In this document: positions 1 through 64,000 of the stretch, piece after piece
How the letters are laid out: every line of letters starts with the position of its first letter
How positions within the stretch are numbered: position 1 is the stretch's first letter
Origin: PVC group bacterium
GTDB taxonomy: Bacteria > Omnitrophota > Gorgyraeia > B26-G9
Length of the DNA: 64,000 bases
Assembly (NCBI GenBank): GCA_024231215.1
Contig: JAAEQR010000072.1
Coordinates: 385,210 to 449,209, forward strand
Direction: 5' to 3'
Translations under genes and position numbers: made by a program
Notes under the pieces: generated by a model
Database searches by the model: none
Told to the model about the DNA's origin: nothing
What the model saw: the letters and a program-made list of their open reading frames with translations, nothing else

Positions 1-381
1 GAAAGAGGGAAGACTTCTGTGATTACGACAAAACAATTAGCAGATCTTGTGTTCGAAGCATATCCGTATCGTGACCGTTATGGCAGAATTCATCCGGCTA
101 CAAAAACATTTATGGCTTTAAGAATTGCTGTGAACCGTGAATTAGAAGTTATTCAGGCGGTGATCACCGATGCCATAGATATGCTTAATCCGGGAGGAAG
201 AGTTTGTGTTATTGCTTTTCATTCCTTAGAAGATAGGATTATTAAAAATCAGTTTAAAGATTTTGCTAAAAAAGGGATAGTAAAGATAATCACTAAAAAG
301 CCTCTTATCCCGACTCAGGAAGAAATTAAAAGTAATGCGCCGAGTCGTAGTGCTAAATTTCGTGTTGCGGAGAAATTATGA
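1..381 (+). CDS. rsmH: 16S rRNA (cytosine1402-N4)-methyltransferase RsmH/MraW, C-terminal portion (5' end lies outside window)
   Basis: The reading frame is open to window position 1. It carries the conserved RsmH segment NPGGRVCVIAFHSLEDRIIK. It sits directly upstream of ftsL-ftsI, as in canonical dcw clusters. Confidence 0.8.
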   Translation, partial: ERGKTSVITTKQLADLVFEAYPYRDRYGRIHPATKTFMALRIAVNRELEVIQAVITDAIDMLNPGGRVCVIAFHSLEDRIIKNQFKDFAKKGIVKIITKKPLIPTQEEIKSNAPSRSAKFRVAEKL

Positions 382-755
382 TGAGATTGAAAACAATTAT
401 ATTCTATGCAGTTATTACTACTACTATATGTATAGTATATGTGTCTCAACAGGTTAGCATTGTTACTTTGGGATACCAATTGAGGGTGAAAGAGAATAAA
501 TTATGTGAGCTAGTTGACCGTAATCGGGTTTTATTGTACAATAATACCAGTTTGAAAGCGCCGCAGTATCTGGCGGGAAGATTACGGGAAAACGATATTG
601 ACTTAAAGCTTCCTGATACCGGTTCTGTTGCGAAAATTCGAATTGTGCGTCATGATCGAACAGAGGTGGCCAAAGCTACGACAACAGGGTGGAGAACGCG
701 TTTATTCGATATTATTGTCCCCAAGGCGCAAGCAGCACTGGATAGTATAAGATAA
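378..755 (+). CDS. ftsL: Cell division protein FtsL-like (small bitopic membrane protein)
   Basis: 125 aa with a single N-terminal TM helix followed by a coiled-coil-like segment. It occupies the syntenic rsmH-ftsL-ftsI position and overlaps the rsmH stop by 4 nt. Confidence 0.55.
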   Translation: MMRLKTIIFYAVITTTICIVYVSQQVSIVTLGYQLRVKENKLCELVDRNRVLLYNNTSLKAPQYLAGRLRENDIDLKLPDTGSVAKIRIVRHDRTEVAKATTTGWRTRLFDIIVPKAQAALDSIR

Positions 756-810
756 GTTCATTTCTGATTTTGTTTCCGAACATTTCAAACATAAGGATTG
801 AGTTTCTGAC

Positions 811-2517
811 GTGTATAAAAAGGCGCAAAAAATCCGCCTATTGGTTGTTTTTTTTTCCTACCTAATTGTATTACTTGTTATCTTATTTCGGTTGTTCTGG
901 ATACAGGTTCTACATAATCGTAATTATATCAAATTAGCTGATTCTCAGCATAACTTGACCCTTACTCTTTATCCGCAAAGAGGTATGATTTATGATCGTA
1001 ATAAAAAGGTATTTGCTCTTAGTCTGAAAGTGTCTTCTGTCTATGCGGAACCCCGGATTATTGATAATAAACACAGAGTAGCTGGTCAGTTGGCCTCGGT
1101 GTTAAACTTAGACCAATCCAAGGTTTTAGAGAGAATAAATCGTGACAAGCTTTTTGTCTGGGTCAAAAGAAAGATTAGCGAAGAAGAGGCAGCCAAGGTA
1201 ACAGAATTAAAGCTTCCCGGAGTTGGACTATTAAAGGAAAATAAACGTTACTATCCAAATAATACGCTTGCCTCACATGTTTTGGGATTTGTCGGGATTG
1301 ATGATTATGGGTTAGAGGGTCTGGAGCGAGTATTTAATAAGTATCTAACTGGAGAGTTTGGGTGGCGTTCTTTGTTGAGAGATGCAAAAAAGAGAATGCT
1401 GCCAGCCTTTGAATATGAACTAGTGCCGGCTGTAGACGGATATAATGTCCAGTTAACTATAGATGAAGTTATTCAGCATATAGTAGAAGAGGAATTGGAA
1501 AATGCGTTTAAGAAGCATAAAGCAAGGGGTGCTTCTATTGTAGTCATGGATCCAAATACAGGCGAAATCTATGCTTTAGCTAATCGGCCTTGTTATGATC
1601 CGAATTTTTTCAGAGAATCAACACCTGAATGTCGCCGAAACAGGGCAGTTTGCGATTTTTTTGAGCCGGGATCGATATTCAAGGTTATTACCGCTTCTGC
1701 GGCTTTAGAGGAGAAAGTGGTATCATTAGAAGAAACATTTTTTTGTGAGAATGGAAAATATCGAATTGGCGGACATACGTTACATGACCATAAACCGCAT
1801 GGTAATCTTAGTTTTGTAGAAATTATAGAGAAGTCGAGTAATATTGGTGTAGCTAAGGTAGCTCATAAGCTAGGTGAAAAAGCATTATATAAGTATATCC
1901 AAAAATTTAAATTCGGGACACCAACTGGTGTTGAATTATCAGGAGAGAGTGGGGGAATGGTCCGCCCTGTTTCGAAATGGTCGAAATATTCGCTTGCTGC
2001 TATTCCAATGGGACATGAAATTGCAGTTACAGTTTTGCAGATGTCCAGGGCAATGTCAGCGATTGCTAATGGTGGTTACTTGGTTAGTCCCTATATTGTT
2101 AAAAGAATTATTGATAATAATGGTGAAGTAATACGGGAGTTTGGCCAGGAACAACCTGCAGAACAGATTATTTCTAAGCAGACCTCAGATGCCATGCGGC
2201 AGATATTAAAAAGGGTTGTGGTAAGCGGAACTGGGCGTCGCGCGGCAATCAAGGGGTATTCAGCAGGTGGAAAGACAGGGACAGCCCAAAAAATAGATCC
2301 TAATGGCGGCTATTCACATAGTAAATTTATGGCTTCGTTTATCGGGTTTGTTCCGGTAGAAAATCCGCGTTTTGTTATTGCTGTTGTTTTTGATGAACCC
2401 AGACCCTATTATTACGGAGGCTTGGTTTGTGGGCCGGTATTTAAGAATATTGCGGAAAAGATTTTAAAATATATGGAAGTACCTGAAATAATTGAAACTT
2501 CCGGAGAAGGAAAGTAG
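811..2517 (+). CDS. ftsI: Peptidoglycan D,D-transpeptidase FtsI (class B penicillin-binding protein)
   Basis: GTG start. It has an N-terminal TM anchor and the SXXK (SIFK), SXN (SSN) and KTG(T) active-site motifs. The PBP dimerisation plus transpeptidase architecture is present. Confidence 0.9.
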   Translation: MYKKAQKIRLLVVFFSYLIVLLVILFRLFWIQVLHNRNYIKLADSQHNLTLTLYPQRGMIYDRNKKVFALSLKVSSVYAEPRIIDNKHRVAGQLASVLNLDQSKVLERINRDKLFVWVKRKISEEEAAKVTELKLPGVGLLKENKRYYPNNTLASHVLGFVGIDDYGLEGLERVFNKYLTGEFGWRSLLRDAKKRMLPAFEYELVPAVDGYNVQLTIDEVIQHIVEEELENAFKKHKARGASIVVMDPNTGEIYALANRPCYDPNFFRESTPECRRNRAVCDFFEPGSIFKVITASAALEEKVVSLEETFFCENGKYRIGGHTLHDHKPHGNLSFVEIIEKSSNIGVAKVAHKLGEKALYKYIQKFKFGTPTGVELSGESGGMVRPVSKWSKYSLAAIPMGHEIAVTVLQMSRAMSAIANGGYLVSPYIVKRIIDNNGEVIREFGQEQPAEQIISKQTSDAMRQILKRVVVSGTGRRAAIKGYSAGGKTGTAQKIDPNGGYSHSKFMASFIGFVPVENPRFVIAVVFDEPRPYYYGGLVCGPVFKNIAEKILKYMEVPEIIETSGEGK

Positions 2518-2519
2518 TA

Positions 2520-3995
2520 ATGAAAGCTTCAGAGATTGTAAAATTATTTGATGCTCAAAAAAATGTAAATGTTTTTGATGACTTTCAAGTTAAAGGACTC
2601 AGTATTGATTCCAGACACATAAATGCGGATTATTGCTTTATTGCGCTGCGGGGAACTGATTCAGATGGACATGATTTTATCTCGCAAGCTGTGGCTAAGG
2701 GATCGCGAATGGTTATTTATGAACGCGGTTATAAGTTTTCTAACGAACAGATCAAGAATACTGTTTTTATCCCGGTGGCTGATTCGCGGCAGGCTTTAGG
2801 TGTTTTAGCGTCTGAATTTTTTGCTCATCCCTCTCGAGGGTTGAAAATAATCGGGATAACAGGGACTAATGGAAAGACAACTGTATCACTTTTAATCGAG
2901 AATATGTTGAAAAATAACGGATTTTATCCAGGAGTGCTGGGAACGATTCATTACAAAATAGGAGATTTGATTATTCCCGCAAAAAATACCACACCTGATA
3001 TACTAACTCTACAGTCTTTATTTGCTCAAATGATAAAGATAAACTCTACGCATGCGGTTATGGAAGTTTCTTCCCATGCTCTTGATCAGTCTAGAGTACA
3101 AGGATTGGAATTCCAGACTGCGGTATTTACTAATCTTACCCAGGATCATCTGGATTATCATAAAGATATGGAGCAGTATTTTAATGCTAAAAGTAAATTG
3201 TTTATAAATCTAAAACCGAATAGTTATGCGGTTATTAACACAGATGATCCATACGCAGTACGGTTAAAGAAACTGACACAGGCAAAGATTATTGATTATG
3301 GGATTAAGTCCCAGGAATCAGCTGTAAGAGCAGTAGATATTAGCTTAGCCGGGCAAGGCAGTAGTTTTAGTGTAATTACTCCTCAAGGGCAGGTGAGGAT
3401 AAAGACAAAATTGATTGGCAGGCATAATATATATAATTTACTAGCTTGTATCTGTGTTGGGTTGCAGGAGGGGATAAGTTTAGAGAAAATAAGTGCTTCA
3501 ATTGAAATAATGGATACTGTTCCGGGGCGTCTGGAAGTGATTAGTTTTCAGCAGCCATTTAAGGTGTTTGTTGATTACGCTCATACAGATGATGCCTTAA
3601 AGAATGTTCTGAAAACATTAAGAGAATTAGATCCGCGTAAAATTATTACAGTGTTTGGCTGCGGCGGAGATAGAGATAAAAAGAAACGTTTATTAATGGG
3701 AAAAGTGGCAAGTGAAATGGCGGATTTTTTGATTATTACTAATGATAATCCTCGGACTGAATCCCCGGATATGATTATTGAAGGGATAAAAGCCGGATTT
3801 AAGGGAGAGTTTAAGGATTATGAGGTGATCTTAGACAGAAAAGAAGCGATTAACAAGGCTTTATCGATAGCCCAGGCAGATGATTTTGTCCTAATTGCCG
3901 GGAAAGGACATGAGACATATCAGATTTTTAAAGATAAAACTATAGACTTTGATGATCGTATAATCGTAAAGGAAATCTTAGAAAACAATGTTTAA
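2520..3995 (+). CDS. murE: UDP-N-acetylmuramoyl-L-alanyl-D-glutamate--2,6-diaminopimelate ligase MurE
   Basis: Mur ligase P-loop GITGTNGKTT. A DNPR motif (DNPRTE) is typical of meso-DAP-adding MurE. It is in the syntenic position. Confidence 0.9.
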   Translation: MKASEIVKLFDAQKNVNVFDDFQVKGLSIDSRHINADYCFIALRGTDSDGHDFISQAVAKGSRMVIYERGYKFSNEQIKNTVFIPVADSRQALGVLASEFFAHPSRGLKIIGITGTNGKTTVSLLIENMLKNNGFYPGVLGTIHYKIGDLIIPAKNTTPDILTLQSLFAQMIKINSTHAVMEVSSHALDQSRVQGLEFQTAVFTNLTQDHLDYHKDMEQYFNAKSKLFINLKPNSYAVINTDDPYAVRLKKLTQAKIIDYGIKSQESAVRAVDISLAGQGSSFSVITPQGQVRIKTKLIGRHNIYNLLACICVGLQEGISLEKISASIEIMDTVPGRLEVISFQQPFKVFVDYAHTDDALKNVLKTLRELDPRKIITVFGCGGDRDKKKRLLMGKVASEMADFLIITNDNPRTESPDMIIEGIKAGFKGEFKDYEVILDRKEAINKALSIAQADDFVLIAGKGHETYQIFKDKTIDFDDRIIVKEILENNV

Positions 3996-5373
3996 GCTGC
4001 AAAAAATTATTAAAGCGATCCAAGGGAATTTCATCGGAGTGGAAATATCCGGGCTAATAAAAGGCGTTTCTATTGATTCCCGGAGGATATCTTCCGGAGA
4101 GCTATTTATTGCAATCAAAGGAGAGCGATTTGACGGTCATGATTTTGTGGACTCAGTATTAAGTTGTGATGCGGCCGGAGTTATAGTATCTGCAGATTGG
4201 TATTCTGCACATAAGTATGAATTGATGGGTGTCCACAAACCTGTTATTGTAGTGGATGATCCCGTTAAGGCCTTAGCTAACCTAGCGGTCTCTTATCGAA
4301 AACGGTTTAATATACCGGTTATCGGAGTAACCGGTTCCAACGGAAAGACCACAACAAAAGAGATGATTGCAGGCGTATTATCGGCAAGGTATAATGTTTT
4401 GAAAAGCAAGGGATCGTTTAATAATCATATTGGGGTGCCGTTGAGTATATTAAAGCTAAGTTCTGAACATCAGGCAGCGGTTTTTGAGCTGGGGATGAAT
4501 CATCCAGGTGAGATTCGTGTGCTTAGTGATATCATCTTGCCCAAGATTGCGGTAATTACAAACACTGCGGAAGCTCATATGGGTTTTTTTGATTCTTTAA
4601 GCGATATTAGCGCAGCAAAATGTGAATTGTTAGAGAACTTAAGAAATGATGATGTTGCTGTTATTAATGCCGATTGCGAAGAATTATATTCACAGGCAAA
4701 GAAATATAAATCAAAAATTATTAGTTTTGGGATAGAACGGACTGCACAATATCAAGCATCGGATATTGTGAGCAAAGATGACGGTATTGAATTTATAGTT
4801 AATAAAAAATATGAATTTTGTTTAAATCTACTAGGCAGACATAATGTATATAATGCCTTAGCGGCGATTGCAGTTGGGGATTATTTGGGTTTAGATATGC
4901 AAGTTATCGCAGAACAGTTGAAAAGTATTCAACCGGCGGATTTGCGAATGCAGAGGATCAGAATAAAAGATATTACTTTGCTGGCAGATTGTTATAATGC
5001 TAATCTTCGTTCAGTCGAGGCAGCGCTTAGTACGATTACTGATGTAGGGAAGCAAAAGCGCAAAATTATGGTTTTCGGGGATATGAAGGAACTTGGTAAG
5101 TTTAGTGTTGACCATCATCGCCGAATTGGACAACTGGTGGCGGAAGCGGATCTTGATGTATTGATTGCGGTGGGCAAAGAAGCTTCGTTTGCCGCTAAGA
5201 CGGCTATGCGTCATGGAATGAATAAGAATCATGTCTTTGAATGTGGTTCGGCTCAGGATGCATCTAAAATTCTTATCCCGCTTTTAGAGTCAGAAGACAT
5301 TGTATTATTAAAAGCTTCCAGGGTAATGCAGCTAGAAAAAATCATTGAAGATGTCAAAAGTGATCTAAATTAA
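3988..5373 (+). CDS. murF: UDP-N-acetylmuramoyl-tripeptide--D-alanyl-D-alanine ligase MurF
   Basis: Mur ligase P-loop GVTGSNGKTTTKEM. It overlaps murE by 8 nt and follows dcw order. Confidence 0.9.
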   Translation: MFKLQKIIKAIQGNFIGVEISGLIKGVSIDSRRISSGELFIAIKGERFDGHDFVDSVLSCDAAGVIVSADWYSAHKYELMGVHKPVIVVDDPVKALANLAVSYRKRFNIPVIGVTGSNGKTTTKEMIAGVLSARYNVLKSKGSFNNHIGVPLSILKLSSEHQAAVFELGMNHPGEIRVLSDIILPKIAVITNTAEAHMGFFDSLSDISAAKCELLENLRNDDVAVINADCEELYSQAKKYKSKIISFGIERTAQYQASDIVSKDDGIEFIVNKKYEFCLNLLGRHNVYNALAAIAVGDYLGLDMQVIAEQLKSIQPADLRMQRIRIKDITLLADCYNANLRSVEAALSTITDVGKQKRKIMVFGDMKELGKFSVDHHRRIGQLVAEADLDVLIAVGKEASFAAKTAMRHGMNKNHVFECGSAQDASKILIPLLESEDIVLLKASRVMQLEKIIEDVKSDLN

Positions 5374-5416
5374 AATTTAAGATTATGGAAACGTTTTATA
5401 ACAAATAGGAGTTGTT

Positions 5417-6508
5417 ATGTTTTATCACTGGCTTTATCCGTTAAGAGAAATATTTTTTGGATTTAATGTTTTTAAATATATTACATTTAGAGCTGCCGGA
5501 GCTAGTGTTACGGCGTTTTTGATAAGTGCGCTTATCGGGAAATATGTAATCAGAATTTTAAAGACGTTAAACATTGGAGAAAGCGTGCGTAAGGGCAAAG
5601 CTTGTGCTTCTTTGTATGAACATCATAAGGAGAAAGAAGGGACTCCGACCATGGGTGGGGTTTTGATTTTATGTGCAATTTTTCTTTCTGTACTTCTATG
5701 GGCTGATCTTAGTAATAAGTATATTTGGATTACGATGGCAGCTGCATTATGGCTTGGCATTGTCGGGTTTATCGATGATTATATTAAATTAACCAGGAAA
5801 GATTCTCGTGGGTTGACGGCAGCGGTAAAACTTTGCGGCCAATTGGTGTTAGGGATCGTTATTGGATTTATTTTATATAATGATCCTAATGTGGGGGATC
5901 GTCTGGATATTCCTTTTTTTAAGAATTTAATTATTAACTTAGGATTTGTATATGTGTTTTTTACTGCATTTGTAATTGTCGGGACTTCTAATGCAGTGAA
6001 TCTCACCGATGGGTTAGATGGGCTGGCAATTGGCTGTGTATCGATTGTGGCTTTGACCTACGCTGGTTTTAGTTATGTTAGCGGACATTATAATTTTAGT
6101 GAATATTTGCATATTATGTATATACCTCAAGCTGGGGAGTTAACTGTGTTTTGTTCGGCCATATTTGGGGCTGGACTAGGGTTTCTTTGGTATAACTGTC
6201 ATCCTGCGGATGTGTTTATGGGCGATACCGGAGCATTGGCTTTGGGCGGAGCTATCGGTACGATTGCTTTATTGATAAAAAAAGAAGTATTATTGCTGTT
6301 AGTTGGCGGGATATTTGTGGTAGAGGCAATTTCGGTTATTATTCAGGTTGTGTCATTTAAATTAAGAGGGAAAAGAGTTTTTCTTATGGCTCCGCTGCAT
6401 CATCATTTTCAATTAAAAGGTTGGGCTGAATCAAAGATAATCTTTAGGTTTTGGATTATTGCGATCATCTTAGCGTTTATCAGTTTACTAACTCTGAAAT
6501 TAAGATAA
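5417..6508 (+). CDS. mraY: Phospho-N-acetylmuramoyl-pentapeptide transferase MraY
   Basis: Polytopic membrane protein with conserved MraY segments (NAVNLTDGLDGLA, MGDTGALALGG, HHHF). It follows dcw order. Confidence 0.9.
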   Translation: MFYHWLYPLREIFFGFNVFKYITFRAAGASVTAFLISALIGKYVIRILKTLNIGESVRKGKACASLYEHHKEKEGTPTMGGVLILCAIFLSVLLWADLSNKYIWITMAAALWLGIVGFIDDYIKLTRKDSRGLTAAVKLCGQLVLGIVIGFILYNDPNVGDRLDIPFFKNLIINLGFVYVFFTAFVIVGTSNAVNLTDGLDGLAIGCVSIVALTYAGFSYVSGHYNFSEYLHIMYIPQAGELTVFCSAIFGAGLGFLWYNCHPADVFMGDTGALALGGAIGTIALLIKKEVLLLLVGGIFVVEAISVIIQVVSFKLRGKRVFLMAPLHHHFQLKGWAESKIIFRFWIIAIILAFISLLTLKLR

Positions 6509-7896
6509 TGGAAAATATATCAAATAAAAAAATTGGAATTGTCGGTCTTGGAATTTCCGGATTTGCCGCGGCTTTATTGGCAAAGAAAAAAAAGGCAGAT
6601 GTTTATATTTCCGAAGCAGGTAAAGGCAAGAAAGTACAAGATTATGCTGCAATACTGCGTAAAAAGGGGATTAAGGTTGAAATTGGCGGACATAGCGAAG
6701 CTTTTTTCCAAGGGGTAGATAGTATTATTACAAGTCCCGGAGTTAAAAATAAAGCAATGCCTTTAGTATGGGCTAAAAAGAACAATATTCCTATAGTTAG
6801 TGAAATAGAATTTGCCAGCTGGTTTTGTCCGTTGCCAATTATTGCGATAACCGGTTCCAACGGAAAAACAACAGTTACTACTCTTATCGGGAAGGTGCTT
6901 AAGGATTCCGGTAAGCGTGTTATTGTCTGTGGAAATATTGGCAATCCGTTTAGCGCAGAGGTCTCACGTTTTAAACAGGCAGATGTTGTTGTCTTGGAAG
7001 TGAGTTCGTTTCAGTTAGAATACATTCAATCATTTCGTCCTAAGGTAAGTATTATTCTCAATGTTACTCAGAATCATCTTGACCATCATAACTCAATGTC
7101 TGAGTATTTTAAAGCTAAGGCTCAAATTATAAAAAATCAGAAAAAGACGGATTTTACAATTTTAAATTCAGGAGATAGTAGAGTAAGAAAAATAGGCAAA
7201 CAGACAAAAGCTAAAGTGCTCTTTTTTGGCAAAAAGAAAAAAAACTCCGAGTGTGTAGTAAATTTTTTCGGACAATCATGGCTCCAGGGGCAGATAATAG
7301 TAAGTGAATTTAAAAAGAAAAAGTACAAATTTAATAGTGCTGAGTTAAAGATAAAGGGAACGCATAATTTGGAAAATGTAATGGTTGTTATCTTAGCTGC
7401 AAAAACACAAGGGGTTAAGAATAAAAGTATTACTGATAGTTTGCGGCAATTTGACGGATTAGAGCATCGTTGTGAACGGATAAAGAATATTCGGGGTGTT
7501 AATTTTATAAATGATTCTAAGTCTACCACAGTGGATGCTACCCGTAAGGCTCTTTCAATGTTTTCAAGGAAAGATGTGATTCTTATTTGCGGCGGTCGTG
7601 ATAAAGGCAGTAACTTTATTCCGATCAGGCAGTTGGTTGGTAAAAAAGTTTTTCGAGTGGTTCTTATCGGAGAAGCAGCTGATAAAATAAAAAAGGCCTG
7701 GGGAAATATTGTGCCGATGCAGGTAGCTCCGGATTTTACAAGTGCAGTAAAATCTGCTTATGAGCAGGCTAGAGACGGGGATAGTGTATTGCTTTCTCCA
7801 ATGTGTGCGAGTTTTGATATGTTTAAGAGTTTTGAGCATAGAGGCGATGTATTTAGAAAAGAAGTATTAAAAATAGATAGAAAATTAAAAAAGTGA
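6508..7896 (+). CDS. murD: UDP-N-acetylmuramoylalanine--D-glutamate ligase MurD
   Basis: I chose the ATG at 6508, which overlaps the mraY stop as TAATG. The upstream ORF extension (6451) is in-frame inside mraY. Motifs: GLGISG Rossmann and Mur ligase P-loop ITGSNGKTT. Confidence 0.9.
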   Translation: MENISNKKIGIVGLGISGFAAALLAKKKKADVYISEAGKGKKVQDYAAILRKKGIKVEIGGHSEAFFQGVDSIITSPGVKNKAMPLVWAKKNNIPIVSEIEFASWFCPLPIIAITGSNGKTTVTTLIGKVLKDSGKRVIVCGNIGNPFSAEVSRFKQADVVVLEVSSFQLEYIQSFRPKVSIILNVTQNHLDHHNSMSEYFKAKAQIIKNQKKTDFTILNSGDSRVRKIGKQTKAKVLFFGKKKKNSECVVNFFGQSWLQGQIIVSEFKKKKYKFNSAELKIKGTHNLENVMVVILAAKTQGVKNKSITDSLRQFDGLEHRCERIKNIRGVNFINDSKSTTVDATRKALSMFSRKDVILICGGRDKGSNFIPIRQLVGKKVFRVVLIGEAADKIKKAWGNIVPMQVAPDFTSAVKSAYEQARDGDSVLLSPMCASFDMFKSFEHRGDVFRKEVLKIDRKLKK

Positions 7897-7944
7897 ATGT
7901 TAGTTTTAAACCACTAGATGCGAGATACGAGATGCTAAATAGTC

Positions 7945-9033
7945 ATGGATATAAAACAAACTAGAATAAGTGTTGCGGGCATATCTGTTGTTTTACTTTG
8001 CATTGGGATTGTGATGATTTACAGTGCAAGTGCGATCTATGCCTACGAAGTTTTAGAAGACAGCGCGTTTTATTTAAAACGACATCTTTTCTATGTACTG
8101 ATCGGATTGGTCTGTGCTGTAGGAGCAATGCTGATAGATTATGATAAACTGCGCAAGTGGTCGAAGCGGCTTTTGATCCTTTCTTTTTTCTTATTACTTT
8201 TACTATGGGTTCCTGGACTTGGTAAACAAGTAGGAGGAGCCAGGCGCTGGTTTAGAATTTGGATATTTAGTTTTCAGCCCTCAGAGTTAGCTAAATTCGC
8301 AATGATTGTATATACTGCGGACTTCCTTGCTCGAAAAAAATCATATATTCAGTCATTTGCACATGGGTTTTTACCTGCTTTAATCGTACTTTTATTAATG
8401 AGCGGGTTAATCCTGATCCAGCCTGATTTGGGTACAGTAATGGCAATGTCTATTATTTTCTTTATTATGTTTTTCATCGGTGGAGTTAAATTAACACATA
8501 TTACAGCGTTGATTTTAAGTTCTTTGCCTTGTCTCTATGTATTGATTTTCAGTGTGCCGTATCGGCGCAATCGGATCCTGGCTTTTTTAGATCCATGGAA
8601 GGATCCTCATGGGACGGGATTTCAAATAATTCAGTCTTTGGTTGCCTTAGGTTCAGGTGGTATTTCCGGGGTTGGATTAGGCCATGGCAAACAGAAGCTA
8701 TTATATCTGCCGGCAGCATATACGGACTTTATTTTTTCTATTATTGGGGAGGAAATGGGGTTTATTGGTACGGCGACGATTGTGTTTCTCTGTATTATGT
8801 TTCTTTTTTATGCTACTAAAATTAGCTTAAAAGCAAAAGATTCATTTGGTCAGTTTCTTTCTTTTGGCCTTCTTTCGGGTTTGATTATCGAAGCTATCAT
8901 TAATATGGCTGTGGTGACAAGTATATTCCCGACAAAAGGGTTGCCATTTCCATTTATAAGCTATGGGGGAACATCGTTAGTATTTAATATGATTTATGTT
9001 GGGTTAATCCTTAATATCGGAAGAAGTAGATAA
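7945..9033 (+). CDS. ftsW: SEDS-family peptidoglycan glycosyltransferase FtsW
   Basis: About 10 TM helices with the SEDS-family signature. It follows dcw order. Confidence 0.9.
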   Translation: MDIKQTRISVAGISVVLLCIGIVMIYSASAIYAYEVLEDSAFYLKRHLFYVLIGLVCAVGAMLIDYDKLRKWSKRLLILSFFLLLLLWVPGLGKQVGGARRWFRIWIFSFQPSELAKFAMIVYTADFLARKKSYIQSFAHGFLPALIVLLLMSGLILIQPDLGTVMAMSIIFFIMFFIGGVKLTHITALILSSLPCLYVLIFSVPYRRNRILAFLDPWKDPHGTGFQIIQSLVALGSGGISGVGLGHGKQKLLYLPAAYTDFIFSIIGEEMGFIGTATIVFLCIMFLFYATKISLKAKDSFGQFLSFGLLSGLIIEAIINMAVVTSIFPTKGLPFPFISYGGTSLVFNMIYVGLILNIGRSR

Positions 9034-10140
9034 ATGAAGATTTTAATATGTACTGCTGGTTCAGGAGGACATATCTATCCAGCTTTAAGTTTAGCTAAAT
9101 ACTTGAAGCATTCGTTGAAAACAGTTGAGTTTATTTTTTTATGTCCGCCTAAAGCTATTGCACGTAAGATATTTGATAAAGAAGAGTTCCGGGTAATTTA
9201 TTGTGATTTTAACCTCCAATTAACAAACAACCCGATTATTTTCCTCTTGAAGATTTCTGTATTTTTGGTAAAATCAATAGTAGAAGCCATTAAAATCTTT
9301 TTTTTACTTTTTAAAATCAAACCGGATGCAGTTGTTGCATTTGGTGGTAGAAGTTCTATCCCCGCAATTTTCGGAGCGCGGTTATTACGAATACCGACGT
9401 TAATTCATGAACAAAATGTAATCCCAGGTAAAGTAACTCGATTCCTTGCGCATATTTCAGATAAAGTAGCAGTTGGCTTTAAAGTAAGTCAGCGATATTT
9501 TAAGCGAAAAGATACGATTTTTACAGGCACGCCTGTCCGTGATGGATTGAAAAAAATTGAAAAACAAGAAGCCAGAAGGTCTTTGGGGTTAAGTGAATCG
9601 AAGTTTACTATTCTTGTGTTGGGTGGTAGCCAAGGAGCACATTTTATTAATCAGAATTTCCTGTTGGCGATAGAGAATTTATCGGATAAGGAAAAACAAA
9701 GCCTGCAAATTATTCATTTAAGTGGAGAAAAAGATAAACTAAAGGTAGAACAGGGATATTTAGCAGCAGATATTACCGCTCGGGTTTTTTCTTATCTTTT
9801 TGAAATTAGTCCGGCGTATTGTGCTTCGGATTTAGTAGTATCTCGGGCTGGTGCCGGAACTTTAAGTGAAGTAATATATTTTGCTAAGGCGGCAGTTTTA
9901 ATTCCGTATGCTTATGCGCATGCTCATCAGAAAGAGAATGCTAAGGTTATGGAAGATAAAGCTGCAGCATTTGTTTTGAATGAAGATGAAACTTGTGGGG
10001 AAAAGGTAAGAGAGATAATCGTTCAGGCGATAAAAGATCCTCAGACATTACAGAAAATAGCATTAGCTACTCAAAAACTAAATAGTGATCAGGCAACTGT
10101 GGTATTAGCAAAATTAGTAGAAGAATCCGTGAAAAGATAA
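9034..10140 (+). CDS. murG: Undecaprenyldiphospho-muramoylpentapeptide beta-N-acetylglucosaminyltransferase MurG
   Basis: N-terminal GGSGGHIYPALSLA motif of MurG (GT28). The start abuts the ftsW stop. Confidence 0.9.
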   Translation: MKILICTAGSGGHIYPALSLAKYLKHSLKTVEFIFLCPPKAIARKIFDKEEFRVIYCDFNLQLTNNPIIFLLKISVFLVKSIVEAIKIFFLLFKIKPDAVVAFGGRSSIPAIFGARLLRIPTLIHEQNVIPGKVTRFLAHISDKVAVGFKVSQRYFKRKDTIFTGTPVRDGLKKIEKQEARRSLGLSESKFTILVLGGSQGAHFINQNFLLAIENLSDKEKQSLQIIHLSGEKDKLKVEQGYLAADITARVFSYLFEISPAYCASDLVVSRAGAGTLSEVIYFAKAAVLIPYAYAHAHQKENAKVMEDKAAAFVLNEDETCGEKVREIIVQAIKDPQTLQKIALATQKLNSDQATVVLAKLVEESVKR

Positions 10141-10147
10141 AAGAAAG

Positions 10148-11575
10148 ATGAAGATGCATAAGATAACTAAACTTATTCCACCAAAAAGAGTACATTTTAT
10201 TGGTATTGGTGGAGTGGGAATGAGCGCTTTGGCGCAGATCTTAGTGACGCAAGGTTATCATGTAAGTGGTTCTGACCTTAAGAGAACTAAAATTACCAGT
10301 CGATTAGAAGCATTGGGAGCAAAAATTTTTTATACTCATTGTGCCGAGAATGTTTCTGATGCAGAATTAATTGTTTATTCTTCGTGTATCTCCAATACTA
10401 ATCCGGAAATTATTCTTGCAAAAGAAAAAGGAATTTTTCTGGTTAGACGCGCGGAATTGCTTGCCTGGTTAATGGATACTAAAATTGGTATAGCGATTAG
10501 CGGGGCACATGGTAAGACAACAACTACGGCTTTTATCGCATATATACTTAAAAAAAGCGGTTTATGTCCAAGTTATGCGGTGGGTGCTGATGTTGAAGTT
10601 TTATCCGGGAATGCTGAGAATGGAAGTGGAAGATACTTTGTGGCTGAAGCAGATGAAAGTGACGGATCTTTTTTATGTATTTATCCGGAAATTGCGGTTA
10701 TTACTAATATTGATAAGGAACATCTTGATTATTATGAAAACCTAGACCATATTATCTCCAGTTATGGTCAATTTGCTCACAATGTAAGTCCTACCGGTTT
10801 AATCTGTTGTTACGGTGAAGATGAAAGAATACGCAAAGCATTAGAAGGATACACAGGAAGAATTATTACCTATGGGTTAAGTAATAAGTGCGATGTTTAT
10901 GCGCAGGATATCCTGTATCAGGAAATGGACACAGAGTTTGTTTGTTCTTATCAGGGTAAGGAGATTGGTGTATTTAAATTACAGATTCCCGGTGCACATA
11001 ATGTGTTAAATGCATTAGCTTCTATTGTGGTTGGTCTGGAAGTAGGATTGACCCCGGATTCTATCAGGCAGGCATTGGCTGAGTTTCACGGCGTAAACCG
11101 TAGGTTTCAAATCAGATACAGGATCGGAAAGATTACAATAATTGATGATTATGCGCATCATCCGACAGAGATAACGGCAACTTTAAAAGCAGCCCAAGGT
11201 ATGAATAAATCACGGATTATTGGTGTTTTTCAGCCGCATCGTTACAGCCGAACTAAGTTTTTGAAAGAAGAATTTGGAAGCTGTTTTTCTTTAGCTGATC
11301 AGGTGATCATCACAGATATTTATGCTGCATGTGAGACTCCGATCGATGGTGTTGCCGCAAAAACTATATATGAACAGGTGAGAAAAAACGGGCATGAAAA
11401 TGTACAGCTTATACCGAGAGATAAAATAAATAAGCATCTTGCAGCTATTGCTAAAGAAGGGGATATTTTGATGCTGCTGGGTGCTGGAGATATTAATGCA
11501 TTATCTGATGATTTAGCGCAAAAAATATCAGAAATAAATTCGGGGAAAAAAGATGAACACCATATACAATGCTGA
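10148..11575 (+). CDS. murC: UDP-N-acetylmuramate--L-alanine ligase MurC
   Basis: GIGGVGMSALAQIL N-terminus and Mur ligase P-loop GAHGKTTTTA. Confidence 0.9.
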   Translation: MKMHKITKLIPPKRVHFIGIGGVGMSALAQILVTQGYHVSGSDLKRTKITSRLEALGAKIFYTHCAENVSDAELIVYSSCISNTNPEIILAKEKGIFLVRRAELLAWLMDTKIGIAISGAHGKTTTTAFIAYILKKSGLCPSYAVGADVEVLSGNAENGSGRYFVAEADESDGSFLCIYPEIAVITNIDKEHLDYYENLDHIISSYGQFAHNVSPTGLICCYGEDERIRKALEGYTGRIITYGLSNKCDVYAQDILYQEMDTEFVCSYQGKEIGVFKLQIPGAHNVLNALASIVVGLEVGLTPDSIRQALAEFHGVNRRFQIRYRIGKITIIDDYAHHPTEITATLKAAQGMNKSRIIGVFQPHRYSRTKFLKEEFGSCFSLADQVIITDIYAACETPIDGVAAKTIYEQVRKNGHENVQLIPRDKINKHLAAIAKEGDILMLLGAGDINALSDDLAQKISEINSGKKDEHHIQC

Positions 11576-12509
11576 GTTAGATCAAAAAATAAAGCAGTTT
11601 TTCAAAGGAGCAGTTAAAGTTAGTGAACCTTTGGCTGCGTATACTTCTTTAAAAATAGGCGGTAGAGCAGAACTTTTTTTTAGTCCGGTTGATGTGGAGG
11701 ATATATCTGCATTATTGAAAATATTAGGTTCAACTGATTTGCGTATAGATGTTATCGGTGCCGGGACTAATTTGCTTATTGATGATGCTGATTTGCCGGC
11801 TGCAGTTATTAAATTAGACAATCCGTCATTTAAAAATATTTCCTTAGATGATGACCGTGTTTATGCCGGGGCTGGAGCTGCTTTGGGCTCTTTGATTGAA
11901 TTCTCGAAGCAAAATGGGCTTACCGGATGTGAATTTCTTGTTGGTATACCCGGAACGGTAGGCGGAGCTTTGGTTATGAACGCAGGAGTGCGGAATGTTT
12001 GGGATGTTGAGGATAAACCGTATTTAAGTATGAGCGATATTATTGAACAAGTTCAGGTTATGGATCAGGATGGGAACATACGGATATATTCTCATGACCA
12101 GCTAAAGTTTGAATATCGTTCTTCAAATCTAAAAGGATGTATTGTTTTAGGAGGATGGTTTTCACTTCGTTCGGAACAGCCAGGGGAAATTCAACAGACA
12201 ATAGATGCTTTTTGGAGGCTGAGGAAAAAAACGCAAGCGGTGACTATGCCCAATGCCGGATGTGTATTTAAAAATCCGGATGGTTCTCACTTCAGCGCAG
12301 GAGAGTTGATTGAAGATTGTAGTTTAAAAGGTATGGTTTTTGGTAATGTACAGGTTTCTCCGGTACATGCTAATTATATTGTAAATAAAGGTGGGGCAGG
12401 TTTTGGGGAGATGAAAGAACTAATCATGAAAGTACAGCAGGCAGTTTGGCAGAAATTCAAAATTGAACTTGAACCGGAAATAGAGATTTGGGAAGGTAGT
12501 TACAGGTAA
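11553..12509 (+). CDS. murB: UDP-N-acetylenolpyruvoylglucosamine reductase MurB
   Basis: FAD-binding PCMH-type N-terminal domain (LKIGG, GAGTNLL, GIPGTVGGA). Located between murC and ddl. Confidence 0.85.
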   Translation: MNTIYNAELDQKIKQFFKGAVKVSEPLAAYTSLKIGGRAELFFSPVDVEDISALLKILGSTDLRIDVIGAGTNLLIDDADLPAAVIKLDNPSFKNISLDDDRVYAGAGAALGSLIEFSKQNGLTGCEFLVGIPGTVGGALVMNAGVRNVWDVEDKPYLSMSDIIEQVQVMDQDGNIRIYSHDQLKFEYRSSNLKGCIVLGGWFSLRSEQPGEIQQTIDAFWRLRKKTQAVTMPNAGCVFKNPDGSHFSAGELIEDCSLKGMVFGNVQVSPVHANYIVNKGGAGFGEMKELIMKVQQAVWQKFKIELEPEIEIWEGSYR

Positions 12510-12516
12510 AGCAGTT

Positions 12517-13446
12517 ATGGAAGTTAAAAAAATCGGTGTTTTAATGGGCGGATTTTCCAGCGAGCGAGAGATTTCTTTAAAATCTGGTAAGGCTGTCTTA
12601 GGTGCTTTGCAAGAACTGGGATATTATACCACAATTTTAGATTTCGAGTCTGAATCTGATCTAATAGATAAAATTCAGAAAAGCGATATAGATTGTGTGT
12701 TTAATGCTTTGCACGGAGCTTTTGGCGAAGACGGACAAGTGCAAAAGATTTTGGAAGATCTGAATGTGCCGTATACTGGATCCGGACCCAGAGCAAGTGA
12801 GCTGGCAATGGATAAGGTAGCTTCCCGAAATATTTTTCTGGATAACAATATCCCTGTGCCTGAGGGAGGAATTATCGATAGTGAAAATAATATTGATAAT
12901 TTGTCGGTATCTTCTTTTCCAGTTGTGATCAAGCCTTCACGGGAAGGATCGAGTATTGGATTATCTATTGTAGAAGATAAATCAACCTTAGCTATAGCAA
13001 TAAAAAAAGCCTTGGAATTTGATCAGCAGGTAATGATTGAATGTTATATTGAAGGCAGAGAAATAGCAGTTGGTATTTTGGACGGTAACCCGCTGCCGGT
13101 TATAGAAATTGTTCCTAAAAATAGATATTATGATTTTGAAGCAAAATATACCGAAGGAATGACAGAGTATCTTGTTCCGGCAGTTTTGCCGGAAACTATA
13201 TATCTACATGCGCAAGCGTTAGCTTTAAAAGCGCATCAACTTTTAGGATGTCGCGGGTTTTCGCGTGTAGATATGATTGTGGATAAAAAAGGCACTCCGG
13301 TAGTTTTGGAAGTGAATACTATTCCTGGGCTTACTTCTACTAGTTTGCTGCCGAAGGCAGCGTTAGCTTGTGGAATTAGTTTTCCTGAGTTGTGTCGAAA
13401 AATGATTACCGGGGCAGTTTGTGTAGATACGGTAGATAGCAGATAA
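12517..13446 (+). CDS. ddl: D-alanine--D-alanine ligase Ddl
   Basis: ATP-grasp fold. The N-terminus (GGFSSEREISLKSG) and C-terminal motifs of Ddl are present. Confidence 0.9.
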   Translation: MEVKKIGVLMGGFSSEREISLKSGKAVLGALQELGYYTTILDFESESDLIDKIQKSDIDCVFNALHGAFGEDGQVQKILEDLNVPYTGSGPRASELAMDKVASRNIFLDNNIPVPEGGIIDSENNIDNLSVSSFPVVIKPSREGSSIGLSIVEDKSTLAIAIKKALEFDQQVMIECYIEGREIAVGILDGNPLPVIEIVPKNRYYDFEAKYTEGMTEYLVPAVLPETIYLHAQALALKAHQLLGCRGFSRVDMIVDKKGTPVVLEVNTIPGLTSTSLLPKAALACGISFPELCRKMITGAVCVDTVDSR

Positions 13447-13466
13447 TATACGAAAGGATTTGTGAT

Positions 13467-14312
13467 ATGGGGCGGTCAAGGAAAAAAAATAGAAGGAGTC
13501 GATCAAGAAAAGGAATACGTTTGTTTAATGTGAAGCAGGTTAAAATGGCTGTACAGCAGAATGGATCACGTATTTTGCTGGGGATTGCAGCGATTGCTGT
13601 ATCTGTGTATTTCATCATGAGCATGAATTCATTTCTTTTTGCTTCGGAATATTTTAAAGTGACGGAAATCGAAGTAATCGATAAATATCAGGATGAAATA
13701 GAATATCCGATAGCTAGAATAAAAGATAACCCTAATATTTTCAAAGTAAACCTGGACAAGATTTCTAAAAATCTGGAAAGGGAATATTCAAATATCCAAA
13801 AAGCAATTGTAAAAAGAATACTTCCGAATAAGCTAAAGATCGAGATTTTGCGGCGGAGTCCGGTTGCACAGATAGCATTATCCGCAGAAAATGGCAAGAA
13901 AAAGTTCTATTTTTTTAGTGTGAATGACGATTCCTATATTTTAGCTAATTTAGGAGTGCGTCCAAAAAGGAAGCTACCAATTATTTATGGGACAGAGTTA
14001 AATGTCAACGATATTGAAGTCGGGCGTTCTTATGAGGACTCAAATTTAGGACGTGCTGTTTCGCTTATTAATGAACTAAAAAGTACTGGATTTTTGAAAC
14101 GGTATAAAATTACCAAATTGGATGTAACCAATGTGAGGAGCATGTCATTTTTTATAAAAAACAGATTAGAGGTTAAGATCGGAGATCGTGACTGGCGCAG
14201 AAGAATAGCCAATCTTACAAGTATATTACAGAATATGGATATATCCGAACATGAATATATTGATCTGAGATTTAAAGAGATAGTTTTCGGAAAGAAGAAT
14301 GATGAAAAGTAA
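13467..14312 (+). CDS. ftsQ: Cell division protein FtsQ/DivIB (POTRA domain)
   Basis: Basic N-terminus and a single TM, then a POTRA-like segment. It is in the syntenic position between ddl and ftsA. Confidence 0.6.
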   Translation: MGRSRKKNRRSRSRKGIRLFNVKQVKMAVQQNGSRILLGIAAIAVSVYFIMSMNSFLFASEYFKVTEIEVIDKYQDEIEYPIARIKDNPNIFKVNLDKISKNLEREYSNIQKAIVKRILPNKLKIEILRRSPVAQIALSAENGKKKFYFFSVNDDSYILANLGVRPKRKLPIIYGTELNVNDIEVGRSYEDSNLGRAVSLINELKSTGFLKRYKITKLDVTNVRSMSFFIKNRLEVKIGDRDWRRRIANLTSILQNMDISEHEYIDLRFKEIVFGKKNDEK

Positions 14313-15585
14313 ATTGCCTTTAGTTAGTCTAGATATCGGTAGTGCCAAAACTACGATTTGCATCGGAAATTTTGATACTGCAGGCCGGGTGGAAATATAT
14401 AATGCGATAATGGTTAAAACACGAGGTATGCAGCGTGGTATTATTACAAACTTATCTGAGGTGGCAGAGGGAATTGAAGAGGCTGTAAAAAAGGCAGAGG
14501 CGAAATTCCAGGCTTCAGAGCGATGCCGTAAGATTTGGGGAAAAAGACAATTTCGCATAAATTCTGCATATGTTACGATTAGCGGAGAACATATTTTGGG
14601 TATTAATACAAAGACGAAACTTTCTTTGTCCGATCGACCGGTTGAGATTACAAACCAGGATTCATTGCGTGCGATAGAGATGGCAAAATCTTTGTCTGCG
14701 TCGATAGATAGAGAGATTTTGCATGCAGATGCCCAGGAGTTTATCATCGATGGTTATAAAAAAATAAAAGAACCGTTGGGGATTTACGGAACAAAACTGG
14801 GGGTTACCCTGCATCTTATAAGTTGTGGGTCGTCTTTTATTAATAGTTTGGTAAAGGCAGTTAATCAGGCCGGGCTTGATGTTGACGGAGTAGTGTATTC
14901 TGGATTAGCTACCAGCCAGGCAATACTTACAGAAGAAGAGAAGGAGGCTGGGGTAATTTTGTTGGAAATGGGGGCTGGGACAACGAATATCATGTTTTTT
15001 GTTGAAGGTCGTCTTTTTTATACAAGTACTATTCCTATGGGAGGCTATGATATAACCTTAGAAATTGCCAGGCAGATGAAAATTGATTTTTACCAGGCAG
15101 AACAATTAAAAATGCAGTATAAAAGTATATGCGTTTATCCGGATGGACAAACTGAGGGTTGTGATGATAAAATAATAATAAAAAAGAGTTCTTCTCAATA
15201 TGAGAGTATTAGTCGTCAAGAGTTGGCGGGGATTATTGATGCTAAAGTTAGAGAGCTGTTTTCAATGCTTAAGAAAGAAATTGAGTCCTCTGGTATTATA
15301 CCGAGAGTAGGATATGGTGTAGTTATTTGTGGAGGTGTTTCATTTATGGATGGGGTTATTGAAAAATTAGAAAGACAGTTAAATCTGCCGATTCATCTGG
15401 GCATTACACGTGGATTTGTTAGCAGTTTTTCCGGATTAGGTAACAGTTTTTATGCTACCGGTATCGGATTGATCATGCATGCGTTAGCGGAAAAAGGCAA
15501 GAAATACAAGAGCCGTAATTTGCAAAGGGGAGTTGTAGCCCAGTTAGTGTCTAAAGTTAAGAACATTTATGAAGAGTATTTTTAA
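14299..15585 (+). CDS. ftsA: Cell division protein FtsA (actin-like ATPase)
   Basis: N-terminal SLDIGSAKTTICIG phosphate-1 motif and actin-fold motifs (GAGTTNI, GGGV). It overlaps ftsQ. Confidence 0.85.
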   Translation: MMKSKLPLVSLDIGSAKTTICIGNFDTAGRVEIYNAIMVKTRGMQRGIITNLSEVAEGIEEAVKKAEAKFQASERCRKIWGKRQFRINSAYVTISGEHILGINTKTKLSLSDRPVEITNQDSLRAIEMAKSLSASIDREILHADAQEFIIDGYKKIKEPLGIYGTKLGVTLHLISCGSSFINSLVKAVNQAGLDVDGVVYSGLATSQAILTEEEKEAGVILLEMGAGTTNIMFFVEGRLFYTSTIPMGGYDITLEIARQMKIDFYQAEQLKMQYKSICVYPDGQTEGCDDKIIIKKSSSQYESISRQELAGIIDAKVRELFSMLKKEIESSGIIPRVGYGVVICGGVSFMDGVIEKLERQLNLPIHLGITRGFVSSFSGLGNSFYATGIGLIMHALAEKGKKYKSRNLQRGVVAQLVSKVKNIYEEYF

Positions 15586-15589
15586 AAAA

Positions 15590-15640
15590 CCCAGGCATAC
15601 CCACTGGGTACGTCGAGGCTTTTTGCAGCTGTTTTAAGCC
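15590..15640 (+). terminator. Weak hairpin (ACCCAG..CTGGGT) followed by T-runs downstream of ftsA; possible terminator
   Basis: The inverted repeat ACCCAG/CTGGGT at about 15591-15611 is followed by CTTTTTG and GTTTT. The U-tract is not immediately adjacent to the stem. Confidence 0.25.
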
Positions 15641-15673
15641 AAAAAGATTAGTGCTATTCGCTGTGGACTAATG

Positions 15674-15690
15674 CAAATTCTGGGTTTAAA
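15674..15690 (+). repeat. 17-nt motif CAAATTCTGGGTTTAAA, copy 1 (upstream of the REC-HD-GYP gene)
   Basis: An exact 17-nt direct repeat also occurs at 23349-23365. Both copies lie 18-22 nt upstream of a start codon. Confidence 0.6.
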
Positions 15691-15711
15691 CGGGAAAATA
15701 AGGGGAGTTAT

Positions 15712-16662
15712 ATGAAAGAAGAGGCTTGTATTCTAATTATCGATGATGAATCGAGTATGCTGAATGAATTTGAAAATGTTTTTACTAAAGAAGGCTATCA
15801 GGTAAGAAAAGCACAAACTTGGCCGGAGGCGTATGAGTATCTGAAGAACCAGAAGTTTAATGTCGTAATTACAGATGTTGATATGCCGGATGTGGATTAT
15901 CAGCAAGCGATTAAGGAGATTAAAAGTGCAGATAAAACCACATATGTAATCACTAGTGCCGGATACTCAGAAATTGACAAAGCTATGGAGTCTTTAAACC
16001 ATGGGGCGCAGAATTATATTAGTAAACCTTTTGATCCAATTGATATAATTGCTTCTATTCGCAGGGTTATTGAAAAACAAAAACTGCAGAGTGATAATGT
16101 TCAACTATTTGATACGATCAAAGCCCTGGCTTTAGCTTTGGATGCACGGGATCATTATACTCATGGGCATTCGCAGGAGGTAACTGATTATGCAGTTGCT
16201 ATTGCTGGCGATATGGATTTAGCTTTGGAGGATATTGAAAGAATTCGCGATGCCGGAATGTTGCATGATATCGGAAAGATTGGTATCCGGGATGAAGTAT
16301 TACTTAAGCCGGGCCGGCTTACAGAGGAAGAATATACACAGATAAAAAAACATCCGGAAATCGGTAGAAAAATCCTGGAACCGGTACGTTCTTTAGCGGA
16401 TAAGATTCCTTTAATTTATCATCACCATGAGCGTTTTGACGGGCATGGGTATCCTGAAGGATTAGCCGGGGACAATATTCCTTTGGGAGCAAGGATACTT
16501 TCAGTAGCAGATGCGTATCAGGCGATGACTTCAGATCGTCCTTATCGGAAAGCATTACCTCAAGAAGTTGCGATTAGTGAGTTAAATAAAGGTCGGGATA
16601 AACAATTTGATTCACGAATAGTGGATATATTTATAGATGTCTTGAAAAAAAATAAGGTCTAG
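15712..16662 (+). CDS. Response regulator with HD-GYP c-di-GMP phosphodiesterase domain (RpfG-like)
   Basis: REC domain (DDES acidic pocket, phospho-Asp in VITDVDMPD, conserved K in ISKPF). HD (HGHSQEV, LHDIGK) and GYP (HHERFDGHGYP) motifs are present. Confidence 0.85.
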   Translation: MKEEACILIIDDESSMLNEFENVFTKEGYQVRKAQTWPEAYEYLKNQKFNVVITDVDMPDVDYQQAIKEIKSADKTTYVITSAGYSEIDKAMESLNHGAQNYISKPFDPIDIIASIRRVIEKQKLQSDNVQLFDTIKALALALDARDHYTHGHSQEVTDYAVAIAGDMDLALEDIERIRDAGMLHDIGKIGIRDEVLLKPGRLTEEEYTQIKKHPEIGRKILEPVRSLADKIPLIYHHHERFDGHGYPEGLAGDNIPLGARILSVADAYQAMTSDRPYRKALPQEVAISELNKGRDKQFDSRIVDIFIDVLKKNKV

Positions 16663-16685
16663 CCGGGTAAAGGAGCAAGGATAAT

Positions 16686-17783
16686 ATGGAAATAGATTTA
16701 ATTGCGGTTTTAAAAGCAATGGTAACTAAAGGAGCGTCCGATGCGCATTTAAAAGTGGATAGGCCGCCGGTTTTTCGAATAAAAAAGGATTTGATTAGTT
16801 CTGATTTTCCTGTTTTATCAAATAAAGATATCGAAAAGATTGCTTATTTTATGATGCGGGAACGTCATCGTCGGGAGTTTGAAAGAAAAAATGAGATAGA
16901 TTTTTCATACCAATTACCGGATGTAGGCCGATTTCGCGTAAATGTATTTCGCCAGCGAGGTGATGTCGGTATTGTTATGCGTGTTGTAAAAAATAAAATC
17001 CCTTCGGTTCAGGAGTTATGTATTCCACCGATATTTCAGAATATAGCGATGTATGAACGTGGGATTATCATAGTTACCGGTGCTAGCTCTATGGGTAAAT
17101 CTACAACTCTTGCGGCGATGATCGATCACATTAATAGAAGCAAGAGATCTCATATTATTACCATTGAAGATCCGATTGAATATGTGCATGAAGATAAACA
17201 GTCTATTATCAATCAGCGGGAAGTAGGGTTGGATACTGAATCTTTTCACCAGGCGTTGCGTTATGTTATTCGGCAGGATCCGGATGTGATTTTGATTGGA
17301 GAAATGAGAGATGCAGAGACTTTTCAGACAGCGTTAGCTGCTTCGGAGACGGGTCATTTGGTTTTTAGTACTCTCCATGCGGCAGATACTTCTCAGGTTG
17401 TAGATAGAATCATGGATTTCTTTCCGGCTGAGCAACATGCTATGGTAAGAATGCAGTTGTCGTTTAACCTAAAAGCAGTTACTTGTCAACGACTTATGCC
17501 GCGAGCTGATGGAGAAGGAGTTATCCCGGCGGTTGAAATCATGCTGATCAATCCCACAATAATGAAGCTTTTGCGTGAGAATAAGACGGAAAAACTAGAA
17601 AGTACGATCAGGGCATTTTCAGAAGCAGGGATGATAACATTTAATCAGTCTCTGGTGAGTTTAGTTAAATCTGAATTGATTACTTTGGAATCTGCGATGG
17701 CAAACTCCAGTAACCCCGAAGCATTAAAAATGAATCTTAAAGGTATTTATCTGGATGAAGACCGCAGGATTTTAGGTGAGTAA
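16686..17783 (+). CDS. pilT: PilT/PilU-family type IV pilus retraction ATPase (twitching motility)
   Basis: 365 aa. Secretion-ATPase Walker A (GASSMGKSTT) and Walker B/His-box region (ITIEDPIEY, GEMRD). Size and architecture match PilT. Confidence 0.8.
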   Translation: MEIDLIAVLKAMVTKGASDAHLKVDRPPVFRIKKDLISSDFPVLSNKDIEKIAYFMMRERHRREFERKNEIDFSYQLPDVGRFRVNVFRQRGDVGIVMRVVKNKIPSVQELCIPPIFQNIAMYERGIIIVTGASSMGKSTTLAAMIDHINRSKRSHIITIEDPIEYVHEDKQSIINQREVGLDTESFHQALRYVIRQDPDVILIGEMRDAETFQTALAASETGHLVFSTLHAADTSQVVDRIMDFFPAEQHAMVRMQLSFNLKAVTCQRLMPRADGEGVIPAVEIMLINPTIMKLLRENKTEKLESTIRAFSEAGMITFNQSLVSLVKSELITLESAMANSSNPEALKMNLKGIYLDEDRRILGE

Positions 17784-19170
17784 TTATAGCTCTTTTCTCA
17801 TCAGCAAGGAAATAAATACAGTTCCACTCAAAAAGAATGCACGTTTTAAAATTGCTTTGATATATCCGAATACTTATCGGGTGGGAATGAGCAATTTAGG
17901 TTTTCATTCTGTATACTATCAATTAAATCAGCATGAAGATGCTTTGTGCGAGCGGTTTTTTTATGAACCTGCCAAACGGCAGCTATTATCTTTAGGTAAT
18001 AGTACCTCTTTAAAATCATTTGATATCATTGCATTTTCCATATCCTATGAGCTGGATTATTTAAGTTTTTTTAATATTCTTGAGAGTATTGAGTTATTGA
18101 CCCCAAACGGCCAGCGTCCGGTAATGCCGCTTATTATCGTGGGTGGGATTGTAACTTCTTTTAATGCTTTAGCGCTATCTAAATTTTCTGATGTAGTATT
18201 TACCGGAGAAGCAGAGGAATCATTGCAGGATTTCATGCAAATACTTGCGTCTTATTCGCAGATTGATTCACAAAAGAAAAAACAAAAACTATTAATTGAA
18301 CTAGCGGAAATTAAAGGAATTTTTGTTCCCGAGTATTCTAATCCGGATAGAACCGAAGTTAGCTTTGTTAAAGATGTGAATTTATATCCTACTTCGACCC
18401 GGATATTCACAGCGCGTACAGAATTCCCGAACACATTTTTAACTGAAGTTTCACGCGGTTGTCCCTGGCATTGTCGTTTTTGTGCAACCGGATCGGTTTA
18501 TAATAGGTTTAGGCCGAGAAAACTGGATGTTTTAACTTCGGAAATTGATTTTGGATTGCGTTATACATTGAAGGTGGGCTTGGTTGGAGCAGCAATATCG
18601 GATTATCCTGATATAGAGCAATTGGTTGAATGGTTGATGCGAAAAAATGCGCGGATATCGGTTTCCAGTTTGCGGATTGAAAGCGTAAATCCGGTTTTAC
18701 TACGTGCTTTAGCTGATACTGGACAGAGGACAGTTACTTTTGCTCCGGAGGCTGGTTCTGAAAGATTGCGTGGTTATTTGAATAAAAAAATTAGTAATGC
18801 GGAGATCCTGGAAAAGATTGAATTAGCAAAGAAATGCGGGATTAAAAAGGTTAAGCTTTATTTTATGATTGGATTGCCTACAGAAGAAGATAATGATGTG
18901 GAGGCAATTGTTGAACTGGCAAAACATGCGGTAGGGATATTACCGATTAAAGTTCATATCGGGATTTTTGTACCAAAACCGAAGACATCTTTTTCTCGAG
19001 AAAAGATTGCGGGTAAAAAAATACTTTTGTCCAAGATTCGTTATTTAAGACAACATTTAGCGGCTAAAAAAAGCATTGAATTTAACGCTAGAAAAGTAAA
19101 AGAGGCTGTGCAGGAAGCTTTGTTTTCAACTGCGGATGAACATTTTTTTAAGGAATTTTTGCGCCTTTAG
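17776..19170 (+). CDS. Radical SAM protein with N-terminal B12-binding-like domain (uncharacterised rSAM family)
   Basis: CX3CX2C motif GCPWHCRFC. The N-terminus (KIALIYPNTYRVGMSNLGFHSVYYQLN) is typical of a widespread uncharacterised B12-domain rSAM family. It overlaps pilT by 8 nt. Confidence 0.7.
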   Translation: MSNYSSFLISKEINTVPLKKNARFKIALIYPNTYRVGMSNLGFHSVYYQLNQHEDALCERFFYEPAKRQLLSLGNSTSLKSFDIIAFSISYELDYLSFFNILESIELLTPNGQRPVMPLIIVGGIVTSFNALALSKFSDVVFTGEAEESLQDFMQILASYSQIDSQKKKQKLLIELAEIKGIFVPEYSNPDRTEVSFVKDVNLYPTSTRIFTARTEFPNTFLTEVSRGCPWHCRFCATGSVYNRFRPRKLDVLTSEIDFGLRYTLKVGLVGAAISDYPDIEQLVEWLMRKNARISVSSLRIESVNPVLLRALADTGQRTVTFAPEAGSERLRGYLNKKISNAEILEKIELAKKCGIKKVKLYFMIGLPTEEDNDVEAIVELAKHAVGILPIKVHIGIFVPKPKTSFSREKIAGKKILLSKIRYLRQHLAAKKSIEFNARKVKEAVQEALFSTADEHFFKEFLRL

Positions 19171-19211
19171 CAAAATCGAGGTATAATTAATATAGAAATT
19201 AATAAATTAAA

Positions 19212-20564
19212 ATGAAAAACAAACTGATTTTTGTATTCGGAATATTTAGTCTTGTTTTTCTGGTTATTATTGTTAGCACGAATATTGTTTTTCATTTTCG
19301 GCATACTTTAAAACTGGAAAAAGAAAAGGCATGGGCGTTGGTAAAGACGCTATCTAAATCCCTTGACCTTCCCATGGTTGCCGGAGAAATGGATGTGGTG
19401 GCGGACACACTTGTTACCGTGGGAGAACTTGAAGACTTAAAACGTATTCATATTACGGATACAAGAGGTATTATTCGATATAGTTCAAACCCAAAACAGG
19501 TGGATAGTCTGACCCATTCTGAGGTTATAGAACGGGCTCTAGCAGAGAAAAAAGAAATTGCTGACTTTGAGCATCGGGGTGGTGATTACTTGTTTAGTCT
19601 TGCTTTACCAATATTAAATGAGCAGCGCTGCTATCCTTGTCATCCCCAGAAAGATGAAATTCTGGGAGTTTTAAGAGTCGGGATAGACTGGAAACCTGTC
19701 CAGAAAACATTGATGGGAAATATTCGCCAGGATATTATTATTGCCGTAATATTTTATATTATAGCTATTTTCATCTCCGTTCTTTTTCAGCGTTTTTATA
19801 ACGCAACACAGGTAGCATATGAAAATTTAGAAAAAGCGCAGGAGCAGCTTATAAAAACAGAGAAGATGGCGGCTATCGGACAGATGGCGGCTGCAATCAG
19901 CCATGATTTACGCAATCCGCTTACCGGTATAAAAATGGCGACATATTATTTAGGAAGTAAGATTGATAAAGACAATGTAGAAATAGGTAATATTCTAAAA
20001 GATATTGATCTGGAAATTGATTACGCGAGCAATGTAGTAACTAATATTCTTACCTACTCTAAGCCAACAGAATTAATTTATGTATATGCTGATATAAATA
20101 AAGTAATAAAAGAAACAATTCCTTTTTTACATTTGCAAAGCCGAGACTTAAATATAGAATTAATCACAAATTACGGGAAAGATATTCCGGAAGCTCTAAT
20201 AGATGTGCGGCAGATAAAACAGGCAATTGTGAATTTATTGACGAATTCTATTCAGGCAATGCCAGAGGGAGGGCGATTAACCGTAAGTACAAAATTGGTT
20301 GGAAAATCCGTAGAATTAACAGTGCTTGATACAGGAACCGGTATTTCTTTGGATGATGAAACTAAAATTTTCAATCCATTTTTCACTACGAAAGCAAGAG
20401 GCGTAGGACTGGGTCTTTCTATTGTTTTCAGTATTGTAAATAGGCACGGTGGAAGCGTGGAATTATCAAGTGAGGTGAATAAAGGCACTATATTTATTAT
20501 CCAACTTCCGATTCAGAAACAGTCTCAGGGAGGGGCAATCCCCTTACAGGAAGAGATCGTATGA
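19212..20564 (+). CDS. Sensor histidine kinase with a periplasmic CXXCH (c-type heme motif) sensor domain
   Basis: TM1 (res ~8-28), a periplasmic loop of about 150 aa containing CYPCH, and TM2 (IIIAVIFYIIAIFISVLF). H-box (ISHDLRNPLTGIK) and HATPase_c G-boxes (DTGTGI, GVGLGL) are present. Confidence 0.8.
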   Translation: MKNKLIFVFGIFSLVFLVIIVSTNIVFHFRHTLKLEKEKAWALVKTLSKSLDLPMVAGEMDVVADTLVTVGELEDLKRIHITDTRGIIRYSSNPKQVDSLTHSEVIERALAEKKEIADFEHRGGDYLFSLALPILNEQRCYPCHPQKDEILGVLRVGIDWKPVQKTLMGNIRQDIIIAVIFYIIAIFISVLFQRFYNATQVAYENLEKAQEQLIKTEKMAAIGQMAAAISHDLRNPLTGIKMATYYLGSKIDKDNVEIGNILKDIDLEIDYASNVVTNILTYSKPTELIYVYADINKVIKETIPFLHLQSRDLNIELITNYGKDIPEALIDVRQIKQAIVNLLTNSIQAMPEGGRLTVSTKLVGKSVELTVLDTGTGISLDDETKIFNPFFTTKARGVGLGLSIVFSIVNRHGGSVELSSEVNKGTIFIIQLPIQKQSQGGAIPLQEEIV

Positions 20565-21445
20565 AACATAAAGAGATGATTAAATGCATAAAAGAAGCAA
20601 GAAATTTACCGGAATTGCTGGGGCACTTAGTTGGTTGTTTTACCGATAGCGATGAGGATAAATGTGAGCAGTTAAAAAAGGCGATTAATTGTAAAATAGA
20701 TGAGTTTAAAAAAACAGATGATTCTTTTCGGGAGGCTTCCCGTCGTTCAATGCATTCAGAGAGGCTGGCGGCAATGGGGCAGATGGCGGCTGCAATCAGT
20801 CATGACTTGCGTAATCCTTTAAGTGGTATTAAGGTAGCGGCTGAGTATCTGATGCGGAAACTGAAAGATGAATCTGAAACCATGGATATTATTAATAATA
20901 TCCATAATGAAGTTATTTTTGCAAATAGTATTATTTCCAATATTCTAGAACACGCTAGGATTAGCGAGCCGAGTTTTCAGAAGATATCGATAAAGAAGTC
21001 GATTGATGAGGCTGTTTTAACTGTGGCTCAACAGGGATGTTTTAATAAAATTAAAATAAAAAAAAGAATTGATGCTAATTTGCCGTTATTGAATCTTGAT
21101 TCACTACAGATGCGTCAGGTTTTCATGAATCTATTTAATAATTCCGCGGAGGCTATGGTCGGGGGCGGGGAATTGAAAATTGATGTATTGCGCAAGGAAG
21201 ATAGTGTTGTTATTAGTATAAGCGATAGCGGAGGCGGTATAGAAAAAGACAATTTTGATAAATTGTTTGAGCCGTTTTTTACGACAAAAGTAAAAGGCAT
21301 AGGATTAGGATTGGCGATTACTAAAGAGATTGTTGAAAAACATAAAGGGCAAATATCTGCGGGAAGTAAAACCGGCAAAGGTGCTACTTTTACCATAAGT
21401 TTACCAATACCTCCAAAGAATGAGAAAAAGAAAACGGATAATTAA
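20561..21445 (+). CDS. Soluble histidine kinase with Cys-rich N-terminus, paralog of the preceding kinase
   Basis: No TM. H-box MAAAISHDLRNPLSGIK is nearly identical to the upstream kinase. HATPase_c motifs (DSGGGI, GIGLGL) are present. There are 4 Cys in the first 45 aa. Coupled by an ATGA overlap. Confidence 0.8.
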   Translation: MKHKEMIKCIKEARNLPELLGHLVGCFTDSDEDKCEQLKKAINCKIDEFKKTDDSFREASRRSMHSERLAAMGQMAAAISHDLRNPLSGIKVAAEYLMRKLKDESETMDIINNIHNEVIFANSIISNILEHARISEPSFQKISIKKSIDEAVLTVAQQGCFNKIKIKKRIDANLPLLNLDSLQMRQVFMNLFNNSAEAMVGGGELKIDVLRKEDSVVISISDSGGGIEKDNFDKLFEPFFTTKVKGIGLGLAITKEIVEKHKGQISAGSKTGKGATFTISLPIPPKNEKKKTDN

Positions 21446-21447
21446 AA

Positions 21448-21825
21448 ATGGATAAAAAGATGCATATATTGATTGTTGACGACGAGCAGATTGTGAGAGA
21501 GACGATAGAGCGGGTATTGAGGAATGAAGGTTTTAGTGTTCAGGTTGCCGAGTGCGGCAATACAGCGGTTGAATTGGCAAAGACAGTTGAAGTGGATGTT
21601 GCTCTGTTGGATATTAAAATGCCGGGAATTGATGGAATTGAGACTCTGGTAAGGCTTAAAGCATTAAAACCGAAAATGTCTGCAATAATGATGACTGGTT
21701 ATGAATTGCCGGAACGGCTGGAAAAAGCTTTTGCTATAGGTGCATGTGCGTGTTTACATAAACCTTTTGATATCCAAAAATTATTGGATATTGTTGAAGG
21801 GCTAAAGAATAAAGATGAAGAATAA
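21448..21825 (+). CDS. Single-domain CheY-like response regulator
   Basis: 125 aa REC domain: DDE acidic pocket, phospho-Asp in LLDIKMPGIDG, and conserved T/K. Confidence 0.8.
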   Translation: MDKKMHILIVDDEQIVRETIERVLRNEGFSVQVAECGNTAVELAKTVEVDVALLDIKMPGIDGIETLVRLKALKPKMSAIMMTGYELPERLEKAFAIGACACLHKPFDIQKLLDIVEGLKNKDEE

Positions 21826-23254
21826 TAATAGTTTATATAAAATTTTGCTAGTGGATGACGAAAAAGTTATCCGGGAAACCTTGTGTTCGATTTTAAAGGA
21901 AGACGGTTATGGGGTTTCTACGGCCAGGTGGGGGAAAGATGCAGTTAAGCTGGCCAGAGAGGCTAAATTTGATTTAGCAATCCTTGATCTGAAGCTTCCG
22001 GATATGAGCGGGTTAGATGTTTTACGCAGACTTAAAGAATATCATCCGGATATTTGTGCGGTTTTAATAACTGCTTATCCAACCACAGAATCGGCAATAA
22101 TGGCAATCCAGGAAGAAGCATATGAATATATTACAAAGCCGTTTGATATTAGCCATGTGAAATTGGTTATTCGAAGAGGTATCGAAGAAAAACAACTGGC
22201 ATTGGAGAATAAAAAGCTGCTAAGTAATATTAAAAATGAGAAAGATAAACTTGAGACAATGTTACATATCGGACATATGATGAGCTCGATATTGAACCTG
22301 GAAAAACTAGCGGAATTTATTGTGCAGAAGATATCAGATGTTTTAAAGTCAAGGGTTTGTTCTTTGATGTTGCTTGATACAGAAGAAGAAATGCTTGTGA
22401 TTAAAGCGGCCAGAGGGCTTGATGATGTAGTAGTTAAGACTACACGGATAAAATTGGGAGAATCGATAAGCGGATGGGTGGCGCAAAAAGGAGAGCCGGT
22501 ACTTGTTCGTAATATAGAAGATGATTTACAGTTTGGCCGGGCTAATCTGCCTCAATATGAAACGAAATCACTTTTATCTCTGCCGCTTAAGGTTAAAGGT
22601 ATTGTGTTAGGAGTAATAAACGTTGCGGATAAAAAACATTCAGAGCAAGGGAATGTTTTTACGGAAGATGATCTTCAGTTTTTAGCGATGATTTGTAATT
22701 ATGCGGCAATTTCGATTGAGAATGCCAAGCTTTATGGAGAGGTGAAAAATCTGGCTATAACCGATGGCTTGACCAATTTATTTAATCATCGTTATTTTCA
22801 GACACAGCTAGGTGCGGAAGTTGCGCGTGTACAGCGTTATCCACGTCCGTTATCTTTGCTTATGTTTGATATCGATTCATTTAAACAATTTAATGATACT
22901 TATGGACATCCTATGGGGGATACGGTGCTTAGCCAGATTGGTAAGATGATTAGGAAAACAGTTCGTAAAGTTGATATTACCTGTCGTTATGGAGGAGAGG
23001 AATTTGCGGTAATTCTACCGGAAACACATTTAAAAAAAGCAGCGGTTGTTGCCGAAAAAATCCGTCAAAATATAGAAGCTTTGCAGTTTGAAACCGGTAA
23101 GGGTAAAAATAAAAAAATGACGGTGAGCGGCGGGGTAGCTGAATTTAATAAGGGAATAACCAAAGAACAGCTGGTAACATTTGCCGATGGCGCGTTATAT
23201 AAAGCAAAAACCACGGGTAAAAATAAGATCTGTACTCATCTGCCTAGTAAATAA
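21815..23254 (+). CDS. Response regulator REC-GAF-GGDEF diguanylate cyclase
   Basis: N-terminal REC (LVDDE, phospho-Asp in ILDLKLPDMSG), central GAF-like domain, and C-terminal GGDEF with an intact GGEEF (RYGGEEFAV) active-site motif. Confidence 0.85.
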   Translation: MKNNNSLYKILLVDDEKVIRETLCSILKEDGYGVSTARWGKDAVKLAREAKFDLAILDLKLPDMSGLDVLRRLKEYHPDICAVLITAYPTTESAIMAIQEEAYEYITKPFDISHVKLVIRRGIEEKQLALENKKLLSNIKNEKDKLETMLHIGHMMSSILNLEKLAEFIVQKISDVLKSRVCSLMLLDTEEEMLVIKAARGLDDVVVKTTRIKLGESISGWVAQKGEPVLVRNIEDDLQFGRANLPQYETKSLLSLPLKVKGIVLGVINVADKKHSEQGNVFTEDDLQFLAMICNYAAISIENAKLYGEVKNLAITDGLTNLFNHRYFQTQLGAEVARVQRYPRPLSLLMFDIDSFKQFNDTYGHPMGDTVLSQIGKMIRKTVRKVDITCRYGGEEFAVILPETHLKKAAVVAEKIRQNIEALQFETGKGKNKKMTVSGGVAEFNKGITKEQLVTFADGALYKAKTTGKNKICTHLPSK

Positions 23255-23348
23255 GTATCCAAATCATGGGGAAGGAATTTTTCTCTGCCTACCTTTATAT
23301 CAATATACTATTTTTCAAATATCGATAAAAGTGGTATACTAAAAGCTA

Positions 23349-23365
23349 CAAATTCTGGGTTTAAA
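23349..23365 (+). repeat. 17-nt motif CAAATTCTGGGTTTAAA, copy 2 (upstream of yggS)
   Basis: Exact copy of 15674-15690, lying 18 nt upstream of the yggS ATG. Confidence 0.6.
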
Positions 23366-23382
23366 AAAGGATTTAAAATACA

Positions 23383-24063
23383 ATGATTGAACAGCGGTTA
23401 GAAGATTTAAAACACAGGGTTGAGATTGCAGCCCATAGGGCCAGCCGATCCTTAGAAGATATATCCATTGTATGTGTGACCAAGCAGGCTCGCTTAGAAG
23501 ATGTGGTTGAGGTTGTCCGGGCCGGGTTTTTTTGTATTGGTGAGAATCGTATCCAGGTGGCAGAGGAGAAATTTGAGTATTTAAAGAAGACGCTGTCTGA
23601 AACTGAATTCTCACAATTGCGATGGCATCTGATTGGGCATTTACAGTCCAACAAAGTGGCTAAGGCAGTAAAGATGTTTGATATGATTCAGTCTGTAGAT
23701 AGCTTAAAACTAGCACAGCTGATCAATTCTCAGGCCCAAAAGGCAGGTAAGCCGATTGATATTTTGGTTCAGCCGAATATCTCAGAGGAAGAGTCTAAAC
23801 ACGGGGCAAGTTTTGAGAAATCAGGAGAATTGATAAAACAGATAAATGATTTAAAGTTTTTAAATCTTAAGGGGCTTATGGGTATTGGGCCGTTTACGGA
23901 TGATCAGCAGTTGATACGATCATGCTTTCGCAAGTTGGCAGGGTTTTATAAGTCTCAGCCTGTAATGCCAATATTATCTATGGGGATGAGTGATGATTTT
24001 GAGATTGCGATAGAAGAAGGCTCAAATATGATCAGGGTTGGCAGAACAATTTTTGGAGGATAG
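23383..24063 (+). CDS. yggS: YggS-family pyridoxal-phosphate homeostasis protein (PLP-binding, alanine racemase N-terminal-like)
   Basis: 226 aa. It has the conserved PLP-Lys context (VCVTKQ) and HLIGHLQSNK motif. It is followed by proC, as in many bacteria. Confidence 0.85.
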   Translation: MIEQRLEDLKHRVEIAAHRASRSLEDISIVCVTKQARLEDVVEVVRAGFFCIGENRIQVAEEKFEYLKKTLSETEFSQLRWHLIGHLQSNKVAKAVKMFDMIQSVDSLKLAQLINSQAQKAGKPIDILVQPNISEEESKHGASFEKSGELIKQINDLKFLNLKGLMGIGPFTDDQQLIRSCFRKLAGFYKSQPVMPILSMGMSDDFEIAIEEGSNMIRVGRTIFGG

Positions 24064-24071
24064 AAAAGACG

Positions 24072-24863
24072 ATGAAAGTAGGTATAATCGGCGCAGGTAA
24101 TATGGGAGAAGCAATTATCCGAGGGCTTGAGCAAAAGAAGGGAGCTTCTGTTTTTGTCTATGAAAAGGACAGCCGGCGGCTAGCTAAAATTTGCCGTAGT
24201 TATCATGTGAAAAAGATTACACTTGAACAATTGAAAAAAACGTGTAATATAATTATCATTTGTGTGAAGCCTCAGAATATAGACGAAGTGCTGACTGTTT
24301 TAAGTCTAGCTTTGAACAGCCGACAGCTAGTTATTTCTATTGCGGCTGGAGTTACAATAAAGCATATTCAGAAGTTTTTTAAAGAGAAGGTTCCGGTCGT
24401 AAGAGTAATGCCGAATATGCCGGGTTTGATTGGAGTTGGTATTTCTGCGTATTGTCTTGGCAAACATGCCAAGCAAAAGCACGCAAAGATAACTGATAGT
24501 ATATTCTTAACTATGGGGGAGACTTTGCGGACTACAGAAAGTAAGATGAATGCGGTGACTGCGGTTAGCGGTAGCGGTCCGGGATTTATTGCATATTTAG
24601 CAGATAGTTTAATAAGTGCAGCTCGTTCTGTGGGTTTAACGGAAAAAGAGGCTTATTTTCTGAGCTTATATACCTTGCAGGGTACTGCGTCTTTGATGGT
24701 TGAGACGCAGATATTACCTGAGGTTCTGGTTAAGCGTGTGGCATCTAAAGGTGGGACTACAGAGGCTGGGCTTAAGGTATTTAATAAAGAGAAAACTAAA
24801 ACGATTGTAAAAAAGGCTATTCAAGCTGCGGTAAAAAGAGCAAAGGAGTTATCAAAGGAATAA
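24072..24863 (+). CDS. proC: Pyrroline-5-carboxylate reductase ProC
   Basis: N-terminal Rossmann GIIGAGNMGEAI. C-terminal P5CR dimerisation-domain motifs (GSGPGF, GGTTEAG) are present. Confidence 0.85.
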   Translation: MKVGIIGAGNMGEAIIRGLEQKKGASVFVYEKDSRRLAKICRSYHVKKITLEQLKKTCNIIIICVKPQNIDEVLTVLSLALNSRQLVISIAAGVTIKHIQKFFKEKVPVVRVMPNMPGLIGVGISAYCLGKHAKQKHAKITDSIFLTMGETLRTTESKMNAVTAVSGSGPGFIAYLADSLISAARSVGLTEKEAYFLSLYTLQGTASLMVETQILPEVLVKRVASKGGTTEAGLKVFNKEKTKTIVKKAIQAAVKRAKELSKE

Positions 24864-24865
24864 TT

Positions 24866-27694
24866 ATGGATACACAAATTGATTACAAAAAGACGATAAA
24901 TTTACCCAAAACCGATTTCCCAATGAAAGCGAATCTTTCAAATAAAGAACCGCTGATTTTAGAAAATTGGAAAAATCAGCAGCTTTATAAGAAAATGCTT
25001 GAGCAGGCAGGGTCTAAGCCTAAATATGTTTTGCATGACGGGCCGCCGTATGCAAATGGAAATATCCATATTGGGCATGCTTTAAATAAGATATTAAAAG
25101 ACATTATTGTCAAGTATAAATCAATGCGCGGTTTTTTTACGGCTTATGTGCCGGGATGGGATTGTCATGGCTTGCCTGTAGAGCTTCAGTTATTTAAAAA
25201 ATTGAAAAAACGAAAAGATCAAGTTGATCAAGTTGAATTTAGAAAACAGGCGCATGATTTTGCGATGCGGTTTGTTGATATCCAGAGAGAAGAATTTAAA
25301 CGTTTAGGTGTTTTTGGGGATTGGGAAAATCCTTATTTGACCTTAGCTCATAGTTATGAAGCGGCAATTATCCGTTCCTTTGGCGCTTTAGTTGGTAAAG
25401 GATATATTTATAAAGGATGTAAGCCTGTAAATTGGTGCTCTAACTGTGAGACTGCTTTGGCTGAGGCTGAAGTTGAATATGAAAATCATACTTCTCCGTC
25501 GGTTTTTGTTAAGTTCGCAATTCCGGATATTAGTAATGTTCCGGATACAGAAGGAGCTGGTACAGATAAATTTCATCTTGTTATCTGGACGACAACTCCT
25601 TGGACATTACTGGGTAATGTGGCGTGTGCAGTGCATCCTGAGTTTACGTATGTATATGCAAAAGTAGGGGATGAAGTCCTGGTCTTGGAAAAAAATCTGG
25701 TTCAGTCTGTTTTGGAAAAGGCGGGAATAACAGATTATAAGATTGTGGGAGAAAGCAAAGGATTGAACTTAGAAGACCTTGAATATAATCAGCCTTTTGG
25801 AAGAAGAGGTAAGGTAGTGCTTGCGGATTATGTTTCTTGTGAAGATGGTTCTGGAATTGTGCATACAGCTCCCGGATACGGAACAGAAGACTTTATGACC
25901 GGTAAAAGATATGGCCTGGATGTAGTCATGCAGGTTGATGATAAAGGGCGTTTCTTTAGTAATATTCCTCAATTTGGGGGTTTACATGTACATAAAGCTA
26001 ATCCTTTGATCGTTGAGACTTTAAAAGAGAAGGGGGAACTTCTTGCCGGCCTAGATATTCAACATTCTTATCCGCATTGTTGGCGCTGTAAAAAACCGAT
26101 TATTTTTAGAGCTACAGATCAGTGGTTTATGAGCATTGATCATAAGGCGTTAAGGAATAAGATTCTGGGAGAAATACCCCATCTTCGATGGGTTCCGGGA
26201 TTTGGAGAAAATAGAATTACAAGTATGGTTGAAAGCAGGCCGGACTGGTGTCTTTCCCGACAAAGATTGTGGGGAGTTCCGATTCCGGTATTTTACTGTG
26301 TTAAATGTAATACTTCGGTTTTAGATAAAAATGTGATTGAGCACTTTGCTGAAATCGTTGAATCAGTTGGTACTGATAGTTGGTTTAGCAAAGAAGCAAA
26401 GGAGCTTTTACCGGATGGTTTCGTTTGCTCGGGGTGTCAGTCAACTGAATTTAAAAAAGAGACAGATATTTTGGATGTATGGTTTGATTCAGGGGTGAGT
26501 CATCAGGCGGTGGTTAAACAAAATCCGAATTTGCAATATCCGGCAGATCTTTATTTAGAAGGTTCTGATCAGCATCGCGGTTGGTTCCAGGCGTCTTTAA
26601 TTCCGGGGATGGCAATTGACGGTTGTGCTCCGTTTAAAGGTGTGCTTACCCATGGGTTTGCGGTTGACGGAGAGGGCAAGAAGATGTCTAAATCCCGCGG
26701 TAATGTTATTGCTCCGCAAACGGTCATTAATAAATTAGGCGCAGATGTATTAAGACTTTGGGTTGCTTCTTCAGATTATACCGGTGATGTGAGGATCTCA
26801 GATGAGATCTTAGCCCGGGGTAGTGAGAGCTATCGCAAGATCAGAAATACTCTGAAGTTTATACTTGGTAATTTGTTTGATTTTGATCCGAATAAAGATG
26901 TTGTAGCTTATGAAGATTTACAGGAAATTGACCGCTGGGCCTTATCTGCTTTACATAAACTATTAAAGCAAGTGACAGATGCTTATGAGAAATTTGCTTT
27001 TTATCAGGTAAATAAGCTGATCTATAACTTTTGTATTGTGGAGATGAGTTCTTTCTACCTGGATGTTTTAAAAGACAGGCTTTATACTTCTGCTGCAGGC
27101 GCTACTGTGCGTAGGTCCAGCCAGACAGTTTTATATGAGATTTTGCTATCAATTATTAAGGTTATAGCTCCGGTGCTATCGTTTACCGCAGAAGAAGCAT
27201 ATGGTTTTGTGCCGGCTAAGACAGAGGATAGTGTGTTTTTGACAGAGTGGCCGGAATGTAAAGAAGAGCATATAAAAGAAGATTTAAATTGCACCTGGAA
27301 GGTATTACTTGATGTGCGTAATTGTGTCTTAAAGGTGTTAGAAGAAGCCCGTAGTAGTAAGCTGATCGGCAACAGTCTTGAAGCTAAAGTGGTCATTTTT
27401 TACTCTAAAGATGATGCGAGAATGCGTGAGATGTTAGAGGGATATTTAGGACAGCTTCCCGGTATTTTTATCGTCTCGCAGGTGGAGTTGAATTCTGATA
27501 TTGACAGCGCTGATTTGCCAGTATATAATGTAGACCTCTTGCAGCAAAATGCAGAGATTGTTCAAGGACAGATGAAAATAAAGATAGAAAGCGCGCAAGG
27601 CACAAAATGTATACGTTGTTGGAACTATGCGCAAAGTGTAGGTTCAAATGAACAGCATCCGAGTTTATGTGCCCGATGTGTTGAGAATATTTAG
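24866..27694 (+). CDS. ileS: Isoleucine--tRNA ligase IleS (bacterial type with C-terminal zinc finger)
   Basis: 942 aa. Class I HIGH (NIHIGH) and KMSKS motifs. C-terminal Cys4 motif (CIRCWNY...CARC). Confidence 0.95.
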   Translation: MDTQIDYKKTINLPKTDFPMKANLSNKEPLILENWKNQQLYKKMLEQAGSKPKYVLHDGPPYANGNIHIGHALNKILKDIIVKYKSMRGFFTAYVPGWDCHGLPVELQLFKKLKKRKDQVDQVEFRKQAHDFAMRFVDIQREEFKRLGVFGDWENPYLTLAHSYEAAIIRSFGALVGKGYIYKGCKPVNWCSNCETALAEAEVEYENHTSPSVFVKFAIPDISNVPDTEGAGTDKFHLVIWTTTPWTLLGNVACAVHPEFTYVYAKVGDEVLVLEKNLVQSVLEKAGITDYKIVGESKGLNLEDLEYNQPFGRRGKVVLADYVSCEDGSGIVHTAPGYGTEDFMTGKRYGLDVVMQVDDKGRFFSNIPQFGGLHVHKANPLIVETLKEKGELLAGLDIQHSYPHCWRCKKPIIFRATDQWFMSIDHKALRNKILGEIPHLRWVPGFGENRITSMVESRPDWCLSRQRLWGVPIPVFYCVKCNTSVLDKNVIEHFAEIVESVGTDSWFSKEAKELLPDGFVCSGCQSTEFKKETDILDVWFDSGVSHQAVVKQNPNLQYPADLYLEGSDQHRGWFQASLIPGMAIDGCAPFKGVLTHGFAVDGEGKKMSKSRGNVIAPQTVINKLGADVLRLWVASSDYTGDVRISDEILARGSESYRKIRNTLKFILGNLFDFDPNKDVVAYEDLQEIDRWALSALHKLLKQVTDAYEKFAFYQVNKLIYNFCIVEMSSFYLDVLKDRLYTSAAGATVRRSSQTVLYEILLSIIKVIAPVLSFTAEEAYGFVPAKTEDSVFLTEWPECKEEHIKEDLNCTWKVLLDVRNCVLKVLEEARSSKLIGNSLEAKVVIFYSKDDARMREMLEGYLGQLPGIFIVSQVELNSDIDSADLPVYNVDLLQQNAEIVQGQMKIKIESAQGTKCIRCWNYAQSVGSNEQHPSLCARCVENI

Positions 27695-27718
27695 ATCTAG
27701 GAAAGGAGCTAGAGTAGC

Positions 27719-28099
27719 GTGAATAAAAAAGAATCTCAGGAATTTAAAAAGAAACTTATTAGTTTAAGAGAGAGAATTAGCGAAGAGATCAAACATTTAG
27801 GAGAGAACGGTGGTATAAATAAATCACAAAGAGATGCAAGTGGTGATTTATCTGCATATACTTTTCATATGGCTGATGTGGCCAGCGATAGTTATGAACG
27901 GGAGTTTTCCTGGGATAGACTTAGCGGCGAACAGCAAGAAATCGTTCAGATAGATGATGCCTTAAAAAGAATCGAAGAAGGTACCTACGGAAAATGTGAG
28001 GGGTGCGGAGGCAAAATCAAAAAAGAACGTTTAAAAGCTTTGCCACATTGCAAGATGTGCCTTAAATGCAAAAAAGAGCAAGAAGAAAAAAAAGGTTAA
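27719..28099 (+). CDS. DksA/TraR-family C4 zinc-finger protein
   Basis: 126 aa. N-terminal coiled coil followed by CEGCGG...CKMCLKC, typical of DksA/TraR. GTG start with an AGGAG RBS. Confidence 0.7.
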   Translation: MNKKESQEFKKKLISLRERISEEIKHLGENGGINKSQRDASGDLSAYTFHMADVASDSYEREFSWDRLSGEQQEIVQIDDALKRIEEGTYGKCEGCGGKIKKERLKALPHCKMCLKCKKEQEEKKG

Positions 28100-28581
28100 G
28101 TATAGGCGGACATACTGTGATACTTAAACTAGTAATATCCGTTTTTCTTGTTTTTCTCGATCAGCTTTCTAAGATTGTTGTAATGAAAAAGCTGTATCAA
28201 AATGAGAGCATACCTGTCTTAAGCGATATCTTTCATATAACGCTTGTCTATAATAGCGGTTCAGCTTTTGGTTTGTTTCGTGACCAGAACTGGATACTGC
28301 CCTACATTTCTGTTTTTGCGATTATTGCTATTCTATTACTGCTGATACGGCGTCCGCAGTTTGAATCAAAAAAATATCTTCATATATGGCAGATAGCTTT
28401 GCTTCTTATTTTAAGCGGAGCTACAGGTAATTTAATCGACCGGATAAAGCTCGGGTATGTGGTAGATTTTCTTGATTTTCGGATTTGGCCGGTTTTTAAT
28501 ATTGCGGATACACTGATATCTTGCGGAGTAATATTGCTTCTTTTTGTTTTTTTTAAAAAAGACGCAATTATTCAAAATTGA
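28066..28581 (+). CDS. lspA: Lipoprotein signal peptidase II LspA
   Basis: 4-TM protein with LspA motifs (NSGSAFG, FNIADTLI). The ORF start overlaps dksA by 34 nt. The true start may be the in-frame GTG at 28117. Confidence 0.8.
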   Translation: MQKRARRKKRLSIGGHTVILKLVISVFLVFLDQLSKIVVMKKLYQNESIPVLSDIFHITLVYNSGSAFGLFRDQNWILPYISVFAIIAILLLLIRRPQFESKKYLHIWQIALLLILSGATGNLIDRIKLGYVVDFLDFRIWPVFNIADTLISCGVILLLFVFFKKDAIIQN

Positions 28582-28597
28582 TTAGAGGGATTTAAAG

Positions 28598-29341
28598 ATG
28601 TATCCTATTTTATGGCAAATAGGTTCGATCAGTATATATTCTTACGGGGTTATGGTTGCAATCGGGATTATGGTTTCTACTTATCTTTGCCAGTTTCATG
28701 CAGCTAAAAGAGGCATAGAAGATGAGAAGATTGTTGATCTGATATTTTGGGTGATTATCTTCGGTTTGATCGGAGGACGACTCTTATATGTTTTATTGAA
28801 CTTAAATGATTTTGTATCCCAGCCTCTGGAAATCGTCAAAATATATAAAGGCGGACTTATTTTTCACGGTAGTTTTATCGCCGGGATTATAACGGCGTTT
28901 GCGTTTATCAAAAAGACAAAGATGCCTTTGGGTAAGAGTTTAGACCTGATTGCTGTTTATGCGCCTTTAGGCCATGCCTTTGGTCGTATCGGGTGTTTTT
29001 TGAACGGGTGTTGTTATGGACATAGTACGGATGTAAGCTGGGGAGTATTGTTTCCCGGGCATATGTATCATGTGCATCCGACCCAGATATATTCAACTGT
29101 TTTATTGTTTGGCCTATGTGTGTTTTTGTATTTTCGGGAAAGAAAGAAATTGTTCGACGGGCAGATAATTAGCCTATATTTTATTTTATATGGTGTTATG
29201 CGTTTTACCATGGAGTTTCTACGGGGAGATAATCCGGCTGTATTGGGAGGCCTTTCTGTATTTCAGATAATTAGTATTGGATTATTAATAGTCGGAATAA
29301 TTATGTATCGTAATTTTAAGACGAAAGGTGTGAAAAGTTAA
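28598..29341 (+). CDS. lgt: Phosphatidylglycerol--prolipoprotein diacylglyceryl transferase Lgt
   Basis: Polytopic membrane protein with the Lgt signature (conserved G-rich H103/Y235 region GHAFGRIGCFLNGCCYG). Confidence 0.85.
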   Translation: MYPILWQIGSISIYSYGVMVAIGIMVSTYLCQFHAAKRGIEDEKIVDLIFWVIIFGLIGGRLLYVLLNLNDFVSQPLEIVKIYKGGLIFHGSFIAGIITAFAFIKKTKMPLGKSLDLIAVYAPLGHAFGRIGCFLNGCCYGHSTDVSWGVLFPGHMYHVHPTQIYSTVLLFGLCVFLYFRERKKLFDGQIISLYFILYGVMRFTMEFLRGDNPAVLGGLSVFQIISIGLLIVGIIMYRNFKTKGVKS

Positions 29342-29343
29342 AA

Positions 29344-30273
29344 TTGGAAAAAGAATTAGTTTTTATTGTAGAAGAAAAATTTTCAGGGCAGAGAATAGAT
29401 AAGTATTTGGGCTCGCAGCTTGCCGAAGAACTTTCCCGTAGTAATATAAAAAAGATTATCACCGATAAACGAGTCTCATTAAACGGAGTTCACCCAAAAG
29501 CTAATCACAAGATAAAAGTAAATGATAAGATTGTAATTATAGTGCACGATACAGATACAGCCCAAGCTGCGCCGGTAGATATCCATCCGGCAAACATCCC
29601 TTTAGATATTATCTTTGAAGATGAGTATATTATCGTGGTGAATAAGCCGGCAGGCTTAGTTGTTCATCCGGCCCCGGGGCATTACGATGATACCCTGGTA
29701 AATGCATTGCTTTTTTATACAAAAGAACTTTCGCAGATAAATGGTAACTTAAAGCCGGGTATTGTGCATCGTCTGGATAAGGATACTTCCGGAATTATGG
29801 TTGTAGCCCGGGATGATAAGACACATAATGTCCTAGCAAAACAGTTTAAACAGCATAAAGTTAATAAAATGTATATTGCCGTGGTTCTGGGTAGTGTGGA
29901 ATACGACGAAGGGATAGTTGAAGCTCCAATTGCCAGAAGCCCTATGGATCGTAAGAAAATGATGGTTGCGTATGCAGCCAGCCGGGATGCCGAAACTTTT
30001 TACCGAGTGATTAAACGTACTCCAAAGATGACGGTATTAGAAGCTCATCCGAAAACCGGCAGAACCCATCAGATTAGAGTACACATGGCTCATCTTGGAC
30101 ATCCACTTATCGGGGATGTAGCTTATTCCCAAGGAGGTCGGCAAGACCCCATAGATAGGCAAGCCTTACATGCTAAGAAAATTGGCTTTAAACATCCTCA
30201 GACTAAAGAATATGTGGAATTTGAAGCACCCCTACCACCGGATATGGAAAAGCTGATAGAGTTGATAGGATAG
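29344..30273 (+). CDS. rluD: 23S rRNA pseudouridine synthase, RluD-like (RluA family with S4 domain)
   Basis: TTG start. N-terminal S4-like domain. Catalytic HRLDKDTSG motif. Confidence 0.8.
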   Translation: MEKELVFIVEEKFSGQRIDKYLGSQLAEELSRSNIKKIITDKRVSLNGVHPKANHKIKVNDKIVIIVHDTDTAQAAPVDIHPANIPLDIIFEDEYIIVVNKPAGLVVHPAPGHYDDTLVNALLFYTKELSQINGNLKPGIVHRLDKDTSGIMVVARDDKTHNVLAKQFKQHKVNKMYIAVVLGSVEYDEGIVEAPIARSPMDRKKMMVAYAASRDAETFYRVIKRTPKMTVLEAHPKTGRTHQIRVHMAHLGHPLIGDVAYSQGGRQDPIDRQALHAKKIGFKHPQTKEYVEFEAPLPPDMEKLIELIG

Positions 30274-30291
30274 ATATCCAAACCAGATTAT

Positions 30292-31053
30292 ATGATTAAA
30301 TCAAAGATAAAAATAAGAACTAAATATGTACCTGCAGGTATTAAGATTCTTTATGAGGATCGAGACATGCTTGTGATCGATAAAAGTGTAGGGCTTTTGA
30401 GTGTTAAAGCTAATTATGAAAAAGAAAATACAGCACATAATCTGCTTACGAATTACGTTCGAAAAGGTAATCCAAAAGCAAGGATGAAGCTATTTGTTGT
30501 GCATCGCTTAGATCGGGAGACATCCGGAGTGCTGATTTTTGCTAAAAGTCTGGAAATTCGCGAGAAGTTTGCAGATCAGTGGGAAAGTGTAGAAAAAAAA
30601 TACTTAGCTTTAGTCGAGGGTAATTTAAGAGAAAAAAGCGGAATTATATCGTCTTATCTTACGGAGGGGGATGATTATATAGTAAGATCTGTTGATAATC
30701 CACGCGAGGGAAAGCTGGCTAGAACTAAATATAAGGTAATAAAAGAATCCAAGAAATATAGTCTATTAGAAATTGACCTTCTTACTGGTAAAAAAAATCA
30801 AATTCGTGTTCACTTCTCAGAAATTGGGCATCCGATTGTCGGAGATATAAAATATGGCAAAAAAACTAAGGGACGTCTAGGGTTACATGCATGGTCGATT
30901 AAGTTTAAACATCCGTTTAATAATCAAGAAATGGAGTTTGAAACGAAAATTCCAGAATATTTTCTGAAATATTTTAATATTACGGGGCAAGTTGATACTT
31001 GCTCTTCTAAGGAGCAGAGGAGCAGTAAAAGAGAGAGCAGGAATGCTGGATAA
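30292..31053 (+). CDS. RluA-family pseudouridine synthase (no S4 domain)
   Basis: Catalytic Asp motif HRLDRETSGVLIFAK and the RluA-family core. Confidence 0.75.
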   Translation: MIKSKIKIRTKYVPAGIKILYEDRDMLVIDKSVGLLSVKANYEKENTAHNLLTNYVRKGNPKARMKLFVVHRLDRETSGVLIFAKSLEIREKFADQWESVEKKYLALVEGNLREKSGIISSYLTEGDDYIVRSVDNPREGKLARTKYKVIKESKKYSLLEIDLLTGKKNQIRVHFSEIGHPIVGDIKYGKKTKGRLGLHAWSIKFKHPFNNQEMEFETKIPEYFLKYFNITGQVDTCSSKEQRSSKRESRNAG

Positions 31054-31193
31054 CTTAGAAAATAGAAATAAAAATGGATATATTCCAAAAACGTGGGATA
31101 ATAAGATAAAAATATCTTTTAAAATGTGCGAATACGGAAACACCTGCTGGTATTGTTCATTTATGAGTTTGTGCAGGTAGAAAAAAGGAAATT

Positions 31194-32390
31194 ATGAAAT
31201 TTAGTGAATTAAATCTTCCAGATAAGATTATGGCATCTTTGGGTAAAATGGGTTTTGAGGAAATGACGCCGATTCAGGAAGCGACGTATCCGATTATTGC
31301 CGCTGGCCAGGATCTTTGTGCGCTAGCTGAGACTGGATCGGGTAAAACCGCTGCTTGTGCAATTCCGCTTATTCAGAAAGTGGATACAACTCAGAATACA
31401 ATTCAGGGGCTGGTGATTGTGCCTACACGTGAATTATGTCTGCAGTATGTAACAGAGATCCAGAGCATTGGTGGAAAAACCGATTTGGCGCCATTTGCTA
31501 TATACGGTGGATTTAGCCGGGAAATTCAAACTGCCAAGTTAAAACATGGGGTGCATATTTTGGTAGCAACCCCGGGACGATTGATAGATCTTTTATATGA
31601 GGGGATTGTTGATCTTTCGAATGTGAAATGCGCTATTTTAGATGAGGCAGATGAACTGTTGCAGGAAGGTTTTTTCAGTGATATAAAACTGCTGCTTTCA
31701 TGTATTATTCATGAGCACCAGACGATACTATTTTCTGCAACCATGGCCGATGATATTAAAAAACTTGCTCATGACTGTCTGCGTGATCCTCAACATATAT
31801 CTTTGATCAAAAAGAGGGCGGCTCCGGTAAGTATTGAACATTGTTTTTTCTATCTTCATCCTAAAAACAAGCAGGCAGAGCTGGCACGATTTATTGAAGA
31901 GGAGAAAATTCGTCAGGCGATTATTTTTTGTAATGCCCGGCATTTAGTGGATAAATTGTTTCGTACTTTGCGTGGTTCTGTGAAAAATGTTGATTTTATT
32001 CATGCCGGACTCCGGCAGGAAAAACGCACCTCAATTATCAGGAAATTCAGAAAAAAAGAAATCCATTATCTTATTGCCACAGATGTTGCCGGCAGAGGGC
32101 TTGATTTTTCTCATGTTTCCCATGTGATTAACTGGGATTTTCCAGGTGGAGGAGAACAGTATACGCATCGTACCGGCCGGGCCGGGCGTATGGGTAGAAA
32201 AGGCAAAGCATTTACCTTTGTTACCAAGCACGATTTGCCTGCGTTTACCGAAGTCATCAAAAAGAAAAATATATCTCCGATTTGGGTGAGCAAGGATCCT
32301 TTTCAGAATGAAAAGCTTCATGACCAGAGTCACTCCTCCTCGCCTAAAAAGAAAAAACGTTCATTCCACAGATTTAAGAAAAAACAATAG
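31194..32390 (+). CDS. DEAD-box ATP-dependent RNA helicase
   Basis: Q-motif region, motif I AETGSGKT, motif II DEAD (LDEADELL), motif III SAT, motif VI HRTGRAGRMG. Basic C-terminal tail. Confidence 0.9.
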   Translation: MKFSELNLPDKIMASLGKMGFEEMTPIQEATYPIIAAGQDLCALAETGSGKTAACAIPLIQKVDTTQNTIQGLVIVPTRELCLQYVTEIQSIGGKTDLAPFAIYGGFSREIQTAKLKHGVHILVATPGRLIDLLYEGIVDLSNVKCAILDEADELLQEGFFSDIKLLLSCIIHEHQTILFSATMADDIKKLAHDCLRDPQHISLIKKRAAPVSIEHCFFYLHPKNKQAELARFIEEEKIRQAIIFCNARHLVDKLFRTLRGSVKNVDFIHAGLRQEKRTSIIRKFRKKEIHYLIATDVAGRGLDFSHVSHVINWDFPGGGEQYTHRTGRAGRMGRKGKAFTFVTKHDLPAFTEVIKKKNISPIWVSKDPFQNEKLHDQSHSSSPKKKKRSFHRFKKKQ

Positions 32391-32392
32391 GA

Positions 32393-33499
32393 GTGATTTT
32401 GAAAATAGCCCATTCAATTATAAAAATTGGTTGCCTGTTTGTTGTCGGAGGACTCATACTGTATGTTTGTAATCTCAGCAATGTCCCCAAAAAATATTTA
32501 GAGGAATCCCATTGGGAACCGGACAATAATAATCCGATTATAAAATATGGACAAGAGATATCTGATATTATCTGGAACGATCCATGTGTGATAAAAGAAG
32601 ATAATATTTATCGGATGTGGTTATCCGGAGGGACTGGTAAGGGGATTAATCACGTAAGGATTTATCAGGCTACTTCAAATAACGGGTTGAAATGGAAGAT
32701 TGATCCTAACCCTGTTTTAGTGCCTGGAAGTGCGGGGCAATGGGATGATGAAAAGGTAGAAACCCCGATGGTTATAAAAGTGGGAGAAACATATCATATG
32801 TATTACTCCGGATTTAACACCGGAGATAAAGGGGGGCAGTATCAGATCGGCCATGCGGTTTCTTCTGATGGAACAACCTGGGCCAAAGATTCGCAGAATC
32901 CAGTCATTATGTATACGAACGATGCTCAGCATTGGGGATTTTATGGTGTTGCAGAACCCGGGGCTGTTTATAATGTAAAAGACGATAAAATTTATTTATA
33001 TTATGTAGCGACAAAAATAAGAGATGGATATCAGGGGGGGAATCCGAATTTAATTACGCAGCATGGGATTTGCCTGGCGTTTTCTCCGGGTAATGACGGT
33101 AGTGATTTTACGCATTATGATTCAGATTCCGATGGCTTTCGCGATGCTGTATTGGTGCAGAGCTTAAATTATCCTCCGGAGATGGATTACCGGGGATATT
33201 CCACCCCGTTTATTGTTGTTGATAATGAAGGAATATATAATCTTTTCTATGATGTGGTGGTGCATTCTAAATACGGAGGCTGGAGACAGACTACACTTGC
33301 ACGTGCTACAAGTTTCGATGGAAAGAGTTTTGTGGAAGTAGAACGGGATATTATTGTTTCGGGGGTAGAAAAATGGACCCAATCTGAAGTGCGTGCTCCC
33401 AGTGTTATGCAAGAAGGCGATAGATTTAAAATGTGGTATGCCGGGCACTCTGATTGGTTTAAATCTTCTGGGATTGGATATGCTGTACGTGGCGAGTAA
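32393..33499 (+). CDS. Membrane-anchored 5-bladed beta-propeller glycoside hydrolase (GH43/GH32/GH130-like clan)
   Basis: GTG start whose AGGAG RBS overlaps the helicase stop. N-terminal signal-anchor. The blade motifs (WNDPCVIKEDNIYRMW; WDDEKVETPMVIKVGETYHMYYSG; AVSSDGTTWAK) are typical of clan GH-F/J beta-propeller glycosidases. Confidence 0.5.
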   Translation: MILKIAHSIIKIGCLFVVGGLILYVCNLSNVPKKYLEESHWEPDNNNPIIKYGQEISDIIWNDPCVIKEDNIYRMWLSGGTGKGINHVRIYQATSNNGLKWKIDPNPVLVPGSAGQWDDEKVETPMVIKVGETYHMYYSGFNTGDKGGQYQIGHAVSSDGTTWAKDSQNPVIMYTNDAQHWGFYGVAEPGAVYNVKDDKIYLYYVATKIRDGYQGGNPNLITQHGICLAFSPGNDGSDFTHYDSDSDGFRDAVLVQSLNYPPEMDYRGYSTPFIVVDNEGIYNLFYDVVVHSKYGGWRQTTLARATSFDGKSFVEVERDIIVSGVEKWTQSEVRAPSVMQEGDRFKMWYAGHSDWFKSSGIGYAVRGE

Positions 33500-33519
33500 G
33501 TGATAAAAGATTTTGTTTG

Positions 33520-34362
33520 CTATTCTTCTAACGATTCTACAAGGTTGGTGTAATAATCTACTTCTTTTAATCTATTTCTTTTTTTCGCGCCGTTAATATA
33601 AATCCTGCATTTTTGTTTTAATTCTTTCACTGCTGCTACAGATTGAGCTTCATCTAGTTGGCCGGATTTTATTATTTTATTTATAGAGTCAATCCGGAAT
33701 TTATCCATGGCCGGATATTTTTTGGATAACTGATCTTTATGACCTCCTGTTTTTAAAGTGAGGCTTTCTGGGATGAGTTTGACAGAATACTTTTGTGTAG
33801 CCCGCAGCCAAAAATCATAATCTTCACATGCCGGCATTGACTCATCAAATAGTCCAATATCTGCAAAAAGATCTTTTTTTATTGCGGTAGTGGACATGCC
33901 AATACAGCACAGAGGCAGTGCTTTTTCAAAAACAGATCCGTCTGGTTTTTTATGCCGGATCTTTTGATTTAAAAGTATCCCGTTACGATACCATATTTCT
34001 TCGGTATGGAATATTTTGATTTGCGGGAATTGATTTATGTATCTATAAGTTACTTCTAGCTTTTCTTTTTTAAATTGATCATCAGAATCAAGAAAGACTA
34101 TAAAATCCCCCTGAGAGTTTAAAACCCCGTTATTTCTGGCAGGAGATACACCTGAATGGTTTTGTCTGATATATTTAATGCGTGGATCCGTAATTGTTTT
34201 GATATAATTTAAAGTCTGATCTGTCGAGCCGTCATCGATGATTATGAGTTCAAAGTTTTCAAAACTCTGTGTTAGCACAGAATTGATAGCTGTTTTAAGG
34301 AAATCAAGCCGATTATATGTTGGAATTATAATACTAAAAAAAGGCGCGTTATTCTTGGACAT
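33520..34362 (-). CDS. Family 2 glycosyltransferase
   Basis: GT-A fold: FSIIIPTYNR...ELIIIDDGSTD and a DXD region (FLDSDD). It is the only clearly coding minus-strand gene in the window. Confidence 0.8.
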   Translation of the reverse strand: MSKNNAPFFSIIIPTYNRLDFLKTAINSVLTQSFENFELIIIDDGSTDQTLNYIKTITDPRIKYIRQNHSGVSPARNNGVLNSQGDFIVFLDSDDQFKKEKLEVTYRYINQFPQIKIFHTEEIWYRNGILLNQKIRHKKPDGSVFEKALPLCCIGMSTTAIKKDLFADIGLFDESMPACEDYDFWLRATQKYSVKLIPESLTLKTGGHKDQLSKKYPAMDKFRIDSINKIIKSGQLDEAQSVAAVKELKQKCRIYINGAKKRNRLKEVDYYTNLVESLEE

Positions 34363-34439
34363 GATTAAAAATTATAATATATATTTTGTATTTTGTAAAT
34401 AATCTGTGAATAATATTAAAAATTTGATATAATTAGGCT

Positions 34440-34871
34440 ATGGATAAAGAGGGACAGATGGAACAGTCTTATGGGGGACAAGAGAGACGGTACTATAAAC
34501 GTTGTTCTGTAGAATTGCCGGTAAAGCTTTCTTTTATAAGCGATGAGGTAAAAACTCAGGTGGTTGAGTTTTACGAGGCGCATACTATTGATATCTCCGG
34601 CGGCGGACTGGCGATTAAAGTGCAAAGTCTTGATCGGGAAATAATTCCTCAGATCAATGTCGGGGTGATTCGCTGTGGAATTAAACTACATATCCCAATC
34701 TATGCGGAGCAGATAATGATGTTGACTAAATCAGCCTGGATTATGCGGCAGTTAAGTATGGGGCCGGAAGATTCAGGGTATATTATCGGGGTGCAGTTTA
34801 CGGATATTACTACAGTGAATAAAGATAAGATTATAGGCTTTATAGTTGGTAGTTATTTGGGGAAACAATAG
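34440..34871 (+). CDS. PilZ-domain c-di-GMP receptor protein
   Basis: RxxxR (RRYYKR) and DxSxGG (DISGGG) PilZ signature motifs, with correct spacing. Confidence 0.7.
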   Translation: MDKEGQMEQSYGGQERRYYKRCSVELPVKLSFISDEVKTQVVEFYEAHTIDISGGGLAIKVQSLDREIIPQINVGVIRCGIKLHIPIYAEQIMMLTKSAWIMRQLSMGPEDSGYIIGVQFTDITTVNKDKIIGFIVGSYLGKQ

Positions 34872-34906
34872 GTTTAAGTTTGTATAAAAATTGTAGTAGG
34901 CAAGTG

Positions 34907-34950
34907 TAATACCCGCTCTGGGTTACCAACTTAGGGCGGGTATTTTATTG
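34907..34950 (+). terminator. Rho-independent terminator downstream of the PilZ gene
   Basis: Stem AATACCCGC...GCGGGTATT (9 bp) with an 18-nt loop, followed by TTTATTGTAAAT. Confidence 0.5.
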
Positions 34951-35031
34951 TAAATAAAGGGGGTATTAATATGGAGAAAAATCTGTTATAATTAAATCTT
35001 AATAAGTATGAGTTAAAGGATGAGTTGAATA

Positions 35032-35760
35032 ATGAAAAAGACAGAACAAAAAATAGTTAAATGGATACAAAAAAAAGTAAAAGATGCAAAGGCTAAAGGT
35101 ATAGTCTTTGGGTTAAGCGGAGGAATAGATTCTGCGGTAGTTGCCGGGCTGGTTAAGAAAGCAGTAGGCAATAACCATCAGGCACTGATCTTACCATGCC
35201 ATAGTTCAAAAAATGCGGCAAGTGATGCCAAGAAGGTGATAAAGCAATTCAAGCTAAAAAGCAGAATAGTTGATCTTACCGTAGTGTTTGATTGTTTCAA
35301 AAAGACATTACCGAAGGGAAATGCTTTGGCGAACGCAAATATTAAACCGCGCTTGCGAATGATAACGCTTTACTATATAGCAAATAGTTTGAATTATATT
35401 GTTGCCGGTACCGGTAATAAATCAGAATTATTAGTAGGCTATTATACTAAACATGGTGATGGAGGGGTGGATATCCTTCCGATTGCTGATTTGTTTAAAG
35501 CTCAGGTTGTTGAGTTAGCTGAGCAGTTGGGAGTACCGCAGTCTGTTGTTGATAAGCCTCCTTCAGCAGATCTCTGGTCTGGACAGACTGATGAAGAAGA
35601 AATGGGAGTTAAGTATTCAGAGCTTGATTGTATACTTGCGTCGATCACTAGCGGTAAAAAAATAAAAGTTTCTAAGGCAAAGGTTAATAAAGTAAAAAGA
35701 ATGAAAAAAGTCTCGGAGCATAAACGTAAAATGCCGGAGATATTCAGAATTAACCTGTAG
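35032..35760 (+). CDS. nadE: NH3-dependent NAD+ synthetase NadE
   Basis: PP-loop GLSGGIDSAV. NadE-specific motifs (NIKPRLRM, GTGNKSE, GYYTKHGDGG, PSADLW). Confidence 0.85.
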   Translation: MKKTEQKIVKWIQKKVKDAKAKGIVFGLSGGIDSAVVAGLVKKAVGNNHQALILPCHSSKNAASDAKKVIKQFKLKSRIVDLTVVFDCFKKTLPKGNALANANIKPRLRMITLYYIANSLNYIVAGTGNKSELLVGYYTKHGDGGVDILPIADLFKAQVVELAEQLGVPQSVVDKPPSADLWSGQTDEEEMGVKYSELDCILASITSGKKIKVSKAKVNKVKRMKKVSEHKRKMPEIFRINL

Positions 35761-35811
35761 GGGAGGGCCTTGCGTCCTTCCGTGATAAATTTAATATTTA
35801 ATATTTAATAT

Positions 35812-36477
35812 TTGGAACAAGGGTATTATATGATTGCAATTATCGACTACAAAATGGGAAATTTGCGTAGTGTAGCCAAAGCGTTCGAACTTGTAGGCGC
35901 AGAGGTTGAAGTTACTGCGGCAAAGACAAAACTGCGTAAGGCTAAGGCCTTGGTATTGCCTGGAGTAGGGGCTTTTGCTGCAGGAATGAAAAATCTGAGA
36001 GCTTTAAAGTTGATTCCGGAAATTACTGATGCTGTAGCTGAAGGTAAACCATTTTTGGGGATTTGTCTGGGTATGCAGTTGCTGTTAACTGAAAGCGAAG
36101 AACATGGTCGGCATAAAGGTCTGAATTTTATCCCCGGAAAAGTAGTGCGGTTTCGTTCTAATTTGAAAATTCCTCATATGGGCTGGAATACGATAGAAAA
36201 GATACAAAATAAAAATAGTGTAGGGGCGGCGCTTGCCCCCGCCCGTATATTAAATGGAGTCAAAGACGGATCCTATTTTTATTTTGTGCATTCGTATTAT
36301 GTAAAGCCAAAAGGTAGTAATGTTATTTTGGCAAAAACCGAATATGGTCAAAAATTTGCTTGTGTTATTGGTAAAGATAATGTTTATGGCATTCAATTTC
36401 ATCCGGAAAAAAGCTCTGACTTAGGGATGAAGATATTAAGAAATTTTTGCAAGATGTGTGGAGAAATTAATAGCTAA
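35812..36477 (+). CDS. hisH: Imidazole glycerol phosphate synthase glutaminase subunit HisH (class I GATase); probable start at 35830
   Basis: Catalytic triad context (GICLGMQLL Cys, HPEKS His). N-terminus IAIIDYKMGNLRSV. There is no adjacent hisA/hisB/hisI. Confidence 0.85.
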   Translation: MEQGYYMIAIIDYKMGNLRSVAKAFELVGAEVEVTAAKTKLRKAKALVLPGVGAFAAGMKNLRALKLIPEITDAVAEGKPFLGICLGMQLLLTESEEHGRHKGLNFIPGKVVRFRSNLKIPHMGWNTIEKIQNKNSVGAALAPARILNGVKDGSYFYFVHSYYVKPKGSNVILAKTEYGQKFACVIGKDNVYGIQFHPEKSSDLGMKILRNFCKMCGEINS

Positions 36478-36499
36478 TGGTTGATAGCTAATGGCTTAT
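36471..36499 (+). repeat. Tandem TAGCTAATGG repeats in the hisH-hisF spacer, inverted-repeat partner of 36979-37010
   Basis: TAGCTAATGG occurs twice at 14-nt spacing. The 15-mer TAGCTAATGGCTTAT (36485-36499) is the exact reverse complement of 36996-37010 inside hisF. Confidence 0.55.
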
Positions 36500-36577
36500 A
36501 GTGTATAGTTGGTTGATGGTTTGGGTTAGTAGTTAATAACTTATAATTAATAATTTATAATTGTCCGGAGGACAAAA

Positions 36578-37360
36578 ATGTTAGCTAAAAGAATTATCCC
36601 ATGCCTGGATGTTAAAGACGGTCGTGTGGTAAAAGGAATTAACTTTTTAAATCTGCGTGATGCAGGTGATCCGGTAGAACAAGCGGCAATGTATAGTCGA
36701 GAAGGTGCAGATGAAGTTGTTTTTCTTGATATTACTGCCAGTCATGAACACAGAAAAACTATGCTTGAAGTTGTCAAGCGAACTGCTGAGGAGGTCTTTA
36801 TTCCGTTTACAGTGGGCGGAGGCATAAAAACTTTAGCGGATATGGAAATAATACTTCGTAAAGGAGCGGATAAGGTTTCTGTAAACACAGCGGCTGTTAA
36901 AAAACCACAGTTAATTAAACAGGGATCACGAAAATTCGGGAACCAGTGTATTGTTGTGGCAATCGACGCTAAACAAAAGCTATCAGCCATTAGCCATAAG
37001 CCATTAGCTAAACAGTGGGAGGTTTATGTTTACGGGGGAAGAAACCCAACTGGAATTGATGTTCTTGAGTGGGCTAAGAAAGTGGAACAATTGGGAGCAG
37101 GGGAGATTTTGTTGACCAGTATGGATAGGGATGGAACTCAAGTAGGCTATGATTTAGAATTGACCAAAGCGGTTTCTGAAGCAGTAAGGATTCCGGTTAT
37201 AGCTTCTGGTGGAGCTGGAAATCTTCCCCATCTCTATGATGGATTGTTTCAGGGCAAAGCTGACGCAGTATTAGCAGCGTCGATTTTTCACTATGGAACC
37301 TACACGATTGGGCAAGCCAAACAATATCTTAGGAGGAGAGGACTTGCTATGAGACGATAA
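36578..37360 (+). CDS. hisF: Imidazole glycerol phosphate synthase cyclase subunit HisF
   Basis: (beta/alpha)8 barrel signature [16 protein letters not shown] (catalytic Asp11), AIDAK (second catalytic Asp), and [15 protein letters not shown]. It carries a loop insertion encoded by a repeat (see 36979-37010). Confidence 0.9.
36979..37010 (+). repeat. Intragenic (hisF) copy of the GCCATTAGC repeat, reverse complement of the spacer repeat
   Basis: GCTATCAGCCATTAGCCATAAGCCATTAGCTA encodes an in-frame loop ([10 protein letters not shown]). The 15-mer ATAAGCCATTAGCTA is the reverse complement of 36485-36499. Confidence 0.55.
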
Positions 37361-37394
37361 TTATTGTCTTGATAGAGTAAATAGACTACTTAAT

Positions 37395-37430
37395 AAGCCG
37401 CTTTTTCATGTAAAGTGGCTTTTAATTTGT
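37395..37430 (+). terminator. Rho-independent terminator downstream of hisF
   Basis: Stem AGCCGCTTT/AAAGTGGCT (9 bp, one G-U) with a 7-nt loop, followed by TTTTAATTTGTTATTTT. Confidence 0.5.
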
Positions 37431-37533
37431 TATTTTAACCCCCATTTTTGAGCCTAGCTTTTAATGTAACTACAATATTATAAGATTGTTATAACTTTTA
37501 GGAGTAAGTTTCGGGGCAGGGATATTGATTGCA

Positions 37534-37562
37534 TTGACATTGTGGGGTAAAGGTGATAAAAT
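37534..37562 (+). promoter_or_regulatory. Near-consensus sigma70-type promoter for the glycan locus (TTGACA-17 nt-TAAAAT)
   Basis: TTGACA at 37534-37539, a 17-nt spacer, and TAAAAT at 37557-37562. This is about 45 nt upstream of the wzx start and follows a 247-nt AT-rich spacer. Confidence 0.45.
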
Positions 37563-37606
37563 AAGCTCTTACCTAATATATAATATAAATAATAGTATAG
37601 GAACAT

Positions 37607-38881
37607 ATGAAGCTAGATAACTTTTTAAAAGATGCCAGTATAATGTTTGTCGCTACTATTGTCAGTAGTGCTTGTGCTATGTTATATCAATTATTCATGG
37701 TCCGGTCTTTGGATCCTATAGATTTTGGTGTTTTAAATACATTACTGTCTATGACAATCATTGTTTCTATGCCCACAGGCCCTCTTCAGGCGGTAGTTAC
37801 AAGGTTTGTGGCTACCTTAAAGGCTGGTAATAATTGGAGGGAAATTAGTGATTTTTTAGTATTGTTCTTTAAAAAAGTATTTGTTCTGGGTATTATAGTT
37901 TTTTTGATTTTTTTCTTATTTAGAAATAAGATTGCCGGATTTTTAAAGATTACAGATAATTATTTGATAATTATGTTCGGGTTTTTGATGATGTTTGCGA
38001 CTATCCAGCCATTTAACTTAGGAGGACTGCAGGGGTTGCAAAAATTTAAGAGCCTGGGATTGGTTAATATCATTAATGCTTTGGCACGGTTGGTTTTTGG
38101 TGTTATTTTAATAAAATTTGGTTTTAAGGTGTATGGAGCATTAGGAGCGATAATCCTGTCGGGATTACTCACAATAATATTTTCTTTTATACCGCTTAGT
38201 CCATATTTTTCTTCTCAGAAGAGAGGAGAAAAATATAACTTTAAAAGTGTAACAAAACGGTTAGATTTATTAGCTGTCTATAAGAGTTTTTTGCCGGCAT
38301 TTATTATTTTGTCTAGCTTTGGGCTTTTGACCAATATTGATATTGTTTTGGTTAAACATTTTTTTCCGGAAGCGGAGGCCGGCATTTATTCTATTGCCCA
38401 GATTTTTGGCAAAATAATTTTATTTTTACCAAGTGCGATTGTTATGGTTATGTTTCCGAAACTTACGGAAAACCATGCTAAAAAGGAAAATACAACACGC
38501 ATGCTAAAGAAAGGGCTAGTAGTAACAGGGCTGATGTGTTTTTTAGTCAGTACGGGTTTTATTATGTTTCCACAGTTGACTTTAAAATTGCTGACCGGGA
38601 AGGCTCATCTTGATGCAATTCCTTTGATTGCTCCGTTTTCGATAAGTATGAGCTTTTTTGCTTTAAATAATGTGTTTCAGTATTACCATCTTTCGACTCA
38701 TAATGTTAAAGGAGTTTATTTGTTTTTAATCGCGGTAGTATTGCAGATTTTGTTGATTTGTTTGTATCATGGCAGTTTGTTGCAAGTTTTATACGTGCTT
38801 ACCGGGTGTGCTGCTTTATTGTTTTTTGCGAACACGGTAACAATAAAAAGGATGATAAAAAATGAGAAGTTTGCAGGATAA
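37607..38881 (+). CDS. wzx: MOP-superfamily polysaccharide flippase (Wzx-like O-unit/oligosaccharide translocase)
   Basis: 424 aa with about 12 predicted TM helices and the polysaccharide-biosynthesis-protein architecture. It is the first gene of the glycan locus. Confidence 0.65.
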   Translation: MKLDNFLKDASIMFVATIVSSACAMLYQLFMVRSLDPIDFGVLNTLLSMTIIVSMPTGPLQAVVTRFVATLKAGNNWREISDFLVLFFKKVFVLGIIVFLIFFLFRNKIAGFLKITDNYLIIMFGFLMMFATIQPFNLGGLQGLQKFKSLGLVNIINALARLVFGVILIKFGFKVYGALGAIILSGLLTIIFSFIPLSPYFSSQKRGEKYNFKSVTKRLDLLAVYKSFLPAFIILSSFGLLTNIDIVLVKHFFPEAEAGIYSIAQIFGKIILFLPSAIVMVMFPKLTENHAKKENTTRMLKKGLVVTGLMCFLVSTGFIMFPQLTLKLLTGKAHLDAIPLIAPFSISMSFFALNNVFQYYHLSTHNVKGVYLFLIAVVLQILLICLYHGSLLQVLYVLTGCAALLFFANTVTIKRMIKNEKFAG

Positions 38882-39707
38882 AAAGATATCCGTAATTATT
38901 CCGGCCTTTAATGAAGTGTGTCATATAAAGGAAAATATTGAAGAAACAATTAGAACCTTTGATGACTTCAAATGTTATTATGAGATTATAGTTGTTGACG
39001 ATGGCAGTAAAGATGGAACCTATCCTAAAATCAAGGAGCTAGCCGGAAAATTTAATAACGGAGAAGTGCTTGTTAAACGGAATTTTGAGAATTTCGGTAA
39101 AGGCCGCGCCTTAAAAAAAGGAGTTCGTTCTGCTAACGGTGAATATATTATCTTTCTGGATGCGGATATGGACTTACACCCCGGACAAATAGCTACTTTT
39201 TTTGACATTATGGAGCTTACCGAAGCAGATATTGTTATTGGTTCAAAAATGCATCCGAATTCACAGCTGGAATATCCCTGGTATCGTAAGTTGATGAGTA
39301 CGGTTTATTATCGGGTAGTAAAGATGATGTTTGGGTTGCCTGTTCGGGATACCCAAACCGGATTAAAATTATTTAAAGCTGAAGTATTACAAGAAGTAAT
39401 GCCGAAGATTGTAATAAAAAAGTTTGCTTTTGATATGGAAATTTTAGCACTTGCCTGTCGCAGCGGATATAAGATAGAAGAGGCTCCAATTATTCTTAAT
39501 AGCCAGCGTGTATTCGGCAGAATCGGGATTTGGGCAATATGGAAGACATTGCTTGATACTCTGGCAATATTTTATAGGATGTATATCATTAAATATTACG
39601 ATAAGATTGAACTGGATTTAGACACAAAACCAAAGAGAAACGGATTGCGTAAGAAAAAACGCATGAGGCAAAGAATAGCTGGGATGATCAGGTTACAATT
39701 ATGGTGA
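38862..39707 (+). CDS. GT2 polyprenyl-phosphate sugar transferase-like glycosyltransferase (ArnC/GtrB/DPM1-like)
   Basis: ISVIIPAFNE...IIVVDDGSKDGT, a DXD (FLDADMD) motif, and a C-terminal hydrophobic segment, as in Und-P glycosyltransferases. Confidence 0.7.
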   Translation: MRSLQDKKISVIIPAFNEVCHIKENIEETIRTFDDFKCYYEIIVVDDGSKDGTYPKIKELAGKFNNGEVLVKRNFENFGKGRALKKGVRSANGEYIIFLDADMDLHPGQIATFFDIMELTEADIVIGSKMHPNSQLEYPWYRKLMSTVYYRVVKMMFGLPVRDTQTGLKLFKAEVLQEVMPKIVIKKFAFDMEILALACRSGYKIEEAPIILNSQRVFGRIGIWAIWKTLLDTLAIFYRMYIIKYYDKIELDLDTKPKRNGLRKKKRMRQRIAGMIRLQLW

Positions 39708-39711
39708 AAAC

Positions 39712-40674
39712 ATGAATATTTTAATAACAGGTGGGGCAGGGTTTATTGGTTCACATTTATGTAAAAGGTTCCTTAGTGAAGGGCATTCTGTTATTTGTTT
39801 AGATAATTTTATTACAGGTTCCAGAAAGAATGTCGAATCGGTTCTTGAGAATGATAAATTTAAGCTTATTGAGCATGACATTTCAAACCCGATAATTTTA
39901 GATGAAGATATTGATTGGGTTCTGCATTTTGCCTCATTGGCGTCGCCGGTTCATTATATGAAGTATCCGATAAAGACGCTAAAATCTGGTCTTAATGGGA
40001 CACATAATTGTTTGGGAATAGCTAAAGCTAAAAATGCAAAATTTTTCCTAGCATCTACATCTGAGGTGTACGGAGATCCTTTAGTACATCCACAAACTGA
40101 GGACTACTGGGGCAATGTGAATCCAGTAGGAATTCGCAGCTGTTATGATGAGAGTAAGAGGGGCGCAGAAGCATTAACCTACGCTTATATGCGTAAGCAT
40201 GATGTAGATGTGAGGGTAATCAGAATTTTTAATACCTATGGCCCTAATATGCAGATTAATGACGGCCGTGTGGTTTCAAATTTTATTGTGCAGGCGCTTA
40301 ATAACGAAGACTTGACTATATACGGAGATGGATTGCAGACCCGGTCTTTTTGCTATGTTGATGATTTAGTAGCAGGGATTCGGAAGTTAATGGAGGTTGA
40401 CTACAAACAGCCGTTAAACCTGGGGAATCCGGGTGAATATACAGTGGCGGATTTGGCCAAGATGATAATAGAATTGATTGGTGCTAATTCAAAAATTAAA
40501 TTTGAGTTACTGCCCCAAGATGATCCTAAGCGAAGACGTCCGGACATTACAAAAGTAAAAGCGATGTTGGGCTGGGAACCACAGGTTCCGGTACAAGAGG
40601 GAATAAAGAAAACAGCAGAATGGTTTGCTGAACAGTTAAAAATTAAAAAAGAGAAAAAAGAGAAAGTTAAATGA
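39712..40674 (+). CDS. uxs: UDP-glucuronate decarboxylase (UDP-xylose synthase), extended SDR
   Basis: MNILITGGAGFIGSHL Rossmann motif and catalytic YDESKR (YxxxK). Highly characteristic UXS/ArnA-C-terminal-type sequence. Adjacent to ugd. Confidence 0.8.
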   Translation: MNILITGGAGFIGSHLCKRFLSEGHSVICLDNFITGSRKNVESVLENDKFKLIEHDISNPIILDEDIDWVLHFASLASPVHYMKYPIKTLKSGLNGTHNCLGIAKAKNAKFFLASTSEVYGDPLVHPQTEDYWGNVNPVGIRSCYDESKRGAEALTYAYMRKHDVDVRVIRIFNTYGPNMQINDGRVVSNFIVQALNNEDLTIYGDGLQTRSFCYVDDLVAGIRKLMEVDYKQPLNLGNPGEYTVADLAKMIIELIGANSKIKFELLPQDDPKRRRPDITKVKAMLGWEPQVPVQEGIKKTAEWFAEQLKIKKEKKEKVK

Positions 40675-41960
40675 ATATTGCTATAGTTGGTACAGGTTAT
40701 GTGGGATTAGTCTCAGGAACATGTTTTGCGGAATTAGGAAATACAGTGATTTGTGTTGATAACAATGAACAAAAAATAGCCGATCTGAACAATGGGAAAA
40801 TTCCTATCTATGAACCAGGCTTAGAGGAGCTGGTAAAGAAGAATAGAAAGAAGAAAAGACTTTCATTCACCTGCAATATTAAAGACGCAGTAAAAAAATC
40901 AAAGGTTATATTTATTGCCGTGGGCACGCCGCCAAAAGATAATGGAGATGCTGATCTTAGGTATATTGAAGATGTGTCTCGGAATATTGCCAGGAATATG
41001 AATACTTACAAAGTGGTGGTTGAGAAAAGCACTGTCCCGGTAGAGACGAACAAATGGGTTAAATATATTATGCGGCTGAACAATAATAAAATTGATTTTG
41101 ATGTGGCGTCTAATCCTGAATTTTTAAAAGAAGGATCGGCCATTGCTGATTTTATGCATCCAGACAGAATCGTGTTGGGTGTTGAGAGTGAGAAAGCTAA
41201 GAAGTTATTGATCCAGTTATATAAACCTCTTAAAGCACCTATAGTTATCACTAATATCCAGAGCGCCGAGATTATCAAACATGCTTCCAATTCATTTTTG
41301 GCAACAAAGATTTCTTTTATTAATGCAGTAGCTAATATTTGTGAAAAAGTAGGTGCCGATGTGGAACAGGTAGCTGAAGGCATGGGCATGGATAAAAGAA
41401 TTGGCCGGAATTTTTTAAATGCAGGGGTAGGGTACGGAGGAAGTTGTTTTCCGAAAGATGTGAAAGCGTTTATCAGGATTGCGGAAAAACTGGGTTGTGG
41501 GTTTGAAATGTTAAAAGAAGTCGAAAGAGTTAACGAAGACCAAAAGAAGTTATTATTTAAAAAAATTGAACAGGCGTTATGGATCTTAAATGAAAAAACT
41601 ATTGGAATCTTGGGGGTGGCGTTTAAACCGGACACAGATGATATTAGAAGCGCTCCAGCAATAGATATTATGAAAATGCTTCAGGGCGAAGGAGCTCATG
41701 TTAAAGCATATGATCCTAAGGCAATGGAGCATGCCAAAGACATTTTGCCTAATGTTGAGTTTTGTAAAAATGCATATGAAGTTGCTAAGGGAGCTGATGC
41801 ATTGGTTATCATGACTGAGTGGCCGGAATTCAAGAAATTAAATCTTAGTAAAATTAAGACAATTTTGCATCATCCAATTATTATCGATGGTAGGAATATT
41901 TTCAATCCGGCAAAAATGAAAAAAATGGGATTTAAATATACAAATGTCGGGAATTTGTAA
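40671..41960 (+). CDS. ugd: UDP-glucose 6-dehydrogenase
   Basis: N-terminal GTGYVGLVSG NAD-binding motif and catalytic Cys region GYGGSCFPKD. ATGA overlap with uxs. Confidence 0.9.
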   Translation: MNIAIVGTGYVGLVSGTCFAELGNTVICVDNNEQKIADLNNGKIPIYEPGLEELVKKNRKKKRLSFTCNIKDAVKKSKVIFIAVGTPPKDNGDADLRYIEDVSRNIARNMNTYKVVVEKSTVPVETNKWVKYIMRLNNNKIDFDVASNPEFLKEGSAIADFMHPDRIVLGVESEKAKKLLIQLYKPLKAPIVITNIQSAEIIKHASNSFLATKISFINAVANICEKVGADVEQVAEGMGMDKRIGRNFLNAGVGYGGSCFPKDVKAFIRIAEKLGCGFEMLKEVERVNEDQKKLLFKKIEQALWILNEKTIGILGVAFKPDTDDIRSAPAIDIMKMLQGEGAHVKAYDPKAMEHAKDILPNVEFCKNAYEVAKGADALVIMTEWPEFKKLNLSKIKTILHHPIIIDGRNIFNPAKMKKMGFKYTNVGNL

Positions 41961-41990
41961 TATTGAGAATCATTATGAAAGGTTTTTGCA

Positions 41991-42992
41991 ATGGGTGATG
42001 GTAGTGTCGCAGTAATAATTCCGGCGAAACGGTTTAATAATAAACTGAATAAGTGTATAGAGAGATGTCTGGCACTGGATTATCCTAATTATGATATTAT
42101 TGTTTTACCGGATGAATCATTCCAGGAGTTTTCTGATAAAATAAAGGTTATACCCACGGATGATATTGGCCCTGCATTAAAAAGAGATAAGGTTTTAGAG
42201 CATTCGCAGGCAGAATTCTTTGCTTTTTTAGATGATGATGCTTATCCAGCAGTGGATTGGCTGAGAAATGCAGTGCGGCATTTTGAAAATAGCGAAGTTG
42301 CTGCGGTTTGTGGTCCGGCAGTTACCCCGGAAGACAGTTCGTTACTGGCAAAGGCCAGTGGGTATGTTTATTCTTCTTTTCTGGCTACCGGAAAGTATGC
42401 TTACCGATATATCCCAACAAAAATTCGAGAGGTTGATGATTATCCGTCTTGTAATTTTATTATCAGACGTGATGTTTTCGATCAGATGGGAGGATTTGAT
42501 AGCGTTTTCTTTCCTGGGGAAGACACCAAATTATGTTTGGATATTACTAAAAAATTGCGTAAAAAGATAATATATGACCCTTCAATTTTGGTTTTTCATC
42601 ATCGCCGGGAATTATGGAAACCTCATTTGTCGCAAGTAGCAAATTATGCGTTGCACCGCGGGTATTTTGCAAAGCGATATCCAAGTACATCCTTACGGAT
42701 CGTTTATTTTATTCCAAGTATTTTTGTTATATGTATAATTGGGGGAGCAATAGCAGCTTTAGTTAATAGAACTTTAGGTGTTTTTTATTTGAGTGCGATT
42801 CTGGTGTATATGTTTTTGCTCATATCTCATACTATGCTGATGTTATGGAGCAATGAAAATGATGAGTCTATTATAAATAAAATAAAATTAGTTATCCTTG
42901 TTACAGCTGGAATAGTTCTTACACATATTAGTTATGGGGAATATTTCATAGCAGGGTTATTGTCAATAAGACTAAAGGAAGAAGTTCAATGA
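41991..42992 (+). CDS. GT2-family glycosyltransferase with C-terminal membrane segments
   Basis: N-terminal GT-A region (VAVIIPAKR...YDIIVLPDE, DDDA). Two C-terminal TM helices. Confidence 0.6.
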   Translation: MGDGSVAVIIPAKRFNNKLNKCIERCLALDYPNYDIIVLPDESFQEFSDKIKVIPTDDIGPALKRDKVLEHSQAEFFAFLDDDAYPAVDWLRNAVRHFENSEVAAVCGPAVTPEDSSLLAKASGYVYSSFLATGKYAYRYIPTKIREVDDYPSCNFIIRRDVFDQMGGFDSVFFPGEDTKLCLDITKKLRKKIIYDPSILVFHHRRELWKPHLSQVANYALHRGYFAKRYPSTSLRIVYFIPSIFVICIIGGAIAALVNRTLGVFYLSAILVYMFLLISHTMLMLWSNENDESIINKIKLVILVTAGIVLTHISYGEYFIAGLLSIRLKEEVQ

Positions 42993-44512
42993 AGGTTGTT
43001 ATTTCATATCCGCCTTTAAAATTAGATAAAGGAGTTCCGTTACTGTCTCAGAACAGGCAGTTCCAGTATTTTAAGGAGCCTACATATATTTATCCTGTGG
43101 TTCCGGCTCAGGCTGCGTCACTTTTAAAGAGAGAAGGATTTGATGTTATCTGGAATGATTGTATTGCCCAAGAATGGACACTTTCACAATTCAGAGACTT
43201 TATTAAAGACGAAAAGCCGGATGTAATTGCTATTGAGACTAAGTCACCGGTTGTAAAAGAACATTGGGGAATTATTGATGAGCTAAAGCAGATATCTTCA
43301 GGATGGGGTATGAAAATAATTTTATTCGGGGATCATGTAACAGCAATGCCTGAAGAGTCTATGCAGAATTCAAAAGTAGATTTTGTCCTGACTGGCGGCA
43401 ATTACGATTTCCTACTGTTAAGTCTCTGTCAGACTTTAAAAAAATTTCCACTGACCGCCAATCCTTGTACCCTAAATCATGATATAGAACCTGGTATCTG
43501 GTATCGTGAGAACAGAGAGATTAAAAATACCGGTAAATTTAAGCTGAATCATGATTTGAACACATTGCCGTTTATTGATCGGGATTTAACCAACTGGAAA
43601 TTATATGCCTATAAGAACGGTAATTATCGTTGTACTCCGGGAACTTATATTATGAGCGGCCGGGATTGCTGGTGGGGTAAATGTACGTTTTGCAGTTGGC
43701 CTCAATTATATCCTGAATTCAGGAGCAGGACAGCAGCCAATGTTTTGGATGAAATTGAAATCCTGGTTAATAAATATGGGGTTAAGGAGATTATGGATGA
43801 TTCAGGTTCTTTCCCGATAGGAAACTGGCTCAAAGAGTTTTGCCAAGGGATGATTAGCCGAGGGCTTAACAAAAAAGTAACGCTTGATTGTAATATGCGT
43901 TTTGGCGCACTGTCACTTGAAGAATATAAATTGATGAGAAAAGCAGGTTTTAGGTTTCTGCTTTTTGGTATTGAATCGGCTAATCAAAAGACTCTAGATA
44001 AGATAAACAAGAATTTAAAAGTGGAGGCAATTACCGAGTCTTGCCGTAACGCGCGCAAGGCTGGATTATATCCACATATAACAATAATGTTTGGTTATCC
44101 CTGGGAAAGTTATGAGGATGCTCAAAACACTCTTAAACTAGGCAAATTTCTGCTTGAAAAAGACTATGCTTATACCATGCAGTCTACGATAGTTGTGCCT
44201 TATCCGGGTACTTTGCTATATAAAGACTGCAAAGAAAAGGATCTGCTTTACACTACAGATTGGACAGAATATGACATGAGAAAACCGGTAATGAAGATTG
44301 ATTTTTCTCCGGAAAAACTGCTAGAATTAGTGCAGAGTTTATATTCAGTGAGTTTTTCTCCGGAATTTGTCTTTAGGAAGATATTAAGTATTCGAGAGTT
44401 TGAAGATATTAAATATTTTGCTCGGGCTTTTTTTAAAGTGACTGGGCATTTATTCGATTTTAAGAACAGAGAAACTAAGTGCAGTTGTAATTGTGGAAGT
44501 AGTAGTTGTTAG
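42989..44512 (+). CDS. B12-binding-domain radical SAM protein (class B-like) with atypical CX4CX2C cluster motif
   Basis: N-terminal Rossmann-like B12-binding domain (IILFGDH). Cys motif DCWWGKCTFCSW, plus an extra Cys 11 residues upstream. C-terminal rSAM barrel motifs. Confidence 0.7.
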   Translation: MKVVISYPPLKLDKGVPLLSQNRQFQYFKEPTYIYPVVPAQAASLLKREGFDVIWNDCIAQEWTLSQFRDFIKDEKPDVIAIETKSPVVKEHWGIIDELKQISSGWGMKIILFGDHVTAMPEESMQNSKVDFVLTGGNYDFLLLSLCQTLKKFPLTANPCTLNHDIEPGIWYRENREIKNTGKFKLNHDLNTLPFIDRDLTNWKLYAYKNGNYRCTPGTYIMSGRDCWWGKCTFCSWPQLYPEFRSRTAANVLDEIEILVNKYGVKEIMDDSGSFPIGNWLKEFCQGMISRGLNKKVTLDCNMRFGALSLEEYKLMRKAGFRFLLFGIESANQKTLDKINKNLKVEAITESCRNARKAGLYPHITIMFGYPWESYEDAQNTLKLGKFLLEKDYAYTMQSTIVVPYPGTLLYKDCKEKDLLYTTDWTEYDMRKPVMKIDFSPEKLLELVQSLYSVSFSPEFVFRKILSIREFEDIKYFARAFFKVTGHLFDFKNRETKCSCNCGSSSC

Positions 44513-44534
44513 CAATAATTTTAACGGAGGTTTT

Positions 44535-45581
44535 ATGTCACAGAAGAGAATTTTAATAACGGGTGGTGCGGGATTAGTTGGAAGTCATACGGCTGAATAT
44601 TATGCTCAAAAAGGAGAGCAGGTAACGATTTTAGATAACCTGATGCGTTCGAAGTTGTTTGGATATGATAAGGAAAGTGTAGAATATAATTGGAACTATT
44701 TAGATAAATACCCGAATATAAAGAAAATAAAAGGGGATATCCGGAACACAGAAGATGTGAAAAAAGCTTTGGGTGATGGAATGGATGTGATTATTCATAC
44801 CGCGGGACAGCCTGGCGTAGGATTTTCCATAGATAATCCGGAAGAAGACTATTCAATTAACGGGTTTGGGACTTTTAATGTGCTTGAGTGCGCAAGGAAA
44901 GTTTGTCCGAAGACGACGTTTATTTATTGCTCTACAAATAAAGTATACGGAGAAAATGTAGAAAAGATCCCTTTGGTTGAATCAGAAAAACGTTATGAAT
45001 TTGAAGGTGGTAAAATTGTATCTGAAACAATGTCGATAGACCATTGTGGACATACGCCTTACGGAGCGAGTAAATTTATGGGGGATATCTATACCCAGGA
45101 ATACGGGTATACATTTGGGTTAAAGACTTGTGTTTTTAGAATGAGCTGTATTTTTGGAACCAGACAGTTTGGTTTTGAAGATCAGGGTTGGCTGGCCTGG
45201 TTTATTATCGCAACGTTAACAAACCAGCCAATTACGATTTATGGTGATGGTAAGCAGGTAAGAGATGTATTGTACGTGGAGGATTTGGTAAAGGCGTATG
45301 ATGCATTTGTTGAAAGCGATTTTGATCATAAGGTTTACAATGTCGGAGGAGGTATGCCGAATACGCTTTCTTTGCTTGAATTTGTAGATATTTTAAAAGA
45401 AGAAACGGGGAATGATATCAATTTGAAATTTGCAGATTGGCGTTTGGCTGATCAAAAGGTATATATTTCTGATATTTCAAAAATCAAGGAAGAGTTGGGT
45501 TGGTCCCCGAAGGTTAGTGCGCGTGATGGTATTATAAAAATAATCAATTGGGTTAAAGAAAACAAAGAATTTTTTAATTAA
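44535..45581 (+). CDS. CDP-paratose 2-epimerase-like (Tyv/RfbE-like) NAD-dependent epimerase; start chosen at the ATG with a GGAGG RBS
   Basis: ILITGGAGLVGSH, STNKVYG, YGASK (YxxxK), FGTRQFG..DQGWLAWF, GDGKQVRDVLYVEDL and WSPKVSARDG all match the CDP-tyvelose epimerase subfamily. Confidence 0.65.
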   Translation: MSQKRILITGGAGLVGSHTAEYYAQKGEQVTILDNLMRSKLFGYDKESVEYNWNYLDKYPNIKKIKGDIRNTEDVKKALGDGMDVIIHTAGQPGVGFSIDNPEEDYSINGFGTFNVLECARKVCPKTTFIYCSTNKVYGENVEKIPLVESEKRYEFEGGKIVSETMSIDHCGHTPYGASKFMGDIYTQEYGYTFGLKTCVFRMSCIFGTRQFGFEDQGWLAWFIIATLTNQPITIYGDGKQVRDVLYVEDLVKAYDAFVESDFDHKVYNVGGGMPNTLSLLEFVDILKEETGNDINLKFADWRLADQKVYISDISKIKEELGWSPKVSARDGIIKIINWVKENKEFFN

Positions 45582-45599
45582 AAACAAGGTTTTGGTCTA

Positions 45600-46709
45600 A
45601 TGAGAATTTTAATTTTTAATTGGCGGGATATAAAGCATCCTAAAGCAGGTGGAGCAGAGGTCTATATCCATGAAAATGCTAAACAGTGGGTAAAAGAGGG
45701 GCACGATGTTGCTATTTTAACTAGTAGTTTTAAGGGGGCAGCTGAACAGGATGATGTGATTGATGGAATAAAGATATATAGAGTCGGAGGTACTTATACT
45801 GTTTATTTGAGAGCGATGTGTCTTTATTTATCTAAACTTAAAGATAAGTATGATGTAATTGTCGATGCGGTAAATACCATACCTTTTTTCACCCCTCTAT
45901 ATGTGCGTAAGCCGATCATATCTTTGATATTTCAATTTACACGGGATGTGTATTTTAAAGTTTTCCCTTGGCTTATAGCCCAGATTGCTTATCATATTGA
46001 ACCTTTGCTTTTTAAATTATACAAAAAACATGCGGTTGTTGTACTTTCTGAAAGCATTAAACAGGAGTTAGTAGAAGATGGTTTTGCTGGAGAAAATATT
46101 TTTGTTGTAGAACCTGGGGTAGGGCATGTGGAGATGACTTCTTTCAAGAAAACAAAGATGCCGACGATTGTGTACTTAAACCGAATCATTCAATATAAAA
46201 ATCCTGACCATGTTGTTTTAGCTTTACCGGAGATAAAAAAACAGATTCCCGAAGCCAAGCTGGTTATTACCGGGTTTCGATTTGATAATGCGTATGAAAA
46301 AAAAGTAAAATCTCTGATCAAAGAACTTAATCTTCAAGAAGATGTCAAGACATATGGCTTTATATCGGGAGATAAAAAACGGGAACTTTTACAAAGCTCA
46401 TGGGTTCATGTTTTGCCGTCTATACGAGAGGGCTGGGGCATTTCTGTTATTGAAGCAGGTTATTATGGTACGCCTACGGTAGGATATGATACGGTAGGGT
46501 TGCGGGATTCTGTGCAAGACGGAAAAACCGGTATTTTAGTGCCGTCCGGAGATATTAAAGCTTTGGCTGATGCAATAACCAAAATGCTTAAAGAAGATGA
46601 GTTAAGAAATAGAATGGAAAAGAATGTTTCAGACTATGCGCGCACTTTTAATTATGATCAGAAAGCAAAAGTGTTCCTTGCTGTAATAGAGCAAAAGTAT
46701 AAGCCATGA
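45600..46709 (+). CDS. GT4-family (GT-B) glycosyltransferase
   Basis: C-terminal EGWGISVIEAGYYGTPTVGYDTVGLRDSVQDGKTGILV matches the GT4 nucleotide-sugar-binding motif. Confidence 0.8.
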   Translation: MRILIFNWRDIKHPKAGGAEVYIHENAKQWVKEGHDVAILTSSFKGAAEQDDVIDGIKIYRVGGTYTVYLRAMCLYLSKLKDKYDVIVDAVNTIPFFTPLYVRKPIISLIFQFTRDVYFKVFPWLIAQIAYHIEPLLFKLYKKHAVVVLSESIKQELVEDGFAGENIFVVEPGVGHVEMTSFKKTKMPTIVYLNRIIQYKNPDHVVLALPEIKKQIPEAKLVITGFRFDNAYEKKVKSLIKELNLQEDVKTYGFISGDKKRELLQSSWVHVLPSIREGWGISVIEAGYYGTPTVGYDTVGLRDSVQDGKTGILVPSGDIKALADAITKMLKEDELRNRMEKNVSDYARTFNYDQKAKVFLAVIEQKYKP

Positions 46710-47734
46710 TCATGAATTTACCAACAATATCTATTATTACTGTTGCTAAGAACTGTGAAGAATCATTGCTGGAATGTTATAGAAGAATAGATAGCCAGGA
46801 TTATCCTAAAGAAAAAATTGAGTTATTACTTATTGATGGCGGTTCCTGCGATGGTACGAAAGAAGTAGCCAAGAAGTATTCGGCGAGAGTTGTTGATGGA
46901 GGATACTCTGATAATCAGGAAGCAAGAAGATATGTTGGTTTCTGCGAAGCAAAAAATGACATATTAGCTTATATTGACGCGGATAATTTATTACCAGATG
47001 TTAATTGGCTTAAAGAAATGGTTCATCCTTTTGTGGATGATGCAGGAATTATCGCGACACAGACTTTAAGATATGGTTATGAGGCGAATCAAACAGCATT
47101 GAATAAATATTTTGCGTTATTCGGAGCTTGTGATCCGGTTGCTTTTTATTTGGGTAAAGCCGATAGATTGCCTTGGTTTTCAGATAAATGGAATCTGTCC
47201 GGAAAAATTGAAAAGGAAACAGATTTATATTATAAGATAAACTTCGAGGAAAATTCTTTCCCAACATTAGGCTGTAATGGTTTTTTGGTTAGAAGAAAGG
47301 TTTTTGAATCCTTAGAATGTACAGCAGAACATTTTCTTCATACTGATGTTCTTTTTGATCTTTTACAAAAGGGATTTTATAGTTACGGCATAGTAAAAAA
47401 TACGGTTATTCACGCTACGGCAAATACATATAGGCAGTTTATCGGCAAACGCATGAGGTATATGCAGACGCATCATCAACAACTGGGTGCTTGCCGTAGA
47501 TATAAAGTTTTTGATTCAAAAAAACAAAAGGATACCGTCGGGATTTTAAAATTTATTTTATTTTCAACTACAGGAATAATTCCTTTATTTGATAGTATTC
47601 GTGGATACTTGAAGGTCAGGGAAAGAGCATGGTTTTTACATCCATTTGTTTGCATTGGTTTTTTATTTGCATATGGGTATTCCTCGATAGCTCATATATT
47701 TAGTAATTGGCGAAATAGAAAGGGTTTATTATGA
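46706..47734 (+). CDS. GT2-family glycosyltransferase
   Basis: ISIITVAKNCEESL...LLLIDGGSCDGT and a DXD (IDADN) motif. Confidence 0.75.
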   Translation: MIMNLPTISIITVAKNCEESLLECYRRIDSQDYPKEKIELLLIDGGSCDGTKEVAKKYSARVVDGGYSDNQEARRYVGFCEAKNDILAYIDADNLLPDVNWLKEMVHPFVDDAGIIATQTLRYGYEANQTALNKYFALFGACDPVAFYLGKADRLPWFSDKWNLSGKIEKETDLYYKINFEENSFPTLGCNGFLVRRKVFESLECTAEHFLHTDVLFDLLQKGFYSYGIVKNTVIHATANTYRQFIGKRMRYMQTHHQQLGACRRYKVFDSKKQKDTVGILKFILFSTTGIIPLFDSIRGYLKVRERAWFLHPFVCIGFLFAYGYSSIAHIFSNWRNRKGLL

Positions 47735-48513
47735 ATCTAAAAACTGTTATTCTCGCGGGTGGATTTGGAACCAGATTGAGTGAGGAAACGAATGTTAAGC
47801 CTAAGCCGATGATAGAAATAGGGGGGAGACCGATTCTTTGGCATATAATGAAGATATATTCTGCGCATGGATTTAATGAATTTATTGTTTGTCTAGGGTA
47901 TAAAGGATATGTGATAAAAGAATATTTTGCCAACTATTTTTTACATCAGTCGGATGTTACGATTGATGTAGCAAAAAATAGTGTTGAGATTCATAAGACA
48001 ACTTCTGAGCCTTGGAAAATTACGCTTGTTGATACCGGACCGGATACTTTAACCGGAGGGAGGATAAAAAAAATCCAGCCGTATATAGATAATAAGACTT
48101 TCATGTTAACCTATGGCGATGGCGTGGGAGATATCAATATAAAAGAACTAGTGAAAGTGCATAAGAGTCATAAGAAATATGCGACATTGACCGCTGTACA
48201 ACCAATTGGCAGGTTCGGGGCCTTGGAAATAGGTAAAGATGATACTGTTACCAATTTCCATGAAAAGCCTCGAGGCGATGGAATGTATATAAACGGAGGG
48301 TTTTTTGTCTTGGAACCGCAGGTTTTTGATTATATAAAAGATGATCATCATATGTGGGAAGAAGAACCGTTAGAATTGTTAGCACAAAATAAGCAATTGG
48401 CTGCGTATCAACATAACGGATTTTGGAAATGCGTAGATACTTTGCGTGATAAAAGAGATTTAGAATTAATGTGGGATGCTGGAAAAGCTCCTTGGAAAAT
48501 ATGGCATGAGTAG
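47731..48513 (+). CDS. rfbF: Glucose-1-phosphate cytidylyltransferase RfbF/DdhA
   Basis: KTVILAGGFGTRLSEETNVKPKPMIEIGGRPILWHIMKIYSAHGFNEFIVCLGYKGYVIKEYF is the canonical RfbF N-terminus. Confidence 0.9.
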   Translation: MNLKTVILAGGFGTRLSEETNVKPKPMIEIGGRPILWHIMKIYSAHGFNEFIVCLGYKGYVIKEYFANYFLHQSDVTIDVAKNSVEIHKTTSEPWKITLVDTGPDTLTGGRIKKIQPYIDNKTFMLTYGDGVGDINIKELVKVHKSHKKYATLTAVQPIGRFGALEIGKDDTVTNFHEKPRGDGMYINGGFFVLEPQVFDYIKDDHHMWEEEPLELLAQNKQLAAYQHNGFWKCVDTLRDKRDLELMWDAGKAPWKIWHE

Positions 48514-49411
48514 AAAATCTAAAATTTTACTTACCGGTGCGACTGGTTTTCTAGGGTCTCATTTATTGTCTGGATTGATTGATAATGACTACGAAGTGAT
48601 TATTTTAAAGAGATCGTTTGATCCTGTATGGAAAATAAAGGATTTGCAGACACGGATTAAAAGCTATGATCTGGACAAGTCAGATCTTGAAGATGTTTTT
48701 AAAGAGAATAAAATAGACATTATTATTCATCTGGCGACAGATTACGGTAAGGATAGTAAAAGTAAAGTAAACCGGGTGATTAGTACTAATATAGAATTTC
48801 CAGCTAGGTTAATGGAACTAGCTGTGAATTATGAGATTAAATTTTTTGTAAATACGCATACGGCTTCTCCAAGCACATATTTATTCTATTCTGCGACAAA
48901 AAATGCTTTTCTAGAAATTGCAGGGTTTTATGCTGCTAATCATAACCTTTCGTTTGTGAATATGGTTATAGAGTATATGTACGGAGAGCGGGATGATGAT
49001 ATAAAATTTATTCCGGCTATAATAAATAAAATCTTTAAAGGGGAAGAAATTAAAGCAAGTGGAGGAGAGCAAGAGAGAGATTTTATTTATGTGGGGGATG
49101 TGGTTAATGCGTATTTATTATTACTTAAAAAAACAGATAACATTAAAGATGATTTTACGGAATTTAATATTGGGACAGGGGATGTGATGTCCTTTAGAAC
49201 GTTTATTGAAAAAATCGAAAAAAGCATTGAAAAAAAAGCTATAGTTAGCTGGGGAGCTGTACCTTATCGAAAAAATGAGCTGTTTTACTCAAAAGCTGAT
49301 ATTAGCCATATTAATCAAGTGCTAGGATGGTCTCCTGAAGTTTCTTTAGAACAAGGATTATTGAATACAGTCGGCTGGTATCGAAACCAGCAGGAGGATA
49401 ATAGTCAATGA
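48506..49411 (+). CDS. NAD(P)-dependent CDP-4-keto-3,6-dideoxyhexose 4-reductase-like (paratose/abequose synthase-like) SDR
   Basis: I chose the ATG at 48506 (MSRKSKILLTGATGFLGSHL), which overlaps the rfbF stop. YxxxK (YSATK) and the QERDFIYVGDV motif are present. Located between rfbF and rfbG, as prt/abe are in Salmonella and Yersinia. Confidence 0.5.
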   Translation: MSRKSKILLTGATGFLGSHLLSGLIDNDYEVIILKRSFDPVWKIKDLQTRIKSYDLDKSDLEDVFKENKIDIIIHLATDYGKDSKSKVNRVISTNIEFPARLMELAVNYEIKFFVNTHTASPSTYLFYSATKNAFLEIAGFYAANHNLSFVNMVIEYMYGERDDDIKFIPAIINKIFKGEEIKASGGEQERDFIYVGDVVNAYLLLLKKTDNIKDDFTEFNIGTGDVMSFRTFIEKIEKSIEKKAIVSWGAVPYRKNELFYSKADISHINQVLGWSPEVSLEQGLLNTVGWYRNQQEDNSQ

Positions 49412-50505
49412 TTGATATAATTTCTAAATATAAAAATAAAAGAGTGCTGGTTACCGGACATACCGGATTTAAGGGTAGCTGGATGTCCTTATGGCTAAGC
49501 CAGCTTGGAGCTAAGGTTATTGGATATTCCTTGGAGCCACCGACAAGCCCGAGTTTGTTTGAGGCTATTGGTTTGAAGAAACAGATTACGCATATTATAG
49601 CAGATATAAATGATCAGAAGCGTTTAGATGCTGTTTTTAAAAAATATCGTCCTCAAGTAGTATTTCATTTAGCGGCGCAGCCCTTAGTAAGGTTGTCTTA
49701 TAAATCACCGGTGTCTACTTATCAGACAAATGTTATGGGAACGGTGAATGTCTTAGAAGCTGTACGAAAAACTAAAAGTGTTCGGGCGTGTCTTGTGGTT
49801 ACCAGTGATAAGTGTTATGAAAATAAAGAATGGATTTATGGATATCGGGAATCTGATCCAATGGGAGGATATGATCCTTATAGTTCAAGTAAGGGATGTG
49901 CGGAATTAGTAGTTTCTGCGTATAGGAACTCGTTTTTTGCTCCCAAAGAATATGGCAAAGCTCACAGTGTTTCTCTGGCCTCGGCCCGTTCCGGTAATAT
50001 TATCGGTGGGGGGGACTGGGGAGAAGATAGGCTTGTGCCGGATTGTGTTAGAGCTTTATCAAAAAATAAAACAATTATGATTCGTAATCCTTATGCGACA
50101 AGACCTTGGCAATATGTACTTGAACCTTTATCAGGATATCTTCTGCTGGGGGGCCGGATGCTTGAAGATGCGGTTGCTTTTAGCGGTCCCTGGAATTTTG
50201 GCCCTAGCAGTAATGAGGCTTTGCCGGTAAAAGATATTGTTAAACTTGTGTTGTCTTGCTGGGGAGATGGTAAATATAAGATAGAACGTGGTAGAAAAGC
50301 GCATGAGGCGCACTTATTACAGCTTGATGCGAGTAAGGCTCACAAGTTATTGGGATGGAAATCAGTTTATTCAATGAACGAAAAAATGACTCGAACAGTA
50401 AACTGGTATAAAAAATTTTATGACAATATGGGTAAAAGCGCTTTATTGAGGCAAACCTCAGAAGATATAGATCAATATGTTAAAAGGATAAGTGTGCTTG
50501 ATTAA
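49408..50505 (+). CDS. rfbG: CDP-glucose 4,6-dehydratase RfbG/DdhB
   Basis: VLVTGHTGFKGSWMSLWL, SDKCYEN and YSSSK catalytic motifs typical of CDP-glucose 4,6-dehydratase. Confidence 0.85.
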   Translation: MIDIISKYKNKRVLVTGHTGFKGSWMSLWLSQLGAKVIGYSLEPPTSPSLFEAIGLKKQITHIIADINDQKRLDAVFKKYRPQVVFHLAAQPLVRLSYKSPVSTYQTNVMGTVNVLEAVRKTKSVRACLVVTSDKCYENKEWIYGYRESDPMGGYDPYSSSKGCAELVVSAYRNSFFAPKEYGKAHSVSLASARSGNIIGGGDWGEDRLVPDCVRALSKNKTIMIRNPYATRPWQYVLEPLSGYLLLGGRMLEDAVAFSGPWNFGPSSNEALPVKDIVKLVLSCWGDGKYKIERGRKAHEAHLLQLDASKAHKLLGWKSVYSMNEKMTRTVNWYKKFYDNMGKSALLRQTSEDIDQYVKRISVLD

Positions 50506-50506
50506 T

Positions 50507-51820
50507 ATGAAGAATGATTCAAAACTAAGAAGAAAAATCTTAGGCGATGTAAAAAAGTTTTATTTGGAACAGAAGGGGAAAGATAAGTTTGTGCCGGGAA
50601 AGTCAAGAGTTCCTTATGCCGGACGTGTGTTTGACGAAAAAGAGTTGGTTGATCTGGTTGACTCGTCTTTGGATTTCTGGCTGACTGCCGGAAGATATGC
50701 TCAGAAACTAGAAAAACAGCTGGCTGATTTTTTAGGGGTAAAACATGCCTTACTTGTAAATTCCGGGTCATCTGCCAATCTTTTAGCTGTAAGTGCCTTG
50801 ACGTCGCCTTTATTAAAGAAAAAACGCTTAAAACCAGGCGATGAGGTGATTACTACTGCTTGTGGATTCCCAACTACGCTTAATCCGATTTTACAGAACC
50901 AGTTAAAACCGGTAATTCTTGATATTGAACTGGGTACATACAATATTGATACAACAAAGCTTAAACAGGCGATTACAAAGAAAACAAAAGCTATTTTTGT
51001 GGCGCATACACTTGGCAACCCGTTTAATTTAGATGCGGTATTAAAGATAGCTAAAAAACATGATTTATTTGTTATTGAAGATAATTGTGATGCATTAGGT
51101 TCAAAATATAAAGGACAGTTTACTGGAACTTATGGTCATATTGCGACATTGAGTTTTTATCCGGCGCATCACATGACGATGGGAGAAGGAGGCGCGGTTT
51201 TAACTAGTGATCCGGTTTTAAGAAGAGCTTTGCTTTCTTTGCGTGACTGGGGGCGTGACTGCTGGTGTGACCCGGGAAAAGATGATACCTGCTGTAACCG
51301 TTTCACCCAAAAGTTTGGGGAATTACCGTTTGGATATGACCATAAATATGTATATTCACATATAGGTTATAATTTAAAAGTTACAGATATGCAAGCGGCA
51401 ATAGGCGTGGCTCAATTAAAAAAATTGAATAGTTTTATTAAAAAGCGTAAAGATAATTTTGCTTTTTTGCATAAAAATCTTAAAAAGTTTAATAAAAATT
51501 TATTATTGCCGGAAGCGACAAAACATTCCAATCCAAGTTGGTTTGGTTTTCCGATAATTGTAATGCCGTCGGCTAAATTCAATCGTGATGATATTGTTAA
51601 GTTTCTAGAGAATAATAAAATAGCAACACGCATGCTTTTTGGCGGGAATCTTATTAAACAGCCGGCATATTCCGGAATTAAGATGAAGGTTGTTGGTGAA
51701 TTGAAAAATACAAATTTAGTAATGAATAATCTATTCTGGATTGGAGTATATCCTGGAATAGGTAGTAAACAGCGTGCTTACATGGTTGATAAGATGAATG
51801 AATTTATGGATAAATGGTGA
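50507..51820 (+). CDS. rfbH: CDP-6-deoxy-D-xylo-4-hexulose 3-dehydrase (E1, RfbH/DdhC), PMP- and [2Fe-2S]-dependent
   Basis: DegT fold with His replacing the PLP-Lys (SFYPAHHMT). Cys motif C-X57-C-X1-C-X7-C (NCDALG...DCWCDPGKDDTCC) matches the E1 Fe-S ligands. RfbH-type N-terminus FVPGKSRVPYAGRVFDEKE. Confidence 0.85.
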   Translation: MKNDSKLRRKILGDVKKFYLEQKGKDKFVPGKSRVPYAGRVFDEKELVDLVDSSLDFWLTAGRYAQKLEKQLADFLGVKHALLVNSGSSANLLAVSALTSPLLKKKRLKPGDEVITTACGFPTTLNPILQNQLKPVILDIELGTYNIDTTKLKQAITKKTKAIFVAHTLGNPFNLDAVLKIAKKHDLFVIEDNCDALGSKYKGQFTGTYGHIATLSFYPAHHMTMGEGGAVLTSDPVLRRALLSLRDWGRDCWCDPGKDDTCCNRFTQKFGELPFGYDHKYVYSHIGYNLKVTDMQAAIGVAQLKKLNSFIKKRKDNFAFLHKNLKKFNKNLLLPEATKHSNPSWFGFPIIVMPSAKFNRDDIVKFLENNKIATRMLFGGNLIKQPAYSGIKMKVVGELKNTNLVMNNLFWIGVYPGIGSKQRAYMVDKMNEFMDKW

Positions 51821-51852
51821 TTTTAATTAAGTGGTAAAAAAGGGGGATAATA

Positions 51853-52896
51853 ATGAAAAAAGCTTTAATTACCGGAATAACCGGACAGGATGGCTCTTAT
51901 TTAGCTGAGTTTTTATTGTCTAAGGGATACGAGGTGCATGGTATTATTCGCCGGGCTAGTACTTTTAATACTGGGCGTTTAGAGCATATTTTTATGGATG
52001 AACATGATCCTAATGCTAAGTTATTTTTGCATTACGGAGATTTGGCGGATGCCGAACAGATTTCCGGTTTGATTTATAATATAAAACCGGCTGAGATCTA
52101 TCACCTGGGAGCGCAAAGTCATGTACGAGTGAGTTTTGATATGGCAGAATATTCGGGAAATATTACGGGATTAGGTACTACTCGTATTCTCGAAGCGATT
52201 CGCAGGAGTGGAATCAAGGCAAAATTCTATCAGGCTTCAAGTAGTGAAATGTTTGGAGCGGCAAAACCTCCACAACATGAGAAGACAATATTTCATCCCC
52301 GCAGTCCATATGCTTGCGGCAAAGTTTATTCTTACTGGATGGTCCGGAATTATCGGGATGGTTATAATATTTTTGCTTCTAATGGTATTCTTTTTAATCA
52401 TGAAAGCCCTCGCCGCGGCGAAACATTTGTAACGCGTAAAATTACGCGTGCGGTTGCGGCGATTATGGCTGGAAAACAGAAATATCTTTATATGGGTAAT
52501 CTTGATGCGAGAAGAGACTGGGGATTTGCGCCGGAATATGCAGAACTTATGTGGAAAATTCTGCAGCAGAAGAAAGCAGATGATTTTGTGTTAGGGGTAG
52601 GAGAATCTCATTCAGTAAAGGATTTTGTAGAAACAGCTTTTTCTTATGTGGGAATGAATTGGAAAAAGTATGTAAAAACAGATGCTAGATATTTTCGTCC
52701 GACGGAGGTCGAAAGTTTAATTGCAGATGCTTCTAAAGCAAGGAAAACGCTAAAATGGAAAGCCAAGATAAAATACAAAGATTTAGTTAAGATTATGGTC
52801 GATGCGGATTTAAGAAGAGCCGGATTAGAAGCTGTGGGAGAAGGCGATAAGATATTGAAAAAGAAATTCCCTCAGAAATGGTGGAAAGCAGATTGA
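51853..52896 (+). CDS. gmd: GDP-mannose 4,6-dehydratase
   Basis: [33 protein letters not shown] (YxxxK) and NHESPRRG motifs. Confidence 0.9.
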
Positions 52897-52911
52897 TCCA
52901 AGGAGGGAATA

Positions 52912-54129
52912 ATGCGAAAAATATCAGTAGGCTGGTTGGAAATAGGGGAAAAAGAAAAAAAAGCAGTAAATGATGTGCTGGATTCCGGCAGGATATCGGA
53001 AGGACCGGTAACAGCGGAATTTGAAAAAAAATGGGCTGAATTTATCGGTACACGTTATTGTCTGACAACAAGTTCAGGAACTGCAGCGCTAATCACAGTG
53101 CTTACGGCATTTAAACATCTTTATGATTTAGAAAAACGACCTAAAGTTATAACTTCTCCGCTTACATATATTTCAGATGCTAATGCGATAGTTCTGAGTG
53201 GATTGGAACCGGTGTTTGTTGATATAGATCCGGAAACGTTTTGTATTACTCCGGAAGCTATAGAAAATCATTTGAGTCAGGTAGCTGATCCGGAAAAATA
53301 CAGCATTCTTTTACCGGTTGACTTAATAGGGTATTCTGTAAAGATTGATGAAATAAAAAGAATTGCTCAAAAGTATGATTTACTGGTACTTGAAGATGCG
53401 GCTGAAGCGCATGGGACTATGTATAAGGGGAAATGCAGCGGAGCGGATGCACATGCTGGTATATATTCTTTTTATATCGCACATAATATACAAGCAGGAG
53501 AAATGGGTGCGATCACCACAAATGATGAAAAGATCTTTACTTTGTGTAAACAGTTAAAAGCAAATGGAAGATTTTGTGAATGTACTGTCTGTACTCGGGC
53601 TAAAGGAGTTTGTCCCGGGTTACAGTCGCTGCCTGAGAACGAAGATTTTGATCCTCGTTTTTTACATGAAGTAATTGGATATAATTTTAAAACTATGGAA
53701 TTTCAGCCGGCAATAGCTTTGGCTCAAATGGAAAATATTCCGTATATAATTAAAAGGCGGCAGGAAAACATTGCTGCATTGAACAAAGGGCTAGAGGAGT
53801 TTGCTGATATTTTACAGCTTCCTTTACATGATGAAAATGTAAGCTACTTGGCTTATCCTTTGGTTATTAAGAATACTTCAGCTATATCTAGAAAAAAACT
53901 CCGTAAAGAATTGGAAGAACATGGAGTGGAGACAAGGCCTTTATTTGGCTGTATTCCTACTCAGCAACCGGCCTATGAATATATGCGTAAAGCCTACCAG
54001 GGACGTATTCCTCATGCTGAATATGCGGGAGCTAATGGTTTTTATATTGGCTGTCATCAATATCTTACAGATGAAGATATTGCTTATACTATATCAATTT
54101 TTAAGAAGATATTAGGGGAAACACGATGA
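52912..54129 (+). CDS. DegT-family sugar-nucleotide dehydratase (ColD/E1-like; His in place of the PLP-Lys) with a Cys-rich insertion
   Basis: SFYIAHNIQAGEMG has His where aminotransferases have Lys. The insertion RFCECTVCTRAKGVCPG (CxCx2Cx6C) plus two further nearby Cys is a candidate metal/Fe-S site. Located between gmd and the fcl-like gene. Confidence 0.6.
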   Translation: MRKISVGWLEIGEKEKKAVNDVLDSGRISEGPVTAEFEKKWAEFIGTRYCLTTSSGTAALITVLTAFKHLYDLEKRPKVITSPLTYISDANAIVLSGLEPVFVDIDPETFCITPEAIENHLSQVADPEKYSILLPVDLIGYSVKIDEIKRIAQKYDLLVLEDAAEAHGTMYKGKCSGADAHAGIYSFYIAHNIQAGEMGAITTNDEKIFTLCKQLKANGRFCECTVCTRAKGVCPGLQSLPENEDFDPRFLHEVIGYNFKTMEFQPAIALAQMENIPYIIKRRQENIAALNKGLEEFADILQLPLHDENVSYLAYPLVIKNTSAISRKKLRKELEEHGVETRPLFGCIPTQQPAYEYMRKAYQGRIPHAEYAGANGFYIGCHQYLTDEDIAYTISIFKKILGETR

Positions 54130-55070
54130 TACCTAAAAATTCACGGATTTATATTGCAGGACATACTGGGATGGTGGGAAGAGCTTTGGGTAAAGTGCTT
54201 AAAAGAAAAGGTTATAGTCAGTTAATCGTTAGGACATCTAAGGAGATGGATTTAAGAAATCAAAAAAAGGTTGATGATTTCTTTAAAAAAGAAAAACCGG
54301 ATTATGTATTTCTTTTTGCCGCAAAAGTCGGAGGTATTAAAGCTAATATTGCAGCTCCCTCGGATTTTTTATATGACAATCTGGTAATTGAAACCAATGT
54401 TATTAATTCCAGTTATAAGCAGCAGGTTAAAAAGCTGCTTTATTTAGGCAGCTCCTGTATTTATCCTAGACTTTGTCAGCAGCCGATGAAGGAAGATTAT
54501 TTGCTGAGCGGTAAATTAGAACCAACTAATGAGGGGTATGCATTGGCGAAAATTGTGGGATTAAAACTGTGTGAATATTATAACCAGCAGTTTGAGACTA
54601 ATTTTATTGCGTTAATGCCGCCAAATCTTTACGGGCCTCATGATAATTTTGATTTAGAATCTTCACATGTTGTTGCTGCGTTAATTAGAAAATTTCTTGA
54701 AGCAAAACAAGGCAACTTGCCTTTTGTCGAAATTTGGGGTTCGGGGAATGCTCGACGGGAATTTCTTTATGTTGAAGATTTAGCTGATGCATGTTTTTAT
54801 TTCATTAGTAAATATAATAGCAAAGATTTCCCTTCGTTTATTAATGTAGGCTATGGAAAAGATGTTAATATCAAAAGCCTTGTTGGAATTATTAAAAAGG
54901 AAATTGGGTATAAGGGGCAGATCAGGTGGAATCCTAAGATGCCTGATGGGATGCCGCGGCGTTTAATGGATATTTCGCAGTCGAAAAAAATGGGTTGGCA
55001 GCCGAAAACTTCTTTGCAAGATGGCATTGGGAAAACATTGCGTTGGGTATTAAAAAATTCATGGAAGTAG
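54126..55070 (+). CDS. fcl: GDP-L-fucose synthase-like (Fcl/WcaG) or GDP-L-colitose synthase-like (ColC) 3,5-epimerase/4-reductase
   Basis: RIYIAGHTGMVGRAL, LYLGSSCIYP, YALAK (YxxxK). Fcl and ColC cannot be separated by inspection. Confidence 0.75.
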   Translation: MIPKNSRIYIAGHTGMVGRALGKVLKRKGYSQLIVRTSKEMDLRNQKKVDDFFKKEKPDYVFLFAAKVGGIKANIAAPSDFLYDNLVIETNVINSSYKQQVKKLLYLGSSCIYPRLCQQPMKEDYLLSGKLEPTNEGYALAKIVGLKLCEYYNQQFETNFIALMPPNLYGPHDNFDLESSHVVAALIRKFLEAKQGNLPFVEIWGSGNARREFLYVEDLADACFYFISKYNSKDFPSFINVGYGKDVNIKSLVGIIKKEIGYKGQIRWNPKMPDGMPRRLMDISQSKKMGWQPKTSLQDGIGKTLRWVLKNSWK

Positions 55071-55078
55071 GGCGGAAA

Positions 55079-56269
55079 ATGAAGGTAGTATTAGCTTCGC
55101 ATGTTTGGGTTACCGGGCCATGTCATGAGATTAAGAAATATATTCTTCGAAGAGACAAAGGTACGTTATTATATATAACCCATCCGCTATATTATCATGA
55201 CAGACTTAATGGCAGTGGATATGAGTTGTATAGCGATGGGAAGCTTGTTCGTGAACAGTATAATAAAATTCGCAAAATCCCCGAAATCATTAACTATTTT
55301 AGTGCTTTTTTTCGGAATATATTATATGTTTTCAGGACCAGGGAATCGTATGATGTATATATTGGATTTAATAACTTGAATGCTTTGGCCGGATGGTTTT
55401 TGAAAAAAATTGGTAAAGTAAATAGATGTGTGTATCATGTAGTTGATTATACCCCGCAGCGTTTTGACAATAAGCTCTTAAATTTTATATATCATCGCAT
55501 AGAAAGTTTTTGTGCGGTTCATTGTGATGAAACCTGGAACTTGTCGGGGCGAATGGTTGATGCCCGGGAACATTTTAAAGGACTTCGTCGGGAATTATGT
55601 GGTGTGCAGAAAGTTGTTCCAATGGGGATATGGGATGAGGAGATGGTCAGGTTTGATTTTGAATCAGTACATAAAACGCAGCTTGTTTTTATGGGGCATC
55701 TTCTGAAAAAGAACGGGGTGCAGTTTGTATTAGATGCGGTTCCTTTGATTATTGAAAAAATTCCGAAGTTTACTTTCTTGGTGATTGGCGATGGGGAATA
55801 TTTGGGGAAACTTAAGGCGCAAGTTTCCAGACTAAAAATTGATAAATGCGTGCGATTTGCCGGATATGTAGAAGATCATGCTGAAATCGAACGGATGATT
55901 GCTAAATCAGCGTTGGCAATTGCTTTATATGAATCCGGCAATAAAGAAAAGAACTGGACGTACTATACTGATCCAGGTAAAATAAAAGTCTATTTGGGGA
56001 GTGGGGTTCCGGTATTATTATCAGATGTGCCTCCAAATGCCAGGGAAATAGAGAAAGAACAATGCGGTAAAATTGTAGATTTAGCTCCCAAGGATATTGC
56101 TGCTGCAGTAGTTTTAATGCTGCAAGATCCGGAACTTTTACGTATTTACCGCAAAAACGCTCTTGCGTATAGTAAGCAGTTTGACTGGCAAAAGATGCTG
56201 GATAAAGCGTTTATTTTTGATAATAATCATGCCACTTCGCCCGGAAAAGTGACTTGTGTGTGGAAATAA
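55079..56269 (+). CDS. GT-B fold glycosyltransferase (GT4-like), paralog of 62648-63796
   Basis: I chose the ATG at 55079 after the GGAAG/GGCGGA RBS. The C-terminal half is about 50% identical to the last GT of the window (VFMGHLLKK.GVQ...YYTDPGK.KVYL..GVPVLL.D.P.NAREIE). Confidence 0.6.
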   Translation: MKVVLASHVWVTGPCHEIKKYILRRDKGTLLYITHPLYYHDRLNGSGYELYSDGKLVREQYNKIRKIPEIINYFSAFFRNILYVFRTRESYDVYIGFNNLNALAGWFLKKIGKVNRCVYHVVDYTPQRFDNKLLNFIYHRIESFCAVHCDETWNLSGRMVDAREHFKGLRRELCGVQKVVPMGIWDEEMVRFDFESVHKTQLVFMGHLLKKNGVQFVLDAVPLIIEKIPKFTFLVIGDGEYLGKLKAQVSRLKIDKCVRFAGYVEDHAEIERMIAKSALAIALYESGNKEKNWTYYTDPGKIKVYLGSGVPVLLSDVPPNAREIEKEQCGKIVDLAPKDIAAAVVLMLQDPELLRIYRKNALAYSKQFDWQKMLDKAFIFDNNHATSPGKVTCVWK

Positions 56270-56278
56270 GGTAGTTAT

Positions 56279-57310
56279 ATGCAAAATCCTTTAGTAAGTA
56301 TAATAATTGTAAACTGGAATGGATTAGCCCATCTTAAAAAGTGCTTTGTGTCTTTAAAGGGGATTAATTATAAAAATTATGAAATAATTTTAGTTGATAA
56401 TAATTCTAAAGACGAATCTGTTGCTTATGTACGGGAAAAATTTCCCAAAGTAAAAATTATTGTTAATACAGAAAACCTTGGATTTGCCGAGGCCAATAAT
56501 ATCGGTTATGAGAATTCCAAGGGGGATTTAATTCTTTTTTTAAACAACGATGTAGAAATAGAACCGGATTTCTTAGGGATATTGGTGCAGGAGCTTATTG
56601 GAGATCCTAATTTGGGCGGAGTACAGCCGAAGATTCTCTTAATGAAGGAAAGAGAAAAGCTCGATTCAGTCGGGGGATTTCTGACTAATAGCGGTTTCTT
56701 ATATCATTATGGAATCTATAAGGATGAAAAGCAGGACAAATACAATAAAAAGATAGATATTTATTCGGCAAAAGGCGCTTGTATGCTTTTCAGGAAGAAA
56801 GTAATAGAAAAAACAGGTTTGTTTGATAAAGATTTTTTTGCTTATTTTGAAGAAACTGATTTCTGTCACCGGGTTTGGCTGGCCGGATATAAAATCAGAT
56901 ATGTTCCTGAGTCCCGGATTTACCATTTAATGGGGGGAACATCAGGGGCAATGGATTCTCCCTTGATCCAATTTCATTCATTTAAGAATAGAATTAATTC
57001 TTTTTTGAAAAATCTAGGAATTAAGGAGTTGATGAAAATTCTTTTACACCATTTAATTCTCATTAACTTAGTTTCAATTGTCTGCCTTTTTTGTGGGAAA
57101 ATTAAAATGGCTTTTGCTATACAAAAAGCTATTTATTGGAATTTTTTGAATATTCATAAAACTGTTCGTAAGAGAAAAATAATCCAGAAAAATATTCGGA
57201 TGGTGAGTGGTCATGAAATTGAAAAATTTATTATGCAAAAGCCTCGTCTAATATACTATTTTTATCTTTTTGCAAATAAAGTGCCTCAATACAATGATCC
57301 GGTGTTGTAA
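56279..57310 (+). CDS. GT2-family glycosyltransferase (rhamnosyltransferase-like)
   Basis: VSIIIVNWNGLAHL...IILVDNNSKDES and a DXD-like motif (LNNDVE). Confidence 0.8.
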   Translation: MQNPLVSIIIVNWNGLAHLKKCFVSLKGINYKNYEIILVDNNSKDESVAYVREKFPKVKIIVNTENLGFAEANNIGYENSKGDLILFLNNDVEIEPDFLGILVQELIGDPNLGGVQPKILLMKEREKLDSVGGFLTNSGFLYHYGIYKDEKQDKYNKKIDIYSAKGACMLFRKKVIEKTGLFDKDFFAYFEETDFCHRVWLAGYKIRYVPESRIYHLMGGTSGAMDSPLIQFHSFKNRINSFLKNLGIKELMKILLHHLILINLVSIVCLFCGKIKMAFAIQKAIYWNFLNIHKTVRKRKIIQKNIRMVSGHEIEKFIMQKPRLIYYFYLFANKVPQYNDPVL

Positions 57311-57321
57311 GGAATCTATTT

Positions 57322-58884
57322 ATGGCCAATATTTTATTTGTTGATAAGGGGATACCGAGCATAGGCATTGCTTATATGGCTTCATTTTTAAAAAAATATG
57401 GACATAGAGTGCATTATCTGCGGGCATCTTTAAAATCCATGTTTTCTCCTAACGTTGAGATTGATGTTGATAGTTATATAAAAAATAAATTAGGTAATAA
57501 AGTAGATATTTTCTGTTTTTCGGTCATGGCGATCGATTGGGGGTGGGTAAAGGGAAAAATATCAATTTTAAAAAAGAAATATCCAAAAACTCCTATTTTA
57601 GTTGGAGGTTCATTTGCCACATTATCTCCAGAGGTTATTTTGCGTGATTCTGAGGCTGATTATGTTTGTAACGGAGATGGTGAAAAACCGCTTTTAGCTA
57701 TTGCCCAGAGCCTGGATTCTAAGACACTAGTTAAAGATGTAGAAGCAATAGATAACATTGGATATAAAAAAAACGGGGAATCTGTGATAAAAGACATGTC
57801 CTATCAGGTTGATAATCTGGATGATTATCCTTTTCCTGATTTTAGTATTTATCATGGGCAGTTTTCCAGAGATTTTTTTGTCAATCCCCGGTTAATAACA
57901 AGCCGGGGATGTTCGTTTTCATGTACTTACTGTTCCTGCCCGAATTTAAACAAATTGTACTCGAAAACCGGAAAATTTGTGCGACGACACTCTGTTCCTT
58001 ATATGATCGAATTTTTATCTAAGATGAAGGATGCTTATAAAAGCAAAAATTTCACATTTAACGATGATATTTTTTTTCTTGATAAAAAATGGTTAAAAGA
58101 TTTTGCGCGTGAATATAAAAAGAAAATAAATGTGCCTAATATATGTATAGGTAATCCTAATTTTATTGATGATGAAGTCGCTGAATCATTAAAAGAGATA
58201 CGGTGTAGATTGGTTATTCTGGGGTTACAAAGTGGGTCAGAAGAGGTTAGGAAAAAATTGCGAAGATCTGAAAGTAATTCTAAAGTAGTAGAGATAACAC
58301 GTTGTTTAAAGAAAGCTTCAGTAAGTTTTTCTATAAACCATATTTTTGATTTACCTTTTGATACTGTAAATAATATCCAAGAAAGTGCGGGCTTATATAA
58401 TAAAGTCAGGCCGAATATGCTAGACACATTTTCTTTGGCATATTTTCCTAAGGCGGAAATCATAAAAGACGCTGTAGCTGCGGGGAGATTATCCGAAGAA
58501 GATGTTATCCAGATAGAATCCGGAAAATGCAGCGGACAAATTAATCCGTATAAACACCAGGCAAAGACTAATTATCAATGTTATAATCTTTTTTTTAACA
58601 TGATTCCGGTATTGCCCAAAAAAGTAATAAATTTTTTAATATCACCTAAGAGATTTCAGCGTGTTTGCAGACTATTTTCTTATTTACCGGGAGAGGTGTC
58701 TGCGTTAATAAAATTGTGCCTTGCTTTCAAAAATCACACACAGTTTATACAAACTAGTGCTTTTCATGAAATCATATTCTATATTAACTATAAGTGGCAA
58801 TTTAAATTACGCAATGTATTTACTTCTCTAAGTCAAAAATATAACAAGAATACAAGTTCAGTTGTGGGCAATGTAACCAGTTAG
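57322..58884 (+). CDS. B12-binding-domain radical SAM enzyme 1 of a tandem triplet
   Basis: N-terminal B12-binding-like Rossmann (ILVGGSFATL). CX3CX2C motif (GCSFSCTYC). Long C-terminal domain. Confidence 0.75.
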   Translation: MANILFVDKGIPSIGIAYMASFLKKYGHRVHYLRASLKSMFSPNVEIDVDSYIKNKLGNKVDIFCFSVMAIDWGWVKGKISILKKKYPKTPILVGGSFATLSPEVILRDSEADYVCNGDGEKPLLAIAQSLDSKTLVKDVEAIDNIGYKKNGESVIKDMSYQVDNLDDYPFPDFSIYHGQFSRDFFVNPRLITSRGCSFSCTYCSCPNLNKLYSKTGKFVRRHSVPYMIEFLSKMKDAYKSKNFTFNDDIFFLDKKWLKDFAREYKKKINVPNICIGNPNFIDDEVAESLKEIRCRLVILGLQSGSEEVRKKLRRSESNSKVVEITRCLKKASVSFSINHIFDLPFDTVNNIQESAGLYNKVRPNMLDTFSLAYFPKAEIIKDAVAAGRLSEEDVIQIESGKCSGQINPYKHQAKTNYQCYNLFFNMIPVLPKKVINFLISPKRFQRVCRLFSYLPGEVSALIKLCLAFKNHTQFIQTSAFHEIIFYINYKWQFKLRNVFTSLSQKYNKNTSSVVGNVTS

Positions 58885-58897
58885 GATATAATGGATT

Positions 58898-60346
58898 ATG
58901 AATGCTTCGATAAATGATACTAGTGGAATCCGTTGTTTTTTACTTGTGCCTCCGGAAGAAAAAACAAAAAAAGATAATGAAGTAGGACAAGAAGGGATTT
59001 TTCCTCCGTTAGGATTAGCATATTTAGCTGCTGTTTTAAGAAACAATAATATTCAGGTGAAGATTTTTGATGCACTTGCTAGCCGTTTAAGTATGGAAGA
59101 TGTTTGTGAGATTATTCAACGTGAAAAACCTGATTTTTGCGGTATTACTGTTTTGTCGCAACAAATAAAAGCAGTTCAAAAACTAGTAGCAAAACTTAAA
59201 ATAATATCTCCCTCAACCAAAATTGTGCTGGGGGGACCTCATATTCACTTTGAACATGAAAATGTTATAATTGATTCTAATGTTGATTTTTGTGTAAGAG
59301 GAGAAGGTGAGGAGACTGTTCTTGAATTAATCCAAGCGGTTAATAAAAAAACGGATTTACGGGTAGTCAAAGGCATAGTTTTTAAAGACGAGAACAATAA
59401 AGTAGTAATTAATGAGCAACGGCAATATATAAAAAATTTGGATGAGATTCCTTTTCCGGCGCGGGATTTGCTGCCGATGCAGACTTATAAAGCTCCCATA
59501 TCTTTGGGAAGCCCGGGAAGGCCGTTTACTTCGGTTTTGGCAACGAGAGGATGTCCATTTAAATGCCATTATTGTTCTCTTACCGCGATGTGGGGGAATC
59601 AACGTAGAAGATCAGTCGAAAACGTTCTTGATGAACTAGAGGAATTACAGGAAAAATATGGCATAAAATATGTTAGTTTTGTTGATGATCTTCTTGTCGT
59701 AAATAAAAAATGGGCTATTGCGCTTTGTCAAGGTATGAGAGAAAGAGGGATTAATATTGAATGGGATTGTTGCGGCCGGATTGGAGTGATGGACGAGGAG
59801 CTTTTATTAGAAATGAAAAAGGCAAATTGTCGATGTGTGATTTATGGTATTGAATTTGGAAGTCAGAAAATACTCGATTGGATTCAACGGTGTTACACAA
59901 TACAGCAGGTTATAGATACTGTTGAAATGACAGCGAAAGCAAAAATACCAATAAAAGGGTTATTTATGATGGGCTATCCGACAGAAACAAAGGAAACTTT
60001 GCAGGAAACTATATCGTTAGCTAAAAAACTCAAATTAGATTATGTAACACTTTCTATTGTGGCTCCGTATTCCGGAACTAAGTTATATGAATATTGTAAG
60101 GAAAACAACGTACTTTGTGATATGGACCAAAAGGGTAAAGATGTATTACAACTTCGCTATAAAGCAATTGCTTTAGAACATTTAACCGTAGATGATCTCA
60201 TTAATTATTATAAAAAGTTTTATTTTGCGTACATTATGCGTCCATCTTATATTTGGTTAATGCTTACTCGTCATCCACAAAAAGTATTAGCGTTTGGTCC
60301 GAGATTTTTAAAATGGTTATTTTTAGGCAAATGGGAGAATAGTTAA
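58898..60346 (+). CDS. B12-binding-domain radical SAM enzyme 2 of a tandem triplet
   Basis: B12-binding-like domain (IVLGGPH). CX3CX2C motif (GCPFKCHYC). Paralogous to the flanking rSAM genes. Confidence 0.75.
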   Translation: MNASINDTSGIRCFLLVPPEEKTKKDNEVGQEGIFPPLGLAYLAAVLRNNNIQVKIFDALASRLSMEDVCEIIQREKPDFCGITVLSQQIKAVQKLVAKLKIISPSTKIVLGGPHIHFEHENVIIDSNVDFCVRGEGEETVLELIQAVNKKTDLRVVKGIVFKDENNKVVINEQRQYIKNLDEIPFPARDLLPMQTYKAPISLGSPGRPFTSVLATRGCPFKCHYCSLTAMWGNQRRRSVENVLDELEELQEKYGIKYVSFVDDLLVVNKKWAIALCQGMRERGINIEWDCCGRIGVMDEELLLEMKKANCRCVIYGIEFGSQKILDWIQRCYTIQQVIDTVEMTAKAKIPIKGLFMMGYPTETKETLQETISLAKKLKLDYVTLSIVAPYSGTKLYEYCKENNVLCDMDQKGKDVLQLRYKAIALEHLTVDDLINYYKKFYFAYIMRPSYIWLMLTRHPQKVLAFGPRFLKWLFLGKWENS

Positions 60347-60352
60347 TAGTAC

Positions 60353-61813
60353 ATGAAAGATAAAATGAAAATTATCCTTTTTCGCCCCAATTATGACGTG
60401 CATGTTGTTTTTCCTCCCATGGCTTTGGGCTATTTGGCTGCGTCGTTGATCAAGGAAGGACATCAAGTTGATATTTATGATGGTACACTTAAGAATTCTT
60501 CAACGCAGGATTTTTTAAAAGAAATAGAAGAAACAGCTCCTGATTTGATCGGGATAACGGTTATGAGCCGAGGCCATGCAAAGGTTAGAGATGTTGTTAA
60601 GCTGATAAAAAATACGTGTGATATTCCTATAGTAATTGGCGGTCCTCAGGTAACAGCATTACCCGAGATTGTGTTGAAGGATATTGGTGCAGATTTTGCT
60701 GTTTTTGGTGAAGGAGAGATAACTATTTGTGAGCTTGCACAAGCAATGGTTTCAGGCAAGCAGAGCTATGATTCTATAAATGGATTAGCTTATGTGGCAA
60801 AAGACGGGACCATTATTGTGAATAACCCGCGGGAACTTATAAAAGACTTAGATCAAATTTCATTTCCGGCATGGCAGCTTATGAATCCTGCGGATTATCG
60901 GATTGTACCGATTTTAGCCCCAGCCAAAGGATATCCTATCGCGCCGATTGTAACTTCCCGGGGTTGTCCTTTTCTGTGTACCTTTTGTGCTTCAAATGTA
61001 ACATGGAAAAATAAATTTCGAGTTAGAAGTCCGGAAAATGTAGTAGATGAAATTAAACTTCTTGTTGAAAAATTTGGCGTGCGTGAAATATATATAACAG
61101 ATGATAATCTTACTTTAAATAGAAAACATGCCGAAGCTATTTGTGATGAAATAATGAAGGCTGGACTTAAGATTTCCTGGCAATGCCCGAATGGAGTGAG
61201 GATTGATCATCTTGATCAGAAACTTTTGGCAAAGATGAAAAAAGCAGGGTGTTATAGTGTAGGCTTAGGTATCGAGTCTGCTAATAAGGAAATTCTTTGT
61301 AATATTAAGAAACAGCTTGATCTTTCTGTTGTTAAGAAAGTTCTGATTGATTTAAAAAAAGCTGGAATTATGTCGTATGGTTTTTTTGTTTTTGGCTTGC
61401 CGGGGGAAACGCACGAGACCATTCGTGAAACTATTGATTTTGCTAAAAATAATCCTTTTGACCGTGCATGGTTTAATATTTTAACTCCCTATCCCGGGTC
61501 TGAAATATTTAATGATTGGATTGGCGAACGTTCCTTTGCTGATATTGATTGGGAGACTCATGACGGCAGTACGGCGGTTATTGATACGGTAGAGTTGTCT
61601 AGTGCGGAATTAGAGGAGTATCAAACAAAAGCTGTGAGGGAATTTTATTTGCGGCCGCGGATTGTACTTTCTCTTATGCGGCATATTAGAATTAAGCAAA
61701 TAATAACTATATCTATGACCAGGTTTTTTAAGAAAAGGTATAATATTTTCAAAATAATCCACCAAGCAGCACATTTTTTTGTAAGAAAACGAGTTAAGCA
61801 AAAGACAAACTAA
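60353..61813 (+). CDS. B12-binding-domain radical SAM enzyme 3 of a tandem triplet
   Basis: B12-binding-like domain (IVIGGPQ). CX3CX2C motif (GCPFLCTFC). The C-terminal domain is shared with the neighbouring rSAM genes. Confidence 0.75.
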   Translation: MKDKMKIILFRPNYDVHVVFPPMALGYLAASLIKEGHQVDIYDGTLKNSSTQDFLKEIEETAPDLIGITVMSRGHAKVRDVVKLIKNTCDIPIVIGGPQVTALPEIVLKDIGADFAVFGEGEITICELAQAMVSGKQSYDSINGLAYVAKDGTIIVNNPRELIKDLDQISFPAWQLMNPADYRIVPILAPAKGYPIAPIVTSRGCPFLCTFCASNVTWKNKFRVRSPENVVDEIKLLVEKFGVREIYITDDNLTLNRKHAEAICDEIMKAGLKISWQCPNGVRIDHLDQKLLAKMKKAGCYSVGLGIESANKEILCNIKKQLDLSVVKKVLIDLKKAGIMSYGFFVFGLPGETHETIRETIDFAKNNPFDRAWFNILTPYPGSEIFNDWIGERSFADIDWETHDGSTAVIDTVELSSAELEEYQTKAVREFYLRPRIVLSLMRHIRIKQIITISMTRFFKKRYNIFKIIHQAAHFFVRKRVKQKTN

Positions 61814-61824
61814 AAAAGGCTTTT

Positions 61825-62643
61825 ATGAGTAATCCCCTAATTTCTGTGCTTATGCCTGCGTATAATGCGAAGCAGTATATTAAAGAGGCGATTGAAAGTA
61901 TTATAAATCAGACGTTTAAGGATTTTGAATTTATCATTATCGATGATAATAGCAAAGATAATACCTGGGACATAATACAGGAGTATGCTCATAAAGATTC
62001 AAGAATAGTCGCTTTAAAGAATGATGAAAACTTGAAATTAAGCAAAACTTTAAATAAGGGGCTAGCTCAAGCTAAAGGCAAGTATATAGCAAGAATGGAT
62101 GCGGATGATATATCCGTGCCGGATCGATTTCAAAAACAAATTAATTACATGGAAAGATATCCGGAGGTAGGTATTCTCGGTGGAGCCATGGAATTAAGGG
62201 ATATAAATGATAAATTTATTGGGATTAGAAAATATAGCGTAATGGATGAAAAGATAAAGAAATATATTTACAGATATTGTCCTTTTTGCCATCCGGCTAT
62301 AATGCTTAAGAAAGATGTTTTAAATCAGGTTGGTGGTTATAATGAACAATGGAACCCGGCGGAAGATTACGATTTATATTTTCGGATCGGAAAAATCACA
62401 AAGTTTGCTAATTTAAAGGATATATTAATAAAGTACAGAGTTGTGCCGCAATCAATGACTACCGGATTAACGAATGAGATGTATTTAAAAACAATAAAAA
62501 TTAGGCTCAAATATGCGAAAGATAAAGATTATAAAATGAGTTTATTTGATAGAATGTACACAATGTTACAATTTGCCGCTATTTATATTCTGCCGACAAA
62601 AGTTAAGATCTGGATATTCCATATACTACGGGATTCAAAGTAA
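61825..62643 (+). CDS. GT2-family glycosyltransferase
   Basis: ISVLMPAYNAKQYI...FIIIDDNSKDNT and a DXD (MDADD) motif. Confidence 0.8.
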   Translation: MSNPLISVLMPAYNAKQYIKEAIESIINQTFKDFEFIIIDDNSKDNTWDIIQEYAHKDSRIVALKNDENLKLSKTLNKGLAQAKGKYIARMDADDISVPDRFQKQINYMERYPEVGILGGAMELRDINDKFIGIRKYSVMDEKIKKYIYRYCPFCHPAIMLKKDVLNQVGGYNEQWNPAEDYDLYFRIGKITKFANLKDILIKYRVVPQSMTTGLTNEMYLKTIKIRLKYAKDKDYKMSLFDRMYTMLQFAAIYILPTKVKIWIFHILRDSK

Positions 62644-62647
62644 TGCG

Positions 62648-63796
62648 ATGAAAAAAAATATTAATATTGTTATTGTTTCTCATAAATTTCTTACCCAGCC
62701 GGACGATGATCTTGTTTTGTTTTTGAATGATGAAAAGTGTAAAAACGTATTACATATTCGGCACAGTTTTACTGATGCTGCGGATAGGAGAAGCTGGTTT
62801 ACTTGGTATAAAGATGGGGAAACTTATAAAGAATATGCAACCAAGGATTATAAATGGCTTCCTGAACCATTGATATATTTGAAGGAAACGTATTTTACTT
62901 TTAAATGGTTGTGGTTTAGCGGTATAGTTTGGGATGTTTATATTGGGATGGATGGGCTTTGTGTTGGGTGGGGTAATATATCAAGATTTTCTAAAAAAGT
63001 AAAAAAGACAATATTTTGGGCTATAGATTTCGTGCCGAAAAATCGGTTTAAACAGAAAATTAAAAATAAAATATACCATTGGATAAACGTTAAGGGATAT
63101 AAAAAATCTGATGAAATGTGGGATCTTTGTTCTCGGATGAAAGAAGCTCGCAGTAAATTTTTAGGAGTTAAAGAGACTGATTATCGAGTGCATAGGGTCG
63201 TTCCTTATGGGGTGTGGGGTGACAATATTAGAAAATATTCATACCGGGATTGTGATCAGAAAACCCTGGTTTTTATGGGGCATTTGCTTAAAAAACAGGG
63301 TGTGCAGCTGGTTATAGACGCGATACCTGAATTGATTGAAAAGATTCCTGGGTTTCATTTTAAGATAATCGGCGGCGGTGCCTATAGAGATGAATTACTA
63401 GCACATGCTCAAAAACTTAAAGTTGCCCAATATTGTGAGTTTAAAGGTAAAATTAAAGACCATTCTCAAGTAGAAGAAGAAATCGCAAAATCTTCTCTGG
63501 CAGTTGCTCCATATATAAAAAAATATGATACTTGGACCTATTATACTGATCCTGGAAAAGTAAAGGTTTACCTGGCTTGCGGGGTGCCTGTATTGCTTAC
63601 AGATATTCCCTGGAATGCAAGGGAGATTGAAGATAATAAAGCCGGGGCAGTGATTAAGGAAGATAAGGTTGTTTTATCTGAGCAGATTGTAAAACTTATG
63701 ACGGATGAGAATTTAAATCAGAAATATAGAGAGAATGCTATTAAATATGCTGAGCAGTTTAATTATAAGAATATTTTTAAGGGGTTAAATTTGTGA
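62648..63796 (+). CDS. GT-B fold glycosyltransferase (GT4-like), paralog of 55079-56269
   Basis: I chose the ATG at 62648 (MKKNINIVIV), just after the GT2 stop. The ORF-track start at 62546 lies inside the upstream GT2. The C-terminal half is conserved with the 55079 protein. Confidence 0.6.
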   Translation: MKKNINIVIVSHKFLTQPDDDLVLFLNDEKCKNVLHIRHSFTDAADRRSWFTWYKDGETYKEYATKDYKWLPEPLIYLKETYFTFKWLWFSGIVWDVYIGMDGLCVGWGNISRFSKKVKKTIFWAIDFVPKNRFKQKIKNKIYHWINVKGYKKSDEMWDLCSRMKEARSKFLGVKETDYRVHRVVPYGVWGDNIRKYSYRDCDQKTLVFMGHLLKKQGVQLVIDAIPELIEKIPGFHFKIIGGGAYRDELLAHAQKLKVAQYCEFKGKIKDHSQVEEEIAKSSLAVAPYIKKYDTWTYYTDPGKVKVYLACGVPVLLTDIPWNAREIEDNKAGAVIKEDKVVLSEQIVKLMTDENLNQKYRENAIKYAEQFNYKNIFKGLNL

Positions 63797-64000
63797 GAAT
63801 TCTATATCAAATACCAAGTTTAGAAAGTGTATATGCGGCGCGGTTTATTTACGAAGGATATAAAGACGCGTTTTTAGATGGCGGGCATGAATTTAAGCCG
63901 TATACAGCACAAGCTAATTTAGGAGAAATGCTGGATGAGTTTAATCCGCATATATTTATTTCTTCTCTTTGTCAATATTCGCTTAAATTTCTTGATCTTG
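63793..64000 (+). CDS. Partial ORF (N-terminus only), possibly another B12-binding-domain protein; runs off the window end
   Basis: GTG overlapping the upstream stop (GTGA). The N-terminus RILYQIPSLESVYAARFIYEGYKDAFLDGGHEF resembles the B12-domain N-termini of the rSAM paralogs (ILF..P.......A..L...GH.V). Confidence 0.25.
   Translation, partial: MRILYQIPSLESVYAARFIYEGYKDAFLDGGHEFKPYTAQANLGEMLDEFNPHIFISSLCQYSLKFLDL

Follow-up and report, generated by a model that had tools for sequence, protein, structure and literature searches.

The locus described here carries genes for both CDP- and GDP-linked sugars, and the question it raises is which sugars are made and what reaction is catalysed by the His-type DegT protein encoded between its two other GDP-sugar genes. 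We analysed the window, a 64-kb stretch of DNA from an uncultured MAG of the PVC group (Omnitrophota-related), starting with the organization of the genes.

Two nucleotide-sugar modules in one gene block

Positions 44535-55070 hold ten closely packed, co-directional genes with junctions of -14 to +32 nt. They form one operon-like block with two nucleotide-sugar modules, a CDP and a GDP module. The gene coordinates given in a first-pass annotation of this DNA were confirmed, with every gene on the + strand. Two glycosyltransferases are encoded in the block, one of family GT4 (45600..46709; Pfam Glycos_transf_1, 149 bits, and Glyco_transf_4) and one of family GT2 (46706..47734; Pfam Glycos_transf_2, 68 bits). 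The block sits within a large surface-glycan locus with a flippase, GT2 and GT4 transferases, UDP-xylose genes and four B12-radical-SAM enzymes. The supply of UDP-xylose that had been predicted for this glycan is supported by a UDP-xylose synthase (39712-40674, + strand; 390 bits against human UXS1) and a UDP-glucose 6-dehydrogenase (40671-41960, + strand; UDPG_MGDP_dh domains; TIGR03026, 493 bits).

The CDP module contains a full E1 enzyme

A CDP-3,6-dideoxyhexose module had been proposed, and this is supported by curated NCBIfam models with cutoffs (TIGR02623, TIGR02622, NF011936 and, for the GDP module, TIGR01472). Three proteins scored above the respective cutoff: RfbF/DdhA, glucose-1-phosphate cytidylyltransferase (47731..48513; TIGR02623, 430 bits, cutoff 300), RfbG/DdhB, CDP-glucose 4,6-dehydratase (49408..50505; TIGR02622, 499 bits, cutoff 278), and RfbH/DdhC (E1), the PMP- and [2Fe-2S]-dependent CDP-4-keto-6-deoxyglucose 3-dehydrase (50492..51820; NF011936, 712 bits, cutoff 423). 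RfbH matches Yersinia E1 (PDB 3bcx) with 521 bits. It carries the SFYPAHHMT motif, in which His replaces the PLP-binding Lys, and C199-x57-C257-x-C259-x7-C267, the exact [2Fe-2S] motif of E1; both had been read from the sequence with this very spacing. With fold, His-for-Lys replacement and Cys motif all of the E1 type, the window RfbH is a full E1 member. The ATG at 50507 may be the true start of this gene.

The first gene of the block (44535..45581) encodes an extended SDR of the Tyv-type NDP-sugar 2-epimerases, in line with the 2-epimerase that had been suggested. Its best matches among solved structures are two CDP-tyvelose 2-epimerases, TaTyvE of Thermodesulfatator atlanticus (9rl0, 258 bits) and Salmonella Tyv (1orr, 229 bits), followed by the next structure at 138 bits. 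The alignment shows conservation of the catalytic YxxxK motif and of the W..WF residues that PMC7851689 names for CDP binding. TaTyvE, which is biochemically and structurally characterised (PDB 9rl0), shares 40% identity with the window protein. Synteny extends over the whole CDP module: T. atlanticus, a cultured bacterium, has a corresponding rfbF-SDR-rfbG-rfbH-tyvE module with 40-70% identity per protein (70% for RfbF). Gene content and order are equal in the two modules, except that the Tyv-type gene of the window has moved upstream by two glycosyltransferase genes.

The remaining member of the module is a second extended SDR (48506..49411), which gave generic SDR matches only; its 301-aa form is identical to the NCBI gene call. 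A 43% identical homolog fills the same slot in the T. atlanticus module, and SDRs that have it as their own best match within our panel (28-30% identity) lie in five RfbH-bearing loci (L005, L014, L015, L017 and L038). One 49% identical homolog has been named "CDP-abequose synthase" automatically. The first-pass annotation had called the 48506 protein a prt/abe-like 4-reductase; position and synteny make it a candidate CDP-4-keto-3,6-dideoxyhexose 4-reductase in the role of Prt or Abe.

In the proposed CDP route, RfbF would form CDP-glucose and RfbG would convert it to CDP-4-keto-6-deoxyglucose. The E1-type RfbH would then remove the 3-OH via a PMP-glucoseen intermediate, itself reduced by electrons passing through the [2Fe-2S] cluster of RfbH. 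Reduction at C4 by the 48506 SDR and inversion at C2 by the Tyv-type enzyme would complete the route. The first-pass annotation had named paratose, tyvelose or abequose as products. The module for such sugars is present, and CDP-paratose and CDP-tyvelose are its likeliest products, but tyvelose is not assured, because TaTyvE, the closest characterised epimerase, is active on CDP-glucose and CDP-6-deoxyglucose and inactive on CDP-3-deoxyglucose.

The absence of a dedicated E3 reductase is the rule in related loci

In Yersinia, the ddhD gene for the E3 partner of E1 heads the cluster, whereas neither RfbH nor the His-type DegT protein of the window has an adjacent E3/DdhD. A dedicated E3 (DdhD/RfbI) partner for RfbH was not found within the 64-kb window: the motif of plant-type [2Fe-2S] ferredoxins is absent from all of its frames, and Pfam detected no Fer2 or FNR-type protein among the ORFs at 811-13446 and 15712-63796 (all but two near 29 kb). 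The missing E3 had been noted beforehand, and this holds for the window; it does not hold as a peculiarity, since none of 86 related loci carries an E3-like ORF and a precedent exists in SpnQ. The T. atlanticus locus also carries no E3-like ORF. The absence of E3 is therefore the rule in these lineages and no anomaly of this locus.

E1 and SpnQ bind [2Fe-2S], and ColD lacks it; in place of an E3, SpnQ takes ferredoxin/FNR or flavodoxin/reductase (PMC8987622). SpnQ, the dTDP-4-keto-2,6-dideoxyglucose 3-dehydrase of Saccharopolyspora spinosa, uses PMP together with an Fe-S cluster and works without a dedicated E3, although its substrate is a dTDP-linked 2,6-dideoxy sugar and its pathway that of an actinomycete antibiotic. 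Its use of these cellular systems offers a model for electron supply to both dehydrases of the window. By this analogy we infer that RfbH receives its electrons from a general low-potential ferredoxin or flavodoxin system.

The GDP module has an Fcl-type enzyme closer to Fcl than to ColC

The GDP module consists of Gmd, GDP-mannose 4,6-dehydratase (51853..52896; TIGR01472, 489 bits, cutoff 415), the His-type DegT protein, hereafter named DegTC4 (52912..54129), and an Fcl-type GDP-4-keto-6-deoxymannose epimerase/reductase (54126..55070; NF047922, 425 bits, below the cutoff of 500). Gmd and DegTC4 are separated by 15 nt, and the DegTC4 stop and the Fcl-type start overlap by 4 nt. This triad had been recognized before as one that could yield colitose and/or fucose, and both outcomes fit the genes found. 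The further statement that it has the gene order of colitose biosynthesis applies to the order of the reactions but not to the E. coli O111 colitose cluster, in which the order is gmd-wbdI-manC-manB-colC-colD.

The nearest characterised protein to the 54126 product is E. coli Fcl (330 bits against PDB 1bsv; 49% identity and 322 bits in the comparison with ColC); ColC of E. coli O111 is farther away (42%, 232 bits). Relatives of the 54126 product at 47-57% identity come from 53 loci; in 27 of these they form ordinary gmd-fcl pairs, and in none do they adjoin DegTC4. The protein thus lies in ordinary Fcl sequence space, and GDP-L-fucose is therefore its secure product. Clustering with GDP-fucose synthases had been expected to weaken the case for colitose; the clustering is partly seen, and a second role as ColC-like colitose synthase is one that the protein could have and that we assume here.

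DegTC4 represents a third lineage of His-type PMP sugar dehydrases

DegTC4 is a His-type PMP sugar dehydrase with a C222-x-C224-x2-C227-x6-C234 loop. Its His191 aligns with residue 220 of E1 (His in the wild type, Lys in the H220K mutant sequence) and with His188 of ColD, which substantiates the His-for-Lys replacement read from the sequence earlier. The catalytic His is found in 120/120 homologs. Its presence at the position of the Schiff-base Lys marks DegTC4 as a dehydrase rather than a transaminase.

The best sequence and structure match of DegTC4 is E1 (DdhC/RfbH/AscC of Yersinia and Salmonella, 3bcx). Fold and catalytic His are common to the two, and DegTC4 has a Cys-rich loop in the region where E1 has its Fe-S loop. 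They differ in genomic linkage, which for DegTC4 is to Gmd and not to RfbF/RfbG, and in the fourth Cys, which lies about 57 residues upstream in E1 and within the loop in DegTC4, where the remote Cys of E1 is replaced by Ala (EDAAEAHG). The residue-level equivalence of the two loops is not the same in HMMER and MAFFT alignments. An AlphaFold2 model of DegTC4 (mean pLDDT 88.6) also gave E1 as the top structural match, though with low confidence at the catalytic loop (pLDDT below 50) and at the Cys loop (65-75). Of 120 homologs, which cover 55-100% identity, 119 carry the C-x-C-x2-C-x6-C motif, a conservation that implies strong selection. The corresponding loop of ColD contains no Cys.

DegTC4 shares 27% identity (151 bits) with ColD of E. 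coli O111, 29% with the window RfbH and about 29-30% with E1. In a neighbour-joining tree, the His-type proteins separated from the Lys-type DegT proteins of the same loci (bootstrap 100/100); DegTC4 (100/100) and E1 (100/100) each formed a clade, and E1 and ColD grouped together to the exclusion of DegTC4 (97/100). From this topology, the most parsimonious history is that the common ancestor already had a Cys loop and that ColD lost it. Membership of the RfbH/E1 family was rejected, with a score of 225 bits against NF011936, below its cutoff of 423, and no remote Cys. The first-pass annotation had read the protein as a His-variant DegT dehydratase in a colitose-type gene order; orthology with ColD is ruled out by the low identity, the tree position and the Cys loop. 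Judged by its sequence, DegTC4 is a third, basal and uncharacterised lineage of His-type PMP sugar dehydrases, and the family resembles an iron-sulfur counterpart of the colitose dehydratase.

Proposed GDP route, genomic context and alternative readings

The best explanation of the block as a whole would be a CDP-3,6-dideoxy module next to a GDP module in which an E1-like Fe-S DegTC4 leads to colitose, to which we assign a probability of roughly 0.55. Gmd would form GDP-4-keto-6-deoxymannose. DegTC4, best read as an E1-like, Fe-S-dependent GDP-sugar 3-deoxygenase, would deoxygenate the GDP-sugar at C3 reductively, in the manner of E1, and not by the glutamate-driven hydrolytic route of ColD; we infer the reductive route because the four-Cys loop lies in the region of the Fe-S site of E1. 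The Fcl-type enzyme would then epimerise C5 and reduce C4 to give GDP-L-colitose, and the same Gmd/Fcl pair could also produce GDP-L-fucose. DegTC4 would share with ColD (WbdK; E. coli O55/O111 and Y. pseudotuberculosis, 2gms) the catalytic His, the predicted substrate GDP-4-keto-6-deoxymannose and a pathway position between Gmd and an Fcl-family epimerase/reductase. ColD differs in grouping with E1, in having neither Cys loop nor Fe-S cluster, and in regenerating PMP from glutamate.

The genomic context of DegTC4 bears on whether it belongs to the GDP route at all. The module might make GDP-L-fucose only, with DegTC4 lying between gmd and fcl by chance and serving another pathway, either as one more 3-dehydrase, with a CDP-linked or other NDP-4-keto sugar as substrate, or in a different PMP-dependent elimination. 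This fits the closer relationship of the 54126 protein to Fcl than to ColC and the classic gmd-fcl pairs of its relatives, which never adjoin DegTC4. It also fits the lack of Gmd within 10 kb in 43 of 82 DegTC4 loci, and the Scalindua locus (L005), where no Gmd was detected and DegTC4 adjoins an rfbF-containing CDP-type module. Against a chance placement, however, Gmd precedes DegTC4 directly more often than any other scored gene class does (24/69 loci), an Fcl-family SDR is the next gene downstream in 27/70 loci, and the complete Gmd-DegTC4-SDR triad occurs in 16/61 loci across phyla and domains. The position of DegTC4 exactly between gmd and an Fcl-type gene is kept in L001, L007 and L009, the junctions around DegTC4 are tight or overlapping, and all characterised His-type enzymes of this fold use the product of a 4,6-dehydratase. 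We consider a fucose-only module unlikely.

It is similarly doubtful that DegTC4 works as ColD does, by enamine hydrolysis with PMP supplied from L-glutamate and with no electron donor, in which case its four Cys could bind Zn or have a structural role. The characterised GDP-sugar 3-dehydratases are all glutamate-dependent and Fe-S-free (ColD of E. coli and Yersinia, and the C. jejuni HS:5 and HS:11 enzymes), the remote Cys ligand of E1 is missing from DegTC4, and no reductase gene lies nearby. On the other side stand the location of the Cys loop in the Fe-S region of E1, its near-invariance among homologs, its absence from ColD and the tree favouring an ancestral loop. The hosts point the same way: members of the DegTC4 family are present in at least 232 genomes of different species, and nearly all of these species belong to anaerobic lineages of bacteria and archaea, in keeping with an oxygen-labile cofactor. 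Far less probable than either is a perosamine-synthase-like aminotransferase, with a GDP branch leading to GDP-perosamine and/or fucose. This had been put forward as the case in which DegTC4 would carry the aminotransferase-type Lys, and perosamine synthases are indeed among the nearer solved structures (134 bits over the N-terminal half; TM-score about 0.83). The reading is disfavoured by the His found instead in DegTC4 and all its homologs, and by the separate, fully supported clade of Lys-type DegT proteins from the same loci.

CDP and GDP routes together in other loci

The first-pass annotation drew attention to two dideoxyhexose pathways in one locus. What it observed is confirmed and its interpretation partly supported: both modules are present, but their pairing is not new. 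The O-antigen cluster of Y. pseudotuberculosis O:6 also combines CDP and GDP 3,6-dideoxy routes, although with canonical ColD-type and E1+E3 enzymes and in a proteobacterial LPS context, and CDP and GDP routes occur together in 6 of 82 related loci. The point of interest is the widespread, uncharacterised DegTC4 family rather than the pairing of two pathways. A B12-binding radical SAM enzyme encoded on the + strand just upstream of the block (42989..44512; Pfam B12-binding and Radical_SAM) accompanies DegTC4 elsewhere, with homologs of 49-67% identity in 11 related loci.

Two dideoxyhexose modules in one glycan locus

The window belongs to a contig of 708 kb from a MAG that bears the label "PVC group bacterium", and an NCBI protein of this contig matches the product of the DegT gene at 52912 with 100% identity. 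Most of the closest relatives of the genes studied come from Omnitrophota. It carries a dcw (mur/fts) cell-wall cluster at 811-13446 and, starting at about 35 kb, a long glycan locus with a flippase, GT2 and GT4 transferases, a UDP-glucose dehydrogenase, a UDP-xylose synthase and four B12-binding radical SAM genes. Ten consecutive plus-strand genes occupy 44535-55070, with junctions of -14 to +32 nt. All gene-like ORFs of at least 150 aa in the window (1-64000) lie on the plus strand, the sole exception being a GT2 gene at 33520-34362, and GC skew is positive (0.14-0.30) across all 2-kb bins. This uniform strand and positive skew fit a long leading-strand stretch.

The first-pass annotation had assigned two parallel 3,6-dideoxyhexose pathways, one CDP- and one GDP-based, to 44535-55070. 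At the gene level this was confirmed by curated models, solved structures, a cysteine motif and scans for an electron-transfer partner. The genes are therefore real, but their pairing is not novel. The O unit of Yersinia pseudotuberculosis O:6 contains colitose together with yersiniose A; the latter is built on what ddhDABC produces, and gmd/col/man genes are also part of the O:6 cluster. An E1-type RfbH is likewise present in 6 of 82 loci encoding DegTC4, the family of the DegT protein at 52912-54129. Given these precedents, two dideoxyhexose pathways in one locus are not new, and the pairing itself is ordinary. The locus as a whole is a real yet conventional deoxy-sugar gene cluster, of which the DegTC4 family is the unconventional part.

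The CDP module

Curated models were passed by RfbF (TIGR02623, 430 bits, cutoff 300), RfbG (TIGR02622, 499 bits, cutoff 278) and RfbH (NF011936, 712 bits, cutoff 423). RfbH also matches the Yersinia E1, the CDP-4-keto-6-deoxyglucose 3-dehydrase, at 521 bits. As the first reading claimed, it is of E1 type, with both SFYPAHH and the exact C199-x57-C257-x-C259-x7-C267 arrangement. The SDR at 44535 matches two solved CDP-tyvelose 2-epimerases at 258 and 229 bits, the next best match being 138 bits. In the cultured bacterium Thermodesulfatator atlanticus the rfbF-SDR-rfbG-rfbH order is identical to that in the window, and is followed by the gene of TaTyvE, an enzyme that has been both characterised and crystallised (PDB 9rl0). 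Identities between the two loci are 70% for RfbF, 43% for the SDR, 61% for RfbG, 55% for RfbH and 40% for TyvE.

The SDR at 48506-49411 gave only generic family matches among curated models, structures and homolog names, except for one automated "CDP-abequose synthase". The slot that it shares with T. atlanticus and pathway logic suggest a candidate C4 reductase in the Prt/Abe role. Of the "prt/abe-like" 4-reductase annotated earlier, the SDR thus stands, and the specific role is putative. The final sugar of the module is also uncertain: TaTyvE acts as an epimerase on CDP-glucose and on CDP-6-deoxyglucose and shows no activity towards CDP-3-deoxyglucose, CDP-paratose being outside the assay panel.

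The T. atlanticus RfbH is without the exact C-x57 spacing. Its gene call (3293-4933 of the locus on ATXH01000036) is 546 aa long with a PemK_toxin Pfam match at the N-terminus, and probably reflects an over-extended start or a fusion with a small upstream ORF.

Electron supply to RfbH

The Yersinia cluster is headed by ddhD, the gene of the E1 reductase partner E3, whereas the window has no E3 gene. The absence proposed in the first-pass annotation holds: no plant-type [2Fe-2S] motif was found in window ORFs scanned in all frames, and Pfam scans of the ORFs at 811-13446 and 15712-63796, apart from two near 29 kb, revealed no Fer2/FNR-type protein. This absence concerns the 64-kb window, and E3 may be encoded elsewhere in the genome. 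The 86 related loci retrieved for DegTC4 genes and their surroundings equally lacked E3; seven of them, amounting to six distinct loci, also encode an RfbH with at least 56% identity. None was found in the T. atlanticus locus, where the contig stops just upstream of rfbF. SpnQ, also a 3-dehydrase with [2Fe-2S] and PMP, takes its electrons from general ferredoxin/FNR or flavodoxin/reductase pairs instead of E3 (PMC8987622). Since SpnQ functions in this way and E3 is absent across loci, we infer that electrons from a general low-potential carrier would be the most economical explanation for the missing partner.

DegTC4, with features of E1, in the proposed place of ColD

The DegT protein at 52912 has a His at the transaminase Lys position and a C222-x-C224-x2-C227-x6-C234 loop. 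At 55-100% identity, its 120 best database homologs all have the catalytic His, and 119 of them carry the C-x-C-x2-C-x6-C motif. In alignments, this loop falls where E1 has the loop with three of its four cluster ligands; the remote fourth Cys of E1 is an Ala in DegTC4, whose own fourth Cys lies inside the loop. ColD, the GDP-4-keto-6-deoxymannose 3-dehydratase, has no Cys in the corresponding loop, whereas DegTC4 has four. The odds that the loop binds an Fe-S cluster look about even.

Several identities were weighed for this protein. The earlier reading took it for a His-variant DegT dehydratase in a branch with the gene order of colitose biosynthesis. Orthology to ColD does not hold: identity is 27% with E. 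coli O111 ColD and 29% with RfbH of the window (RfbH and ColD share 34%), and E1 is its best PDB match by both sequence and structure. Its best curated-model match is also RfbH, at 225 bits, far under the cutoff of 423. A perosamine-synthase-like enzyme was rejected, as the Lys is absent. For the predicted structure of the 52912 protein, Foldseek gave nearly equal scores for E1 and Lys-type transaminases, one fold being common to all. With His in place of Lys, DegTC4 cannot be a Lys-dependent transaminase, and the generic PGAP name "DegT/DnrJ/EryC1/StrS aminotransferase" needs correcting. We also considered DegTC4 as a substitute for E3 in serving RfbH. This was rejected, since DegTC4 is itself a full PMP enzyme in fold and brings a catalytic His, and since RfbH co-occurs in only 6 of 82 loci.

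The AlphaFold2 model of DegTC4 has a mean pLDDT of 88.6, falling below 50 in the catalytic His loop (residues 189-195) and to 65-75 in the four-Cys loop (221-250 segment). Such values would be expected of segments ordered by PMP and a metal cofactor, both absent from the prediction.

Gene neighbourhood points to a GDP-linked substrate

Neighbours were counted in 82 non-redundant DegTC4 loci, with denominators of 69, 70 or 61 where flank length was limiting. Gmd of the window passed TIGR01472 (489 bits, cutoff 415), and Gmd was assigned elsewhere at 44% identity or more to it; three of the more divergent assignments scored 405-444 bits against the same cutoff. Gmd was found directly upstream of DegTC4 in 24 of 69 loci and within 10 kb in 39 of 82. 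The SDR directly downstream had the window's Fcl-like protein as its best panel match in 27 of 70 loci, and eight such SDRs that were checked had Fcl as best NCBIfam model, at sub-threshold scores (199-455 bits). The full Gmd-DegTC4-SDR triad occurred in 16 of 61 loci, and in the window DegTC4 overlaps the downstream gene by 4 nt. This order, recurrent in both prokaryotic domains, together with the overlap suggests that DegTC4 acts on GDP-4-keto-6-deoxymannose; other substrates are possible for some members, because the linkage to Gmd is not universal. DegTC4 would follow the 4,6-dehydratase and precede a 4-reductase or epimerase, so that the pathway place of ColD would be filled by an enzyme with the features of E1. 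It is probably a GDP-sugar 3-dehydrase. Within the overall explanation of the locus (probability about 0.55), we favour DegTC4 as an Fe-S-dependent, E1-like 3-deoxygenase of GDP-sugars. More tentatively, it could form a third, GDP-sugar-specific and Fe-S-dependent lineage, in which general ferredoxin or flavodoxin would supply one-electron chemistry of the E1 kind.

The protein encoded at 54126 scored 330 bits against E. coli Fcl and 425 bits on the Fcl model (cutoff 500). Its identity is 49% with E. coli Fcl, against 42% with the GDP-L-colitose synthase ColC of E. coli O111; Fcl and ColC share 39%. Its relatives were found in 80 metagenomic loci at 47-57% identity, none higher, which places its sequence space but not the specialisation of its closest clade. 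Gmd lay directly upstream in 27 of the 53 loci with enough flank, and DegTC4 was never beside these relatives in the 80 loci. By sequence, the gene lies in ordinary Fcl space, and DegTC4 in this lineage looks like an insertion into a gmd-fcl pair; the gmd-DegTC4-fcl arrangement is conserved in three related loci (L001, L007 and L009). The earlier suggestion that clustering with GDP-fucose synthases would reduce this branch to fucose or perosamine synthesis is thus partly borne out: GDP-L-fucose is a secure product, and GDP-L-colitose is a plausible candidate. The latter follows from Fcl and ColC chemistry, since C5 epimerisation and C4 reduction of a 3-deoxy-4-keto substrate by an Fcl-type enzyme would suffice for colitose.

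In most lineages the downstream SDRs form at least two groups, which share 26-34% identity with E. coli Fcl and ColC (L023 11196-12161, L047 5401-6366, L005 9249-10367, L038 11164-12192, L053 7595-8623 and L041 11201-12178, in related loci). Those checked from these divergent groups reached only 199-279 bits on the Fcl model. They are uncharacterised Fcl-related reductases or epimerases and may decide the stereochemistry of the dideoxy end product.

Phylogeny and distribution of DegTC4

A neighbour-joining tree (100 bootstraps) was built from 12 DegTC4, seven E1, E. coli ColD and 11 Lys-type DegT proteins from the same loci. Support was 100 for DegTC4, 100 for E1, 97 for E1 plus ColD, and 100 for all His-type enzymes versus the Lys-type. 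Among the sugar dehydrases of the His type, DegTC4 therefore forms a third lineage, which is basal. Parsimony would favour a Cys loop in the common ancestor and its loss in ColD. A basal DegTC4 would thus order the E1 and ColD mechanisms in evolution, with a Cys/Fe-S loop in the ancestral 3-dehydrase and the Fe-S-free, glutamate-driven ColD as a later derivative.

The well-characterised enzymes that deoxygenate sugars at C-3 fall into three classes, namely E1 with E3, ColD and SpnQ (PMC8987622), and all characterised GDP-sugar 3-dehydratases are glutamate-dependent and Fe-S-free. If the favoured reading is true, DegTC4 would be a fourth deoxygenase family, adding a route to 3,6-dideoxyhexoses that is GDP-linked and probably Fe-S-dependent. 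The literature searched on colitose-type enzymes with Fe-S contained no paper on the family, although this search was noisy and is weak evidence of absence.

A scan in which each GTDB species was represented by a single genome found DegTC4 encoded in at least 232 genomes. The best 80 of these are nearly all from anaerobic lineages and include, among bacteria, Omnitrophota, Scalindua/Brocadiales, Chloroflexota, Patescibacteria and Clostridia, and among archaea, Methanobacteriaceae (including the cultured Methanobrevibacter cuticularis), Methanoperedens, Bathyarchaeia and DPANN. The sources of E1/E3, ColD and SpnQ are a few proteobacteria and actinomycetes. If the reading is true, colitose-like 3,6-dideoxyhexoses would be common in surface glycans of methanogens, Bathyarchaeia, DPANN, Omnitrophota, anammox bacteria, Chloroflexota and Patescibacteria; we know of no report of them from these groups. 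DegTC4 would thus predict dideoxy sugars in the chemically uncharted envelopes of mostly uncultured anaerobes and archaea, including Omnitrophota, many of which are described as ultra-small cells with host-dependent traits (PMC10066038).

Other genes of the locus and its relatives

Homologs (49-67% identical) of the B12-binding radical SAM gene at 42989-44512 accompany DegTC4 in 11 related loci, and any gene of this type is present in 32 of 82. The three others in the window's glycan locus lie at 57322-58884, 58898-60346 and 60353-61813. As a guess, these enzymes could carry out C-methylation or another radical modification of deoxy sugars.

At the head of the glycan locus, 35032-37360 encodes an NAD-synthase-like amidotransferase, HisH and a HisF-like protein. 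The latter passed the hisF model (397 bits) and, at 286 bits, narrowly missed the cutoff of 300 of the "glycosyl amidation" model WbuZ. These genes could form a sugar amidation or acetamidino module rather than serve histidine biosynthesis.

In one Scalindua MAG (DRGJ01000082, L005 9249-17008), where no Gmd was detected in the locus, DegTC4 adjoins a CDP-type module (RfbF, SDRs and RfbH) that includes a metallo-beta-lactamase-fold protein and a 586-aa ThDP-dependent enzyme. The latter recalls the YerE step in the synthesis of yersiniose, a branched-chain dideoxy sugar.

Follow-up and report, generated by a model that had tools for sequence, protein, structure and literature searches.

A four-cysteine, E1-type loop in a predicted GDP-sugar 3-dehydratase of the DegT fold encoded between gmd and an Fcl-like gene

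The open reading frame lying between gmd and an fcl-like gene in the 64-kb stretch of DNA analysed (the window; Table 1) encodes a DegT-fold protein in which a histidine stands in place of the Schiff-base lysine of sugar aminotransferases, and in which a CxCx2Cx6C motif occupies the loop that, in the 3-dehydrase E1, holds the iron-sulfur cluster. No characterised GDP-sugar 3-dehydratase has this loop motif. That the protein is an Fe-S-dependent GDP-4-keto-6-deoxymannose 3-dehydratase, as an earlier note on this DNA had suggested, is a reasonable hypothesis on sequence grounds, since the motif is real, invariant and missing from the characterised GDP-sugar enzymes. In its full form (an in-loop four-Cys Fe-S site, E1-like reductive chemistry, and a place in a colitose-type GDP-3,6-dideoxyhexose branch) this reading may be right or wrong with about equal chance.

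Table 1. Features of the locus, in window coordinates
Feature	Position	Strand	Basis
gmd, GDP-mannose 4,6-dehydratase; presumed source of GDP-4-keto-6-deoxy-D-mannose	51853..52896	+	TIGR01472 equivalog, 488.6 bits (cutoff 415)
Shine-Dalgarno sequence AGGAGGG, 5-11 nt 5′ of the target ATG	52901..52907	+	Read directly from the sequence
Target ORF, His-type (PMP-type) DegT-fold enzyme, predicted GDP-4-keto-6-deoxymannose 3-dehydratase, 4-Cys-loop subfamily	52912..54129	+	405 aa
Codon of Ala164, counterpart of the E1 cluster-ligand position Cys193	53401..53403	+	Alignment
Codons of His191-Asn192; His in place of the Schiff-base Lys of sugar aminotransferases	53482..53487	+	H191 and N192 in 120/120 homologues
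CxCx2Cx6C loop (Cys222, 224, 227, 234), predicted metal or Fe-S cluster ligands	53575..53613	+	Invariance, E1 alignment, covariation
Fcl/ColC-like SDR, predicted GDP-4-keto-3,6-dideoxymannose 5-epimerase/4-reductase (GDP-L-colitose synthase-like)	54126..55070	+	NF047922, 424.7 bits (cutoff 500)
GT1/GT4-type glycosyltransferase, candidate transferase for the product sugar (role inferred)	54995..56269	+	Pfam Glyco_trans_1_4, Glycos_transf_1

The locus and the family of the target protein

The model scores of the two flanking genes (Table 1) confirm the placement of the target between gmd and an fcl-like gene, and the stop codon of the target overlaps the start codon of the latter (ATGA at 54126-54129). 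This neighbourhood matches the logic of colitose synthesis (ColD/ColC), and with gmd upstream and a 4-reductase/epimerase downstream it supports the prediction that the target deoxygenates an NDP-4-keto-6-deoxyhexose at C-3. The downstream SDR is also close to the E. coli GDP-fucose synthase 1BSV (330 bits, ∼50% identity) and keeps the catalytic motifs SSCIYP and GPHDNF. Directly before the three-gene set there is a complete CDP-hexose branch, which includes a genuine RfbH/E1 two genes before the target (50492-51820; 712 bits, with a cutoff of 423).

The protein is 100% identical to NCBI entry MCP4649284.1, which is annotated as a 'DegT/DnrJ/EryC1/StrS family aminotransferase'; Pfam family PF01041 (DegT/DnrJ/EryC1/StrS) is precomputed for it and for all its homologues. 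A sequence search of the PDB returned 56 members of the family at E<1e-5. The best match was E1 (CDP-6-deoxy-L-threo-D-glycero-4-hexulose 3-dehydrase of Yersinia pseudotuberculosis, 3BCX; 187.8 bits, 2.7e-54, ∼30% identity), and ColD (2GMS) was also among the top matches (144 bits, 4.7e-41). Characterised ColD proteins are 62-67% identical to one another (PMC10440746), while the target is only 25-26% identical to ColD. All NCBIfam equivalog cutoffs were missed, that of the RfbH model NF011936 included (225 bits against the 423 required), and in a neighbour-joining tree of 144 representatives the clade of the target stood apart from both E1 and ColD_Eco. The AF2 model of the protein (pLDDT 87) gave TM-scores of 0.83-0.84 to perosamine synthase and E1 (0.84 for E1), and a Foldseek search of the PDB with this model recovered the generic DegT fold only, E1 and the aminotransferases not being discriminated. 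Judged by sequence, the target is closer to E1 than to ColD and is a member of neither family. The description 'ColD-like' given previously therefore suits the gmd/Fcl-like context and not the sequence, which lies nearer to E1, and the alternative label of E1 paralog is too narrow for a protein that fails the RfbH cutoff, lacks the C193 ligand, falls in a separate clade and has a genuine RfbH/E1 two genes upstream.

The active site and the cysteine loop

The motif SFYIAHN spans residues 186-192 of the target and places His191 at the position of the catalytic lysine; when the PDB sequences were aligned, it coincided with His220 of E1 and His188 of ColD. Conservation was examined in 120 listed database homologues (56-70% identical to the target), and both His191 and Asn192 were present in all 120, which confirms the substitution that had been noticed. 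The Schiff-base lysine of the S-x-x-x-x-K motif found in perosamine synthase, ArnB and PseC is absent, and since a histidine replaces it, a PMP-type 3-dehydratase is supported over an aminotransferase. The database name 'aminotransferase' is, given the invariance of His191 at this position, misleading. At two further positions the target has residues of the E1/ColD type in place of the aminotransferase-type histidine, Tyr188 (E1 Y217) and the hydrophobic Leu313 (E1 F345), and these are invariant or nearly so in the family. The residues around the catalytic histidine read AHN in the target, AHH in E1 and SHH in ColD.

The cysteine loop, RFCECTVCTRAKGVCPG, covers residues 220-236, with cysteines at 222, 224, 227 and 234. 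Among the same homologues C222, C224 and C234 were found in 120 of 120 and C227 in 119, the remaining one having a tyrosine; the full CxCx2Cx6C plus AHN pattern occurred in all 84 genomic copies from bacteria and archaea (those of 80 genome loci and, in addition, of the context loci L001-L004). The motif is thus invariant save for one C227, far beyond what chance would give. The string itself found no match in the literature searched. Two further cysteines that had been noted within 40 residues fared less well as cluster ligands: C212 is kept in 18 of 120 homologues, while C175, kept in 1 of 120, lies 47 residues upstream of C222, and both were ruled out as not conserved. C347 and C381, which are conserved, were set aside too, as they also occur in relatives devoid of the Cys loop.

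The [2Fe-2S] cluster of E1 is reportedly held, according to Agnihotri et al. in 2004, by C193 together with C251-x-C253-x7-C261. Cysteines are found at residues 193, 251, 253 and 261 of the 3BCX sequence, and these we take to be the ligand positions in the alignment used here. C222 and C224 of the target align exactly with C251 and C253, the CxC standing in a loop ∼31 residues past the catalytic histidine and being followed in both proteins by further loop cysteines. This contradicts the view that the motif and the E1 ligands occupy different sites in the fold. Among the solved structures compared, only E1 has cysteines at the C251/C253 loop positions. The motif can be called an insertion relative to ColD, whose loop (GWTRNLPKKNKVTGVKSDDQF) is ∼7 residues shorter and contains no cysteine, but not relative to E1. 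The four invariant cysteines at the site of the E1 cluster loop argue against a metal-free enzyme.

The target and E1 differ in how the fourth thiolate would be supplied. The target has CxCx2Cx6C, with the extra in-loop Cys227, while E1 has CxCx7C plus a remote cysteine; in place of this C193 the target has Ala164 ('EDAAEAHG' in the target versus 'EDCCDALG' in E1), a position that is Ala in 114 and Ser in 6 of the 120 homologues. Among His-type representatives, the C193 equivalent was kept in 13 of 13 proteins with 3-Cys loops and in 13 of 39 with 4-Cys loops (Fisher p = 3e-5, a statistic that ignores kinship). The number of loop cysteines thus covaries with the C193 equivalent, so that four thiolates are always available. 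Since the fourth ligand would be the in-loop C227 rather than C193, neither cluster type nor redox potential can be transferred from E1 to the target. A compact loop that starts with CxC and has its third ligand 8-9 residues on is known from the mitoNEET/CDGSH proteins, whose [2Fe-2S] motif is C-x-C-x8-C-x3-H; their fold is unrelated and their ligation 3Cys-1His, and the likeness is an analogy showing only that ligands so spaced are able to bind a [2Fe-2S] cluster. In the AF2 model of the target the loop has a pLDDT of only 60-67, and the N-terminus of the protein is ∼35 residues shorter than that of E1. Four cysteines within 13 residues could equally well bind structural zinc, which counts against reading them as an Fe-S site.

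Homologues and their gene neighbourhoods

The target is part of an uncharacterised and widespread branch of sugar 3-dehydratases, mostly of anaerobes, with at least 120 database clusters and at least 182 species-representative genomes. Nearly all of the 80 listed host genomes belong to anaerobic lineages, among them Omnitrophota, Scalindua/Brocadiales, Dehalococcoidia, Clostridia, Elusimicrobia, methanogens, Methanoperedens, Bathyarchaeia and DPANN. A gmd gene (≥280 bits) was found within 6 kb of the target homologue in 34 of 81 loci, spread over many bacterial and archaeal phyla; it was directly upstream in 23, and an Fcl-like SDR was directly downstream in 25. Only one locus of the 81 had a CDP-glucose 4,6-dehydratase with a score in that range near the homologue. 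Homologues of the window's glycosyltransferase lay within 6 kb in 9-10 loci, a GT10 fucosyltransferase-like gene adjoins the homologue in locus L038, and in one relative the fusion partner is an RmlD-type 4-ketoreductase. Along with the recurrent gmd, the GT10 neighbour and this fusion speak for the predicted substrate. An apparent RfbH fusion of 806 aa (L013) was ruled out as a read-through across masked bases. Since an adjacent gmd is lacking in over half of these loci, some members of the family may use other NDP-sugars.

A gene for the reductase partner E3 (AscD/RfbI) is typical of E1, and none was found for the target. No E3-like reductase, ferredoxin or flavodoxin turned up in a regex scan of all window ORFs. 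No linked gene of these kinds emerged from neighbour clustering in the 81 loci or from Pfam searches of the upstream genes classed as 'other', and no such fusion partner from Pfam searches of multidomain relatives. Their absence from window, conserved neighbours and fusions counts against the Fe-S reading. The RfbH/E1 of the same operon is, however, likewise without a linked E3, so a missing linked reductase is uninformative in this organism. Orthologs without the Cys motif in a gmd context were sought among the nearest Cys-less relatives (P0122, P0132 and P0131) and none was found, as they occur on a phage-like contig, on a short contig where the adjacent genes had no family match, or beside an unclassified SDR; the proposal was not refuted by them.

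A proposed pathway and its competitors

We know of only three characterised NDP-sugar 3-dehydratases, namely E1 (CDP, Fe-S), SpnQ (dTDP, Fe-S) and ColD (GDP, no metal), and E1 is, to our knowledge, reportedly the sole enzyme in which PMP takes part in one-electron redox chemistry. A [2Fe-2S] cluster is present in E1 and SpnQ but absent from ColD (PMC8987622); the characterised GDP-linked C3-dehydratases are all ColD-type PLP/glutamate enzymes (PMC10440746). ColD (WbdK), the GDP-4-keto-6-deoxy-D-mannose 3-dehydratase of E. coli O55 and Y. pseudotuberculosis, is grouped with the C. jejuni GDP-heptose C3-dehydratases, and its cofactors are PLP and glutamate, with no Fe-S cluster (PMC8987622, PMC10440746). 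It shares with the target a His-type active site and a pathway position (gmd upstream, an Fcl-homologous epimerase/reductase alongside), and the same substrate and product are predicted for the target; E1 is encoded in an rfbF/rfbG (CDP-glucose pathway) context, whereas the target adjoins gmd.

In the reading we favour, gmd, the target and the Fcl/ColC-like gene would form a three-gene branch in which the target deoxygenates C-3. PMP bound to the enzyme would condense with C-4 of GDP-4-keto-6-deoxy-D-mannose to give a ketimine; His191 would take the C-4′ proton and the 3-OH would be lost, leaving a Δ3,4-mannoseen-PMP adduct. The adduct might then be reduced in two one-electron steps via an iron-sulfur cluster, most likely [2Fe-2S], held by Cys222, 224, 227 and 234 in the counterpart of the E1 cluster loop, whereas ColD hydrolyses it and uses glutamate to restore the PMP. 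The electrons may be supplied by a general system of ferredoxin or flavodoxin, a model taken from SpnQ, the dTDP-4-keto-2,6-dideoxyglucose 3-dehydratase of Saccharopolyspora spinosa, which is reported to be a PMP/[2Fe-2S] enzyme with no dedicated E3 and to draw on general ferredoxin/flavodoxin reductase pairs (PMC8987622). The substrate of SpnQ is a dTDP-linked 2,6-dideoxy sugar of an actinomycete secondary-metabolite pathway, and the enzyme is likened to the target by description only. The downstream SDR would epimerise and reduce the resulting GDP-4-keto-3,6-dideoxymannose, and the final sugar would be used by glycosyltransferases of the surrounding polysaccharide cluster.

A wider proposal, which we advance tentatively as possible, is that the family forms a third, hitherto unrecognised NDP-sugar 3-dehydratase lineage, in which GDP-sugars would be deoxygenated at C-3 by PMP/Fe-S one-electron chemistry with a self-contained in-loop four-Cys cluster and a generic low-potential ferredoxin. 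This would be the prevalent colitose-type route in anaerobic bacteria and archaea, methanogens included; the Cys loop would have been present in the common ancestor of all His-type DegT dehydratases, and its loss would have accompanied the rise of ColD, a derived form that tolerates oxygen and consumes glutamate.

The main competitor, which we regard as somewhat unlikely, retains the substrate and gives the target a ColD-type mechanism: the enamine would be hydrolysed, PMP would come from L-glutamate, and the four cysteines would bind zinc or a purely structural Fe-S cluster that stiffens a loop at the active site or dimer interface. The gmd/Fcl-like context, being that of the colitose pathway, agrees with it, as does the want of a linked reductase or ferredoxin in window, neighbours and fusions, and CxCx2Cx6C is compatible with tetrahedral zinc. 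Moreover, the neighbour-joining tree intersperses Cys-loop clades with Cys-less His-type clades, ColD and the 'GRDSIYLSIDDDD' group among them, so the chemistry can work without loop cysteines. Against this, the loop of the target is positionally homologous to the proven redox-active [2Fe-2S] site of E1 (PMC8987622), an oxygen-labile cofactor would lead one to expect the bias towards anaerobes, and the same-operon RfbH/E1 deprives the missing partner of its force. The compensatory relation between loop cysteines and the C193 equivalent mirrors the E1 ligand set, although zinc would give the same pattern.

It is improbable that the target is instead a PMP/Fe-S enzyme acting on GDP-heptose or a CDP-/dTDP-4-keto-6-deoxyhexose, or catalyses a different His-dependent transformation, with the gmd and Fcl-like genes of the window simply making GDP-L-fucose. 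The downstream SDR could indeed simply be Fcl, as it is ∼50% identical to a genuine GDP-fucose synthase, a complete CDP-hexose branch is close at hand, and a true gmd is lacking within 6 kb in 47 of the 81 loci, several of which instead have other SDRs or a cytidylyltransferase-like gene nearby; however, many of the gmd-less contigs are short or incomplete, the CDP branch already has its own full-scoring RfbH, gmd is the sole NDP-sugar 4,6-dehydratase gene that is recurrently directly adjacent (23 loci, with starts overlapping or closely spaced), and the order gmd-target-reductase is as expected if the target takes the gmd product as its substrate.

A GDP-sugar enzyme with an E1-type four-Cys loop is a pairing not yet described. 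Should the target prove to be an Fe-S enzyme with a GDP-sugar substrate, it would supply the combination missing beside E1, SpnQ and the metal-free ColD, and would represent a naturally ligand-swapped form of the unusual E1 cluster site. Many uncultivated anaerobes and archaea would then be expected to have colitose-type 3,6-dideoxyhexoses in their surface glycans, and a systematic misannotation as 'aminotransferase' would be corrected for the whole family. At least one carrier, Methanobrevibacter cuticularis DSM 11139 (L052, NZ_LWMW01000154.1), is cultured and offers direct experimental access to the family.

The dehydratase-like gene and its surroundings

The target open reading frame (405 aa; Table) bears the motif SFYIAHN at residues 186–192, with His in place of the Schiff-base Lys, and the loop RFCECTVCTRAKGVCPG at residues 220–236, which places cysteines at 222, 224, 227 and 234 (CxCx2Cx6C); reading frame and motifs were present as the earlier note had described them. 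Since a strong Shine-Dalgarno sequence (AGGAGGG) precedes it and its stop codon shares ATGA with the start codon of the gene that follows, the target is, from its sequence, a translationally coupled gene of an operon. NCBI lists the same protein as MCP4649284.1, annotated as a 'DegT/DnrJ/EryC1/StrS family aminotransferase' and coming from a PVC-group (Omnitrophota-like) MAG. It lies between a true gmd and a short-chain dehydrogenase (SDR) scoring just below the GDP-fucose-synthase cutoff. The latter matched E. coli GDP-fucose synthase with 330 bits and retains the catalytic motifs SSCIYP and GPHDNF, which would fit Fcl as well as its homologue, the colitose synthase ColC.

Table. Positions of the features discussed (window coordinates unless a locus is named).
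Feature	Position	Remarks
NAD-synthase-like, class-I glutamine amidotransferase and HisF-like genes	35032–37360	in a row
Wzx-like flippase	37607–38881	just after that row
Large polysaccharide cluster	about 37.6 kb to window end	
CDP-3,6-dideoxyhexose branch	47731–51820	complete; directly upstream of gmd
rfbF	first gene of the branch	429.8 bits
SDR	48476–49411	within the branch
rfbG	within the branch	498.8 bits
RfbH/E1, bona fide	two genes upstream of target	712.3 bits; CxCx7C plus C193-equivalent Cys
gmd (GDP-mannose 4,6-dehydratase)	directly upstream of target	NCBIfam 488.6 bits, cutoff 415
Shine-Dalgarno sequence	52901–52907	
Target	52912–54129 (+)	
Stop/start overlap	54126–54129	
Fcl-like SDR	directly downstream of target	NCBIfam 424.7 bits, cutoff 500
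B12-binding radical SAM genes	57322–61813	three in tandem (520, 482 and 486 aa), within the glycan cluster
320-aa ORF, locus L013	1417–2376	no Pfam hit
320-aa ORF, locus L015	2131–3093	no Pfam hit
429-aa protein, locus L025	6201–7490 (–)	
Methyltransferase–DegT fusion, locus L086	6001–7863	P0122

Because a complete CDP branch with its own RfbH lies upstream of gmd, the cluster appears, on gene content, to make two different 3,6-dideoxyhexoses. RfbH accompanies a target homologue in seven other loci (L003, L012, L013, L015, L038, L076 and L081). The row preceding the flippase resembles sugar amidotransferase sets of the WbuX/Y/Z type. GC skew is strongly and uniformly positive throughout positions 1–64000 (0.14–0.30 in each 2-kb interval; GC 34–40%), and 53 of the 56 ORFs of at least 150 aa lie on the + strand.

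The cysteine loop compared with E1 and ColD

In 120 homologues (56–70% identity to the target), C222, C224, C234, H191 and N192 were each invariant, and C227 was present in 119. Both CxCx2Cx6C and AHN occurred in all 84 genomic copies inspected, i.e. the 80 loci listed from a scan that took a single genome for each GTDB species and detected relatives in 182 of them, plus four context loci (L001–L004); such conservation exceeds chance. The two further cysteines included in the earlier note were not kept (C212 in 18/120 homologues, C175 in 1/120). C347 and C381 are conserved, yet are unlikely ligands since relatives without loop cysteines have them too.

The earlier note had put the loop elsewhere in the fold than the ligands of E1 (RfbH, the CDP-sugar 3-dehydrase; PDB 3BCX). 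HMMER alignment to 3BCX showed this to be wrong: C222 falls on C251 and C224 on C253, the CxC being 31 and 33 residues past the catalytic His in both proteins. The 3BCX sequence has cysteines at exactly 193, 251, 253 and 261, which we take to be the [2Fe-2S] ligand positions of E1; Agnihotri et al. in 2004 reportedly assigned the ligands to these residues. Among all solved structures compared, only E1 has cysteines at these loop positions; ColD (GDP-4-keto-6-deoxymannose 3-dehydratase; PDB 2GMS) and the recent 3-dehydratase 9WVY have none. Over the whole sequence, too, E1 gave the top PDB score (187.8 bits at about 30% identity) and ColD a weaker one (144.2 bits, 25–26%). The target nevertheless differs from E1: it scores below the RfbH equivalog model (225 versus 423 bits), C193 is replaced by Ala164 (Ala in 114/120 homologues, Ser in 6/120), Cys227 is additional within the loop, and the last loop cysteine is displaced (CxCx7C in E1).

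Among His-type representatives, the C193 equivalent was present in 13/13 three-cysteine (E1-type) loops and in 13/39 four-cysteine loops (Fisher P = 3e-5, not phylogenetically corrected), the remote cysteine thus appearing to be needed only where the loop gives three thiolates. A four-ligand metal site would be expected to show this pattern, which favours Cys222/224/227/234 as ligands that suffice by themselves; Fe-S and Zn would fit it alike. The AlphaFold2 model (33-sequence alignment) had a mean pLDDT of 87 and a pTM of 0.87, with segment 220–260 at only 60–67 and residues 192–194 below 50; low values are typical where cofactor- or metal-dependent regions are modelled without ligands. By Foldseek the TM-score was 0.84 with E1 and 0.83 with perosamine synthase.

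Genome context and the proposed reaction

Of 81 non-duplicate loci, 34 had a true gmd (at least 280 bits against that of the window) no more than 6 kb from the homologue, and in 23 it was the immediate upstream neighbour; 25 loci had an Fcl-like SDR (at least 140 bits) immediately downstream. The complete gmd–homologue–Fcl-like triad occurred in 14, in Planctomycetota, Omnitrophota, Clostridia, Patescibacteria, Methanoperedens, Bathyarchaeia, Thermoplasmata, Altiarchaeia and others. Just one locus had a high-scoring CDP-glucose 4,6-dehydratase in its vicinity. With these neighbours, the target is quite probably a 3-dehydratase whose substrate is what gmd makes, GDP-4-keto-6-deoxymannose; another substrate or reaction, the lesser alternative, seems improbable. 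GT2 and GT4 glycosyltransferases, flippases and B12-binding radical SAM proteins also recur, and a GT10 fucosyltransferase-like gene adjoins one homologue. Since colitose is 3-deoxy-L-fucose, the GT10-like neighbour would fit a GDP-L-6-deoxyhexose donor.

A 2022 review counts E1, ColD and SpnQ as characterized NDP-sugar 3-dehydratases; E1 and SpnQ contain a [2Fe-2S] cluster, absent in ColD, and SpnQ draws electrons from general ferredoxin/flavodoxin reductase pairs (PMC8987622). The Campylobacter jejuni GDP-heptose C3-dehydratases characterized in 2023 are 62–67% identical to ColD and use PLP and glutamate (PMC10440746). No Fe-S-containing GDP-sugar 3-dehydratase was found in the literature searched, most subscription papers being outside it. 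That the loop binds a redox-active Fe-S cluster is modestly favoured; the four loop cysteines, at the E1 cluster site, would hold it, probably as [2Fe-2S]. A ColD-type, glutamate-dependent mechanism, with the loop as a structural Zn or Fe-S site, is the main alternative and rather unlikely. Neither the window nor the conserved neighbours of homologues yielded an E3 (rfbI/ascD) or E3-like reductase, a ferredoxin or a flavodoxin, and multidomain relatives (fused to methyltransferase, GT2, GT4 or RmlD-like 4-ketoreductase domains) never carried a redox-carrier fusion. In this organism the missing linked reductase carries little weight, because the bona fide E1 of the window has no linked E3 either. 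Under the redox-active reading, a general ferredoxin/flavodoxin system would supply electrons to finish the deoxygenation reductively, and the Fcl/ColC-like enzyme would convert the product into a colitose-type GDP-3,6-dideoxyhexose for the polysaccharide cluster; this chain as a whole, from substrate and in-loop cluster to product, is the best-supported explanation and has about an even chance of being right.

The 80 listed genomes belong almost all to anaerobic lineages, both bacterial (Omnitrophota, anammox Scalindua/Brocadiales, Dehalococcoidia, Clostridia/Peptococcaceae, Elusimicrobia) and archaeal (Methanobacteriaceae, including the cultured Methanobrevibacter cuticularis, Methanoperedens, Bathyarchaeia, DPANN). 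Such a bias, circumstantial as it is, would be predicted if the cofactor were oxygen-labile or the enzyme relied on low-potential ferredoxin.

Radical SAM homologues lay within 6 kb of the target homologue in about 24/81 loci, a recurrent association that may point to the sugar or glycan being methylated or otherwise modified by radical chemistry. In L013 and L015, an ORF sits between gmd and the target homologue; these near-identical contigs are labelled Methanofastidiosum and Peptococcaceae SCADC1_2_3, and such different labels suggest a binning error or recent transfer.

Family placement and divergent relatives

The target subfamily is distinct, widespread and uncharacterized. When 1.84 billion representatives were searched with a profile, it merged into a single cluster at 50% identity (605 bits), outside which lay a continuum of His-type relatives differing in their loops: the target type, the longer CxCx2Cx9-13C, the E1-type CxCx7C and several without cysteines, among them the ColD type ('GWxR...') and a large group with 'GRDSIYLSIDDDD'. 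In a rough NJ tree (144 sequences) the target clade stood apart from the one containing E1 and ColD. Because Cys-loop and Cys-less groups interleave in this crude tree, the loop would either be old, with repeated losses, or have arisen more than once.

The L025 protein stands midway from RfbH to the target family, scoring 312 bits against the RfbH of the window, and has a 'SFFVAHNITCGEGG' active site and a loop beginning CTCPIC; its gene belongs to an archaeal MAG and is 3.8 kb away from a target homologue. P0134 (758 aa), a Cys-less His-type relative from the representative library, carries an intein (Intein_splicing and LAGLIDADG_3) at about residues 166–514, just past the conserved 'ED..' strand. 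P0122 (L086/L087/L088), a fusion of a methyltransferase to a His-type DegT domain, has no Cys loop; its contig is phage-like (Portal_Mu, a ClpP-type protease, many small ORFs), also bears SDR, GT4 and PfkB kinase genes, and possibly represents a phage-encoded deoxysugar pathway.

Follow-up and report, generated by a model that had tools for sequence, protein, structure and literature searches.

Four candidate radical SAM tailoring enzymes with B12-type domains in a surface-glycan locus of a PVC group bacterium

Four genes within a glycan biosynthesis cluster of an uncultured PVC-group bacterium encode radical SAM (rSAM) proteins, rA to rD (Table 1), which by their sequences are of class-B (B12-domain) type. 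These proteins most likely serve surface-glycan synthesis as integral radical tailoring enzymes, with C-methylation the leading candidate chemistry, a reading to which we give a probability of roughly 0.55. A glycan-tailoring role in general can be held with good confidence; that most or all of the four carry out C-methylation is advanced tentatively, at somewhat short of even odds. Throughout, the window denotes the whole 64,000-nucleotide stretch of DNA analysed.

A tightly packed glycan locus

The glycan gene cluster spans 37.6-64 kb of the window as a single, tightly packed plus-strand operon of glycosyltransferase (GT) and nucleotide-sugar genes. The CDP, GDP and UDP branches ascribed to it in an earlier note are borne out: RfbF, RfbG, RfbH and Gmd exceed their NCBIfam cutoffs (430 vs 300, 499 vs 278, 712 vs 423 and 489 vs 415 bits, respectively), Ugd is recognised by Pfam, and the UDP branch scores 493 bits on the NDP-sugar dehydrogenase profile TIGR03026 (cutoff 190); the Fcl-like SDR scores 425 (cutoff 500). 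The DegT protein at 52912 has a His where the PLP lysine would be expected, together with a Cys-rich insert.

Table 1. Genes and branches of the glycan locus, in window positions
Feature	Position	Strand	Basis
Wzx-type flippase, start of glycan locus	37607..38881	+	Pfam Polysacc_synt
GT2_c glycosyltransferase, member of conserved cassette	38862..39707	+	Pfam Glycos_transf_2, 108 bits
UDP branch: SDR epimerase/dehydratase (39712-40674), Ugd, UDP-glucose 6-dehydrogenase (40671-41960)	39712..41960	+	Pfam
GT2_d glycosyltransferase	41991..42992	+	Pfam
rD, HpnJ-like radical SAM, weak B12-type N-domain	42989..44512	+	Pfam, NCBIfam, Cys motif
SDR epimerase/dehydratase, GT4, GT2 (GT2_e)	44493..47734	+	Pfam
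CDP-3,6-dideoxyhexose branch: RfbF (47731), SDR (48476), RfbG (49408), RfbH/E1 (50492)	47731..51820	+	NCBIfam
GDP branch: Gmd (51853), E1/ColD-like DegT (52912), Fcl/ColC-like SDR (54126)	51853..55070	+	NCBIfam
GT4_a, GT4-like glycosyltransferase, probable start 55079	54995..56269	+	Pfam Glycos_transf_1, Glyco_trans_1_4
GT2_a glycosyltransferase	56279..57310	+	Pfam Glycos_transf_2, 97 bits
rA, B12-domain radical SAM, 520 aa	57322..58884	+	Pfam, Cys motif
rB, B12-domain radical SAM, 482 aa	58898..60346	+	Pfam, Cys motif
rC, B12-domain radical SAM, 486 aa	60353..61813	+	Pfam, Cys motif
GT2_b glycosyltransferase	61825..62643	+	Pfam, 133.5 bits
GT4_b, GT4-like glycosyltransferase, probable start 62648	62546..63796	+	Pfam
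Predicted CgeB-like glycosyltransferase (PF13524 family), 5' end, continues beyond window	63793..64000	+	homologues

The three full-length, head-to-tail ORFs of rA, rB and rC stand where they had been placed, 13 nt separating rA from rB and 6 nt rB from rC, with gaps of 6-13 nt among these genes and the flanking GT2 genes; the stop of GT2_d overlaps the start of rD. Predicted promoters and terminators across 52-64 kb were no more frequent than in shuffled sequence. The flanking order of GT4, GT2, three rSAMs, GT2 and GT4 is as previously described, but the symmetric paralogy proposed for these pairs extends to the GT4s (37% identity over 379 aa, E 4e-82) and not to GT2_a and GT2_b, whose similarity (28% over 116 aa only) is generic to the GT2 domain.

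The ORF at 63793, earlier taken for a probable fifth B12-type rSAM, was rejected as a radical SAM, scoring 0.6 bits on an rSAM profile that gives 17-67 bits for the N-terminal 69 aa of rA to rD. The part of this ORF within the window has no Pfam match even at E<=10; its full-length homologues (55-74% identity, 342-360 aa) lack the Cys motif and carry Glyco_trans_1_2 (PF13524, about 89 bits), the family of the CgeB-like glycosyltransferase that the ORF is predicted to be. A fifth B12-type rSAM may lie just beyond position 64000, since one follows the counterpart of this ORF in the closest syntenic contig.

Domain architecture and relatedness of the four proteins

Both Pfam domains are detected in rA, rB and rC, with B12-binding (PF02310, cutoff 32.1) at 51.5, 82.3 and 77.6 bits and Radical_SAM (PF04055) at 54.5, 79.7 and 94.0 bits, respectively, and each protein contains a CX3CX2C motif (rA 197-204; rB 219-226). 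The fourth proposed member, rD (507 aa), matches Radical_SAM at 65.7 bits and has a three-Cys motif, but its B12-binding score, 31.8 bits, falls just under the cutoff; its motif is the family-specific CX4CX2C (RDCWWGKCTFCSW), identical in bacterial, CPR and archaeal orthologs at 51-58% identity. The AF2 model of rC (pLDDT 91.8) finds its best fold matches in TsrM, CysS, AprD4, MgmA, OxsB and TokK, and superposes best on the cobalamin-bound class B enzymes among them: TsrM, CysS, OxsB and TokK.

The tandem paralogy claimed for rA, rB and rC holds as an ancient relationship and not as recent duplication, pairwise identities among them (rB-rC 35%, rA-rB 27%, rA-rC 24%; rB-rD 31%) lying far below the 69% that rC reaches with orthologs elsewhere; the three are old paralogs, each its own orthologous family. 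The rC family is large, with at least 119 homologues at 47-69% identity among the matches listed (a further entry, an identical NCBI record, is excluded from this range), and rA, the most divergent of the four, belongs to a small one, with some 15 orthologs at or above 34% identity. It is very improbable that one or more copies, rA or rD in particular, are inactive relics of the old duplication: the low domain scores and few homologues of rA, and the non-canonical motif spacing and sub-threshold B12-domain score of rD, would fit such decay, but all four ORFs are intact and full-length with three-Cys motifs, rA has same-length orthologs at 52-56% identity in other glycan loci, and the invariance of the rD motif across its orthologs points to selection instead.

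Comparison with characterised enzymes

None of the four proteins reaches the NCBIfam cutoff of any named family (HpnJ, BchE, PhpK, AprD4 and others), the top scores against cutoffs being 210/578, 207/481, 152/600 and 114/500 bits, respectively, so function cannot be transferred from these families. The top curated profiles for rB, rC and rD are HpnJ (TIGR03471) and BchE (TIGR02026), matched nearly full length at 140-210 bits; all three proteins nevertheless score less than half of the two cutoffs, and their context is glycan synthesis, with hopanoid or bacteriochlorophyll genes absent nearby. The best NCBIfam match of rD, the most HpnJ-like of the four, is HpnJ at 140 bits; the substrate of HpnJ is a glucosamine-derived moiety of hopanoid.

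Among proteins of solved structure, AprD4 (PDB 6fd2) is closest in sequence to rC (E 5e-27) and rB (E 3e-20); this radical SAM 1,2-diol dehydratase of apramycin biosynthesis has an aminoglycoside sugar as its substrate and matches the rC model at TM 0.70. This relationship raises the alternative, unlikely in our estimate yet deserving of weight, that the four proteins tailor the glycan without methylating it, through cobalamin-independent or -assisted radical rearrangement, dehydration (as of the 1,2-diol by AprD4), deoxygenation or ring contraction (OxsB, HpnJ), the N-terminal Rossmann domain serving as a structural element or electron sink. Neither HpnJ nor BchE is a methylase, and the HpnJ-likeness of rD is in keeping with such chemistry, as is a locus geared to deoxy sugars (two E1-type 3-dehydrases, RfbG and Gmd) among whose genes no E3-type reductase was seen; moreover, AprD4 and ArsL relatives fall within the B12-rSAM similarity network yet do not bind cobalamin, a B12-type Rossmann domain being no guarantee of cobalamin binding (PMC12931638). 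The likeness to AprD4 is, however, confined to the rSAM domain, with alignments beginning at rC residue 159-160, whereas those of rC with TsrM, BchE, the TsrM-family profile TIGR04428 and Sden_1168 start within the first 20 residues and thus cover the N-domain; the AprD4 family profile (NF033070) gives 102-114 bits against a cutoff of 500; rB and rC, unlike the cobalamin-free AprD4, have B12-domain scores far over the cutoff; and the majority of characterised class B enzymes are methyltransferases (PMC12931638).

TsrM (PDB 6wte), a cobalamin-dependent tryptophan C2-methyltransferase, heads the fold matches of the rC model (E 7e-28, TM 0.71), with a sequence alignment spanning both domains (rC residues 7-410), albeit at 19-21% identity only, with 106 bits on TIGR04428 (cutoff 500), and with another substrate and non-radical chemistry. 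GenK and GenD1 (gentamicin) and MoeK5 (moenomycin), classed as Csp3 methyltransferases (PMC12931638), have the B12-Rossmann and rSAM architecture in common with rA to rD and are cobalamin-dependent C-methyltransferases of glycoside assembly lines, with a sugar carbon as target. These enzymes serve antibiotic secondary metabolism in actinomycetes, whereas rA to rD represent four different families in one Wzx-type surface-glycan locus, and the likeness is one of architecture and proposed role. MoeK5 works in a lipid-linked oligosaccharide pathway.

Conservation of the glycan context

The premise that B12-domain rSAMs are absent from glycan clusters is true of textbook loci but fails in uncultured anaerobes, in which such a setting is frequent and recurs across phyla and domains of life; no paper describing such enzymes in glycan loci was found in the literature. 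Orthologs of all four proteins occur in glycan loci of a Thermodesulfobacteriota bacterium, a CPR bacterium, a Methanoperedens archaeon and others, and orthologs are present in genomes of CPR bacteria and of DPANN, archaea with small genomes. These lineages are not known to synthesise cobalamin, a point against the main reading. Six loci (L001, L002, L004-L007) hold rC orthologs (47-69%) among GT2, GT4, GT-C, Wzx, epimerase, DegT, AsnB and methyltransferase genes, with additional B12-rSAMs in L002, L004, L005 and L006 and adjoining GT4_a orthologs (35-41%) in L001, L005, L006 and L007.

The Methanoperedens archaeal locus L005 and the window are colinear over nine genes, in the order Wzx (31%), GT2 (50%, in the position of GT2_c), GT2 (43%, the counterpart of GT2_d and likewise directly upstream of rD), rD (58%), GT2 (34%), DegT (56%, the counterpart of that at 52912 and just upstream of rC), SDR (32%), rC (50%) and GT4 (35%). 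The Thermodesulfobacteriota locus L006 carries in tandem a GT4_a-type gene (40%), an rSAM, rB (53%) and, directly downstream, rC (58%), and in the colinear contig L088 an rB ortholog (71%) lies upstream of orthologs of GT2_b (62%) and GT4_b (65%). Further rD orthologs, with the motif conserved, occur in Beckwithbacteria (L004/L008, 51%), and the two contexts inspected for rA orthologs (L086 and L087) are both glycan loci. Such counterparts in similar clusters of unrelated uncultured bacteria and archaea suggest that rA to rD probably modify sugars. Among 50 related loci, each 15 kb or longer, at least one GT was present in 38, at least three glycan genes in 30 and at least two rSAMs in 28; glycan gene density around the focal gene was 1.5-2.4 per 10 kb. 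The profiles used in this survey gave zero glycan-category matches in the housekeeping 33 kb of the window, where the only match of any kind was that of the rSAM profile on 17776-19170.

The 12 surveyed loci lacking a detectable GT would accord with a role outside glycan synthesis, in which the enzymes act on a membrane lipid, a cofactor or tetrapyrrole, or a peptide, and their genes travel with variable surface-glycan islands; this we consider improbable. A partial score of rC on the ladderane-lipid family TIGR04072 (174 bits, cutoff 360) points the same way, as do more distant relatives (about 32-35% identity) in GT-free clusters of 5-8 rSAMs (L039, L044, L047, L052 and L057), owing to which the wider clade is not exclusively glycan-linked. 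Groundwater Elusimicrobia, also uncultured anaerobes, harbour many clustered B12-domain rSAM genes beside nitrogenase paralogs, attributed to cofactor synthesis (bioRxiv 10.1101/765248), and the Elusimicrobia loci among these distant relatives (L039, L052 and L057) resemble such clusters. The Elusimicrobia clusters, however, contain no glycosyltransferases and have a proposed tetrapyrrole-type cofactor as product, whereas true orthologs (at least 45% identity) of rA to rD all lie in glycan loci, in at least five unrelated lineages and with conserved gene order. In the window, the rSAM genes are interleaved with GT genes and not placed at the island edge, the two are translationally packed, and the 37.6-64 kb locus yielded no genes for lipids, tetrapyrroles or precursor peptides; nor did any of the four proteins match an rSAM subgroup of non-glycan function, sought as a refutation of the idea in the earlier note.

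Proposed role in glycan assembly

Within a Wzx-dependent pathway to a cell-surface glycan, rA to rD would act as tailoring enzymes: each would bind a [4Fe-4S] cluster through its Cys motif and cleave SAM to a 5'-deoxyadenosyl radical, and this radical would take hydrogen from an unactivated carbon of the sugar. The substrate may be a nucleotide-linked sugar or, more probably, given the interleaving of rSAM and glycosyltransferase genes, a lipid-linked oligosaccharide intermediate. In the likeliest version, the substrate radical would next receive a methyl group from methylcobalamin bound by the N-terminal Rossmann domain; class I methyltransferases, common in related loci, were not found in the glycan locus of the window, so that methylation there would fall to the rSAMs. 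A reaction of the GenK/GenD1/MoeK5 type would yield C-methyl or branched sugars and, because the four proteins belong to separate orthologous families, each would target its own residue or position of the surface glycan.

Four B12-type radical SAM enzymes

The three radical SAM genes that the earlier note had placed head-to-tail inside the glycan locus (rA, rB and rC) were recovered with exactly the coordinates and lengths claimed; in each product the N-terminal B12-binding domain (PF02310) and the Radical_SAM domain (PF04055) both exceed the Pfam gathering thresholds, and the genes are separated by spacers of 13 nt (rA–rB) and 6 nt (rB–rC). A fourth gene, rD, lies upstream, and PF04055 scores across the four proteins range from 54.5 to 94 bits. 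The radical SAM core with a three-cysteine [4Fe-4S] motif expected of class B enzymes is present in all four, with rD spaced as CX4CX2C, not CX3CX2C; the N-terminal Rossmann-type cobalamin-binding domain is recognised in rA–rC, the rD score falling marginally below the PF02310 cutoff of 32.1 bits. The rD cluster motif, RDCWWGKCTFCSW, is identical in candidate phyla radiation (CPR) and archaeal orthologues. Among the rD-family copies compared, only the window protein carries a Cys-rich C-terminal tail, CSCNCGSSSC.

Coordinates of features in the window and in related contigs
Feature	Coordinates	Strand	Observations
dcw cluster	19–15585	+	RsmH, FtsL, FtsI, MurE, MurF, MraY, MurD, FtsW, MurG, MurC, MurB, Ddl, FtsQ, FtsA (translations, by eye)
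Sixth radical SAM protein	17776–19170	+	B12-type N-domain; resembles TIGR03960 (253 bits, cutoff 462)
368-aa protein	32393–33499	+	no NCBIfam match; GH43- or GH130-type beta-propeller look (by eye)
GT2	33520–34362	-	adjoins 32393–33499
PilZ-domain protein	34440–34871		follows the minus-strand GT2
NadE, HisH, HisF	35.0–37.4 kb		
rD	42989–44512	+	507 aa; clear Radical_SAM; PF02310 31.8 bits; CX4CX2C
DegT-family protein	52912–54129	+	predicted 3-dehydrase
GT4_a	54995/55079–56269	+	
GT2_a	56279–57310	+	
rA	57322–58884	+	520 aa; PF02310 51.5 bits; CX3CX2C at residues 197–204
rB	58898–60346	+	482 aa; PF02310 82.3 bits; CX3CX2C at residues 219–226
rC	60353–61813	+	486 aa; PF02310 77.6 bits; CX3CX2C at residues 205–212
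GT2_b	61825–62643	+	
GT4_b	62546/62648–63796	+	
CgeB-like ORF (predicted)	63793–window end	+	69 codons
rD family, L004 (CPR)	6760–8214		CX4CX2C
rD family, L008 (CPR)	6763–8217		CX4CX2C
rD family, L005 (archaeal)	4902–6557		CX4CX2C
Further B12-type radical SAM, L088	3757–5319		~520 aa; 31% identical to rC; directly after CgeB-like gene

The tandem genes rA–rC, described previously as paralogues, are indeed homologous to each other and to rD, with pairwise identities of 22–35% among the four, but are not recent duplicates, since rC is up to 69% identical to homologues elsewhere; this difference points to four separate, old orthologous families. The C-termini of rA (residues 420–520), rB (440–482) and rC (430–486) are basic and amphipathic-looking, and residues 417–485 of rC are helices in an AlphaFold model. 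These C-termini might associate with the membrane, which would fit lipid-linked substrates.

Classification against known families

Family assignment was made by NCBIfam cutoffs, and none of rA–rD reaches the curated cutoff of any family. Scores fall far short for HpnJ (TIGR03471, cutoff 577.6 bits; rB 210.5, rC 203.0, rD 139.9, rA 88.1), BchE (TIGR02026, cutoff 481; rC 206.8, rB 197.9, rD 119.3, rA 54.4) and the ladderane-type lipid B12-radical SAM model (TIGR04072, cutoff 360; rC 174.1, rB 143.0, rA 79.1, rD 75.8), and for the Sden_1168 P-methyltransferase (NF038361, cutoff 575; best rC, 199.9) and PhpK (TIGR04479, cutoff 600; best score 152), with no phosphonate genes identified in annotation of the glycan locus. 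Matches to the AprD4 diol-dehydratase model (NF033070, cutoff 500; rC 114.1, rB 102.2, rD 31.1) are confined to the radical SAM domain and do not extend over the full length. Models for GenK, GenD1, Fom3 and MoeK5 are absent among the NCBIfam matches of rA–rD, the likeness to these enzymes being a general class B resemblance only. The four proteins add to a known superfamily and carry only generic annotation.

The nearest solved structures by sequence are AprD4 (radical SAM domain only), TsrM (both domains), MgmA (9ccb), CysS and TokK. An AlphaFold model of rC built from 26 homologues (pLDDT 91.8) finds its best fold matches in TsrM (TM 0.71), CysS, AprD4 (TM 0.70), MgmA, OxsB and TokK, aligning over both domains with TsrM, CysS, OxsB and TokK, and on the strength of these matches rC is predicted to adopt the class B two-domain fold. 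Class B enzymes hold cobalamin base-off without a protein ligand (PMC12931638), so no diagnostic sequence motif for cobalamin binding exists; AprD4 and ArsL relatives, with a similar domain and inside the same similarity network, bind no cobalamin (PMC12931638). No cobalamin genes are evident in the window as read by eye.

The surrounding locus and window

The window is AT-rich (GC 34–40%), and its GC skew is positive over the whole length. Almost every gene is on the + strand, as is all of the glycan locus, which runs from a Wzx-type flippase gene at 37607 to the window end. Encoded there are a UDP branch (Ugd and an SDR), a CDP-3,6-dideoxyhexose branch (RfbF, RfbG and RfbH, each over its NCBIfam cutoff, plus an SDR), a GDP branch (Gmd, over cutoff, a DegT-family protein and then a Fcl/ColC-like SDR) and at least 10 glycosyltransferases. 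In the DegT-family protein at 52912 a histidine replaces the PLP lysine (SFYIAHN) and a Cys-rich insert resembles that of RfbH/E1, which rules out a perosamine-type aminotransferase and argues for a second 3-dehydrase of the locus, probably acting on the GDP branch; none of the genes of the locus was seen to encode an E3-type reductase. The adjoining NadE, HisH and HisF genes were considered as a WbuX/Y/Z-type sugar-amidation module and rejected, as they pass the housekeeping cutoffs (NadE 285 bits versus 255, HisH 244 versus 105, HisF 397 versus 295) and miss that for WbuZ (286 versus 300).

Read by eye, the first 33 kb contain the dcw cluster for cell wall and division together with signalling genes and genes for IleS, LspA and Lgt, among others. 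By the same reading, the last gene of the dcw cluster encodes FtsA, an HD-GYP response regulator comes next, and ftsZ is absent from its usual position. Outside the glycan locus, the radical SAM protein at 17776–19170 lies between a PilT-like ATPase and histidine kinases, and the GT2 at 33520 is the sole minus-strand gene in its part of the window.

Flanking glycosyltransferases and the ORF at 63793

Within the tandem run, a GT4 and a GT2 gene precede rA, rB and rC, and a GT2 and a GT4 gene follow; promoter-like and terminator-like predictions across 52–64 kb are no more numerous than in shuffled sequence, and the run is consistent with one operon. The symmetric bracketing by paralogous pairs proposed in the earlier note holds for the GT4s (37% identity, E 4e-82), but not for the GT2s, which share 28% identity over 116 aa, a generic N-terminal similarity.

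The ORF at 63793, previously taken as a probable fifth radical SAM gene, proved otherwise: it scores 0.6 bits on the radical SAM profile, versus 17–67 for the first 69 residues of rA–rD, and no Pfam domain is found in its 69 codons even at E≤10. A search for homologues of the 69-aa fragment yielded only two short fragments, and a metagenome scan gave 28 homologues with 55–83% identity over the matched stretch. Ten full-length homologues were translated (342–360 aa, 55–74% identical over the 69 aa), all free of a Cys motif, and Glyco_trans_1_2 (PF13524) was matched at ~89 bits in three of three tested; on these grounds the ORF is predicted to encode a CgeB-like glycosyltransferase, not a radical SAM enzyme. 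The best contig from the metagenome scan (L088) is colinear with the 3′ end of the window, carrying in order an rB orthologue (71%), GT2_b (62%), GT4_b (65%), the CgeB-like gene (74%) and a further B12-type radical SAM gene. As the latter directly follows the CgeB-like gene, synteny predicts that a fifth radical SAM gene may lie just past position 64000.

Conservation of the gene neighbourhoods

Among 120 listed homologues of rC, one is the identical NCBI protein and the other 119, from metagenomes, are 47–69% identical; their sources include CPR bacteria, Deltaproteobacteria and Methanoperedens. All four rC-homologue neighbourhoods that were read, using precomputed Pfam annotation, are glycan loci, with genes for Wzx, GT2, GT4, GT-C, epimerases, DegT, AsnB and class I methyltransferases, and three of the four contain 2–3 B12-type radical SAM genes. 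A Beckwithbacteria (CPR) genome encodes an rD orthologue (51%) alongside one of rC. In a Thermodesulfobacteriota MAG, a GT4_a-type gene (40%) precedes three tandem radical SAM genes, the last two being orthologues of rB (53%) and rC (58%) in the same order as in the window. Orthologues of rA number only ~15, and both contexts inspected are glycan loci with glycosyltransferases, methyltransferases, AsnB, carbamoyltransferase and more radical SAM genes.

Nine genes are colinear between a Ca. Methanoperedens contig (JAPMTX010000137.1, 1947–12567) and window positions 37607–63796, at protein identities of 31–58%: Wzx (31%), GT2_c (50%) and GT2_d (43%), the GT2 genes at 38862 and 41991, rD (58%), GT2_e (34%, within 44493–47734), the E1-like DegT (56%), an SDR (32%), rC (50%) and GT4 (35%). 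The archaeal DegT gene lies just upstream of the rC orthologue, one SDR between them. This colinearity suggests that the whole glycan module may have passed between an archaeon and a PVC-group bacterium.

The claim that these enzymes belong to glycan loci is borne out by the contexts inspected, in which orthologues of rA, rB, rC and rD all sit in such loci elsewhere. Embedded in a tight operon between glycosyltransferases, rA–rD keep this setting and gene order across phyla and the bacteria–archaea divide, and a role of their orthologous groups outside glycan synthesis is unlikely.

Screening one genome per species yielded at least 518 relatives (best match 58% identity), of which the best 80 all come from uncultured organisms represented by single-cell or metagenome assemblies, including CPR, DPANN, Omnitrophota, Elusimicrobiota, Planctomycetota and Desulfobacterota, among others. 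In a rough survey, 84 loci were annotated with custom-built profiles and counts taken for the 50 that span 15 kb or more: one or more glycosyltransferases occur in 38 and three or more glycan genes in 30, while at least two radical SAM genes occur in 28 and at least three in 19. Within 10 kb of the focal gene, glycan genes reach a density of 1.5–2.4 per 10 kb. Applied to the 33 kb of housekeeping sequence in the window, these profiles detect nothing of the glycan category and have a single match, that of the radical SAM profile on 17776–19170. Context in the wider clade is not uniform, with five loci (L039, L044, L047, L052 and L057; relatives at ~32–35% identity) being clusters of 5–8 B12-type radical SAM genes within ~20 kb in which no glycosyltransferase was detected. 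These resemble, and may be, the multi-radical-SAM clusters reported to adjoin nitrogenase paralogues in groundwater Elusimicrobia (bioRxiv 10.1101/765248).

Proposed chemistry

Each enzyme would use a 5′-deoxyadenosyl radical to abstract hydrogen from a carbon atom of the sugar in a pathway intermediate, either nucleotide-linked or lipid-linked, most likely followed, by analogy with GenK, GenD1 and MoeK5, by methyl transfer from methylcobalamin. Methyl transfer is favoured because most characterised class B enzymes methylate (2026 review, PMC12931638), the N-domains of rB and rC give high B12-binding scores, the alignment of rC with cobalamin-bound TsrM covers the N-domain too, and no class I methyltransferase was found in this glycan locus. 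The chief alternative is radical chemistry on the sugars without methylation, whether AprD4-type dehydration or HpnJ/OxsB-type rearrangement, for which the identity of the best matches and the deoxy-sugar theme of the locus both speak.

Novelty and implications

The settings in which class B radical SAM enzymes are known are antibiotics, cofactors, lipids and the modification of proteins. No description of B12-type radical SAM genes in surface-glycan loci was found in the literature searched, and the words ‘polysaccharide’ and ‘glycan’ occur nowhere in the 2026 class B review (PMC12931638). The association of such genes with glycan loci is solid; several distinct B12-type radical SAM families are built into an assembly line for surface glycans, an arrangement that recurs as a transferable cassette. 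A further-reaching reading, to which we give a tentative probability of about one in three, is that PVC-group bacteria, Thermodesulfobacteriota, CPR and Methanoperedens have in common a mobile cassette for glycan tailoring, whose several dedicated B12-type radical SAM enzymes install surface-sugar modifications unlike those of any characterised O-antigen, capsule or N-glycan, as an anaerobe-specific layer of chemistry; candidate modifications would include C-alkyl branches, carbocycles and radical deoxygenations.

Should the explanation prove ordinary, an annotation rule would remain, namely that B12-type radical SAM genes are common in the glycan loci of anaerobes. If rA–rD do tailor glycans, the four compact orthologous families would be tractable for enzymology, with well-defined candidate substrates in the CDP-, GDP- and UDP-sugars of the neighbouring genes; the cassettes of bacteria and archaea, being nearly colinear, would record the passage of an entire glycan pathway between domains; and many uncultured anaerobes, CPR and DPANN included, would bear C–H-functionalised surface sugars missing from current glycan databases.
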